Part shown: piece by piece, positions 1 to 64,000 of the stretch
Numbering within the stretch: the stretch's first letter is position 1
How the letters are laid out: each line of letters starts with the position of its first letter
Origin: Eledone cirrhosa
Taxonomy: Eukaryota
Assembly (NCBI GenBank): GCA_964016885.1
Contig: OZ024740.1
Span: 19,034,001-19,098,000 of the forward strand
Direction of reading: 5' to 3'
DNA: 64,000 bases
The notes under the pieces: model-generated
The model's input: the letters and a program-made list of their open reading frames with translations, nothing else
What the model was told of the DNA's origin: nothing
The model's database searches: none
Program-made: the position numbers and the translations under genes

Positions 1-437
1 CATTATGTATGCATGAATGCATGCATAAATTCGTGCATACATGCATGCATGTATGCATGTATGTATATGTATATATATATTTCTTTTTCACCTGGGAGTG
101 AAAGGCCTCCAGTTGTCACAACACCTTTCTAAGAGAAGGAAACTGAAAAAACCCCGCGGCTTCAGAAACATCCGATGATGTTGATCAGTTCTCCTTTTCG
201 GGTAGCATTTTCGATGCTCAGAGAGTGGGATTGGTCGAGTGCAAGGCCTTTCCCCACTTAAAAAACCTTCAAAGCACAGGCATTGCTTGTTCAGGATATG
301 TTACAGGTTTGTGTGGCTGGCCGAAGCCTAAAAGTGTATCATTTTCTTAACCTGACAAGCGATTGCAGTACTCTTAGCAGAGTTTGCAGCCATCGTGTAT
401 ATATGATGTATATATGTCTGCATATTTTTAAGCCTGT

Positions 438-527
438 ATGTGTGTGTGTGTGTGTGTGTGTGTGAGAGTGTGTGTGTGTGTGTGTGTGAGTGTGAGTGTG
501 TGTGTGTGTGTGTGTGTTTGTGTGTGT
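438..527. repeat. (TG)n microsatellite
   Basis: Directly visible TG run with a few interruptions. Confidence 0.95.
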
Positions 528-669
528 ACGCAGTCGTATAATTACCATCGTGATGTGCAGCATATTAAACCCGGCGGTACCCATTCCTCTTTAGGTCTGA
601 ACACAGCCGACTTCTCCCCAAGAAGCAGAGAATGGTAGAGAGGAAGTGAAAAAGGAATAAAGAGAAATA

Positions 670-820
670 ATCGACCCAGGACTGGATTGATAGTATATCG
701 ACTCCGAAGGAAGGAAAGGCAATGTTAACCGCGGTGTGATTTGAACCCAGAGAGCAGAGAAAGACGGAGAGAATGGCAGAATGCATTCTATCCGACCTTC
801 AAACGACCCTGCCAATGTAC
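670..820 (-). mobile_element. Diverged copy of the tRNA-derived SINE
   Basis: tcgactccgaaggaaggaaaggcaatgttaacc...gatttgaacccag resembles the SINE core at 62397-62450. Confidence 0.5.
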
Positions 821-2092
821 TGTACCACCGTCTTCCATGTACTGTCGCGCCTTGTCCCCGTGAATACCTCACCAACATGGAACGCATACTCTTCCAGTTC
901 CTGTGGAAGAAACGGGCTCCACTGGTGAGGAGATCCGTCTGCTGACAACACCCTTCCAACGGAAGGCTGGGCATGCCGTGGCTAATAATGCGCAAACATG
1001 CGCTGAGGCTAAGGCATCTCTAGGTATTCCTCACCGACCAACCGGTGTGGGCACCGTTTGTGAGACAGGCCTTCCCACAACTTGTCTCGTTGACGGAGCT
1101 GCAGTCCTAGGGGAAGCGAAGACCGAAGATGGACGCCTGGCACATTGAATGCGCCGAGGCGCTCACAGTCCTCTGTCAAGCGGGCACAGCAATCAGTGGA
1201 GACTCCACTTCGACATTTTATAGAAGGTTAGTACGCCACAAGTGCGACGACGTGCTCGGAGAGACTCTAGGCGTCGAAGACGACGAGCTCACCAGTCTGT
1301 TCGGTAGGACACTCCGCCCGGGACCTATGGACAACTTCCAGAGGTCCCTGGCCTGGCAGTGCTACCGAGGAGCTCTACCCGTTCAAGATAAGATCTACAG
1401 GCACAGCCGCCCCGGCAGGGATCCTTCCAAGAGGACGTGTCTAAGATGCATGCAGGACATTGAAACTGTCCTGCACGCAATTGTACACTGCACGGGCGTA
1501 ACCGACCTGTGGAACTATGCAGAACAACGGCTATTGCGTATGGGACAAATTCAGTTGACTGCCGAGTCCATAGTAAGGATCAAACCGCCAGCCTCTTTCA
1601 AAAACGAAAGAGAGGCGGTTTTCCTCTGTACAGTGGCTATGGTGAAAGAGGTTATATGGTGGACGAGATTGAGAGGACTGAGGACAGATGCCTTTCTTTC
1701 CGGACAACAATTGAATCCCTTCTTTAAGTATCACTTTAGAAGAAGGATCAGAGTGGAGAGAGAGGCACTGCACCCCAGTAAATTTACTGAAAGGTGGGTG
1801 AATGAAGCGAAAATGGCTCGAGTGATTGGGCCTTCTTTGTTTATAAGCCTGTAGGTTAAAGAAGAGAGCAAAAGGAAGAAGGGAGAACTTGCACAACACG
1901 CTCCTGAAGTTGGGGGTTGTTCTATCGACGGGGTATTAAACAACCCATTTGTGGCGCCTCCCCCCTATTGAGGATTTCGATTGTTATAATTGTTTATTTC
2001 AATATTTTTATACGACTGTATGTAAAATCCCCGGCATGTGTCTTTGTATTGTCCCCTTTTCTTGTGCGCCCTTGCGGCAAATAAAGAAATAT
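820..2092 (+). mobile_element. Tx1/L1-clade LINE, 5'-truncated (copy a)
   Basis: C-terminal part of ORF2 (G.LGMP motif, cysteine-rich CxxC...H.IVHC), stop at 1854, 3' UTR ending AATAAAGAAA, then (ATCT)n. Confidence 0.9.
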
Positions 2093-2109
2093 ATCTATCT
2101 CTCTATCTC

Positions 2110-2156
<47 letters not shown>
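2093..2156. repeat. (ATCT)n tract between Tx1 copies a and b
   Basis: Directly visible. Confidence 0.95.
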
Positions 2157-2157
<1 letters not shown>

Positions 2158-3484
2158 GAAGTGGGCCGAGTGTAAACTATCTTTGAAAGGTCGAGCGGAG
2201 GTGGCGAACACTTTTATAGCGTCCGTCATCTACTACCGCTTGACCGTCGTGCCTTGTCCAGCCAAAACTCTCACCAAAATGGAGCGCGCGATCTTCCAAT
2301 TCCTTTGGAAGAAACGGGCTCCGTTGGTGAGAAGTTCCATCTGCTGCCAACACCCTTCAAACGGAGGGCTGGGGATGCCGTGGCTGACGATGCGCAAACA
2401 CGCGCTCAGACTGCAGCACCTCCACGTATTCCTCACCAGACAACCGGTTTGGGCCCCGTTCGTGAGGCGAGCCTTCCCACGACTCGTCTCGCTGACCGAG
2501 CTGCAGTCCTGGGTCAAGCAAAGACCGAGGAAAATGGGCGACTGGCACATCGACCGTGCTCAGGCGCTCACAGCCCTCTGGCAGGCGGACCCGGCGATTA
2601 GTGGAAAGTCCACTTCGTCATTCTATAGAGGGTTGATCTGCAGCAAGTGCGACAACACGCTCAGAGAAGCTCTAGGCGTAGAGGAAGACGAACTGGCCAG
2701 TTTTTCGATAGGACCTTCCGCCCGGGATCGATGGTCAACTTCCAAAAGTCCCTGGTCTGGCAGTGCTACCAAGGAGCTCTACCAGTTCGAGACAAGCTCT
2801 ACAGACATGGGCGCCCGGGCAGGGACCCTTCGAAAAAGATCTGTCCGAGGTGCATCCGAGACGAAGAAACCGTGGCGCACGCCCGGGCGTTACCGACCTG
2901 TGGGGCTATGTAGAACGACTATTGTCGTGGGTGGGACCAATCCGGTTGACCACCGAGTCCATTGTCATGATCAAACCGCCACCCTCCTTCAAAAACGAAG
3001 GAGAGGCGGTTTTCCTTTGTGTGATAGCTATGGCAAAAGAGGTTGTATGGTGGACAACGTTGAAAGGGCTGAGGTCAGACACCTTTCTCTCCGGCCAACA
3101 GCTGATTCTTTTTTTCAAATACCACTTTGGAAGAAGAATCAGGATGGAGAGAGAAGTGCTGTACCCCAGCAAGTTTTATGAAAGGTGGGTGAAAGTGGCG
3201 AGAATAGCCCGAGTGAATGGGCCTTCTCCCTACATCAGCCTGTAGGATTAGGAAAAAGAGGAAGAGAGGAAAGAGGTACAAACTCTTCGTACTTCTGGAG
3301 ATGAGGGCTGCACATTTTTGGGGGGGTATGTGTTACCCATATGAAATGTCTCCCCCTATTGAGGAAAATCGATTAATTTTTAAATTGCATTTGTGATAGC
3401 ACTTTACACGTTTTTATTGTATGTAAACTTCCCCCTTTGTATTTGTCCCCTTCTTTTGAGCCCCTGTGGCTAATAAAGAAACAT
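2157..3484 (+). mobile_element. Tx1-clade LINE, 5'-truncated and frameshifted (copy b)
   Basis: Starts directly after ATCT at the KWAECKLSLKGR region. ORF2 stop at 3245, AATAAAGAAA end, then ATCT 3485-3540. Confidence 0.9.
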
Positions 3485-3540
3485 ATCTATCTATCTATCT
3501 ATCGATCCAACCATCCATCCTTCTATCTATCTATCTATCT

Positions 3541-5640
3541 CGATAGGTTTTAGTAAAGAATTAGTGTTAGATAGAAATAAGACCCGAAAGGAACTGGAAG
3601 ATAAAGTAGAAGAGGCACTTAGGAGTGGAAACGTAGCCAGCGTCCTAGCGACGAAAACGGCCTTGGACCAGTTCTTCGACGCAAAGCACGAAGGCTGCGT
3701 TGTCAGGAGCAAAATACGTTCTCTGGAAAACAGGGAGCCAAAGCTGTTAGCTGGGCCCGAGTGCCGGAGGCGAAAAGTGGCAACAAGTCCACGATTCGGT
3801 CTTTGAAGGACCAAGACGGACGCGCGATACGTGAGCCGAAGCAAATGTGCGCGGCCTTTCAGCGGCACTTTGTGGTTCATACCTCGACGGCCTACCGCGA
3901 CTCTCGGACAGCGAGGCGAAGTTCTGCGAAGGGCCGATTTCGGCCGCTGAGATGGGGGAAGCGCTGAGCCAATGCGGCAAACGCAAACTCCAGGTCACGA
4001 CGGTCTACCCTACGAATTTTACGTAGCAATGCCAGACTTGTTCTCCGGTCTCCTGGAAGCGGTCTACTGCAACTGGCAGCAGAACGGGAGAATTCCCAGT
4101 TCTGTGACCAAGGGCGTAATCACGTTAGTCAGAAATGATGAGAACAAGGGGGATGACATAGGCAACTTTCGGCCCATAACTCTGCTCAACACAGAGTTAC
4201 AGATTTTGGCCAAGGTGTTGGCAAAGAGGCTGGCGCTTGTCGTCGAAAACCTGGTGGGAGAAGCGCAGACATGCGCAATCCCGACCATGTCCATACACGA
4301 CAAACTCATACGATACATCATAGAGAGGGTAGAGTGCAAACTATCCTTGAGAGGTCGAGCGGAGGTGGCGAACACTTTTATAGCGTCCGTCATCTACTAC
4401 CGCTTGACCGTCGTGCCTTGTCCAGCCAAAACGCTCACCAAAATGGAGCGCGCGATCTTCCAATTCCTTTGGAAGAAACGGGCTCCGTTGGTGAGAAGTT
4501 CCATCTGCTGCCAACACCCTTCAAACGGAGGGCTGGGGATGCCGTGGCTGACGATGCGCAAACACGCGCTCAGACTGCAGCACCTCCACGTATTCCTCAC
4601 CAGACAACCGGTTTGGGCCCCGTTCGTGAGGCGAGCCTTCCCACGACTCGTCTCGCTGACCGAGCTGCAGTCCTGGGTCAAGCAAAGACCGAGGAAAATG
4701 GGCGACTGGCACATCGAATGTGTTCAGGCGCTTACAGTCCTCTGGCAAACGGACCCGGCGATCAGTGGAGACTCCACTTCGACATTCTATAGAGGGTTGG
4801 TCCTCAGCAAGTGCGACGACACGCTCGGAGAAAGTCTAGGCGTAGAGGAGGACGAACTGGCCAGTCTGTTCGGTAGGACCTTCCGCCCGGGACCAATGGA
4901 CAACTTCCAAAAGTCCCTGGCCTGGCAGTGCTACCGAGGTGCTCTACCAGTTCGAGACAAGCTTTACAGACACGGGCGCCCGGGTACGGACTCTTCGAAA
5001 AAGATCTGTCCGAGATGCGTGCGTGAAGAGGAAACCGTCGCACACGCATTTGTACACTGCCCGGGCGTTACCGTTTGTGGGCTATGTAAAACGACTATTG
5101 TCGCGGGTGGGACCAATCCAGTTGACCACCGAGTCCATTGTCATGATCAACCGCCACCCTCCTTCAAAAACAAGGGAGAGGCGGTTTTCCTATATGTTAT
5201 GGCTATGGTGAAAGAGGTTATATGGTGGACGAGGTTAAAAGGGCTGAGGTCAACACCTTTCTCTCCGGCGAGCAACTGATTCGTTTTTTCAAATATCATT
5301 TTGGAAGAAGAATCAGGATGGAGAGAGGTGCTATACCCCAGCAAATTTTATAAAAGGTGGGTGAATGTGGCAAAGATGGCCCGAGTGGTTGGACCTCCTC
5401 TCTACATAAGCCTGTAGGTTGAGGGAAAAGAGGAAGAGAGGAAGGGAGTGCAGACTCTTGGTACTCCTGGAGATGAGGGTTGTACATTTTTTACGGGGTG
5501 TGTACAACCCCTCCCCTATTGGGAATTTCAATTGTTATTTGTTATTGTATTAATAGTTTTATTTTCATATACTTGTATGTAAACTCCCCATTTGTATTTG
5601 TCCCCTTCTTTTGTGCCCTGGTGGCTAATAAAGAAATTTA
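3541..5640 (+). mobile_element. Tx1-clade LINE, 5'-truncated with internal deletions (copy c)
   Basis: Has PG.DG and NFRPITLLN motifs, then jumps from early RT (RYIIERV) to the post-RT region at about 4330. 3' UTR with AATAAA. Confidence 0.9.
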
Positions 5641-5649
5641 TCTATCTCC

Positions 5650-8340
5650 TGATCGATAGACGTGTGTCACTTCGCTGCGAAGTTTTTACGGATTTACTAT
5701 ACAAAAAACTGTAAGTTTATTGTTGAATTTGATATTGCTGTTTAGCTTGACCCCTCGTCTGGGCTTTCAGATGGTCGGTTAACCCATTTTCGCCCCTTCC
5801 GGGGGCGAAATTTGCATTTGAAAAATTTGCTGTGAAAAATTATTTACACTTTAAATTAAATAATGGATGCCATTACTACTACACATTCAACTATGAATGC
5901 CACGCCCACTAAGAAAGGTGGTGGGGAGGAAGTAAGAGTACAAAGCTCGCAGCCTTCCCCACTCACCTTTGTGAACGTCGACATGTTTGAGAAGCATGTA
6001 AACACGGGATCAAACCCGAACAGTAATAACAACACCAACCAGAACAACAATGACAACAACACCACAACCAACACCAACACCATGAAAAATGCAAACGACA
6101 CCAACCAGAACAATATCAATAACAAGGACAACAACAACAACAATGATGAAAACAACACCAACACCAATAACAGCAACAAGGAAGACACCAACACCAAAAT
6201 GGAGAACCCCACGACCAAAATTTCTTTTGCACAAACTGTCCAAAATACAGAAATGTATACACCAATTGACATTTCGAATGCCAAGGAACTGTTAAAAGAC
6301 GCAAGGCAATACGTGACTTTGGGGGAGAATGGCGCTTATAGCATCACTTCTCCTCAAGAATTGCGTAGAGAAACTGTCCTGAAAACTATAGTTTTCAGGA
6401 CAATCTCAAATACCACCAGAAAACCAGCTCAATTAACGCAAAATGAAATTGAGCTGATTCTAAGAAACTACATGAAAGATATTACCTTCATACAGAAGGG
6501 AAAACTCTTCGGGAGTTTATCAGTGATAATGAAAGACCAATTGAAGGCACAGAAATATTCTGTGTCACCAATTGTGACCCCCCCCCCACCTCTATCTTTT
6601 TCCCCACATATATGGGAAAAAGGACACAAAAAATAAGAGTGTCAAGCATTAAACCAAATGTAAATATTTGGTGGATATTATGTGGTTTCATCAACTTTGA
6701 TGAAGACACATTAATTTCAATAGGAAAGTCCTCCAGGGACGTATTTGGTGGTACTAGCCTAGAAGTTCTAGTCCAAATGAGGCCAGAACGAATAGCTAGA
6801 ATACCACAACGTGTTCCTCGGGACGGAATTTCCTATATAAACATTTCTGTTGAAGGTAGGAGGCCTTCGTGTTACCACTGTTTAAGCAGTGGTCACCTGA
6901 GGGCTTCCTGTCCTCAGTTAACTGCCCTGAAAAAGAGGCACTACTGCCGACGCCCAACAAAACAACACAACCACCACCACCACAACAACAACAACAACAA
7001 CACACAAAAATAACCAAAACAAACCAAACCGCAAACACTGTCCCACCCAACCCCTTCCCACCTAAAACAACTCCCAAAACACCCACAAGCACAACAGCTC
7101 CCCAAAACGTACCCCTCCCCAATCACACAGACACCACAACGGACGAGACCCCCTCATCATCACTCAGTGATGATGAGGGAGAACCTCTCCGCTCGAAAAG
7201 AAAGAAAAAAAGACATAACACGAACAAAAAGGCAACAAATACACAACCACCAATACAAACAACACAAACATTACACCCTCCGCCCCCTCCTGAAAACAAA
7301 ACAACGACAACACTCCAAACACAAACACCTACAACAAAACGAAAACATACACAAGAACAACAGACAAAAACCAACACAACACAACAAAAACATTACACAT
7401 ACATAAATACTGAAAACAAAATTTTAATGGAGGTCATCTCCAAAAACCCTGCGGTGAAAACTAAATGGAAAACTTTTACAAACTGTTTGGACAAACTACT
7501 TTAAAATGATTAGGGTTCCGATGGACACATATAGGTCCATAAAAGAAAACTTTGATAAGGACGTGGGGAATTCATGCGTCAAACCCATGAACCGCGTCCT
7601 TTTGAAATGTTTCCCTACCCCCACCCCAGACACCCCAGCCCACCAGACAACCCCTCCCCACCAAACAACTCCGTTCCCACCCCGCCAGAAACCACCACCC
7701 TACCAAACAACCCCTCCAACACCCCATGGACATTGTGCAGCCTGGTCTCTAGGAAGCGAGGAGGTAAGTGAATTTTTTCCTCTTCTTTTCTAACTCTTCC
7801 TCACCAACATGGTCAATATAAGAGTCGGTTGTGTGAATGTGCGCCGCCTGGGGATGCCCTGGAAACAGGGCAAACTCTTAAACGACCTCAGGTCGCACAG
7901 TATGGATGTGGCAGTCATTTGCGAGTCCATGATCCACAGCGAGCGGCAGCTGGCCCCCATCTTCGACGACTTTGAGATCTACGCATCTCTCTGTTAGCCG
8001 GGGGTGGGGGCGGGGTTGCCGTTTTGCTGCGGAAACACCTGGACCTCGTAACACAGACAATACATCTAGACTATAGGTGAAAAAGATGAAAGACCAAGAG
8101 AGCACCCCTTCTCTCTGCTCCCGAGCAAAAGGGTTGCACACTTTTTTTCGGGGGTGTGTGCGACCCCCAAGGCGCCTCCTCTCTATTGAGGATTTTGTTA
8201 TAAATTCTATTCTGTTATATTATATTTTATTTTTATATTTTGTTATTGCCTCCTCCTTATTGAGGACGCCTTGTTTTGTAAACTCCCCCCATTGTACTTG
8301 TCCCACTTTTGATGCCCTGGTGGCAAATAAAAGAAACATA
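5650..8340 (+). mobile_element. Tx1-clade LINE with 5' UTR and ORF1 but almost all of ORF2 deleted (copy d)
   Basis: Frameshifted ORF1 5863-7767 with CYHCLSSGHLRASC zinc knuckle. APE start at 7809 (VGCVNVR), joined at about 8065 to the ORF2 stop and 3' UTR. Confidence 0.88.
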
Positions 8341-8682
8341 TCTATATATCTATCTACCTACCTACCTACCTACCTACCTACCTACCTACCTACCTACCTA
8401 CCTACCTACCTACCTACCTACCTACCTACCCACCTACCTACCTACCTTTCTACCTACCTACCTTTCTACCTATCTACCTACCTACCTATCTACCTACCTA
8501 CCTACCTACCTAACTACCTACCTACCTACCTCTCTACCTACCTATCTACCTACCTACCTCTCTACCTAACTACCTACCTACCTACCTACCTACCTCCCTC
8601 CTACCTACCTACCTACCTACCTACCTACCTACCTACCTACCTACCTACCTACCTACCTACCACCCTACCTACCTACCTATCT
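8341..8682. repeat. (ACCT)n/(ATCT)n microsatellite
   Basis: Directly visible. Confidence 0.95.
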
Positions 8683-11600
8683 CTGGGATGGACACACGCG
8701 TATAACTTGCTGAGTAAGTTCTGTTTAAATTTCTATAGAAATTCTTGTCTGTAAACTTTAATTTTTGTACCATTTTGTAGAGGGACTGCCAGGTCAAACT
8801 TTGATCTGGTCAGTCTCTCAAAATATTCTACGCCTTTAGGCGAAATAGTTAAACAAAAAAGTTTTTTTTCTTGTTGAAAAGTTAACATTTTTTAAAATGG
8901 CTGAAGCTTCTTCACCAAAATTCGAAGGAGGAAAGGGGAAGATAAATTTACAGCTTCCCCCTGCCACTGTCATAGTAGCAGAGGTCAAAAACAAAGGTCC
9001 GCCAGAGGAAGGATTTTCTCCATCTGCTGACCGACAACTTGACGTTACCATGGCAACAAACCAAAGAACCAGCAGCACCAGCAACAACAACAACAATGTG
9101 ACGGACGAAAACAACACCAATAACAATAACAACAACAACAAGACCAATAACTGTGATAACAACAACAATGATAGCAACAACACCACCAACTACAACAGCA
9201 ACACAAGCAGAGAAAGGGTCTCATTCGCCCAGACGGCAAGGAAAACCCTCGACTATCTGCCAGTAGATATAACCAAAGCGAAGGAGCTATTGGCAGATGC
9301 CAAAACATATATAGTGTACGGGGAAAATGGTTCATTCGAGATCCACCCCACCCCACCCCCCGGAACTAAAAAGCCAGAGACTCCCAAACACTGTCATGTT
9401 TAGGACAATCTCGAATAAAAGCAAAAAAACCAGCTCAACCATCACAGAGTGAGATAGAGCTGGTTTTAAAAGACGTCATGAAGGACATCACCTTCATTCA
9501 GAAGGATAGACTCTACGGGAGTCTATCCATTCTCATGAAGGACAGGGACACAGCAGTAAAACTGTCCATCAAACCAATCACATCCACCGCATACACCTTC
9601 TACCCTACGTACATAGGTAGAAGAACACAAAAAATAAAAATCCACACCATCCTGCCGATTATGGACATATGGTGGGTTTTGACAGGTTTCCTTAACCTGG
9701 ATGATGACACGCTGGTATCCATGGGAAAGGCATCGGGTGACGCGTTCAGTGGAACGAGCCTCGAACTTGTAGTTCAAATGAGGCCCGAAAGGATCGCCCA
9801 GATCCTTGAACGCGTCATACTGGATGATCAAACTTTCATCAACATTACCGTTGAGAGTAGGCGGCCCTCGTGTTACCTCTGCGGTACCAGAGGTCACCTG
9901 AGGGCTGTCTGTCCCCAACTTAATAAGAAAACCCCAATCCTGCCTACACCACCAACAACTGCACAACCAACACAATCACCACAACTACCACTACAAAAAC
10001 AACAACCACAGCTCAAACCAAAACAAAACAATGTCCAACCCATCCTCCCCACTCAAAAAAAAAACAATTTCCAAAACACCTGCACCGCAAACACAACCCG
10101 AAAATATACCCCTCCCCTCCAACGCGGAAGATGACCCTAGTTCGTCGTCAGACGAGGAGGAGCACTTCCACACAATCAAAAGAAAAAAAAGAAAACACAC
10201 CTCAGACACACAAATGACCCCCCCCCAAAAAAAAGAAAAACATAACACTGACACCAACACAAAAGAGCTCACAACAACAGCAAACAAAAAACACCACACA
10301 AAAACAAAAACATGCATACACATACATAAACACAAGAAACAAAAAACTGTTAAACATTGTGTACAACAACAATACAATAAAAACCCAAGGGCCTAACTTC
10401 ACCCAGGCAGGGGATTTCCCCCACCTCAAAATGATTAAGGCCCCACAGGACACCTATAAAACTTTAAAAAACAACTTTAAAGAGGACGTGGGTCGCCCCT
10501 GCGTCGGGCCCATTAACCGCGTCCTTCTAAAACCTACCCCCACCCCCTCCACAAACACCCACACAACTCCAAACAACCCAACCACACAACACACTGATGC
10601 CCCTACACTTCCACAAACCACCACCCCACCCAACAACCAATCCCCCACCCTAATGGAAATTGTGCAGCCCGATACCCGGGACGCAGAGAGGTAAGTGCCT
10701 TTTCTCTTCACCACCAATATGGCTATGCTAAGAGTAGGCTGTTTAAATGCGCGTGGCCTGGGCTCAACTTGGAGGCAAGCAATGCTTCTAAATGACCTCA
10801 GGTCACAACGTATAGATGTGATGGTTATTTGTGAGGCCCGGATCAGCAACGTGCGACAGCTGGCTCCCACCTTTGATGACTTTGAGATGCACGCATCTCT
10901 CTGTCAGCCCGGAGATGGGGGTGGGGTTGTCGTTCTGATGCAAAAACATCTGGGTTTCGCAACACAGATGGTGCATTTGGACCCGGAGGGTCGACTAGTT
11001 GTTCTGGACCTTGGCAGTGGTGAAGGCGGAGCGTTTAGGTTGGTAGCCGCCTACGGCCCTTTCGGGTCAATGCGGCCGGACTTCTTCCATCGTCTGGAGA
11101 CTTTTCTAGGGACGTCCCGCTATTTGATATTAGTGGGGGACTGGAATGGTATCCTTGATGCACGCTGGGACTACGTAGGGGCCTGTCCCGATAGAGAGGG
11201 GTGTAATAGCCTCAAAGGGTTAATCGGTCGATTTGATCTGGCCGATAGATATCGACTAGATTTTCCGACTGCGCCAACCTGGACTTGGGCAAATCGTAGC
11301 GGATCATCTAGGTCGTACCTAGATAGGTTCTTAGTTAGAATTAAGGATAAGGACTTTTTAAGTTGTCCAAAAATGCGCCTGGTTGGCTATTCAGACCACA
11401 AGTTAGTGACCTGCATGGTCAACCTTGACAGAACTCATAGACAGGGACCCGGTTACTGGAAGCTCAGCTTCTCCTTACCGGCCAGTAAGGCTTACAGGGA
11501 CCGGATTAGCACTTTAGTTAAGGAGCGGTTGACGGGCGCCATCGTCAACAGCAGGTGGTGGGGATCTCTCAAAAGAGAGATTAGAGTAGTCTCTATAGAA

Positions 11601-14400
11601 TTTAGTAAGGAGTTAGCCTCAAATAGAAATAGGAAGGAAAGGGAGCTGGTAGATAGTGTAGAAGAGGCAATTAGAAGCGGCGACGTGGCCAGAGTGCTAG
11701 CATCGTGAACGGCCCTGGGCCAGTTTTTCGACGCGAAACACGAAGGCTGCATCGTCCGAAGCAAAATACGTGCTCTGCGAAACGCGGGGACCAAAGCTGT
11801 TAGCTGAGACCGCGTGACAGAAGCCAAAAGAGGGAGCAGATCCACTATCCGGTCTTTGCGAGACTAGGATGGACGGGTGATCCTTGAACCTAAGCAGATG
11901 TACGAGGTTTTTCAAAAGCACTTTGCCGGATTGTTCGGAAGGAGCGGAGGCCGGTTGGGGATGTGGACTTCGGTCCATACCTCGACGGCCTGTCGCGTCT
12001 CTCGGACAGGAGGAGCCGATTTCAGCTGCTGAAATAAAGGACGTGCTAAGCCAATGCGGCAAACGCAAATCCCCGGGTCTCGATGGTCTTCCATACGAAC
12101 TGTATCTAGCTATGCCGGACTTGTTCCCCGATCTCCTCGAGGCGGTCTACTGCAACTGGCAACAGAACGGGAGAATTCTCTGTGCTGCGACCAAGGGCGT
12201 AGTCACGCTAGTGAGGAAGGACGAGAACAAGGGGAACGATATAAATAATTTCAGGCCCATAACTCTGCTAAATACAGAGTTACAGATTTTGGCCAAGGTG
12301 CTAGCAAAGAGGTTGGCGCTTATCGTGGGCAACCTGGTGGGAGATGCGCAGACATGTGCTATCCCGTCCAGATCCCTCAACGACAACCTCCACCTCATGC
12401 GATACATCATAGAGAGGGTTGGGAACGAACCCGGCTTTGGTGGGGCCCTGATCAACTTGGATCAATCTAAGGCGTTCGATAGGGTCGACCATGGTTACCT
12501 GGATGCGGTGCTAGCGGCGGCAGGCTTCGGACCCGTTTTCAGGGGCTGAGTCAATGCCATGCACAGCAGCCGCATCTGCTCTAGGGTCAAGGTGAACGGC
12601 TACCTCTCGGAGCCGTTCGAAATCGAGCGGTCCATCCGACAAGGGTGCCCTCTCTCCTCCCTTCTGTATGTAATGACTCTAGAGCCACTGCTGCGGAAGT
12701 TGGAGTTGTTGCAGGGCATCCCGTTGGGACCGGGACTGCGGAAAGCGGTGTCGGCCTACGCCGACGACGTAACAGTGATGATGTCGACGGCCTCGGAAAT
12801 CGGGGCAATCGGCACCTTACTGGAGGAGTACGAAAGGTTTACAGGGGCTAAGCTGAACCGGGACAAGTCGATCGGTCTGCAACTCGGCACGTGGAGGGGC
12901 AGATCGATGCCCTCCGATGGCGTCGTCGGGCGCTGGACGGAGGGCCCGGTGAAGTTGCTCGGGGTCTTGTTCGGACCAGACCTCCAGGTGAAGAAGAACT
13001 GGGGTGAGGTAACGAACAGGGTGTTTGCACTGACCCAGAAGTGGGCCGAGTCCAAACTGTCCCTGAAAGGTCGGGCGGAGGTGGCGAACACTTATATAGC
13101 GTCCGTCATCTACTACCGCCTGACCGTTGTGCCTTGCCCAAGGTAAACGCTCGCCAAAATGGAACGCGCACTCTTCCAATTCCTTTGGAAGAAGCGGGCT
13201 CCTATGGTGAGGAGATCCATCTGCTGTCAACACCCTTCGAAAGGAGGGCTGGGGATGCCGTGGCTAATGATACGTAATCACGCATTAAGGCTACGGCACC
13301 TCCAGGTATTCCTCACTGGTCAACCGGTGTGTGCCCCGTTTGTGAGGCGAGCCTTTCCCAGACTCGTCTCACTCACCGAGCTGCAATCCTGGGTCAAACA
13401 AAGACCGAGAAAACTGGGCGCCTGGCACACCGAGTGTGCCCAGGCGCTCACGGCTCTCTGGCATGCGGACCCGGCTGTCAGTGGAGAATCCACCTCGTCA
13501 TTCTATAGAGGGCTGGTGGTTAGCAGGTGCGACGACGCCCTCAGAGAAGCCCTAGGCATGGAGGAAGACGAACTGGCCAACCTGTTCGGTAGGACCTTCC
13601 GCCCGGGATCCATGGATAACTTCCAGAGGTCCCTGGCCTGGCAATTCTACCGAAGGGCTCTGCCCGTTCGAGAAAGGCTCTACAGACACGGGCGCCCGGG
13701 TAGGGACCCCTCGAAAAAGATCTGTCCCAGATGCGTGTGCGACGAGGAAACCGTTGCACACGCATTGGTACACTGCTCGGGCATTGCCGATCTGTGGGGC
13801 TATGTCGAACAACTGCTGTCAAGAGTGGGACCGATCCGGTTGACCACCGAGTCTATTGTAACGATCAAGCCACCCCCACCTCTTCAAAAACGAAGGAGAG
13901 GCGGTGTTTCTGTGCGTAATAGCCATGGTGAAAGAGGTTGTATGGTGGACGTGTCTGAAAGGACTGAGGTCAGACACCTTTCTCTCTGGCCAACAACGGT
14001 CCGTTTCTTCCGATATCATTTCGGAAGAAGGATCAGGATGGAGAGAGAGATGCTGCACCCCAGCCGTTTTTATGAAAGATGGGTGAAAGTGGCGAGAATG
14101 GCCCGTGTGAATGGGCCTTCACTCTACTTCAGACTATAGGTGAAGAAGAGGAAAGATCAAGGGAGCACCCCCTCTCTGTGCTCCTGAGGAGAAGGGTAGC
14201 ACACTTTTTTTCGGGAGTGTGTGCGACCCCCAAGGCGCCTCTTCCCTATGGAGGATTTTGTTATAAAATTTATTTTGTTATATTGTATTTTATTTTTATA
14301 CTTGGTTATTGCCTCCTCTTTATTGAGGACGCCTTGTTTTGTAAACTCCCCCCATTGTACTTGTCCCACTTTTGATGCCCTGGTGGCAAATAAAAAGAAA
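8683..14400 (+). mobile_element. Full-length but decayed Tx1-clade LINE (copy e)
   Basis: 5' UTR; ORF1 8897-10694 (CYLCGTRGHLRAVC); ORF2 10719-14139 with APE (GDWN, YLDRF, SDH), RT (QGCPLS, YADD) and a C-terminal Cys motif. Several stops and frameshifts. ACCT tracts on both sides. Confidence 0.95.
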
Positions 14401-15960
14401 GTTACCTATCTACCTACCTACCTACCTACCCACCTACCTATCTACCTACCTACCTACCTACCCACCTACCTACCTACCTACCTACCTATTTACCCACCTA
14501 CCCACCTACCTACCTCCCTACCTACCTACCTACCTACCTTCCTACCTACCACCTATCTACCTAGCTACCTACCTACCTATCCACCCACCTACCTACCTAC
14601 CCACCCACCTACCTACCTCCCTGCCTACCTACCTCCCTACCTACCTACCTACCTCTCTCCCTACCTACCTACCTCCCTCCCTACCTCCCTACCTACCTCC
14701 CTCCCTCCCTACCTCCCTACTTCCCTATCTACCTCCCTACCTACCTACCTACCTCCCTACCTACCTACCTACCTCCCTCCCTACCTACCTACCTACCTAC
14801 CTACCTCCCTACCTCCCTCCCTACCTCCCTACCTACCTACCTCCCTACCTACCTACCTACCTACCTCCCTACCTACCTACCTACATTCCTACCTACCTAC
14901 CTCTCTACCTCCCTCCCTCCCAACCTACCTTCCTACCTACCTACCTACCTACCTACCTACCTACCTACCTACCTACCTCCCTACCTACCTCCCTACCTAC
15001 CTACCTACCTCCCTACCTACCTACCTACCTACATTTCTACCTACCTACCTACCTACCTACCTACCTACCTTCCTACCTACCTACCTACCTACCTCTCTAC
15101 CTCCCTCCCTCCCAACCTACCTTCCTACCTACCTACCTACCTACCTACCTCCCTACCTACCTCCCTACCTACCTACCTACCTCCCTACCTACCTACCTAC
15201 ATTCCTACCTACCTACCTACCTACCTACCTACCTCCCTACCTACCTACCTACATTCCTACCTACCTACCTACCTACCTCCCTCCCTACCTCCCTACCTAC
15301 CTACCTACCTACCTATCTATCTACCTCCCTACCTCCCTACCTACCTACCTCCCTACCTACCTACCTACCTACCTACCTATCTACCTACCTCCCTACCTCC
15401 CTCCCTCCCTACCTCCCTACCTACCTACCTACCTACCTCCCTCCCTCCCTACCTACCTACCTACCTACCTATCTACCTACCTCCCTACCTACCTCCCTAC
15501 CTACCTACCTACCTACCTATCTATCTACCTCCCTACCTCCCTACCTATCTACCTACCTCCCTACCTACCTCCCTACCTCCCTACCTCCCTACCTACCTAC
15601 CTCCCTACCTACCTACCTACCTACCTACCTCCCTCCCTCCCAACCTACCTTCCTACCTACCTACCTACCTACCTACCTACCTACCTCCCTCCCTCCCTCC
15701 CTCCCTACCTCCCTACCTACCTCCCTACCTACCTACCTACATTCCTACCTACCTACCTCTCTACCTCCCTCCCTCCCAACCTACCTTCCTACCTACCTAC
15801 CTACCTATCTACCTACCTACCTACCTACCTCCCTCCCTCCCCACCTACCTACCTACCTACCTACCTACCTACCTTCCTACCTTCCTACCTTCCTACCTAC
15901 CTCCCTCCCTCCCCCTACCTCCCTACCTCCCTACCTCCTACCTATCTACATACTCTATCT
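14401..15960. repeat. About 1.55 kb degenerate (ACCT)n/(CCCT)n microsatellite
   Basis: Directly visible; produces the spurious LPTY ORFs. Confidence 0.97.
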
Positions 15961-16285
15961 TTCGTTGAATATCTATACAGTTTAGCCCTAAAACCTAAAC
16001 GAACTACAAAACTTGTCCGGTTTTAAACTAATTTCATATCTTTCTCTGTCTCGTCGATATTGTTTGTTTTTGTTTTGTTGTTTTAATTGATTTCCTCATA
16101 TTGGTTGATACAAGATATAAGTTGAGGTGCCACAGAACCGGAACCACTATTTGCTTTACTCATTTTAAATAAAGAATTTGGTCTCAATTAAATGAAAACA
16201 AAATGCCTTTCACATATATCTGTCTAAAAATGTCGTTTGACTGTTCTTGGAAACTTGTATTTAGCTGTTGTGAGGATTCTTAGCT

Positions 16286-16510
16286 GTTGTTGGCGCCATT
16301 CCACATATTTTCTGCTCCATGTTAGCGCCATTCCACATATTTTCTGCTCCATGTTAGCGCCATTCCACATATTTTCTGCTCCATGTTAGCGCCATTCCAC
16401 ATATTTTCTGCTCCATATTAACGTCAGTCTACACATAGTCATATATATTTTTCTGCTCCATGTTAGCGCCATTGCACATATTTTCTGCTCCATGTTGGCG
16501 CCATTCCACA
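16286..16510. repeat. 32-bp minisatellite (tgttagcgccattccacatattttctgctcca), about 6 copies
   Basis: Tandem units with one interruption, ending about 50 bp before the exon acceptor. Confidence 0.9.
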
Positions 16511-16559
16511 CACAGCCATATTCTTGCAGCAACTGAGTTTCTTTGTCGTTCCATTTCAG

Positions 16560-16756
16560 ATCATTTCGAAGCAAAGATGCCCAAAGTTGATGTTGAAGAG
16601 GTGATGGTGTTAATGCCTGAAGATTGGGAGAGGATTCAGTATGAGTTACACATGAGGGAAATTGAAGCCCAGAAGATCAGACAGTTGAAGAAAAACAAAG
16701 AAGAGATCGCGGAGAAATCGAAGCAATCTGTCAAAAATTGGCCCAACACTCTGGCG
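16560..16756 (+). CDS. CFAP210: Internal coding exon of a CFAP210/CCDC173-like ciliary coiled-coil gene
   Basis: Acceptor ttccatttcAG ends at 16559 and donor GTaagt starts at 16757. Encodes ...MPKVDVEEVMVLMPEDWERIQYEL...SKQSVKNWPNTLA and ends in phase 0. Resembles vertebrate CCDC173 'EWKRIQ...SQEVVKHWTNT' as I recall it; no search was run. Confidence 0.8.
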
Positions 16757-16863
16757 GTAAGTAATCGCTGCTGAGATATTTAATCATAATTAAGCCAAAG
16801 AAAGGGTGAAAGTAAATACACTGGACATGCTTCGCTATTATTAGACCTCCACAATGAAGTATA

Positions 16864-17165
16864 ATCATCATCATCATTTTACGTCCGCTTTTCCCTGCTT
16901 GCAAGGGTGAGACGGCTCCTATTCAGCGCAGCATCCATCCATTCGTCACGGTCCTTCGTCATCTCTTCCGTAAGTTTCAGCGATCTGAGGTCAGCTCTCA
17001 CCATCTCCACCCATGTTTTTCGTGGTCTTCCTCTACTGCGTCTTCCTTCTACTGGGATTTCTTGGCACTTCTTTACCCAGTGGTCATCCTCCATGCGCAT
17101 CACATGTCCATACCATCGCAGTCTTCTCTCCCGCACACTACAACTTATCCCTCTTAAACACATAA
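16864..17165 (-). mobile_element. RTE-clade LINE 3' fragment with (ATG)n tail
   Basis: RRLRWYGHVMRM...GRRSRGRPRKTW is the typical RTE C-terminus. Ends ...cggacgtaaaatgatgatg. Confidence 0.88.
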
Positions 17166-17342
17166 TGTGTGTGGAAATATTTCTGTCTTTAAAATAATGA
17201 CACTAGAAAAGTTCCCCCACTGTGTCCTCTGCAGGGAGAATAAACGGCAAAGTACAGGCTACTATTTGTAATGTTGCTCAATTTAATGTATAATTAACAG
17301 TCTTCGTTGTTTTGTTAATAAATTTATATATTTGTATATGGG

Positions 17343-17401
17343 ACAAACCCGTCTAATCCATGCTATCATGGAAGATAGGCGTTAAACGACGACGACGACG
17401 A

Positions 17402-17404
<3 letters not shown>
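17343..17404 (+). mobile_element. Short RTE-type 3' tail remnant
   Basis: ccgtctaatccatgctatcatggaagataggcgttaaacgacgac resembles the RTE end at 16864-16915. Confidence 0.5.
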
Positions 17405-17452
<48 letters not shown>

Positions 17453-17849
17453 TTAAACATACGGTATATTACCAAATATACTATACATACATTCATGTAT
17501 ACATCGCTATTTCAGAGCACCAATCCTAATACCTAATTTTTGTTGGACCGGCAATCGCTCTGTATAATCAGTTCCTGATTATTACTGGAATTCTATAAGA
17601 ATCCAGCTTCTATAAGTTTCGGCGAAAGCAGGGTAGTACGTGGATCTGATGAGCGCCAACCAGAGTGAAACAGACTGTCAGCTTCTCTCCCTTCTTTCGC
17701 CGAAAAGAAGTGACATAGTCACTACTTTAAAGCTAATAGCTTATGGTCAAACCCCTGGTAATCTACGACGAATTTTTTTTATAAGCACAAAATGTAGACA
17801 CCATCCCCAGGCCGAGGTACTCCGTACTTCTCTGTACTGTTTCAGAAAG

Positions 17850-17913
17850 GAGGGATAAACATGCCAATCTATGTTTAGAAACCTGAACAACGCCGGGCCA
17901 TTCTGTTAGTGTG

Positions 17914-18002
<89 letters not shown>

Positions 18003-18054
18003 ATATATATACGTTGCTCAGGCTTCTAAACATAGATTGGCATGTTTATCCCTC
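17850..18054. repeat. 43-bp inverted repeat (2 mismatches) around a (TA)n spacer
   Basis: 17850-17892 is the reverse complement of 18012-18054. Confidence 0.9.
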
Positions 18055-18301
18055 GTATATATATATAGGCATATTTATCCCTCTATATATATAGCTTAAA
18101 ATGGAACGAGAATAAGAAGAAAGCAAAAACGGGATGGGGGGGGGGGTCCTCATCAGTTGTCTATATATATAATATTAGGAAAATTATCAAAGAAAAGACA
18201 ACGAACGAAAGCAAGACAGAACGAAAAACAAATACTTTTTTTGAATAAAAAGAGAAACGAAAGATTCAGAACTCCAAAGTTTTCAACCAATTGTTTATGA
18301 A

Positions 18302-21300
18302 TTGGCCGATAGATATCGACTAGATTTTCCGACTGCGCCAACCTGGACTTGGGCAAATCGTAGCGGATCATCTAGGTCGTACCTAGATAGGTTCTTAGTT
18401 AGAATTAAGGATAAGGACTTTTTAAGTTGTCCAAAAATGCGCCTGGTTGGCTATTCAGACCACAAGTTAGTGACCTGCATGGTCAACCTTGACAGAACTC
18501 ATAGACAGGGACCTGGTTACGGGAAGCTCAGCTTCTCCTTACCGGCAAGTAAGGCTTACAGGGACCGGATTAGCACTTTAGTTAAGGAGCGGTTGACGGG
18601 CGCCATCGTCAACAGCAGGTGGTGGGGATCTCTCAAAAGAGAGATTAGAGTAGTCTCTATAGAATTTAGTAAGGAGTTAGCCTCTAATAGAAACAGGAAG
18701 GAAAGGGAGTTGGTAGATAGTGTAGAAGAGGCAATTAGAAGCGGCGACGTGGCCAGAGTGCTAGCGTCGAGAACGGCCCTGGGCCAGTTCTTCGACGCGA
18801 AACACGAAGGCTGCATCGTCCGAAGCAAAATACGTGCTCTGGGAAACGAGGTACCAAAGCTGTTAGCTGGGCCCGCGTGACAGAAGCCAAAAGGGGGAGC
18901 AGATCCACTATCCGGTCTTTTCGAGACCAGGATGGACGGGTGATCCTTGAACCTAAGCAGATGTGCGAGGCTTTTCAAAAGCACTTTGCCGGATTGTTCG
19001 GAAGGGGCGAGGGCCGGTTGGGGATGTGGACTTCGGTCCATACCTCGACTGCCTGCCGCGTCTTTCGGACAGGGAGGCGAAATCCTGCGAGGAGCCGATT
19101 TCAGCCGCTGAGATAGAGGACGTGCTGAGCCAATGCGGCAAACGCAAATCCCCGGGTCTCGATGGTCTTCCATACGAACTATATCTAGCTATGCCGGACT
19201 TGTTCCCCGATCTCCTCGAGGCAGTCTACTGCAACTGGCAACAGAACGGGAGAATTCCCTGTGCTGTGACCAAGGGCGTAGTCACGCTAGTGAGGAAGGA
19301 CGAGAACAAGGGGGACGATATAAATAATTTCAGACCCATAACTCTGCTAAATACAGAGTTACAGATTTTGGCCAAGGTGCTAGCAAAGAGGTTGGTGCTT
19401 GTTGTGGGCAACCTGGTGGGAGATGCGCAGACATGTGCTATCCCGTCCTGGTCCATCCACGACAACCTCCACCTCATGCGATACATCATAGAGAGGGTTG
19501 GGAACGAACCCGGCTTTGGTGGGGCCCTGATCAACTTAGATCAATCTGAGGCATTCGATAGGGTCGACCATGGTTACCTGGATGCGGTGCTAGCGGCGGC
19601 AGGCTTCGGACCTGTTTTCAGGGGCTGGATCAATGCCATGCACAGCAGCCGCATCTGCTCTAGGGTCAAGGTGAACGGCTACCTCTTGGAGCTGTTCGAG
19701 ATCGAGCGGTCCATCCGACAGGGGTGCCCTCTCTCCTCCCTTCTGTATGTAATGACTCTAGAGCCACTTCTGCAGAAGTTGGAGTTGTTGCAGGGCATCC
19801 CGTTGGAACCGGGATTGCGGAAAGCGGTGTCGGCCTACGCCGACGACGTAACAGTAATGGTGTCGACGGCCTCGGAAATCGGGGCGATCAGCACCTTACT
19901 GGAGGAGTACGAAAGGTTTACAGGGGCTAAGCTGAACCGGGACAAGTCGATCGGTCTGCAACTCCGCACGTGGAGGGGCAGATCGATGCCCTCCGATGGC
20001 GTCGTCGGGCGCTGGACGGAGAGCCAGGTGAAGTTGCTCGGGGTCTGGTTCGGACCAGACCTCCAGGTGGAGAAGAACTGGAGTGAGGTAACGAACAGGG
20101 TGTTTGCACTGACCCAGAAGTGGGCCGAGTCCAAACTGTCCCTGAAAGGTCGGGCGGAGGTGGCGAACACTTATATAGCGTCCGTCATCTACTACCGCCT
20201 GACCGTTGTGCCTTGCCCAAGGGAAACGCTAGCCAAAATGGAGCGCGCACTCTTCCAATTCCTTTGGAAGAAGCGGGCTCTTATGGTGAGGAGATCCATC
20301 TGCTGTCAACACCCTTCGAAAGGAGGGCTGGGGATGCCGTGGCTAATGATACGTAAACACTCATTAAGGCTACGGCACCTCCAGGTATTCCTCTCCGGTC
20401 AACCGGTGTGGGTCCCGTTTGTGAGGCGAGCCTTTCCCAGACTCGTCTCACTCACCGAGCTGCAATCCTGGGTCAAGCAAAGACCGAGAAAACTGGGCGC
20501 CTGGCACACCGAGTGTGCCCAGGCGTTCACGGCTCTCTGGCAAGCGGACCCGGCTGTCAGTGGAGAATCCACCTCGTCATTCTATAGAGGGCTGGTGGTT
20601 AGCAGGTGCGACGACGCCCTCGGAGAAGCCCTAGGCATGGAGGAAGACGAACTGGCTAACCTGTTCGGTAGGACATTCAATCCGGGACCCATGGATAACG
20701 TCCAGAGGTCCCTGGCCTGGCAGTGCTACAGAAGGGCTCTGCCCGTTCGAGAAAGGCTCTACAGACACGGGCGTCCGGGTAGGGACCCCTCGAAAAAGAT
20801 CTGTCCCAGATGCGTGTGCGACGAGGAAACCGTTGCACACGCATTGGTACACTGCGCGGGCATTGCTGATCTGTGGGGCTATGTCGAACAACTGCTGTCA
20901 AGGGTGGGACCGATCCGGTTGACCACCGAGTCTATTGTAACGATCAAGCCGCCTCCCCTCTTCAAAAACGGAGAGGCGGTGTTTCTGTGCGTAATAGCCA
21001 TGGCGAAAGAGGTTGTATGGTGGACGCGTCTGAAAGGACTGAGGTCAGACACCTTTCTCTCTGGCCAACAACTGGTCCGTTTCTTCCGATATCATTTCGG
21101 AAGAAGGATCAGGATGGAGAGAGAGGTGCTGCACCCCAGCCGTTTTTATGAACGATGGGTGAAAGTGGCGAGAATGGCCCGTGTGAATGGGCCTTCACTC
21201 TACATCAGACTATAGGTGAGGAAGAGGAAAGACCAAGGGAGCACCCCTTCTCTGTGCTCCTGAGGAAAAGGGTTGCACCATTTTTTCGGGGGGTGTGTGC

Positions 21301-21481
21301 GACCCCCTAAGGCGCCTCCTCTCTATTGAGGATTTTGTTATAAATTCTATTCTGTTATATTTTATTTTATTTTTATATTTTGTTATTGCCTCCTCCTTAT
21401 TGAGTACGCCTTGTTTTGTAAACTCCCCATTTGTACTTGTCCCACTTTTGATGCCCTGGTGGCAAATAAAAGAAACATATC
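18302..21481 (+). mobile_element. Tx1-clade LINE, 5'-truncated, near-identical to copy e (copy j)
   Basis: Starts within APE. The 18963-21215 frame carries RT (YADD) and the C-terminus without stops. Same 3' UTR type as copies d and e. Confidence 0.95.
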
Positions 21482-21484
21482 TAT

Positions 21485-22418
21485 CACAGCCCTCTGGCAG
21501 GCGGACCCGGCGATCAGTGGAGACTCCATTTCGTCATTCTATAGAGGGTTGATCCGCAGCAAGTGCGACGACGTGCTCGGTGAAACTCTAGGCGTAGAGG
21601 AAGACGACCTGGCCAGTCTGTTCGGTAGGACCTTCCGCCCGGGACCGATGGACAACTTCCAAAAGTCCCTGGGCTGGCAGTGCTACCGAGGTGCTCTACC
21701 AGTTCGAGACAAACTCTACAGACATGGGAGCCCGGGCAGGGACCCTGCAAAAAAGATCTGTCCGAGGTGCGTGCGAGACGAAGAAACCGTCGCGCACGCA
21801 TTCATACACTGCCCGGGCGTCACCGACCTGTGGGGCTATGTGGAACGACTATTGTCGCGGGTGGGACCAATCCGGTTGACCTCTGAGTCCATTGTCATGA
21901 TCAAACCGCCACCCTCCTTCAAAAACGAAGGAGAGGCGGTTTTCATTTGTGTGATAGCTATGGTGAAAGAGGTTGTATGGTGGACAAGGTTGAAAGGGCT
22001 GAGGTCAGACACCCTTCTCTCCGGCCAACAACTGATTCTTTTTTTCAAATACCACTTTGGAAGAAGAATCAGGATGGAGAGAGAGGTGCTGTACCCCAGC
22101 AAGTTTTATGAAAGGTGGGTGAAAATGGCGAGAATGGTCCGAGTGAATGGGCCTTCTCTCTATATCAGCCTGTAGGTTGAGGAAAAAGAGGAGGAGAGGA
22201 AAGGAGTACAAACTCTTCGTACTCCTGGAGATGAGAGTTGCACATTTTTTTTTTCGGGGGTATGTGTTACCCATATCTAATGTCTCCCCTTATTGGGGAA
22301 AATCGATTAATTTTTAAATTGCATTTGTGATAATATTTTACACGTTTTTATTGTATGTAAACTTCCCCGTTTGTATTTGTCCCCTTTTGTGCCCCTGTGG
22401 CTAATAAAGAAACATATC
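21485..22418 (+). mobile_element. Tx1-clade LINE 3' fragment (copy k)
   Basis: Follows the ATATCTATC end of copy j. ORF2 stop at 22175; 3' UTR like copy b. Confidence 0.9.
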
Positions 22419-22424
22419 TATCTC

Positions 22425-25397
22425 TTTTTCTGTCTGATGCGTGGAACATCGCCGGTAAGATTTTTTGTTAATTTCTATACAAAAAAAACGAACTAATTGT
22501 TTGAAAAAAACATAACATTTTGTAGATTAACCCCCAAGCTGAATTGTCAGCTGGGTGGTAATCCCATTTTTATTTTTAAAATTGTTTTAAAATATCAGAT
22601 TTTACAAGCTAAATAACTTGAGCAACTCAAAAACGCTGGAGAACGTCAATAGAGAAAAGAGAGAGAAAGAGGCAGATATTAAAGTTATATCTGCTTCTGC
22701 TACTATCGACGTCGCCATAGATACGACTGTCAACAAAGAGGAAAAAATATTACCACTTGAAGATTTTAAAATTTCTACCGTCGAAGCGGAGAAAAATAAC
22801 AATAACACACAGGAAAACACAGGAATTAAACGCATTAACATACATACACATGAAAAAGACATCAACTACTCTACAGATACATCTACACATAATGTTTCAC
22901 CTCGACAAGGAACTGAGATTTCCAACACGGTGACTAACAAGGATAACAACAACAACAACAACAACAACAGCAACACCACACAAAAAAAGAAAATGTCTTT
23001 CGCTGAAACAGTGAACAAAAAACAAGATTTTATAAATCTTAATATCTCCAACGCAAGAGATATGCTCCAGCAAGGGAGAACATTTGTAACTTTCGAAGAA
23101 AGAGGTGGGTTTAGAATTAACTCACCCCTTGAAATAAAGGAAGACACAATTCGCAGATCAGTCACCTTTAGTACTGTGTCAAAGTCCACAAGAAAGCCGA
23201 CATTTGTTAGCCAAGCAGATATTGAAGATACTTTCAAGGAAATTCTAGCAAATGTCAATTTTCTCCAGCGAGGAAAATAGTAGGGAAGTGTTTCCGTACT
23301 ATTTAAAAGCGAGGCACTCGCCCAAAAAATTCTGTGACACCAATGGTGTCAAAAGCATACACCTTTTTCCCTACAGTGTTAGCGTCGAGAACGGCACTGG
23401 GCCAGTTCTTCGATGCGAAACACGATGGCTGCGTGGTCAGAAGCAAAACACGTGCTCTAGGAAACGAAGGAGCGAAAGCTCTCAGCTGGGCCCGAGTGGC
23501 GGAGGCAAAAAGTGGCAACAAGTCCACGATTCGGTCTTTGAAAGACCAAAACGGACGCGTGATAATTGACCCCAAGCAAATGTGCGCAGCCTTTCAGCGA
23601 CACTTTGCGCGACTGTTTGATCAGAACGACGGTGAGCCGAACGGGGCAATGGACTTTAGTTCATACATCGACGGCCTGCCGCGTCTCTCGAACACGGACG
23701 CCGAGTTCTGCGAAAGACCGATCACGGACACTGAGATACGGGACGCTCTGGGCAGCTGCGGGAAACGCAAGTCACCCGGTCTAGATGGTCTATCCTACGA
23801 GTTTTACATAAGCATGCCAGACTTGTTCTCTGGCGTCCTCGAAGCCGTCTACTGCAATTGGCAGAAGAACGGGAGAATTCCCAGTTCTGCAGGCAAGGGC
23901 GTAGTAACGCTGATGAGGAAAGACGAGAACAAGGGGGACGAATTTAACAACTTCAGGCCCATAACTCTGCTCAACACAGAGTTAAAGATTTTGGCCAAGG
24001 TGCTAGCGACGAGGTTGGCGCTTGTCGTCGAGAACCTGGTAAGGAAAGCGCAAACGTGTGCAATCCCGACCAGGTACATACACGACAACCTCCACCTCAT
24101 GCGATACATCATAGAGAGGATGGGTAGTAAACCCGGCTTCGGTGGGGCTCTGATCAACTTGGATCAGTCTAAGGCATTCGATAGGGTCGACCATCGATAC
24201 TTTGAAGCGGTTCTCAAGGCGGCCCGTTTCAGTCCCGTGTTCAGAGGATGGATCGAGGCGATGCATGCCAGCATCTGCTCGATGGTCAAGGTGAACGGCT
24301 ACCTATCGGAGCCGTTCGCAATCACGCGTTCCATTCGACAGGGGTGCCCTCTCTCCTCCATTCTGTATGTATTGACTCTAGAGCCACTACTGCGGAAATT
24401 GGAGCTGTTGCAGGGCATCCCTCTAGAACCGGGACTGCGCAAAGCGGCGTCGGCTCGTGCCGACGACGTGACAGTAATGGTGTCGAGCACCTCGGAAATC
24501 GGGTTGATCGGCAACTTACTGAAAGAATACGAAACGCTGACGGGAGCAAAACTAAACCCGGACAAATCTGTCGGTTTGCAACTCGGTACTAGGAGAGGCA
24601 AACAGATAACGTCCGACAGTGTCGTTGGACGCTGGACGGACGGACCGGTGAAATTGTTCGAGGTTTGGTTCGGTCCAGACCTCCAGGTGGAGAAAAACTG
24701 GAACGAGGTCACGGCCAAGGTGTTTGCGCTCACCCAGAAGTGGGCAGAGTGCAAACTCTCCTTGAAAGGTCGAGTGGAGGTGGCGAACACTTTCATAGCG
24801 TCCGTCATCTACTACCGCTTGACTGTCGTGCCTTGTCCCCGTGAACACCTCGCTAAGATGAAACGCATGCTCTTCCACTTTCTGTGGAAGAAGCAGGCTC
24901 CGCTGTTGAGGAGATCCGTCTGCTGTCAGCACCCTTCCAACGGAGGGCTGGGAATGCCGTGGCTGATGATGCGCAAACATGCGCTGAGGCTGCGGCATCT
25001 CCAGGTATTCCTCACCGACCCCCAACCGGTGTGGACACCGTTTGTGAGACAGGCTTTCCCACAGCTCGTCTCGCTGACGGAGCTGCAGTCCTGGGTGAAG
25101 AAAAGACCGAAAACGATGGGCGCCTAGCACATTGAATGCGCTCAGGCGCTCACAGTCCTCTGGCAAGCGGGCGCAGCAATCAGCGGAGACTCCACTTCGA
25201 CATTCTATGGAGGGGCTGTACGTTACAAGGGCGACGACGTGCTCGGAGAGACTCTAGGCGTCGAAGACGACGAACTCACCAGTCTGTTTCGTAGGACTTT
25301 CCGCCCGGGACCCATGGACAACTTCCAGAGGTCCCTGGCCTGGCAGTGCTACCGAGGAGCTCTACCAGTTCGTGACAAGATCTACAGGCACGGACGT
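22425..25397 (+). mobile_element. Tx1-clade LINE: 5' UTR and partial ORF1 fused to the RT region, 3'-truncated (copy l)
   Basis: ORF1-like sequence (SFAETV...FLQRGK) joins the ORF2 linker at about 23376. RT carries RADD in place of YADD. Ends in poly-G/GGT. Confidence 0.88.
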
Positions 25398-25680
25398 GGG
25401 GGGGGGGGGGTATTGATGGCGGTGGTGTTGATGTTGGTGTTGGTGCTGATGGTGATAGTGGGTGTTGGTGGTTGTGTTATTGTTGGTGTTGTTGTTGGTG
25501 GTGGTGTTGTTGTTGGTAGTGGTGGTGGTGGTGGTGGTGGTGGTGGTGGTAGTGGTTGTGATGATATTACCGTTGATGATTATGCTGATGATGAGGACGA
25601 GAAGGATGATGCCACCGCCGCCGATGATGTTAATGGCGGAGAAGACGTTGATGATGATGGTGGTGATGATGATGATTATA
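25398..25680. repeat. (GGT)/(GAT)-rich low-complexity tract
   Basis: Directly visible. Confidence 0.85.
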
Positions 25681-25808
25681 ACAGGGAAAGGGGGAAAGTC
25701 GATTATATCAACCCCAGTATTTTACTGGTACTTTGTTACATCGACCATAACTAAATGCCGAAAAGCATTTTGTCAAACATTCTACTGATCATGATCGTCC
25801 ATAATAAT

Positions 25809-25993
25809 TATTTCTACTTTTGGCACAAGGCCAGCAATTACCCCAGTAAGTTACTGGTACTTTATTTTATCGACCCCGTAAGGATGAAAGGTAAAGTCAA
25901 CCTCGGCGGGATTTGAACTCAGACCGTAAAGAGACGTAACTCTGATAGAAAGCATGGCGTCCAACCCTCTACCTATACTGCCAATTTACCGCC
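25809..25993 (-). mobile_element. tRNA-derived SINE with a 17-bp target-site duplication
   Basis: On the - strand: A-box-like TGGCAGTATAGG, B-box GTTCAAATCC, 3' end TGGCCTTGTGCCAAAAGTAGAAA. tgatcgtcca(t/c)aataat is duplicated at 25792-25808 and 25996-26012. Confidence 0.88.
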
Positions 25994-26012
25994 ATTGATC
26001 GTCCACAATAAT

Positions 26013-26415
26013 GGTTTCTACTATAGGGACAAGTCCAACATTTTCGGGGGAAGGGAAAGTCGATTAAATCAACACCAGTGAATTACTGGTACTTTATTTT
26101 ATCGACCCCGTAGTGATGAAAGGCAAAGCTAACCACAGCGGGATTTGAACTCAGACCATAAATTGCCGTAATTATTTGCCGTAAAGCATATTTTCCGAGG
26201 CTCTACCCATAACAATAAGTTTCTGATTTAGGCACAAGGCCAGCAATTTGGGGGAGGAGATTAGATTGACACCAGTGTGTGAAAGGTACTTTATTTTATC
26301 GATCCCCCAAGGATGAAAGGCAAAGCTAACCTCGGTGAGATTTGAACTCAGAATGCAAGGGGCCGTAACTCTATTCTTCACAGCATGTCGCCCGACGCTC
26401 TACCGATGCTGGCAA
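26013..26415 (-). mobile_element. Two further head-to-tail copies of the SINE
   Basis: The core atcga.ccc...gatgaaaggcaaag...atttgaactcag recurs at about 26100 and 26300. 3' ends lie near 26013 and 26218. Confidence 0.85.
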
Positions 26416-26459
26416 AATAGAAATAACTAATAATGATTCGGGTGGTGATATATTTTCAG

Positions 26460-26633
26460 AGTATTCGTCAGAAGAAGATTGAGGACTTCCAACAGAAACA
26501 AAAGGTGGAAGAGGAGGAGAAGAAAGTAAAAGACATTGAATGGGCGAAGTACCAAGCTGAAGTACGCAAGAACGCCATTGAAGAGGCTAAGAAAAAATTG
26601 TATTTCCAGACAGAACGTATCACGAGTATCCAT
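26460..26633 (+). CDS. CFAP210: Next coding exon (174 bp) of the CFAP210-like gene
   Basis: Acceptor tattttcAG ends at 26459, donor GTaagt starts at 26634, phase 0/0. Encodes SIRQKKIEDF...YQAEVRKNAIEEAKKKLYFQTERITSIH, matching the recalled 'RKKAIENAK..FYQTERV..FH' motif and continuing the previous exon in frame. Confidence 0.82.
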
Positions 26634-26670
26634 GTAAGTAGCTGAATTCTGTGAGGTTTGTTGGCAGGGC

Positions 26671-27295
26671 CATCATCATCATCATCATCATTTTACGTCC
26701 GCTTTTCCCAGCTTGCAAGGGTGGGACAGGTCCTATTCAGCACAGCATCTCTTCATTCATCACGGTCCTTCGTCATCTCCTCCGTGAGTTTCAGCAATCT
26801 GAGGTCAGCTCTCACCACCTCCGCCCATGTTTTTCGTGGTCTACCTCTGCTGCATCTTCCTTCCACTGGGACTTCCTGGTACTTCTTCACCCAGCGGTCA
26901 TCCTCCATACACATCACATGTCCATACCATCTCAGCCTTCTCTCCTGCACACCACAACTTATCCCTTTTATACCCAGTTTCTTTCTCAATTCATCTATGT
27001 TTGGTCGTTCACACACATTGACATTGCACATCCAACGGAGCATGTTTCCTTCATTTCTCTCCAGCCGTCGTATATCCTCTGTAGTTGCTGCTCATGTCTC
27101 ACTACAATGCAGCATCGCGCATCTCATACAGGCATCATATAACCGTCCTTTAATACGCAGGGAGAAACCCTTCTTTGTCAACAGAGGAAGCAGCTCCCTA
27201 AACTTCTTCCAGCCTGTCCTTATTCTAGATACTATGGCCTCGGACCCCCCCCCCCCCTGCTAATCTGATCACCTATGTACCGGAAGCTATCAACC
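26671..27295 (-). mobile_element. RTE-clade LINE 3' fragment with (ATG)n tail
   Basis: MLRWMC...RRLRWYGHV...GRPRKTW; same family as 16864-17165. Confidence 0.88.
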
Positions 27296-27799
27296 AGTGC
27301 AACAATCATTAGGTACGAATATAAAGGTTTGTTTTAGACTTTCTATTGATGAGTCTATTAGTTGTAGTGTAGCGCCTTGTGTCCTTGAGTAAGGCAATTC
27401 GTTCCACGTGACTCTTGTCTATTCAGTTGAAAATAAGTACATGCAGCAGCAAGGCGTTAACCTTGCAACGAACTGACGTCTTACTCGCTCAGATGCTGAG
27501 CTCCACATAAAACTGGCATAAGTTTGATGTTTGATATAGTAGAAAAAGAATCTTAACGATTCAGACGTTAGTCTTTCATTGAAGAAAAAATAGAAAGAAA
27601 AAAACATGAAAAAATGTTCAGGAAGAAAGCAAGTATGTAGTTTGCCATTTTGGAAGAATGGGTTTCAGAATGTGACTCGTATATTAGAGAGCTACATGAG
27701 GGGAGATAAGCATCAAGGAGGTAGAATAAGTGTGTGTGTATGTGTTTACTTGCGAATATCTGTGAGCGTATCAAGATCCGTTATTTCTGAGCGGGGTCT

Positions 27800-27965
27800 T
27801 GATTGGCAAAGGGATTTAAAGGGGAGTTGGAATAAATGCTGTAAAATAAGGCATTGATTGGGGCGATTGAAAAAACAGTAACGACCGATGAGGTCTCGTT
27901 GTCAATGCGTATATCCCTCAGGTGCTCTGTAAATCTCCTCCACAAGATGACTGAATGAACACTCA
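27800..27965 (-). mobile_element. Possible Penelope-like GIY-YIG endonuclease remnant
   Basis: RRFTEHLRDIR resembles the 'RF.EH' motif of Penelope endonucleases. Short and degenerate. Confidence 0.45.
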
Positions 27966-28208
27966 ATACTGATGGATAGAGAATAGAAATTAATTTTCTA
28001 AGAAGAAAAGTGATACTGAAATCTAAGTTTTAGTTTGATCGCTGTCATTGACATTTACACTTTATTAACTCTTTAGCATTTAAACCGGCCATATCCGGCC
28101 AGAATTCTCTCACTTCTTTCTCTTCAAACCAGCCATAACTGACTCCTCATATTTATGTTAAGGTATTGTTCTAGGAATAAATAATATTAAAATCTCATAG
28201 ATTCGATA

Positions 28209-28486
28209 TTATGTGAAATTATATGTGAGGTAAAACCTTTACCGTGAAAATACAATAGTAGATATAGAGTAATGTAAATGTTATGTGAGATAGTATGTGA
28301 GGTAAAGCCTTTACTGTGACAATACAATAGTATATATAGAGTAATGTAAATGTTATGTGAGATTTATGTGAGGTAAAGACTTTACTGTGAAAATACGATA
28401 GTATATATAGAGTAATGTAAATGTTATGTGAGATTTATGTGAGGTAAAGACTTTACTGTGAAAATACAATAGTATATATAGAGTGA
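28209..28486. repeat. 72-bp AT-rich minisatellite, left part (about 4 units)
   Basis: Same unit as 33978-35385. Confidence 0.9.
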
Positions 28487-31400
28487 TTTCTTTATTTGCC
28501 ACTAGGGCACAAAAGGTAGGGACAGATACAAGGGGGGAAGTTTACATATAATTAACGAGTAAAAAAATATAACAATGAAATAACAACAACAAACGAAGTC
28601 CTCAATAGGGAGGGGGCATTAACATGGGTCGCACACACCCCGGAAAAAATGTGCGACCCTTCTCCTCAGGAGCACAAAGAGTAGGTGCTTCCCTCGTCTC
28701 CTCTTTTTCCTCTTCTTTTACCTACAGGCTGATATAGAGAGAAGACCCATTCACTCTGGCCATTCTCCCTACTTTCACCCACCTTTCATAAAACTTGCTG
28801 GGGTAGAGCACCTCTCTCTCCATTCTGATCCTTCTTTTAAAATGGTATTTGAAAAAGGGTATCAGTTGTTGGCCGGAATGAAAGGTGTCTGACCTCAGCC
28901 CTTTCAGCCTCGTCCACCATACAACTTCTTTAGCCATGGCTATCACACAGAGAAAAACCGCCTCTCCTTCGTTTTTGAAAGAGGGAGGCGGTTTGATCGT
29001 GACAATGGACTCGGTGGTCAACCGAATTGGTGCCACCCTCGACAGTAGTCGTTCCACATAGCCCCACAGGTCAGCAATGCCTGGGCAGTGTACGAATGCG
29101 TGCGCAACGGTTTCGTCGTCATGCACGCATCTCGGACAGATCTTATTCAAAGGATCCCTACCCAGGCTTCCATGCCTGTGGAGCTTGTCTCGAACGGGTA
29201 GAGCCCCTCGGTAGCACTGCCAAGCCAGGGACTTTTGGAAGTTGTCCATCGGTCCAGGGCCAAACGTCCTACCGAACAGACTGGCCAGTTCATCTTCCTC
29301 CATGCCTAGAGCTTCTCCGAGAGCATCGTCGCACCTGCTGCGTACCAACCCTCTATAGAATGTCGAGGTGGAGTCTCCACTGATTGCCGGGTCCGCTTTC
29401 CAGAGGGCCGTGAGCGCCTGGGCACATTCAATGTGCCAGTCGCCCACTTTTCTCGGTCTTTGCTTGACCCAGGATTGCAGCTCGGTGAGCGAGACGAGTC
29501 TGGGAAAGGCTCGCCTCACAAACGGGGCCCACACCGGTTGACCGGTGAGGAATACCTGGAGGTGCCGTAGCCTTAATGCGTGTTTACGCATCTGTAGCCA
29601 CGGCATCCCCAGCCCTCCTTTCGAAGGGTGTTGACAGCAGATGGATCTCCTCACCAAAGGGGTCCGCTTGTTCCAAAGAAATTGGAACAGCGCGCACTCC
29701 ATTTTGGCGAGTCTTTTCACTGGGCAAGGCACGACGGTCAAGCGGTAGTAGATGACGGATGCTATATAAGTATTCGCCACCTCCGCTCGACCTTTCAGGG
29801 ATAGTTTGCACTGGGCCCACTTCTGGGTGAGTGCAAACACCCTGGCCGTTACCTCGTTCCAGTTTTTCTCCACCTGGAGGTCTGGTCCGAACCAGACCCC
29901 AAGCAGCTTCACCGGGCCCTCCGTCCAGCGTCCGACGACGTCATTGGAGGGCATCGGTTTGCCTCTCCATGTTCCGAGTTGCAAACGGACGGACTTGTCC
30001 CGGTTCAGCTTGGCTCCTGTAAACCTTTCATATTCCTCCAGTAAGGTGCCGATCTCACCGATTTGCGAGGTTTTCGACACCATTACTGTCACGTCATCGG
30101 CGTAGGCCGACGCCGCTTTCTGCAATCCCGGTTCCAAAGGGATGCCCTGCAACCGTTCCAACTTCCGCAGTAGTGGCTCAAGAGCCAGCACATACAGAAG
30201 GGAGGAGAGAGGGCATCCCTGTCGGATGGATCGCATGATTTGGAGCGGCTCCGAGAGGTGGCCGTTCACCTTGACCCTTGAGCAGACGTTGCTGCTGTGC
30301 ATCGCAGCAATCCAACCCCTGAAAACGGGTCCGAAGCCTGCCGCCGCGAGCACCGCATCCAGGTAACGATGGTCAACCCTATCGAAAGCTTTAGATTGAT
30401 CCAAGTTGATCAGGGCCCCACCAAAGCCGGGTTCATTCCCTACCCTCTCTATGATGTATCGCACAAGGTGGAGATTGTCGTGAATGGACCTGGACGGGAT
30501 TGCGCATGTCTGCGCTTCTCCCACCAGGTTTCCGACGACAAGCGCCAACCTCTTCGCTAACACCTTGGCCAAAATCTTTAACTCTGTATTTAGCAGAGTT
30601 ATGGGCCTGAAGTTACTTATGTCATCCCCCTTGTTCTCATCCTTCCTCACCAGCGTAACTACGCCCTTGGTCACAGAACTGGGAATTCTCCCGTTCTGCT
30701 GCCAGTTGCAGTAGACCGCTTCGAGGATATCGGAGAACAAGTCCGGCATCGCTACATATAGCTCGTATGGTAGACCATCGAGACCCGGGGATTTGCGTTT
30801 GCCGCATTGGCTCAGCGCCGCCCCTATCTCAGCAGCTGAAATCGTCCTTTCGCAGGACTTCGCCTCCACGTCCGAGAGGCGCGGCAGACCGTCGAGGTAT
30901 GGATTTGAAATCCATAGTCTCACCCGGCGCGCCGCCCCTCTCGAACAGTCGTGCAAAGTGCCGCTGAAAGGCCGCACACATCTGCCCAGGCTCAAGGATC
31001 ACACGCCCATCCTGGTCCTTCAAAGACCGAATCGTGGACTTGTTCCCACTTTTTGCCTCTGTCACTCGGGCCCAGCTAACAGCTTTGGCTCCCTCATTAC
31101 CCAGAGCACATATTTTACTCCTGACAACGCAGCCTTCATGCTTCACCTCAAAGAACTGGTCTAAGGCCATTCTTGATGCCAGCACGCCGGCTACATTGCC
31201 ACTCCTAATCGCCTCTTCTACTCTATCTACTAATTCTCTTTCCGTCTTGTTCCTATCCCTTGCTAATTCCTGACTAAAACCTATCGATTCTATTCTAATT
31301 GCTCTCTTAAGAGAGCTCCACCACCTGTTGTTGACAATTGCCCCTGTCAAACTCTGCTTAACTAACGTGCTAATCCGTTTACTGTAAGCTTTGCTTGTCG

Positions 31401-33977
31401 GTAAGGACAAGTTCAGCTTCCAGTAACCGGGTCCCTGTCTAGATGTTCCGCTACGATTGGTCCACGTCCATAGTGGTACAGTCGGAAAATCTAGTCGATA
31501 TCTATCGGCCAGGTCAAATCGGCCGATTAACCTTTTGAGGCTTTTACACCCCCCTCTATTGGCACTTGCCCCTACATAGTCCCAACGTGCATCCAGGATA
31601 CCATTCCAGTCCCCCACTAAAAGCAAGGAGCGGGACGTTCCCAGAAAAGTTTCCAGACGTTGGAAGTATTCCGGCCGCGCTGCCCAAAAAGGGGCGTACA
31701 CAGCAATTAGTCTAAGGGCTCCACTTTCACTACTGCCGACGTCTAAAACCACCAGTCGACCCTCCGGGTCCAGGTGTTTTCGCAGCAGAACGACAACTCC
31801 ACCCCCACCCCCCGGTTGACAGAGAGATGCGAAGATCTCAAAGTCGTTGAAGAGGGGCGCCAGTTGGTGCTCGCTGCTGATCCTGGACTCCCAAATAGCC
31901 ATTACATCCATTCTATGCGACCTGAGATCGTTTAAAAGTTTGCCTTGTTTCCAAGACAGTCCCAGGCCGCGTACATTCAGACACCCAACTCTTATATCAG
32001 CCATGTTGGTTAAAAGAGGAAGGACCTACCTGTTCGGCTCCTGAGGAGAAGGTTGTACAATATCCATGGGCGTATTGGAGGGGTTGTTTGGTGGGGTGTT
32101 GTTCTGTGGTGGAGTGGGGGTGTTTGGTGAGGTGTGGGTGGGGAAACGTTTCAAGAGGACGCGGTTATAGGGTCGAGTACATGTTTTCCCCACGTCCTCA
32201 GGAAAGTTCTCTCTTAGTTTTGCATAGGTGTCCATTGGGAGTCTTATCATTTTTAAATGCGGTTTGTTGGCCGCGCTTGCAAAGAATTGCCCTTCAGTTT
32301 CCACCGAAGGGTCTTTGTGTATTGTTTTTACTAGTTCTTTGTTATTTGTGTTAATGTATGTATACTGTTTTATTTGTGTTGTGTTTGTTTGTTGTTCTTG
32401 TGTGTGCTTACGTTTTGTTGTATGTGTTATGTTTTGGGGTGGGGCGTATTTTGTTTGTTCTGTTTGTTTTGTTTTTGTTGGTGGTTGTGTGTTTGTTTCG
32501 TTTATGTTCGAGTGGTGCTTTCTTTTTTTCCTTTTTACAGGTTGGAAGGGTCCCCCCCTCTTCGTCACTAGGTGCCGTTTCAGCTGGGTCCTCGTCCGTG
32601 CTGTCGGGTAGTGGTGTATTTTGGGGTTTTGTTGTGTTTGTGTGTGTTTTTGGAGTTGTTTTGGGTGGGGCCGTGTCTTGTGTTATTTTTCCGTGTTGTT
32701 TTTGTTGTTGTTGTGGTGGTGGTGGTGGTGGTGGAGGTGGTGGAGGTGGTGGCGGTGGTGGTGTGTGGGGTGTAGGCAAAAGAGCCTTTTTTGTCAATTG
32801 AGGACAGGCAGCCCTTAGATGACCCCTGCTTGAACAGTAGTAACATATGGGCCTCCTACCCTCGGCTGAAATGTATATAAATGTTTCTCCATCGAGGGAC
32901 ACCCTCTGTGGTATTCTAGCTATTCGTTCTGGTCTCATTTGGACCAGAACCTCCACGCTCAAACCGCCGAAAACGTCTGTTGTGACTTCTCCTACTGAGA
33001 GGATTCCGTCCTCGTCTTCTAAAAATCCTGTTAGTACCCAGGAAATGCATGCATTTGGCCGGATTCCGGAGACCCTTATTTTCTGCGTTCTTTTCCCTAA
33101 ATATGTGGGGGAAAATGTGTGTAGCTTGGAAACAATTGGCGCCACAGAGTATTTCCTGGCCGTCAATTGATCCTTCATTAGCACCGTTATATTCCCATAG
33201 AGTGGCCCTTTTTGTATGAACGATATATCACTCCAAACATTTTTTAGGACTAGCTCAATTTCTTTTTGGGATAATTGAGCTGGTTTCCTTGTTATGTTGG
33301 AAACTGTTCTGAAAGATATCGTTCTTAGTGTCGTGTCTCTTTTGATTTCTTGTGGGGAGGTGATTGTGAAGTCTCCTCCTTCTTTGAAAGTTACATACTG
33401 TTTTGCTTCCTTCATCTTTTCTCTCAGAGTTGTAATGTCCAGTTGCTTGCAGGTCTGTGTTCTCCGGACCGCCTGTGCAAAGGAGGCACCAGTAGTGGGT
33501 TCGCTTTGTTTGGTGTTATCGTTATTTTTTCCTTGGTTGGTGTTGTGACTATTGCTGTTATTGTCATTGTTGTTTTTGTCTGCGTTTATGTGACTTTCTG
33601 GGTTTTCACCCATTTTTATAAATTTTTCTTTTAATTCCGTGTTCCATGTTTCTTTTGCAGAAGTGAGGAGGGAAGACTTAGAGCCTTGTGCTTCTAGCTT
33701 CTCTGTATCACCTTTCTTAGGGGGCGTGGCTTTCTCGTTAGGATGAGATGTGAAAATTCCGTCCATTTCTATTAGTTTGCCGTAATAAATTTTTAACTGG
33801 AAAATTCGCCCCAAAAAGGGGCGAAAATAAATAAACTCAAAGTTTGACGACCAAGGCAAGGGGTTAACGTATATTACAGTATAAAAAAAATAATCAAAAC
33901 TCACTTTTGAGTAAGTAAATCCGACTCGGTAGCCGAGCTTGTTCACACACGTCAACACACGTCTCTCGTATACGAGA
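28487..33977 (-). mobile_element. Near full-length Tx1-clade LINE inserted in the 72-bp minisatellite (copy f)
   Basis: ORF1 33766-32026 (CYYCSSRGHLRAAC, one frameshift). ORF2 32004-28722 (APE with small deletions, frameshift near 30900, RT with YADD). 3' AATAAAGAAA. Confidence 0.95.
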
Positions 33978-35385
33978 TGTTATGTGAGATATTATGTGAG
34001 GTAAAGCCTTTACTGTGAAAATACAATAGTATATATAGAGTAATGTAAATGTTATGTGAGATATTATGTGTGGTAAAGCCTTTACTGTGACAATACAATA
34101 GTATATATAGAGTAATGTAAATGTTATGTGAGGTATTATGTGAAGTAAAGCCTTTACTGTGAAAATACAATAGTATATATAGAGTAATGTAAATGTTATG
34201 TGAGATATTATGTGAGGTAAAGCCTTTACTGTGTCAATACAATAGTATATATAGAGTAATGTAAATGTTATGTGAGATGTGAGGTAAAGCCGTTACTGTG
34301 ATAATACAATAGTATATATAGAGTAATGTAAATGTTATGTGAGATAGTATGTGAGGTAAAACCTTTACTGTGAAAATACAATAGTATATATAGAGTAATG
34401 TAAATGGTATGTGAGATATTATGTGAGGTAAAGCCTTTACTGTGAAAATACAATAGTATATATAGAGTAATGTAAATGTTATGTGAGATATTATGTGAGG
34501 TAAAACCTTTACTGTGAACATACAATAGTATATATAGAGTAATGTAAATGGTATGTGAGATATTATGTGAGGTAAAACTTTTACTGTGACAATACAATAG
34601 TATATATAGAGTAATGTAAATGTTATGTGAGATATTATGTGAGGTAAAACCTTTACTGTGACAATACAATAGTATATATAGAGTAAATTAAATGTTATGT
34701 GAGATATTATGTGAGGTAAAGCCTTTACTGTGAAAATACAATAGTATATATAGAGTAATGTAAATGGTATGTGAGATATTATGTGAGGTAAAACCTTTAC
34801 TGTGAAAATACAATAGTATATATAGAGTAAATTAAATGTTATGTGAGATATTATGTGAGGTAAAGCCTTTACTGTGAAAATACAATAGTATATATAGAGT
34901 AATGTAAATGGTATGTGAGATATTATGTGAGGTAAAACCTTTACTGTGAAAATACAATAGTATATATAGAGTAAATTAAATGTTATGTGAGATATTATGT
35001 GAGGTAAAGCCTTTACTGTGAAAATATAATAGTATATATAGAGTAATGTAAATGGTATGTGAGATATTATGTGAGGTAAAACCTTTACTGTGACAATACA
35101 ATAGTATATATAGAGTAAATTAAATGTTATGTGAGATATTATGTGAGGTAAAGCCTTTACTGTGAAAATACAATAGTATATATAGAGTAATGTAAATGTT
35201 ATGTGAGGTATTATGTGAGGTAAAACCTTTACCATGAAAATACAATAGTGTATATAGAGTAGTGTAAATGTTATGTGAGGTAAAATCTTTACTGTGAAAA
35301 TACAATAGTAGATATAGAGTAATGTAAATGTTATGTGAGATATTATGTGAGGTAAAGCCTTTACTGTGAAAATACAATAGTAGAT
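33978..35385. repeat. 72-bp minisatellite, about 19-20 units
   Basis: Unit tatgtgagatattatgtgaggtaaagcctttactgtgaaaatacaatagtatatatagagtaatgtaaatgt, seen as a 24-aa period in the ORF track. Confidence 0.95.
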
Positions 35386-35415
35386 ATGCACACACACGCA
35401 CACACACACATACAC

Positions 35416-35451
<36 letters not shown>

Positions 35452-38400
35452 TCTTTCTTTATTAACCACAAGGGTTTACATAAAGTAGACATTAAGAACA
35501 GTACAGGACAATACAGGACGGTACAAAAGGGCGTTTCTGCATGTAAAAAATAAAAACAGAGGATGTAACAAAAAATAACAATGAAAAATTCCCCAATAGG
35601 GGGGAGACTTCCGAGGGGCATTCGTGGAGAAAGCCCATTAAAAAGCCACAGTGACCCTGACCACCAGGACAAGTGCCCTCTCCCAGTTTTCCAACTTTAA
35701 TTTACAGACACATACTCAGAGTAGGCCCATTCACTCGGGCCATTCTTGCCTCTCTCACCAATCTTTCAACAAAATGCTGGGAAGAGAGCACTTCCCTATC
35801 TACCCTGATATTCCTTTTAAAATGAAATTTGAAAAAGTTAATCAGGGCATCACCGAAGAGGTAAGTGCTCGTCTTCAGCCCTTTGAAACGTGTCCACCAT
35901 ACTATCTCTTTCGCCATGGCCACCAGACAGGTAAAAACTGCCTGCCCTTCCCGGCTAAAGGAAGAGGGCGGGGCATTACTCACGATGGACTCAGCTGATA
36001 GCTGGATCCGTCCTACAATGACAACAGGTGTTCGACATAAACCCACAAGTCAGCAATGCTCGGACACTGGACGAGTGCGTGCAAGACGGTTTCGTCGCCC
36101 TGCGCGCATCTCAGACATGCCCGGCTGACGGAACCTCCATGCCTGTAGAGTTTATCCCGAACTGGCAAAGCTCCTCGGTAGCACTGCCAGGCCAGGGATT
36201 TCTGGAAGTTGTCCATAGGTCCCGGCCCGAAGAGATTGGCTAGATTGATTTTCGTCGACGCCTAGAGTTTCCCCAAGTACGTCGTCGCTCTTCCCCTCCA
36301 CTGATCCTCTATAGAACGCCAAGGTGGAGTTTCCACCGATCACATTGCGCGATTGGTCGAGGGCTGTGAGCGCCTGAATACATTCCAGTCGCCAAGCGCT
36401 CCCTCTCGGTCTTCGCTTGACCCAGGACTGCAGCTCCGTCAAGGAGACGAGCTGGGGAAAGACGCGTCTAGCAAACGGCGACCACACCTGATCACCGTCG
36501 AGGAAGAGGTGGAGATGTCGTAGCCTGAGCGCGTGTCTGCGCATCATCAGCCACGGCATGCCCAGTCCTCCACGTAGCGAGTGTTGACAGCAGATGGACC
36601 GCCTGACCAATGGAGCGCGTCCCTTCCACAAAAAGCGAAAGAGCAAACGCTCCAGCGCAGTCAGGCGAGGCTTAGAACAAGGTTCGACGGTCAGGCGGTA
36701 GTAGATGACGGACGCGATGTACGCGTTAGCCACCTCCGCTCGACCTTTCAGGGATAGCTTCTTCTCTGCCCATTTCTGGGTGAGAGAAGCTCGTCACCTC
36801 GTCCCAGTTTTTGTCCGTCTGGAGGTCCGGACCGAACCAGACCCTAGCAATTTAACCGGTCCGTCCGTGCAGCGCCCGACGACGCTGTTGGACGGCATTG
36901 ACCTGCCTCTCCAGGTGCCGAGCTGCAGGCCCACTGACTTTTCCTGGTTGATCATTGCTCCTGTCACCGCTTCGTATTCTCTTAGTGTAGTGCCGATCGC
37001 CTCGATGTGTTTGGCGTTCGACACCACTACGGTAACATCGTCCGCATATGCTGACACGGATCTTCCGCATCCTAGTTCGCGCGGGACCCCCCTCAACGTC
37101 TCCAGTGTGTGCAGTAATGGCTCGAGAGTCAATACGTACAAGAGGGACGAGAGGGGACATTCTTGGCGGACCGAGCGGATGATGTTGAACGGTTCCAAAA
37201 GGTGACCGTTCACTCTCACCACGGAGCAGATATCGCTGTGCATGGCAGGGATCCAGCCTATGAAGACGGGCCCAAAGCCAGCCGCCCTCAGGACTTCCGC
37301 TAGGTAACGATAGTCGACCCTATCGAAAGCTTTCGACTGATCTAAATTGATCAAGGACCCACCTGTGCCAGGTTCCCTAGCTACCCACTCCACGATGTAT
37401 CGCATGAGGTGGAAGTTGTCGTGGATGGATCTGTCGGGAATGGCGCATGTCTGCGCCTCTCCCACCAGACCACCAACGACAAGCGCCAACCTCTTTGCTA
37501 GCACCTTGGCCAAAATCTTGAACTCTGTGTTTAGCAGAGTTATGGGCCTGAAATTATCTATGTTATCCCCTTTGTTCGGATCCTTTCTCAGCAGCGCCAC
37601 CGCTCCTCGGCTCACAGAGCTGGGAATTCTCCCGTTCTGTTGCCAGTTGCAGTAGACGTCTGCCAAGTGGCCTCCGAACAAGTTTGGCATCTGTACTTAA
37701 AGTTCATAGGGCATACCATCCAAATCAGGCGATTTACCCATTGTGCAGCCAGTCATTGCCTCCCGTACTTCAGCGGCTGTTATTGTCTTTTCGCAACACT
37801 CCGCCTCAGTGGCCGAGAGCCGCGGCAGTCCGTCGAGGTAGACACTAAAGCCCATCCCTCGATCCGGCTCGCCGCTGCCCCCGAACAGCTGAGCGAAGTG
37901 TCGCTGAAAAGCTTCACACATTTGCCCGGGATCGAGTAGCATGCGCCCATCGTGTTCCACCAAAGACCGGATCGTGGCTTTGTTGCCACGACGCGCCTCC
38001 GCCACTGGGGCCCATTGAACGGCTTTCGTCCCCTCGTGTCTGAGAGCACGCACCCTAGCACTGACAAGGCAGCCTTCGTGCTTTGCATTGAAGAATTGGT
38101 CATGGGCCAATTTCGCCGCAAGTACGTCGGTCGCGATGCCTTTGCTAAGCGCCTCGTCTAATTTTCTAACTAGTTCTCCCTCTGCTCTATTTTTCTCTAT
38201 AGCTAAAACCTTACTAAACCTAATGGACTCTATTCTAATTGCTCTTTTCAGAGCAAACCAGCACTTGTTGTTGACGATGGCCCTCGTCAACGCCTGCTTA
38301 ACTAGTTCGCTAATCCGGTCTCTGTAGACCTTGCGCGCTGGTAAGGACGCGTTTAGCTTCCAGTAGCCGGGTCCTCGTCTATGAAGCCTATCTAAGTCAA

Positions 38401-41293
38401 GCACACAGATCACAAATTTGTGGCCCGTGTAGCTGACTATCCTGAATTGTGGACAGCCTATGCTAGACCTATCTATTTCCCTACAAAATACTCTATCTAC
38501 ATATGATCTGGATGACCCGATATGGTTTGTCTAAGTCCACATTGGCACATTCGGGAAATCCAATCGGTACCTATCAGACAGTTCAAAACGCCTGAGAAGG
38601 TTGATGAGGCTCTTGCACCCTCCTCCCCTATCCGCTAATCCCACACAGTCCCAGTGTGCATCTAAGATCCTGTTCCAGTCGCCCACTAACACTAAAGAGC
38701 GGGACGTTCCAAGAAAGGTCTCCAGACGCCGGCAGAAATCAGGCCGTCCTGCTCCTGTCGGGGCATAGACGGCCACTAGCCTGAAATCTTGCCCGTCTCC
38801 GCTGGTCACGTTCAGCACCGCCAACTTACCTTCTGGGTCTAGGAAGATGGCCCGCATGGCGAGATCCAAACGTCTCCGAAAAAGCACAGCAACTCCTCCC
38901 CCCCCCCCCGATCCAGGACTGCTGGGAGATGCGTACACATCGAAGCCGCCGAAGATCGGTGCGAAGGCCCGTGCCTCAGAGATTCTGGTCTCGCTGATGG
39001 CCACTACATCTATTTTTAGTGACCTGAGGTCGTTGAGCAGGTGGCCCTGCTTCCATGACGACCCCAAGCCACGCGCATTTATGCTGCCTATTCTGGGTGA
39101 GGTCATGTTGAAATGGAGTGGAAAAGATGGGAAAGACCACTTACCTTACTTCTCGTAGAGGAAGGATGGTTTCTCCATCCTTTTCACTGCTTGTGGCCTC
39201 CTCTGGAAGGATGTCCTTAGAAATCCTCCTGGAGAGTGCTTGTCGGAAGTCTCCGATATCTTTGGGGAATTTTTGTTTTAGTGTCGTGTACGTTTTCTGT
39301 GTGATGCGATTGATTTGTATGTGTGGAGGTGGTGTGAACTTTTGGGGTGTTGTGTAGTCTTTTTCTGTGATGCTGGTGTTGTGTTGGATGTAGTGTAATA
39401 ATTGGTTGTTGTTCAAATTTAATGCTGTGTAGTGTGTATCGTTTTGGTTGTTTTGTTTTGTTTGCGTTTGTTGTGGGTTTGTTTCTGTCTCGCTTTTTGG
39501 TGACTTTTGTGGTGTTGGTGATGGTGGTGTTGGGGTTAATGATGGTGGTGGTGCTGGTGTTTGTGGTGACGGGGTTGGTGATGCTGGTGTGGATGGTGGC
39601 ATAGCTGTCCTAACTTTTTTGTTTGATAGTTTATTGGTTTCCCTCTGTATTTTGTTTTTGGAGGGGGAAGGAAGAGGATTTTTTCTTTTTTCGTGATACC
39701 GTTTCCCACTCCTCGTCGTCACAATCTGTTTCCAGTTGCGATAGGTCGGGGAGTGGAAAATCCTCCACAGGCCTTGGTTTTGGTTGTGGCGTGGTGGATG
39801 GTGTAGGCGCTGGTGCTAGTTCTGGCGCGTTGGGTGGTGTTGGTGTTGGTTTTGCTACTGTTGCTGGGGTTGTTGCTGCTACAGTTGCTTCTGTTGTTGC
39901 TGCTACAGTTGTTGCTTCCATTTCTGCTGCTGATGGTGTTGATGTCACTGGGGTGGGTAAGAGAGGTGGCCTCAACTTTTTAGCCTGCGGGCAGAAAGCC
40001 CTTAGGTGGGTTCCTTCACCACAAGCGACACACCTAGGCATTCTACCCTCGACGATTACGGTGAGGTGGCTGCCGTCAGTGAGGTCTATTACCTCTGGAA
40101 TCTCCTCAATGCTTTTTTGGTTCGCTTGGATCAGGAGCTCCATCCGAGATCCGGACCAGTTCTCCTGCTTTTCTTTTGCTATTTCGATTATCTTGGTGTT
40201 GGCCTCGATGCCGGCGAGGACGGCAGCCATTACCCAGGGAATTTCAATGGCCGGTGGAACATGTGTCACCCTGATCTTCACGAGCCTCTGGCCACAATAG
40301 CTTGGGACGAGTGTGAAGTTGTCGCTTCTTAATGGGGCCATGGAGTGCTCTCTGGCCTCCTGTGGTGTTCCAAAGAACACGTACACGGTTCCATATATCT
40401 GCCCACGTCTGATGTGGGCTTTTTTTGCCCACACATGTCACAAAGCTTTTTGGATTTGGGACTCGGATGCCCGTTCCACTCGGCGCGATTTTATGTTAAT
40501 CGTCCGATAAGACACGGTGCATAGGCGCCGATGCTCCATTTTATTTGGTGGGGAGTGGGGGGGGGGGGGGTTGTCCATGTACCCATCTTTCTTTACCATT
40601 CTCTTGGCTTCATCTAATTCCTCCTGAGTTACCTGGATTGTTTCGCATTTGTTTGCTGCTTTGGCAAACGACACGGTGTTATTCTCATTGTTGTTGTTGC
40701 TGTTGTTGTTATTGTTATTTTTGTTATTGTTATTTTTAGTTTCAGTTGTGGTGGTGGTGGCGTCAGTGGTGTTCAGTGTGGAAGAGTCCATTCTGGGTGA
40801 ATCCATTTCGATGTCACGAGATGATTTATTTTTTCCTTTTGTTTCTGTTGTCGCTGTGGTTGTGATGGTGTGTGTGTGTGGGGGACGGGGGGGCTTTAAC
40901 ATCTGCAGTCATTGGTAATGGCGGGAAATGAATGTCTGCATGAGACGAAATTTAAATTATTGCTACTGCTTATATTTTTAGTGTTGGCAAACGTAGTAAT
41001 ATTTACAATGGTGGTGTTGGTGTGAGGTGTTAGTTTGTGAGGAAGGCTCTCAGTTACTTGGTGTAGCTGTGAGTCGTCCATGATTTTTTCAAAGAAATTT
41101 TTTGTTTGATAATTATAAAAGTTTAAATTTTGGGCTCAAGGCCCCAATCTTTTTGAGTGTCCTTTTCCGAAAGCAAATTGTGTGACTTTATAAACAGTTA
41201 ACAACAAAAATTTTCCATAAATGGCAATTCTAAGCAAACGAAAACAACAAACATTTACGGAGCATATGATGATACGATTTTACGTAGGTCGCC
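35452..41293 (-). mobile_element. Full-length decayed Tx1-clade LINE of a distinct family, flanked by (ATT)n on both sides (copy g)
   Basis: ORF1 41081-39141 (CVACGEGTHLRAFC). ORF2 39106-35702 (APE GDWN, RT YADD). (TAA)n at 35416-35451 and 41294-41343. Confidence 0.93.
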
Positions 41294-41343
<50 letters not shown>

Positions 41344-41344
<1 letters not shown>

Positions 41345-44300
41345 GTCACGTGGAGTGACGAAACCACCGGAGGCGATGAATTCACCGGTGGTTATGCAAC
41401 CATACACTCGCCAATCCTCGATAAGAGTGTTTAAATGTCGAACCTAAACAGTTCGAATAACGGTGAAATGGAGACTAGAATGTCATGTGACAGACTCTCA
41501 CACAACAAGTGCTCCCCGGCTCAGCAGCAGCGACCTGGCTGTCAACCAAATACTGCTGGTGTCCGAGGAAGAAGAAGAAGGAAAGGGTCCAGAACCAACT
41601 GGACGAAAGAATTGAATAGAACTGTTATGCAATGTTACCTGAAGAGTAACCCCAAGGAGAAAGGCTATAGGAAACGGATGCATAACATCTGGAACGAGAT
41701 TGGTCTATTTAAATTAGATGAATAAAAATTGGCCGGGCAGGCTCGGGTAATAAGAACTAATGGGTGGATAAGCGAGCTGGAACTGGAGGAACTGAGCAGA
41801 GAGATTAGCTTGGAGATGGAGAGTGGAGTATGCCAGGCAAACGAGCCAGTGGGAAATGAAGGTGAAGAGGTCGAGAGAACGGAGGAACCATCCGAAGCAG
41901 ACAATGATCTGAATGCTGAGATAAATAATACCTGGAACAGAGATACGGCCACTGAGGAGATGAATGCTGACGGGCTAGGACAAGATTTGGTTGATATCCT
42001 AAACTTAGTGGTAGATGAATTGAACAATGATAGTGGGAGACCTATGAACCTAAGATTTGTAGACAGGAAAAAGTTAAAAGAAACAACAGCTAAGGTAAAC
42101 AAAGTCATCCCATACCTTGAGGCGAGGAGCCTTCACCAGTGCAACAATATCCTCAAAGCAACAGCAAATACGGTGAGGAAACTACTTGGTATAAAAGCGA
42201 GAGGAAACAACAGGCAAGAAAGAGCAGAGCCTTGGTGGAAGAAACGACTGAGTGGTCAAATCAGGGAAATGAGAAATGACATTGGAAAGCTTGAGTCCCT
42301 ACTGAATGGGACACTAAAAAACATAGACACTAAAAATAGACTGGAAATAAAGTACAAAACTAGGAGGAAAAAGCTAAATATTATCATAGAGGAACTGAAG
42401 CAACGCATTGTAGCAAAGAGTGCAAAAATCAGGCGATACGAGAACAGAGTCAGTCAGTATAGACAGAACCGCATGTTCGACAACAACCAGAAGATGCTGT
42501 TTGGACAGCTTGAAGGGAAAGAAAGAGGCAACGACTTGATCCCTGAGGCGGAACAAACTAAAACATTCTGGAGAGGAATATGGGAGCAGGATGTTAAACA
42601 TAATGACCAGGCAGTGTGGATTGAGACAGTACAGAAGGAGATCAGTGAGCAGGCACACCAACAAACTGATTTGAGTATCGCAGTTGAAACTCTTAAGGGG
42701 CAGGCCAAAAAACTAACCAACTGGAAATCACCAGGCCCAGATGGTGTGCAGGTGTATTGGATTAAAAATATAACATCCCTCCACCCGAAACTGACAACCA
42801 TGTTCAATGACTGCTTGATGTCAGGTGAGGTACCAGAGTGGTTGACAAAAGGTACCACAGTTCTGATAATGAAAGACCGAATCAAGGGTAATGATGTTAC
42901 CAACTATAGACCTATCACATGTCTGTCCGTAATGTGGAAACTGTTGACAAGCATTATGTCTGAGGAAATCTACCATCACCTCCACGCAAACAACTTGTTA
43001 CCGGACGAACAGAAAGGATGCCGAAAGAAGTCACATGGTACAAAGGACCAGTTACTTATTGATAAGATGGTAATGAGGAATTGCAAGAAGAGACACACTG
43101 GTCTTGCCATGGGATGGATAGACTACAAAAAGGCATTTGACATGGTGCCTCATTCTTGGATCACCAAAAGCCTGGAGATCTTCAAGGTGGCAGATAACAT
43201 CAGACAGTTGTTGGGCAAAAGTATGAAGTCCTGGGAAACAGAGTTAACATGAACTGGAGAATCCTTGGGAAGATTGAAGATCAAGAAAGGTATCTTCCAG
43301 GGAGATAGTCTGTCCCCTCTGTTGTTTGTCCTTACCCTGATGCCCCTGACCAGTGTACTGCGAAAAGTGAGAGCAGGATACGGGTTGGGAAAGGGAGGGC
43401 TTACCATCAATCACCTCCTCTTCATGGACGATCTTAAGCTCTTCGGGAAGAGTGAGAAGGAGTTGGATGTGCTTGTTGACACTGTCCGTATTTTCAGCAA
43501 TGATATATGTATGCAATTTGGTATTAGTAAGTGTGGAGTCATTGTGATGAAGAGGGGTAAGTTGAGCAGAAGTAACGGAATCCAGATACCAACAGGTGAG
43601 ATGATAAAGGAAAATGACTCTGAAGAAGGATACAAGTATTTGGGCGTTCTGGAGGTTGATGACATCAAGAACAAAAAAAATGAAGGAATTTATAAGATCT
43701 GAATACATTCGGAGAGTAAGGAGCGTATTAAAGTCACATCTGAACAGTAAGAATGCCATAAGTGCAGTAAATTCCCGAGCTGTGTCTATTATTAGGTACA
43801 GTGCGGGAATTCTGAGATGGAATGTTGCTGAACAAAAAGAAATGGATAGGAAGACTAGGAAGCTATTGACTATCTACAACATGTTCCACAAGAGGAGTGA
43901 TGTCGATAGACTCTACTTAAGGAGATCTGAAGGTGGAAAAGGTCTTATCAGCATAGAGGACTGTGTTCAGATGGAGAAAAACAACCTACACAAATACGTG
44001 ACTGATAGTAAGGCGCCAATGCTCAGAACTGTACTGAGGAGGGGACAATAGGCCAGGGGATGTCCAAGGAGGAAATAACATCAAGGAGAAAGAGCAGCCT
44101 TCAGGAAAAATCCCTTCATAGTACCTTCTTTGAGAAAACTGAATTTAGAGATCCACAGACATTGAACTGGTTGAAAAGAGGAGACCTTAAAAAGGCTACA
44201 GAAGGAATGTTAATGGCTGCGCAGGAGCAGGCCCTCAAAACGAAGTGGTTGAAACACCATATTTACAAGGAGGAGGCTAGCCCACTGTACAGGATCTGTG

Positions 44301-44926
44301 GAGAGAGAGAGGAGACTGTGGCTCACATTGTATCCGAGTGTAAACACCTGGCCCAGACACACTATAAGGGCTGGAGACATGATGTGATGGGCAGGGTGAT
44401 CCACTGGCACCTATGCAAAGTAAACAATTTACCACATTCTGAGAAGTGGTATGATCATAAGCCAGAGTCGGTGATAGACAACGATCAGGTGAAGGTGCTG
44501 TGGGATTTTAGGATACAGACGGACAAGAAACTGGAACACAATAGACCTGGTGCTTTTGGACAAGGAAAAAAGATCGTGCCTGATTGTGGATGTAGCCTGC
44601 CCATTCAACACGAGAGTGCAAGAAAAGGAGAGGGAGAAAATTAACCGATACCAGGACTTAAAGTGGGAGGTAAAAAGGAACTGCCATGAAGTCAAAGTGG
44701 TCCCGATTATCATAGGCGCACTAGGTACTATCTCAAAACGTTTCCAGGGATGGTTAAAGAAAATTGGCCCCGCCCTGCTTTTTGGAACACTTCAAAAGGC
44801 ATGCTTGTTGGGAACAGCAAGAACCCTCCGATACGTCCTGAATAGCTGAGGCTGCAGGTAGTGGCTTGATATTCATTTCGACAAACTTTCCAGTTAACTA
44901 ACATCAATGACTGAGACTCAAAGAAC
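41344..44926 (+). mobile_element. R4/Dong-like non-LTR retrotransposon (RT plus restriction-like endonuclease), full length but disrupted
   Basis: Single broken ORF 41435-44849 with NWKSPGPDG, YRPITCL, FQGDSLSP, FMDDLKL, a Cys/His knuckle and KEREKINRYQDL. (TAA)n on both sides, the known Dong target. Confidence 0.9.
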
Positions 44927-45727
44927 AATAATAATAATAATAATAATAATAATATTAACATATTTAAATCATTTGTGAAATAACAACTCTTAGTACAAAT
45001 GCTACGTAAAGCATCCGGCTTGAGCCCCAAAAAATTCGGACCCAAAATATATTGTTATAAGGCTCAAATATTCAAATATTCAACTTTGTATTGTACATTG
45101 TATATTCAAAAAAGATAATGGCTATAAATGGAAGAAGAACCCCCCCCCCTCTGTCTACGCTATATAGAACAGCCAAACAACACTAGAAACTAGATACAAC
45201 ACCTACCCCATCACCTCTCTGTGTACACTAAACACAACAGCCAGATAACGGCAATTTCACCACCACCACTCACTGCTGCCATCATTACCACCACTATCCC
45301 ATCACCGCCGCCACCACTCCTTCATTGATACCACCGCTACAACACCATCACTACAGTAATACGACCACATCGCCACCACCACAGCCTCGGTATCGACATC
45401 ACCACCACCACTGTCTCAGTATCGATACCGCCGCTACTGTCTCCCACATCTCCCCGCCGCCACCACTCCTTCAATGCTATCACCATTATTCCCCTGTTAA
45501 CTTGAGAGAGAAAGGGGAAGGTGGCGGTATCACTAGACAATGGAGAGGCTAGCAAAAGATATAAATAGATTGACTTAGTGACCTGGCCAAGGCCAAACGT
45601 CAATATCAACAACTATGGGACTGCTGGCTCACCCCTTCCTCACCAACAATATAAAAAGCCCCGGCACCACCACCGACATAGCCAACAACAATAACAGCCA
45701 ACTACAACACAAAGTATATTATATTAT

Positions 45728-45775
45728 TGTAATGCACTGGGTGATTGCTGGCCTTGTGCCTGGAGTGGAGACACT
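45728..45775 (+). mobile_element. SINE 3' fragment
   Basis: gtaatgcactgggtgattgctggccttgtgcc, preceded by attatt. Confidence 0.6.
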
Positions 45776-45864
45776 ATTAATAATTTCATTCTTAAGCCAC
45801 GCAATGCTCACATTAAGGAACCACTCATGATAATAACAATTTAAAAAAAAACAACAAAAAGAAA

Positions 45865-48800
45865 ACCCCGTGACCAAGAAATACCGGGATGGCGGCCGGC
45901 GGGGAATAGCCGTGTCTCTAGGGGAGAACGACCCCTCTAGTCTTGGTTGACACTCGTTCTAGAAGTGGCAACACGAAATGATTACCCCTTGGCGGATAAG
46001 GATAAAACGCGACAAAATAAAGTAAATGTCTAATGATAAAATCTCATACCGGATCGGCCGTCACCCGGGTAAAAAAGGGCCGCGTCCCTCAGAGAGGAAC
46101 CAGACTGGGGTCGAAAAATCAACTAATGGTTCAAACCTTCCCATCACTTCGGAGCTGGAGACCTCCCATAACCGGAATACTCCTACTGTTGGCCCTCCAT
46201 GCTCACCACCAAGAAATCCAAAGAAAAAGAGAGAAAAATGGTCAAGGGAAGATAATAAAGAAGTCCTTGAGGCTTTCTACACTGCCATGTACTACCCATC
46301 AAATACATCGAATACAGAACAGACATATATCAACTGGAAAAAGAAACATCCCGAAAACAGAGGCTATATTGACAGTAACAAACTAGCCAATATACGAAGA
46401 AATATTGTAAGAAAAAAGTTACTAACTGATATAGAAATTGATCAGATCAAGCTATTAGCACAAAGTCAGTGAAGGGAAAATGAAACATGTGTCAGTGAAA
46501 ACGAGGTAAACTGTAACACTTCGAATCCCAGGGTTGGGGCGGAATCACTGGCAACAGAACAAATTAAAGAAAGGATCGAAAAAGTGGAGGGAGTGCATGC
46601 TCAGGATGAAACGCCAAATGAAAATAATGAGATCGTAAATGATAAAGAAATGAATGAGAATGAACTTGCTAACTTGAAGGATGAAATTATGATCGAATGG
46701 ATGAAAATGAAAGAATATGACATGGGGCAACGAGACACCCTCCCTAAGATCCAGAACTCCAAACAGAACCAAAAGATAATACACAAGACTAACATAATTC
46801 TCAAAAACATTATCATCACAAACAAACTAAACATTACTGATTTAAATCATCTCTATTATGCATCGGCTAAAGTCACCACTCACTTATGTGGAGTGAAGAT
46901 GAAAAAACAAAGGAATTCCCACAAGAAATCTACTTGGCAAGAGAACATCAATCGCCAAATAAACCTTCTCCGATCTGACATAGAAATTTTAAAAAACTAT
47001 AAAGTAGGTGAACATGTTAAACAAACTAAACTTAGAAAATTAAAAAAAAGTACAGTATAAAATCAACATGTGACATAGACATGCTGATAGAAATAATCAA
47101 GCAAAAAGTGTCGGCCAAAGCTGCTCGTATAAGGCGCATTGAAAAACGATCTAGATTCTATAAGGACAATAATATGTTCAAAAACAACCAAAGAAACTTC
47201 TACAGAAAAATTGGTAAGTCAACAATAACTGCTAAATCAATACCACCCAAGGAGGAAGTGCAAGAATTCTGGGAAAAGATCTGGGCCGAAGAAAAAGTTC
47301 ATAACATACAGGCCCCATGGATAGACAGACAAATGAAAGATACAGCTCACCTTGAGGAACAAACATGGGAAAATATAACAGTTGAACAGTTGCGCTTGGC
47401 TCTAAGAAAAACCAGCAAATGGAAATCCCCAGGAAAAGACAAAATACAAAACAGAGTCTCATGAGCTGTTAGCCCAACTTTACAATGAAATAGTTAAGGA
47501 GCCAGAAAAATACCTTCATGGCTAGTTAACGGCATTATATTCCTGCTTCCGAAGAATGATGAGACAAACAATCCCAAAAATTACAGACCGATAACTTGCT
47601 TGACCACAATGTATAAAATTTTAACATCAGTCCTAACTGAATACACATATGACCACCTGATAACAAATGACCTATTTCCCATTGAGCAGAAAGGGTGTAA
47701 ATGAGGCTCATATGGCTGTAAGGATCAGCTTCTGGTTAACAAAATGATACTGGAAGATTGTCATAATAGACACAAAAATCTATCGATTGCTTGGATAGAT
47801 TATAAAAAAGCATTTGATAGTTTGCCACACAGTTGGATTGAAAAATGTTTAGAGATTTTCAAAGTATCCCCCGTTGTCAGGAGGTTTTTGTCATTCAGTA
47901 TGAAGACATGGAAAACGACACTCCTTTTGAATAGTGAAACAAAATCACTGGAAGCTGGAGAAGTTAATAATAATTGTGGAATTTTTCAGGGTGACTCTTT
48001 ATCACCGCTTTTATTCTGCATCGCACTTATACCATTAAGTAAAATGCTCAATGAAACAAAACATGGATATAAAGTCTATGACAAAACCATTAATCACCTG
48101 TTCTACATGGATGACCTGAAACTATTTGCAAAAAATGATGAACAATTGCAAGGGCTATTATCCACTGTGAAGCAGTTCAGTGATGACATTAAAATGGAGT
48201 TTGGACTAGATAAATGCGCCAAAGCAACGTTCACCAGAGGAAAGCTGCTGAAGAGTTCAGACATTAATCTTGATCGGGGGAACGTGATAAGAGAACTTGA
48301 TCAAGAAAAAACTTACAAATATCTAGGTGTTTGTGAAGGAGACGGAATCAAGCACTCGACAATGAGGGAAAGGATAAGGAAGGAATGTTACCGCAGAGTG
48401 AGAGCAATCTTAAGAACGGAATTGAATGCAAGGAATAGGATCGATGCCATAAACACGCTTGCCATACCAGTAGTAACCTACAGTTACAATGTCATCAACT
48501 GGTCAAGCACAGAGATCCGTAGGCTCGATACAAAAATTCGAAAATTCTTAACCATGCACAGAATGCATCACCCTAAGGCAGATATAGATAGAATATATCT
48601 CCCTAGGAAAGAAGGAGGACGTGGGTTAATCCAGTTAGACATTGCGTTGAAAACTGCAACAATTGGATTATCTACATATCTAAGGGAATCACATGATTGG
48701 ATGATCAAACTCGTTTTGAAACACGAAAGCATCAAAAGATCATATTCCATTACAAAAGATGCACAAAGATACAGTAATGGACTACAAATTTCAGAAGTCC

Positions 48801-49794
48801 CATTTACTGCTGAAATGGAAAACACAGAAAAAGCAAAGCAGGTAAAAGTAACTGCAAAGAAAGAACTGCTACAGAAACTGGCTAAGAAATGGCAAGAAAA
48901 GCCTCCGTATGGAAAATACCCAGAGCGAGCTAACAATCCTGATGTTGACAAAACTTTAACCCATCAGTGGTTGGCATCCTCTGAACTGAAATCGGAGACT
49001 GAAGGACTGATTATATCGGCACAAGATCAGTGTCTGCCAACAAAAAATTACCAAGCCAACATAATAAAAAATGGGTGCAGCCCATTATGCCGTGTATGCA
49101 AAAAACAACCAGAGACCATTGACCATATAATTTCAATGTGCAGTCCTCTAGCTCCAACCGAATACCTAAACAGGCATGACAGAGCTGCACAATACATACA
49201 TTGGATAATGTGTAAGCATTTTGACCTGCCCCATCAAAAGAATTGGTGGGAGCTTCAACCACCTCCCATACTTGAAAAAGATCACATCTCAATCTTGTGG
49301 AACTTTAGCATCCAAACAGACCGAAAAATAGATGCAAACAGACCTGATATAATATTGAAAGACTTTCAAAAGAGGGTATGCCTGCTAATTGATATGTCTG
49401 TTCCAATAGACAAGAATGTATAAAAACATTTGAAAAATTGAGCAAGTATAAGGACCTGGAGATAGAAATTGGAAAAATGTGGAAATTGAGAACTAAAACA
49501 ATACCAGTGGTTGTAGGCGCTCTGGGAATGATACCTAAGGGGTCTAATGATTACATATCGCAAATCCCAGGAAACCCGCGTATAGGAGAAATACAAAAGA
49601 TAGTACTAATGGGAACTGCCCATATACTAAGGAAGATTCTGTCAATATAAGTACATCACAAGTCTAAACACTAAAGATGCATGTGTGAATATGTATGTTC
49701 TTTCTTGAACATGGCGGACCTTGTTGTCTCTTGAGGTCACTGGTTGTGACTTGGTGATAACTCGTATGAACATAAAGCAAGATAAATGCAACTG
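45865..49794 (+). mobile_element. Second R4/Dong-like family, full length but disrupted
   Basis: Broken ORF 46026-49650 with FQGDSLSP, YMDDLKL, CRVC...ETIDHIISMC and NRPDIIL. Followed by (TAA)n. Confidence 0.9.
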
Positions 49795-49818
49795 TAATAA
49801 TAATAATAATAATAATAA

Positions 49819-49866
49819 TTGTTTCTACTTTAGGCACAAGGCCAGCAATTACCCAGTACATTACAC
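49819..49866 (-). mobile_element. SINE 3' fragment inside (TAA)n
   Basis: Reverse complement reads tgctggccttgtgcctaaagtagaaacaattattatt. Confidence 0.75.
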
Positions 49867-49869
49867 CCT

Positions 49870-49949
<80 letters not shown>

Positions 49950-49950
<1 letters not shown>

Positions 49951-50716
49951 TGAGAAGAGGAGACCTCAAAAAGGCTACAGAAGGAATGATAATGGCTGCG
50001 CAGGAGCAGGCCCTCAAAACGAAGTGGTTGAAGCACCATATTTACAAGGAGGAGGCTAGCCCACTGTGCAGGATCTGTGGAGAGAGAGAGGAGACTGTGG
50101 CTCACATTGTGTCCGAGTGTAAACACCTAGCCCAGACCCACTATAAGGGCTGGAGACACGATGTGATGGGCAGGGTGATCCACTGGCACCTGTGCAAAGT
50201 AAACAATTTACCACATTCTGAGAAATGGTATGAGCATAGGCCGGAGGCGGTGATGGAGAACAATCAGGTGAAGGTGCTGTGGGATTTTAGGATACAGACA
50301 GACAAAAAACTGGAACACAATAGACCTGACCTGGTGGTTGTGGACAAAGAAAAAAGATCGTGTCTGATTGTGGATGTGGCCTGCCCGTTCGACACGAGAG
50401 TGCAAGAGAAGGAGAGGGAGAAAATTAACCGATACCAGGACCTAAAGTGGGAGATGAAAAGGATTTGGAACTGCCATGAAGTCAAAGTGATCCCGATTGT
50501 CATAGGCGCACTGGGGACTATCTCCAAAAGTTTCCAGGGATGGTTAAAGAAAATCGGCCCCTTCACGCTTTTTGGAACGCTTCAAAAGGCATGCTTGCTT
50601 GGAACAGCAAGAACCCTCCCATACGTCCTGAATATCTGAGGCTGCAGGTAGTGGCTTGATATTCATTCCAACGGACTTTCCAGTTAACCAACATCAATGA
50701 CTGAGATTCAAGGAAT
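49950..50716 (+). mobile_element. 5'-truncated copy of the first R4/Dong family
   Basis: Highly similar to 44170-44926, with CRIC...H...C and RPD motifs intact. (TAA)n on both sides. Confidence 0.9.
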
Positions 50717-50722
50717 AACAAC

Positions 50723-50756
<34 letters not shown>

Positions 50757-51439
50757 TATGCACATATCTGTATAGATGTGTGCGTGAATATGAAACATGA
50801 AAGCTGATCTTATCTAAACTATAATAAAGTAAGGAGTGCGGCTCAGCGTCCAGAATATATTTTTCTATCCCGTTAGTAAAATAAGTTGGATTACTTTGAA
50901 TAAATAATGAATGAATGTTATATAATTTATCTACTAAATTTCGTTATTCTTGATTAAATATAATTAATTTTGTTGCTTATTTTAAGATTCACTTCTTTAA
51001 AATTTTCAAATGTCAACACTTCCGGTTAGCGATAGCTTAAATAAACATTCATATATTTCCGTCACTAATTTTCTCCTAATGCAGTTTATATATATCGTCT
51101 TTTTTAATGTATCATGGATTACATTACTGATTACAGAAGACAGTGTAACGCAGTCTTCGTTCAATTTCTGTATATATTGTCAATTACGATTTTATTTGAT
51201 GTATCATATCTACATGCGTATAATATCAATATGCACACTACACAGGCTAGCAGAAAACCACCCGAAGGGTGGTTTTTCTGCTAGTAGCCGTAATTATTGG
51301 CCTTTCCCAATATAAAACTTAGTCTTCATCCCACCTTTCCCAACATAAACCATTAATCTGTAAGGATTTGTTGATTCCTGTCCACCTGAAATTCTATATT
51401 CATGTATTTATCTTTACAACGTTTCATCTTTAATTTCAG

Positions 51440-51645
51440 CGAGGTTTTCAATTTTCTGAAATCTTGAAAGAGAGAGAAGAACAGATAAAATTGAAGAATT
51501 TGATGAACGAGAAAGCAAAACAACGCGAGGATATGCAACACCAGAAACTGTTGAAAGAAAACGAAGAGATAAAACTTATGGAAGAGAAGAAGAAAGAAAA
51601 CATAAAGAAGGCTGTGATGGAACAAGTCGAAGAACTTAAAGCAAA
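51440..51645 (+). CDS. CFAP210: Third visible coding exon (206 bp) of the CFAP210-like gene
   Basis: Acceptor ctttaatttcAG ends at 51439, donor GTaag starts at 51646. Phase-0 start [19 protein letters not shown] fits the recalled 'HSGLLLS.V.KERD.QI' continuation. E/K-rich coiled coil. Confidence 0.8.
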
Positions 51646-51689
51646 GTAAGATATATGCAACATCTATACATGATATAAAAGAGAGATGC

Positions 51690-52825
51690 TGGTTGGCTAG
51701 TTGGCTGGTTGGTTGGCTGGCTGGTTGGCTGGTTGGATGGCTGGTTGGATGGTTGCTTGTGTGGTTGGCTGGTTGGTTGCTTGGTTGGGTGCTTGGTTCG
51801 TTGATTGGTTGGTTGGCTGGTTGGTTGGATGGTTGGTTGGATGTTTGGCTGGTTGGTTTGGTTGGTTGGCTGGTTGGCTGGTTGGTTTGTTGGTTGGTTG
51901 GTTGGCTGGCTGGTTGGTTGGCTGGTTGGTTGGTTGGTTGGTTGGCTGGTTGGATGGCTGGTTGGTTGGTTGGCGGTTGGATGGTTGGTTGGTTGGTTGG
52001 TTGGTTGGCTGGGTGGATGGTTGGATGGTTGGTTTGTTGGCGGTTGGTTAGTTGGCTGGTTGGTTGGTTGGTTGGCTGGTTGGTTGGTTGGTTGGTTGGC
52101 TGGTTGGTTGGTTGGCTGGTTGGTTGGCTGGTTGGTTGGATGGTTGGATGGTTGGTTGGTTGGTTGGTTGGTTGGTTGGCTGGTTGGTTGGATGGTTGGT
52201 TGGATGGTTGATTGGTTGGCTGGTTGGTTGGATGGTTGGCTGGTTGGTGGTTTGTTAGTTGGCTGGTTGGTTGGCTGGTTGGTTGGATGGTTGGTTGGTT
52301 GGCGGTTGGTTAGTTGGCTGGTTGGCCGGTTGCTTGGATGGTTGGCGGTTGGATAGTTAGCTGATTGGCTGGTTGGCTGGTTGGTTGGCTGGGTTGTTGG
52401 CTGGTTGGTTGGCTGGTTGGTTGGTTGGTTGGCTGGTTGGTTGGTTGGTTGGCTGGTTGGTTGGCTGGTTGGCTGGCTGGTTGGTTGGTTGGCTGGGTGG
52501 TTAGCTGGATGGTTGGATGGTTGGTTGGTTGGTTGGCTGGTTGGTTGGCTGGTTGGATGGCTGGTTGGTTGGTTGGCTGGTTGGCTGGTTGGTTGGCTGG
52601 GATGTTGGCTGGTTGGTTGGCTGGTTGGTTGGTTGGTTGGCTGGTAGGTTGGTTGGTTGGCTGGTTGGCTGGTTGGTTGGCTGGTTGGTTGGCTGGTTGG
52701 CTGGCTGGTTGGTTGGATGGTTAGCTATTTGGTTAATTAGTTTGTTGGTTGGCGGGTTGGTTGGTTTGTTGGTTGTTTGGTTGGTTGTTTGGTTGGTTTG
52801 TTGGCTTGTTGGTTGGTTGCTTGGT
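51690..52825. repeat. About 1.1 kb (GGTT)n/(GGCT)n microsatellite
   Basis: Directly visible. Confidence 0.97.
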
Positions 52826-54105
52826 CGTAAGTAGGGAGGTAGCCCTAGGGCCAAGGACATCAGAAGTCTCCACTGCGAAGGGCACGACCATGAACTTGTC
52901 GAAGAGCGACCGGTACTTGGAGAGTTTGGCCTCCTTAGCCCGACGTGCAGCAGTACCTGGGTTAGTCGCAGACTGCACCAGGTTGCGGCTGGAGAAAATG
53001 TCGCTGCAAGTGGCTTCCCAGCCGAGGGGTTTGCCACCGCGCAACGGAAAGATGGTCATACCGTCTGGCCTTTTGTCTTCCCCTCGGTCCAGCCCCACCG
53101 GCTCGATCTGGGAAAGTAAGCCTTCTGCATCCAAGCCATGCTTAATGACCTCGTTGAGGGCAGCATGGCGTTGAAGGCGGTCGAAACTGTAGTGACAGTA
53201 AAGCGGGTGAAGGAGGCCGAAATAGTTCAAGGTGGATCCACAGCGACATTGGTGTGGCTCGCAGATCCGGAGGCCAAGCCTCAAAGAAACTCCGATGCAC
53301 AGGCTATTGTTATCCAGCTGCGTGCTAGTGGAGAAGGAGGGCAAGGCATGGAGTCAGGCACCACTGTGGGATTTGGAGGCCGCGCGAAAACAGGCAAGGT
53401 GGTTCTGGTCGAGGTGGTGCATGAGCCTGTCTGAGGCCAGGCTGCACTGGATGGCATCCCAAATGCTTTGGGAGGATTTGAGGGCAGTAGGGGGAGAAGG
53501 AGGAGGGACGTCTACTGGGCTAAGTCCCAGCCAATCCCACGTCTCACAGGCGGCCTAACGTTCCTCAATCACAGAGGGTTCCATTGTTTTGGAGAACCCT
53601 GCTGATGAGGACGCGGCATGAGTTTACCGACGAAAGAAACGCCGGCAAAGCCAGCTAGATTGGGGACCAGAGGCCAAGGCCGCCATACCTGACAGGTAAA
53701 GTGGCCTGTTGCCATCCAATGTCGTCAAACCTGACGTTGCATATCTCCTCAGCTGTTGTTCAGATACAAGTATCGAGGTCAGCGAAGAGAGATGCGTGGC
53801 TGTAGCACGGAACGCTGTGAAGGGTATAGAGGAGCTTCGGCATGGCGAAGCAATCTTCAATAGGAAGAGTGTTGGGTGGCCGTCAGTCAAGCCTAGTCGG
53901 CTCGTGAGGGTCTTGAGTTGCTGGAGCCTGGACCTGATGGTGGAGCAGATGGCCGGAGGGTGGATCGGTGACCCGAGGATGAGGACATCCTGTTTGGTGG
54001 TCACCTGTACCTGGTGGAGAATGAACCGCAAGGTCGAGACGGAGGCTGCAAGGCTCTCAGCATTCTGGCTGACATTCACCACCTCCGACTTGGACACAGC
54101 AATGG
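52826..54105 (-). mobile_element. CRE-clade-like non-LTR retrotransposon fragment (late RT to RLE)
   Basis: ILGSPI...LFLLK and SLRLGL...CRCG...H...C...RHAALN...EPVGL...KRPDG...PFAVET..LGP motifs; frameshifted. Confidence 0.75.
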
Positions 54106-54309
54106 AATAAGGGTATATCCAGGAAGGTTTATTAATACTCATTTTATAACATCAAAGAAGAAAAAAAACATCCCGGGTATGCTAACCAGCCTGACTGCTA
54201 TTTCTAGCAGGTTGGGAATTAACCATAAGGGATTCTCTCCGCGCATTCGTAGTCAGTGACGATCGTGTTTCGCGGCCAGCGTCTCCGATTCGAACGCTGG
54301 TTTATAGAC

Positions 54310-54481
<172 letters not shown>

Positions 54482-54615
54482 TTATACTGTAAACCCGACA
54501 ACACATCCAATTCAGACGTTTTCTCTTCTACCAGTCTTCTCTGTTTACCCGGGCGAAGCTGGGTACCTCAGCTAGTACTTAGATTAATTATCTCAAGGAT
54601 ATTATAAAGTCAACA

Positions 54616-54802
54616 GGCGATGGATTGGCAGTATCGGTAGAGTGTTAGACACCATGCTTTGGAGCATAGAGTTATGATGTCTTTATGTTCTGAGTTCAAA
54701 TCCCGCTGAGGTTAACTTTGCCTTTCATCCTTATGGTGTCGATAAAATAAAGTACCAGTAATGCACTGGGTAATTGCTGGCCTTGTACCAAAAGTAGAAA
54801 CA
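54616..54802 (+). mobile_element. Complete tRNA-derived SINE with a perfect 15-bp target-site duplication
   Basis: A-box-like TGGCAGTATCGG and B-box GTTCAAATCC. attataaagtcaaca occurs at 54601-54615 and 54803-54817. Confidence 0.92.
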
Positions 54803-54829
54803 ATTATAAAGTCAACATTAAAAGGCATT

Positions 54830-55045
54830 TAGTAAGTATTCAATGAAATCCCGGAAAAAGCTATCAAATTTTCATGTGAAGTATATATAAATGTGTGACG
54901 TCCGAACATGTAACCTCCATCTCCAAATAAATTTACCCTCCACCTCTGAGTCCTGGCCGACAGGATGGAGAATGTATTGCCCCAGAGGACGGCGAGAGAG
55001 ACGCATTGGAACAACCAATCCACCTCGCAGCGATCGCATGGTAAC
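54830..55045 (-). mobile_element. Extreme 3' end of a CRE-like element
   Basis: DRCEVDWLFQCVSLAVLWGNTFSIL resembles the RLE C-terminal 'QR.S.A.QRGN' motif. Confidence 0.6.
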
Positions 55046-55049
55046 CAAT

Positions 55050-58000
55050 GTTATGTTCTATAAAATGTTCATTAAATCTCACACAGTCAGCTTAAATGGA
55101 TTTTGAATCAACACCCCACCGGAAATTAGGGCCGTAGCCCTAAAGAAAACTATTCTATAAAACTATTTCTATGGAATCGAGAAAACCAATTTCTCTTCCC
55201 CGGCGTATAGTGGAGGCTATACCAGACATTGCCCACCTTTAGATGTGGCAAAAACACCCACATAAAAGCCTTCTGCCCAATTTTAAACACACCACCAAAA
55301 CAAAATAATGTGTTGCTACCAACACCCAAACCCCAACAGCGACACCCGAAAACAAAGAACACAAAAAAAAACAGAACAAAAACCATCAACAGCCACGCCA
55401 CCATCAGAAACCAAAAGGACAACTCACCAAATATCCCCCTGAAGACTCTCTCTTCCCCCTTCCCCCCTCTGTCTAACACTCCACCATACAACATAACCCC
55501 TCAATCATACCCCTGATAACACCTCAGACGCGGTAACCTCCTCATCTCCAAGCGAACATGAAGAGAACCGCAAAAACACAAAAACACCAACCACCAAAAC
55601 AAACACACGGCCACCACCAAAAACGTCAACTACACCAACAACACCAACACCACCACTACAACCACCACAACCAAATATCATACCAACAAAACAAACACCA
55701 ACACCACCACAAACACATATGCCCACCACCTGAAACTACAGAACAGAAACATCACACTGAAAAAGTCAAAACAAACTACACATATATTAAAACTACAAAC
55801 AAAAGCCTAATGGAGGCCATCATGAAAGACCACACCATCCAGACAGAAGGAAAAACCTTCACCAGCACAAACATAGCACTACACCTGAAACTGATACGAG
55901 ATCCAACAGAAACTTAGTTTTCTTAAAGAAAGCTTTCCCTATGATGTTGGAACCCCGTACCAAAAGCCCCTCGACCGTGTACTTTTGAAATGTTTCCCCA
56001 CCCCACCAAACACCCCCACCACCAACATGGAGATCGGACAGCCTGACCTCCAGGAAACTAAAAGATAAGTGTTCCTTTTTCTCTTCCTAACTCTTCTTCA
56101 CCAACATGGTGACTGTGCGAGTTGGATGTTTAAATATGCGTGGTCTGGGGATGTCCTGGAAACAGGGTCAACTTTCAAATGACCTCAGGTCACACCGTAT
56201 AGATGGGATAGCCGTCAGCATGTCCAGGATTCACGACAAGCAGCAGCTAACCCTTATTTTCGATTACTTTGAGACCTATGCATCTCTCTGTCAGCCAGAA
56301 GGTGGAGGGGGAGATTCTGGATCTCGAAATACGGACAATCTACTTGGACCCAGAGGGCAAGTCCTAGACGTGAATGGTGGTGAAAGTGGAGCCTTCAGAC
56401 TGGTGGCCGTCTATGCCCCGACTCGAACATCGCAGCCGGAGTTCTTTAAGCGTCTAGAGACTTTCCTGGGATCGTATTGCACTTTACAGTTAGATGGGGA
56501 CTGGAATGGTATCTTGGACGTACGTTGGGACTATGTAGGAACATGCAATAGTAGAGAGGGGTGTAACACCCTCAGAAATCTCATCAGCCAATTCCAACTG
56601 GCTGATAGATATCGACTAGATTTCCCAAGTGCACCACTGTGGACATGGAGAAACCGCACTGGGTCTTCTAGATCGTATTTAGATATATTTCTAATTAGAA
56701 AAAATGATAGGGAAACATTAAGCGGTCCACAAATGCACATGGTTGCCTATTCAGACCACAAATTAGTGATCTGCATAGTCAACCTTGATAGAATACATAA
56801 ACAGGGACCCGGATACTGGGAGCTACACATGTCGTTTCCGAGGTGTAAAGCTTACAGTAAACGGATTAGCAGTTTAGTTAAACGTCAGTTGACGGGCTCC
56901 ATCGTCAACAAGTGTTGGTGCTCTCTCAAGAGAGCAATTAGAGTAGAATCAATATACCTTTAGCAAGGAAGTAACTTTAGAAAAAAACAAAACAGAGAAG
57001 GGATTGGTAGCCAAAGTAGAAGAGGCACTTAAGAATGGTAGTACAGCTGATGTGCTAGCAGCGAAAACGGAACAAGACCAGTTCTGCAATGTGAAACACG
57101 AAGGTTATATTGTCAGTAGAACATGTGCTCGAAGAAACGAGGGAGCCAAAGCTGTTAGCTGAGCCCGATGGGGTAGAAGCGAAAAGTGGCAACAAATCCA
57201 TAATTCGGTTTTTGAAAAAACCAGGACGGACGCATGCTACTTGAATCCAAGCAGATGTGCACGGCCTTCCAGCAGCACTTTGCACAATTGTTCGGGCAGA
57301 GCAGAGTGTCGGACGAGGTGACGGACTTCAGTTCCTACTTCGACGGCCTACCGCGACTCTCGAACACGGATGCGGAGAACTGCGAAAGGCCGATCACAGC
57401 CGCTGAAATAGAGGACGCCCTAGGCCACTGTAGGAAGCGCAAATCACCCGGTCTAGATGGTCTGCCCTATGAGTTTTACATAGGCATGTCTGACTTGTTC
57501 TCTGACGTCCTCGAAGCGGTCTACAGAAACTGGCAGCAGAACAGGAGAATTCCCAGTTCTGTAAGCCGAGGCGTAGTAACGCTGATCAGGAAAGATGAGA
57601 AGAAAGGGAACCACATAAGCAATTTCAGGTCCATAACTCTGCTCAACACAGAGTTGAAGATTTTGGCCAAGGTGTTAGCAACGAGGCTGGCGCTTGTCGT
57701 CGAGAGCCTAGTGGGTGAAGTACATCTGCAATCCCGATCAGATCCTAACACGACAACCTCCACCTCCATCATAGAGAGCGTATGATATAAACCTGGCTTC
57801 GGTGGGGCTCTGATCAATTTAGGGTCGTCCATCAATACTTGGAAGCGGTTCTCAAGGTGGTCGGTTTCGGACCCGCCTTAGAGGGTGGATCGCTGCTATG
57901 CACAGAAACATCTCCTCGGCAGTCAAGGTGAACGGCTACCTATCGGAACCATTACAAATCACGCGTTCCATCCGCCAGGAGTACCCTCTCTCCTCCATTC

Positions 58001-59290
58001 TGTATGTACTGAGTCTCGAGCCACTACTGCGGAAGTTGGAGCTTTTGCAGGGCTGCGGAAGTTGGAACCAGGGCTGCAAAAAGCAGCATCAGCCTATGCC
58101 AACAACGTGACCGTAGTGGTGTCGAAAACCTCGGAAATAGGGGTGATCGGCAACCTTTTACAGGAATACGAAACGCTCGCAGGAGCAAAACCAGACAAGT
58201 CTCTCGGTTTGCAACTCAGCACGTGGAGAGGCAAACCGATGCCATCCAACAGGATCGTTGGGCGCTGGACGGAAGGACCAGTGAAATTGCTCGGTGTCTG
58301 TTTCGGTCCAGACCTCCAGGTAGAGAAAAGCTGGAACGAGGTCACGGCCAAGGTATTTGCGCTCACCCAGAAGTGGGCTGAGTGCAAACTTTCCTTAAAA
58401 GCTCGAGCAGAGGTGGAGAACACTTACATAGCGTCCGTCATCTACTACCAGCCTTGTCCCCGTGATCACCTCGCTAAAATGGAACGTCTACTCTTCATGT
58501 TCCTTTAGAAGAAACAGGCTCCATTGGTGAGGAGATCCATCTTTTGCCAACACTCTTCTAACGGAGGACTGGGCATGCCGTGGCTGATGATGCGCAAACA
58601 CGCACTGTGGCTACGCCATCTCCAGGTATTCCTGACCGGTGAACCGGTGCGGTCATCGTTTGTGAGACAAGCTTTTCCGCAACTAGTCTCGCTAACGGAG
58701 CTGCAGTACTGAGTCAAGCGAAGATCGAAAATGTGCGCCTGGCACCTTGAGTGTGCTCAGGCGCTCACAGCCCTCTACCAAGCGGAAACGGCAATCAGCG
58801 CAGACTCCAAGTCAACATTCTATTGGGGATTAGTGGAAGATAAGTGCGACGATGTTCTCGGAGAGACTCTGGCCATCGAAGAGGACGAATTGGTCAGTCT
58901 TTTCGGAAGGACTTTCCGTCCAGGACCTATGGCTGTGCTACCGAGGAGCTCTACCAGTTCGAAACAAAATCTACAGGTACGGACGCCCTGGCAGGGATCC
59001 TGCCAAAAGTACCTGTCCAAGATGCGAACAGGACATTGAAACCGTTCTGTCCAGGGGTGACCGACCTGTGGAATTATGTAGGCTGAAGAAGACAAACAGA
59101 GGGAAGTATCCACGGGATGTAAAATAACCCCGCAGTAACGTTCCCCCTCTATTGGGGATTTCCATTGTTTTATTTTGTATATATTTTATTGTTGTCCATT
59201 ATTATTGTTAAAGATTTTATGTAAAAACCCCGCCGTCACGTCTTGTAATGTCCCATTTTTGTACGCTCCTGTGGCAAATACAGAAATATA
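55050..59290 (+). mobile_element. Heavily decayed Tx1-clade LINE (copy h)
   Basis: ORF1 remnants ending at 56068, APE from 56106, degenerate RT (YANN), and a deletion at about 59080 into the 3' UTR. Confidence 0.88.
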
Positions 59291-59314
59291 TCTATCTAAA
59301 TATTTATCTATCTG

Positions 59315-59678
59315 TAGGAAGGTGAGAGTGGAGAGAGAGGTGCTACACCCCAGTAAATTCGCTGAAAGGTGGGTGAATGTGGCGAAAATGGCCCGAGTGA
59401 ATGGGCCTTCTCTGTATATAAACCTGTAGGTTGAGGAAGATAAACAGAGGGAAGACGGGAACACCTACAAAACGTGTTCCTGGTGTTGAGGGTTGTTCTA
59501 TCCACGGGATGTAAAACAACCCTACAGTAACGTTCCCCCCTATTAGGGATTTAAATTGTTATTTTATTATATATAGTTTATTGTTATTTATTAAAGTTAA
59601 AGTTATATGATTTTTATGTAAAACCCCCGCCGTCACGTCTTGTAATGTCCCATTTTTGTACGCCCCTGTGGCAAATGA
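59315..59678 (+). mobile_element. Short Tx1 3' fragment (copy m)
   Basis: RKVRVEREVLHPSKF...YINL* plus 3' UTR, following atctatct. Confidence 0.85.
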
Positions 59679-61951
59679 AGTTCTGCTTAAATTTCTATAG
59701 AAATTCTTGACTGTGAATCTACATTTTTATACCAATTTGTAGAGGGACTGCCAAGTCAAATTTTGATCTGGTCTGTCTCTCAAAATATTATACGTCTTTA
59801 GGGGAAATAGTTTATGAAAAAAAAAATAGGGGGAAAAAACTAACGTCTTATAAAATAATGGCTGAAGCAACAACTTCTTCACCAACACTCGAAGGAGGAA
59901 AAGGGAAGATATGCTTACAGCTTCCCCCTTCCACTGTCATAGTAGCAGATGTCTCAGACAAAGGTCAGAGAGAAGAAGGATTTTTTTTCACCTGCTGACC
60001 GACAATTTGACGTTACCATGGCAACAAACCAAAACCAAAAGTGTGAAACAATGAACAAAAACAACAAAACCGGCACCACCAGCAACAACAACAATGCTAC
60101 GAACGAAAACAGTACCAACAACAACCAAGACAACAACAATAACAAGAACAACAAAAACGACAACTCCAGCACAAACGAAAGCAACCAAACACACCGAAAA
60201 AAAAAAACGTTTGCAAAAAGCCTTACCAAAGAGACAGAGTTTATAGAGATAGATCTGTCAAACCAAGCGCTGCGCAACATATAACTTTCGAAGGTAACGG
60301 CTTTCGAATAAGAACCCTACCGGAAATTAGGGCCGCGACCTTAAGAAAAACAATTTTCTTCCGGACGATCTGCTCACAAACCAAGAAACCTATGGCTTTA
60401 AACAATAGCACGGCTGAAATCACACTAAAGGAGGCAATGCCAGACATCGCTTACCTCTAGAGGGCCAAGCAGTACGGGAGCATCTCGGTGTTCTTTAAAA
60501 GCGAGGCCCTCGCCCAGAAATATTCGGTGGCTCCAATTAGAATGAGCCAACACATCTTCTTCCCAACATACATGGGAAGAAGAACCCATAAAATCAGGAT
60601 CTCCCAGATCCCACTGAACACCAACATTTGGTGGATCCTGGGTGGTTTGTTGTAGGAGGGTGAAGACAACCTCCTCTCTGTAAATAAATCAATCCGACAG
60701 AACTGGAACGGGACCACAATGGAGCTTTTGGTTCAAATCAAACCGGAGAGGATTGAAAAAATACCGGAAAGGGTGCTGGAGGATGATAACCATGTTGTCC
60801 ACATCGCAGGAAAGGGTGCCGGAGGATGACAACCATGTTGTCCACGTCGCAGTGAAGGGCAAAAGACCACAATGTTTCAAATGTGGAAACAAATCACATT
60901 TAAAAGCATTTTTCCCAATGCTGGATGTGGAAAAACAAAAGAAGGCGTTGTTGCCAACCCCAAAACTACAACAGACACATCCGAATGGATCCCACAATAC
61001 AAACGGAAGGGAAAACCTTCCCCACCAACGACCCACCCCAAACCTCAATCAGCGGAGACTCCACTTCGACATTCTATAGGGGATTAGTGGAGGATAAGTG
61101 CGACGACGTTCTCGGGGAAACTCTAGGTATCGAGGAGGACGAACTGACCAGTCTGTTCGGGAGGACTTTCCGTCCAGAGCTTATGGATAACTTCCAGAGG
61201 TCTCTGGCCTGGCAGTGCTACCGAGGAGCTCTACCAGTTCGACAACAAAATCTACAGGCACGGAAACCCTGGCAGAGATCCTGCCAAAAGGACCTGTTCA
61301 AGATGCGAGCAGGACATCGAAACCGTTCTGCACGCAATTGTTCAGTGCCCAGGGGTGACCGACCTGTGAAATTATGTCGAACAGCTACTGTCACGTGTGG
61401 GACGCATCCAGTTGTCAGCTGAGTCCATCGTGAGGATCACCCCGCCGCCTTCATTTAAGAACCAAAGAGAGGCGGTTTTCCCCTGTCTGGTGGCTATAGG
61501 GAAAGAGGTAATATGGTGGACGAGGTTAAAAGGACTGAGGGCAAACACCTTTCTCTCCGGACAACAACTTATCCCCTTCTTTAAGTACCACTTCAGAAGG
61601 AAGGTGAGAGTGGAGAGAGAGGTGCTACACCCCAGTAAATTCGCTGAAAGGTGGGTGAATGTGGCGAAAATGGCCCGAGTGAATGGGCTTTCTCTGTATA
61701 TAAACCTGTAGGTTGAGGAAGATAAACAGAGGGAAGACAGAAACACCTACAAAACGTGTTCCTGGAGTTGAGGGTTGTTCTATCCACGGGGTGTAAAACA
61801 ACCCTGCAGTAACGTTGGGGATTTCAATTGTTATTTTATTATACATAGTTTATTCTTATTTATTAATATTAAAGTTATTTTAATGTAAAACCCCCGCCGT
61901 CACGTTTTGTAATGTCCCATTTTTGTACGCCCCTGTGGCAAATAAAGAAAG
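59679..61951 (+). mobile_element. Tx1-clade LINE: 5' UTR and ORF1 joined to the ORF2 C-terminus (copy n)
   Basis: 5' UTR and MAEA start (59859) like copy e, CFKCGNKSHL knuckle, junction at about 61047, stop at 61711, AATAAAGAAA then ATCT. Confidence 0.87.
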
Positions 61952-62096
61952 ATATCTATCTATCTATCTATTTATCTATCTATTTACCTATCTATCTATC
62001 TATGTGTCTATCTATCTATGTATCATTCTATCTATCTATATGTCTGTCTGTCTGTCTGTATGTATGTCTGTCTGTCTTCTATCTATCTATCTATTT
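61952..62096. repeat. (ATCT)n/(GTCT)n microsatellite
   Basis: Directly visible. Confidence 0.93.
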
Positions 62097-62336
62097 AGAC
62101 TTACAACAATCTGCAACATCGAAACTCTGTATGGGAACGTCAAATATTCCACGCTTTGTTTTTCGATATAAGAAGCGATATCATCAAACAAAAGCGTTTT
62201 CCTGGTGTTCGTTATAATGCTGGTATTGGTATCGTAAATAGTAATGAATGTCTTACCGGACTCTAAGTACGACAAGGCTCCTCCTCATAGTCTTGTGCTT
62301 CTGTTTAACCAGCACTCTGCCTCCCAACCACATAAT

Positions 62337-62522
62337 TGTTTCTACTTTTGGCACAAGGCCAGCAATTACGCAGTACATTACTGGTACTTTATTTTATCGA
62401 CCCCGTAAGGATGAAAGGCAAAGTTAACCTCGGCTGGATTTGAACTCAGAATGGCAAGGGCCGTAACTCTATGCGTCAAAGCATGGCCTCCAACCCTCTA
62501 CCGATACTGCCAATTCACCGCC
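62337..62522 (-). mobile_element. Complete tRNA-derived SINE
   Basis: Reverse complement has TGGCAGTATCGG, GTTCAAATCC and ends TGGCCTTGTGCCAAAAGTAGAAACAATTAT. Confidence 0.9.
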
Positions 62523-62784
62523 CTAGTCTTACCTAATAATAATTTTCTAGTGGGATCTGCCCCTTGGGCTGTATTCGGGGTAAACATTATCCTCCCCTAT
62601 GTCAGATTTTGTAGGGTGTATTTTAACCACAATGGTACCTGGCTGAACGTCATACCCTCGCGGACCCTCGGGATCTGCGAGCAACACAAATACCCTTACT
62701 GTTCCATGATAGACTGTTTCGGAGGTTTTCATTCCCTGTCATGTACCCTCAACACTTTGAAAAACTTAGTTCCCCTGCTATAAT

Positions 62785-64000
62785 ATCGTTGTCTTCCTTT
62801 GTTCCTCATATCATTGTGTTCTTAATATCATTGTGTTCCTCACACCGCTGTGTTCCTCGTATCGTTGTGTTCCTCACGTTGTGTTCCTCACGTTGTGTTC
62901 CTCACGTTGTGTTCCTCACGTTGTGTTCTTCACGTTGTGTTCTTCACGTTGTGTTCCTCACGTTGTGTTCTTAATATCGTTGTGTTCCTCACACCGTTGT
63001 GTTCCTCGTATCGTTGTGTTCCTCGCGTTGTGTTCCTCACGTTGTGTTCCTCACGTTGTGTTCCTCACGTTGTGTTCCTCACGTTGTGTTCTTCACGTTG
63101 TGTTCCTCACGCTGTGTTCCTCACATCGTTGTGTTCCTCACACCGTTGTGTTCCTCGTATCGTTGTGTTCCTCGCGTTGTGTTCCTCACGTTGTGTTCCT
63201 CACGTTGTGTTCCTCACGTTGTGTTCTTCACGTTGTGTTCTTCACGTTGTGTTCTTCACGTTGTGTTCCTCACGTTGTGTTCCTCACATCGTTGTGTTCC
63301 TCACACCGTTGTGTTCCTCGTATCGTTGTGTTCCTCGCGTTGTGTTCCTCACGTTGTGTTCCTCACGTTGTGTTCCTCACGTTGTGTTCCTCACGTTGTG
63401 TTCTTCACGTTGTGTTCCTCACGTTGTGTTCCTCACATCGTTGTGTTCCTCACACCGTTGTGTTCCTCGTATCGTTGTGTTCCTCGCGTTGTGTTCCTCA
63501 CGTTGTGTTCCTCACGTTGTGTTCCTCACGTTGTGTTCTTCACGTTGTGTTCTTCACGTTGTGTTCTTCACGTTGTGTTCCTCACATCGTTGTGTTCCTC
63601 ACACCGTTGTGTTCCTCGTATCGTTGTGTTCCTCGCGTTGTGTTCCTCACGTTGTGTTCCTCACGTTGTGTTCCTCACATCGTTGTGTTCCTCACACCGC
63701 TGTGCTCCTCGCGTTGTATTCCTTTGTTCCTCACATCGTTTTTTTTTAAATATCGTTGTGTTCCTCACACCGCTGTGTTCTTCACGTTGTGTTCCTCACA
63801 TAGTTGTGTTCCTCATATGGTTGTGTTCCTCGTATCGTTGTGTTCCTCACGTTGTGTTCCTCATATGGTTGTGTTCCTCACATCGTTGTGTTCCTCACAT
63901 CGTTGTGTTCCTCACATCGTTGTGTTCCTCGCGTTGTGTTCCTCACTTGTTGTGTTCCTCACATCGTTGTGTTCCTCACATCGTTTTGTTCCTCACATCG
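62785..64000. repeat. 14/17-bp minisatellite (cacgttgtgttcct / cacatcgttgtgttcct) with higher-order structure
   Basis: Directly visible; runs off the end of the window. Confidence 0.95.

Follow-up and report, generated by a model that had tools for sequence, protein, structure and literature searches.

Candidate mobilisation of a tRNA-like SINE by ATT-targeting Tx1-like LINEs in Eledone cirrhosa

In UnaSINE/UnaL2 and the stringent L2, CR1 and RTE pairs, a 3′ stem-loop followed by a short repeat recruits the LINE protein (PMC3747384). L1-clade tails are carried by just three SINEs among the 58 pairs tabulated in PMC3747384, all of them from plants or algae, and that table contains neither a Tx1 pair nor a cephalopod pair. 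In maize and sorghum, ZmSINE2/3 and SINE2_SBi share a common 3′ hairpin with LINE1-1_ZM, with compensatory changes in the stem (PMC3472496), and SINEX-3_CR/L1-1_CR is also listed as an L1-group pair (PMC3747384). In crocodilians, movement of SINEU by the Tx1 element Tx1-Mar was inferred from a common target preference and age, and SINE target preference was found capable of being looser than that of the LINE (PMC4494074). Kibi and Koshi are Tx1 elements that target the microsatellites (TC)n and (TTC)n (PMC4494074). Among molluscs, SINEs make up 11.6% of the O. vulgaris genome (PMC13282606), and the available portions of PMC4758252, PMC5786205, PMC3531059, PMC4824008, PMC11481361, PMC7245038, PMC8967140 and PMC13282606 do not identify a Tx1 element as the partner of any mollusc SINE.

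The initial annotation of the locus described here knew of no description of such a pairing; to call a Tx1–SINE pairing undescribed is too strong, since crocodilian SINEU/Tx1 (PMC4494074) and plant L1-clade hairpin tails (PMC3472496) are published. Tx1-driven SINEs and L1-clade hairpin tails are known separately; their combination, a Tx1–SINE pair with a shared 3′ hairpin, is apparently new, no report of it having been found in the literature searched, which lay outside Repbase and Dfam. From sequence comparisons in Eledone cirrhosa, we propose that a SINE is probably copied in trans by ATT-targeting Tx1-like LINEs.

A SINE and Tx1-like LINEs in one window

The window, a 64,000-nt stretch of contig OZ024740.1, contains a full-length, decayed Tx1-like LINE of family g (35452..41293, minus strand), with ORF1 remnants that include a CCHC knuckle and with endonuclease and RT remnants of ORF2. 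An (ATT)n run follows its 3′ end (35416..35451, minus strand) and an (ATT)n array precedes its 5′ start (41294..41343, minus strand). Pfam domains PF03372 and PF00078 (endonuclease and RT) were matched in this copy. In a related copy in the window, PF13966 was matched at a score below the cut-off, and comparison of that copy with human L1 ORF2p gave E 3e-42 against 3e-20 for R2. The CCHC knuckle was present in 4/4 ORF1 frames inspected. Because of these endonuclease and RT domains, the knuckle and the far better match to L1 ORF2p than to R2, the lineage of copy g belongs to the L1 group. A CCHC knuckle in ORF1 is a Tx1 trait; together with targeting of microsatellites and a lack of poly(A), it leads us to infer the Tx1 label, by traits rather than by a tree including reference Tx1 elements. 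The best named homologues of the protein come from Argonauta and Sepia, and no named Tx1 occurred among the 120 homologues listed or in six cluster look-ups. One homologue with 62% identity (P0013/P0135), labelled Herbaspirillum sp. and lying on a 1.8-kb contig, is likely eukaryotic contamination.

ATT-type Tx1 elements comprise families g, h, i, j and l, and a second class is of (TATC/TACC)n type; ORF2 ends compared between g, h, i and the TATC type are mostly 68–88% identical. At least 10 copies of the (TATC/TACC)n type, several nested or truncated, cluster densely at 1–34000 and 55000–62000 of the window, adjoining long arrays of TACC and of CCAA. A tandem satellite with a unit of about 57–69 nt (33894–35390) abuts two Tx1 copies, and its unit recurs in other loci. 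A likely host exon with a charged coiled-coil stretch lies at 16439–16774 on the plus strand and had no Pfam match.

The SINE is 193 nt long, non-coding and dispersed, with the size (<700 nt) and copy number of a tRNA-derived SINE; 600 kb held 41 3′-complete copies of a short type and 17 of a long type. In the window, the short type is represented by a full-length copy in which no target duplication was found (62332..62524, minus strand), a copy with a 17-nt duplication (25804..25993, minus strand) and a copy at 54616..54807 (plus strand) with a perfect 15-nt duplication (54601–54615/54803–54817) and a broken inner stem pair. A 5′-truncated copy with a broken outer stem pair lies within an (ATT)n array (49815..49864, minus strand), and two copies of the older long type stand in tandem (26008..26211 and 26213..26415, minus strand). 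The target duplications, 5′ truncation and fixed 3′ end are marks of retrotransposition. Box-like motifs were seen in the SINE head by eye against a consensus; the head had no Rfam match, and ARAGORN called no gene in the window. We infer that the SINE has a tRNA-like head and is transcribed by Pol III. Just upstream of its hairpin is an indel-rich spot, which stops ungapped extension and so masks any accumulation of SINE truncations at the hairpin.

Insertion sites, ages and candidate partners

The strongest evidence for a partnership is the insertion signature. Target duplications of at least 10 nt, compared with permuted flanks, were found for 14/33 SINEs in a random sample plus the window (permuted 8%), for 33/47 SINEs at best-hit loci (permuted 6%) and for 11/39 ATT-type Tx1 copies (permuted 4%). 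The duplication began exactly at the tail in 10/14 and 29/33 of these SINE cases, respectively, and in 10/11 of the Tx1 cases. Over all loci, anchored duplications numbered 76/204 for the short SINE, 15/67 for the long SINE and 18/57 for Tx1; the remaining 39/57 Tx1 copies lacked one, and low-complexity sequence makes up about 8 of the 18 Tx1 duplications. These Tx1 loci were picked by a pattern that requires ATTAT (122 matches, 64 places inspected), and Tx1 5′ ends within tandem arrays are uncertain. Median duplication length was 16.5 nt for the SINE and 17.5 nt for ATT-type Tx1 (p=0.49), with a range of about 10–23 nt.

In the left copy of the SINE duplication, which is the genomic one, ATTAT is present, with 71–76 of 76 sites agreeing at each position. 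ATTAT is therefore the true target, since it begins the genomic copy. The base at −1 is a pyrimidine at 60/76 SINE sites and 17/18 Tx1 sites (background 61%). Both SINE and ATT-type Tx1 are inserted at targets that start with ATTAT, and in the same polarity. In addition, 22/90 Tx1 copies have a SINE on the same strand no more than 100 nt from their 3′ end, compared with 2/55 CR1 and RTE copies (p=0.0009). Tails are much longer in Tx1 than in the SINE (runs of at least 12 nt in 73/90 and 2/30, respectively), a difference that speaks against the partnership.

The ages of the SINE and Tx1 overlap. Median divergence from the column majority in the best-hit sets, which are skewed young, was 2.1% for family g, 1.1% for h, 3.7% for i, 2.2% for the SINE and 0% for a CR1-like LINE, and in the random SINE sample it was 4.9% (short) and 13.1% (long). 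At locus L095, a Tx1 of family h inserted after a SINE, because the Tx1 duplication copies SINE letters, and at L140 an old SINE was seen by eye inside a Tx1 3′ UTR. Four loci at which a SINE appeared to be later than Tx1 were rejected as artefacts of a reference library that contained SINE and ATT sequence. A scripted nesting scan returned no true SINE-in-Tx1 or Tx1-in-SINE, and one case of a CR1-like element in a SINE (L263).

Target preference, duplication length and age, which the initial annotation had asked to be compared, overlap between the SINE and ATT-type Tx1. The two have in common an insertion signature and overlapping activity as well as 3′ sequence, which are among the features expected of a stringent SINE/LINE pair. 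Of the proposal that a Tx1/L1-clade LINE mobilises the SINE through a structure-based signal, the first part is well supported by the target site, the length and polarity of the insertions' duplications and tails, co-location and age, and the partner is very probably a Tx1-group LINE.

A young CR1-like LINE with a 957-aa ORF2 likewise has a terminal hairpin followed by (ATT)n, the same tail repeat and polarity as in the SINE; it has a high copy number, and CR1 is a frequent SINE partner (PMC3747384). We nevertheless consider it highly improbable that it moves the SINE. Among 23 copies, none had a duplication starting at the tail and four had one anywhere, three of these ending 12–13 nt from the 5′ end; its hairpin is different, with a 6-nt loop, and matches the SINE end at 9/25 letters. 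It is also younger, with 29/29 best copies within 1% of the column majority against 2/29 SINEs, and the copy at L263 interrupts a SINE. In neither 3′ end nor insertion signature does the SINE look CR1-partnered, and this CR1-like family is already largely refuted as partner. The family itself (L240–L244, L250 and L251–L280) has many 957-aa frames, identical 3′ ends, a duplicated 3′ UTR and an (ATT)n tail, and is possibly still active; a 67-nt query from its 3′ end found no match, whereas a longer query found copies.

We also judge it improbable, if less so, that the partner is an RTE or R4/Dong-like LINE, or an L2, Penelope, Hero, R2, CRE or lost LINE, with the ATT niche reached by convergence. 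An RTE-driven SINE elsewhere has duplications of about 17 nt (PMC7245038), R4/Dong-like copies occupy the same arrays as the SINE, and LINE 3′ ends were traced at 20 loci from an endonuclease search, with L2 proper, Penelope, Hero, R2 and CRE outside the survey. One R4-like family also holds a piece of SINE tail: a SINE-tail variant is fixed in its 5′ region (45729..45777, plus strand; also at L134, L127 and L076), and its copies are 94–97% identical. Against this, RTE here ends in (GAT)n, and its duplications (6/22) all fall in (AT)n and compare with 15% in permuted flanks (maximum 26%). R4/Dong-like elements end in (AAT)n, of opposite polarity, and 0/25 have a same-strand SINE neighbour; because of their (AAT)n tails, these elements point the other way within the shared arrays. 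No match at the tail position was found among the surveyed non-Tx1 ends. The tail repeat, polarity and 3′ end of the SINE are thus not those of an RTE- or R4-partnered SINE.

Other LINEs were seen in passing. R4/Dong-like elements with (AAT)n ends lie at 41726–50745 of the window, and elsewhere they stand tail-to-tail with SINEs and Tx1 (L188, L189, L200 and L208). A decayed RT fragment whose 3′ end was not found (52733–54151, minus strand) looks like a CRE-type element. A LINE at L231 and L232, with a PHD-like ORF1 and an RNase H-like C-terminus, we take to be I/Ingi-like.

The shared 3′ hairpin

The 3′ end of Tx1 copy g has a hairpin with a 4-bp stem and a 5-nt loop (35464..35476, minus strand), followed by AATAAA and then GAAA (35454..35463, minus strand). 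The letters annotated initially for this end were confirmed at 35447–35476 (minus strand), although the two preceding the tail are a minority variant in family g. The feared absence of the hairpin from the family is ruled out, with the stem whole in 30/30 and the loop in 29/30 best-hit copies. AATAAA is invariant across 19 aligned Tx1 ends and lacking in the SINE; it is likely a polyadenylation signal required by the LINE alone.

The claim that SINE and LINE have the same loop, stem length and spacing held for the loop and the spacing to GAAA; the 4-bp stem is whole in just 2/6 SINE ends of the window. The outer pair is U-U in 8/22 SINE ends and unpaired in 9/19 Tx1 ends, and the common core is therefore a 3-bp stem. 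Both elements thus have a CTTGT loop on a 3-bp stem, an equally spaced GAAA and then ATTAT, with a middle stem pair that is C-G in 19 Tx1 rows and G-C in six SINE rows. The loop-to-AGAAA pattern occurs seven times in the window, at six SINE ends (25811, 26015, 26220, 49822, 54782 and 62339) and at the Tx1 end (35454), against 0.19 expected, a count inflated by the homology of the SINE copies. Fairer tests are a tail-anchored 25-letter match and a 29-letter match against a hairpin in the Tx1 5′ UTR.

In the tail-anchored match, 12/12 Tx1 ends scored 14–18, compared with 9 for the CR1-like end; among 2305 ATTAT sites in 400 kb, two non-SINE sites reached 15 and none reached 17. The initial annotation compared copy g with the SINE, but family i is closer to the SINE (17–18 letters of 25, against 15 for g and 14 for h). 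Nor is the signature tied to family g, since a CTTGT-loop hairpin with GAAA ends every Tx1-like family examined, and the same block is found in ATT-type families h, i, j and l and in (TATC/TACC)n-type families. A Tx1-end model gave 11 strong matches in the window, 10 of them at (TATC/TACC)n-type copies, for example at 3449..3493 (plus strand), with further copies at 2057, 5604, 8303, 14366, 21442, 22380, 59254 and 61918 (plus strand) and at 28475 (minus strand). The pairing is therefore at the level of the ATT-type Tx1 lineage, with family i fitting best.

A model built from SINEs only, run against 18 LINE-bearing loci, had Tx1 3′ ends as its top three non-SINE matches (20.9, 17.5 and 17.0 bits) and matched no CR1, RTE or R4-like 3′ end. 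The converse model, built from Tx1 only, barely recovered the SINE, with three older-type SINE ends in 400 kb (E 0.019, 0.48 and 1.1) and 1/6 SINE ends in the window (E 4.2), young SINE ends being mostly missed. The shared 3′ sequence is above background, yet shorter and weaker than in classic SINE/LINE pairs.

The covariation score was 0.208 for Tx1 alone, reached by 13/500 shuffles, and 0.362 with SINEs added, reached by 0/500 shuffles and higher than all slid controls; these shuffle counts are not readable as probabilities, because compensatory events are few (about 2–4) and the rows are related. Pairs changing on both sides numbered 2/4 among 19 Tx1 ends and 3/4 after six SINE ends were added. 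No excess of folding energy over shuffles was found in five Tx1 and SINE ends (z −0.17 to +1.48), and the hairpin was absent from the centroid fold of the SINE at 62330–62420. The structural part of the original proposal thus has moderate support, given the few independent compensatory changes, the lack of folding excess and the weak model scores, and we lean towards the view that the hairpin is read as structure.

Short insertions were also seen. Mini Tx1 insertions of 24–33 nt, consisting of hairpin and tail and ending at the hairpin base, occurred at 7/34 pattern loci, the lower size limit being set by the pattern. Examples are at L282, L298, L307, L138 and L152, some with 17–19-nt target duplications. 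These mini-copies fit a reverse transcriptase that halts at a folded hairpin.

A second hairpin with the SINE-type stem lies in the 5′ UTR of the same Tx1 copy (41115..41149, minus strand), some 35 nt upstream of where ORF1 likely starts. Compared with the SINE end, it agrees at 22/29 letters and has identical stem letters; in 1.2 million positions, no more than one unexplained site does as well. This hairpin was present in 13/15 aligned ATT-type Tx1 5′ UTRs (and at L023, L021, L127, L189, L203 and others) and missing from 4/4 TATC-type copies checked. The SINE tail may have come from this hairpin, or the hairpin may be a SINE end that Tx1 captured, as an R4-like family also carries one, or an additional binding site. 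That the whole 5′ UTR might be an old SINE was rejected, as sequence upstream of the hairpin does not resemble the SINE body. Since the 5′ UTR hairpin already has the SINE-type stem, the swapped stem letters could have an origin other than compensatory change in the 3′ copy.

This resemblance bears on an alternative in which Tx1 moves the SINE with relaxed recognition, only pairing of the ATTAT tail counts, and the hairpin likeness is inherited, for instance from the 5′ UTR hairpin. The 22/29 match with its identical stem speaks for it, as do the nil folding excess and the poor scores of the Tx1-only model on SINE ends. It is hard to reconcile with the conservation of the hairpin block, which is 82% identical among nine Tx1 ends where upstream windows of the 3′ UTR are 35–53% identical, with the loop, stem and spacing kept by both SINE types, or with the mini-copies, whose sequence breaks off at the base of the hairpin and of which some have 18–19-nt duplications. 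We therefore think relaxed recognition unlikely and retain recognition of the hairpin as the working model.

Proposed mechanism and comparison with known pairs

In this model, ORF2p of an ATT-type Tx1 would bind the SINE hairpin and GAAA and nick the strand opposite pyrimidine|ATTAT. The terminal ATT-type bases of the RNA would pair with the nicked target strand and prime reverse transcription, and a second nick about 15–19 nt away would give rise to the target duplication. As far as the hairpin goes, any Tx1 of the lineage would do, and selection of the ATT type would fall to the tail; because tail bases would pair with the target, the SINE would use ATT-type and not TATC-type Tx1, though both have the hairpin. 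More speculatively, and with considerable doubt on our part, animal Tx1 might have stringent structure-based 3′ recognition across the lineage, with twin hairpins at both RNA ends in the ATT type and a SINE tail derived from the 5′ one, and this microsatellite-targeting machinery might have yielded a SINE about once per 10 kb in a cephalopod genome.

If true, a Tx1 pair with a common hairpin would show stringent recognition by the L1 group in an animal, with implications for the timing of its relaxation in mammalian L1. Such a pair would further point to a likely driver of part of the octopod SINE expansion, account for the crowding of SINEs with Tx1 and R4-like elements into (ATT)n arrays, and provide a directly testable 25-nt signal. 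Among cephalopod SINEs, OR1 and OR2 of octopus were reportedly described by Ohshima and Okada in 1994, and OK is said to be another. Like the SINE described here, these are of tRNA type with a conserved body and have cephalopod hosts, a likeness by description and not by sequence. The CORE member is named OR2 in PMC4758252 and OR1 in PMC4824008.

UnaSINE/UnaL2-type pairs work on the same principle in other clades. Kibi and Koshi resemble the present LINEs in targeting microsatellites, here (ATT)n and (TATC/TACC)n, the comparison being by targets and not by tree. SINEU has snRNA-derived heads, poly(A) and a Mariner target, in contrast to the tRNA-like head and ATTAT target found here, and no LINE sharing the 3′ half of SINEU-1 is reported in PMC4494074, whereas here the 3′ hairpin motif is common to both elements. 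The plant and algal L1 pairs are like the present one in a hairpin whose loop and 3′ flank are conserved and whose stem shows compensatory changes, few as these are here (PMC3472496; PMC3747384). They differ in that the LINE is L1 and not Tx1, about 50–80 nt are shared, and the hairpin is stronger, with −10.8 to −17.7 kcal/mol (PMC3472496; PMC3747384), compared with about 25 shared nt and a 3–4-bp stem in Eledone cirrhosa.
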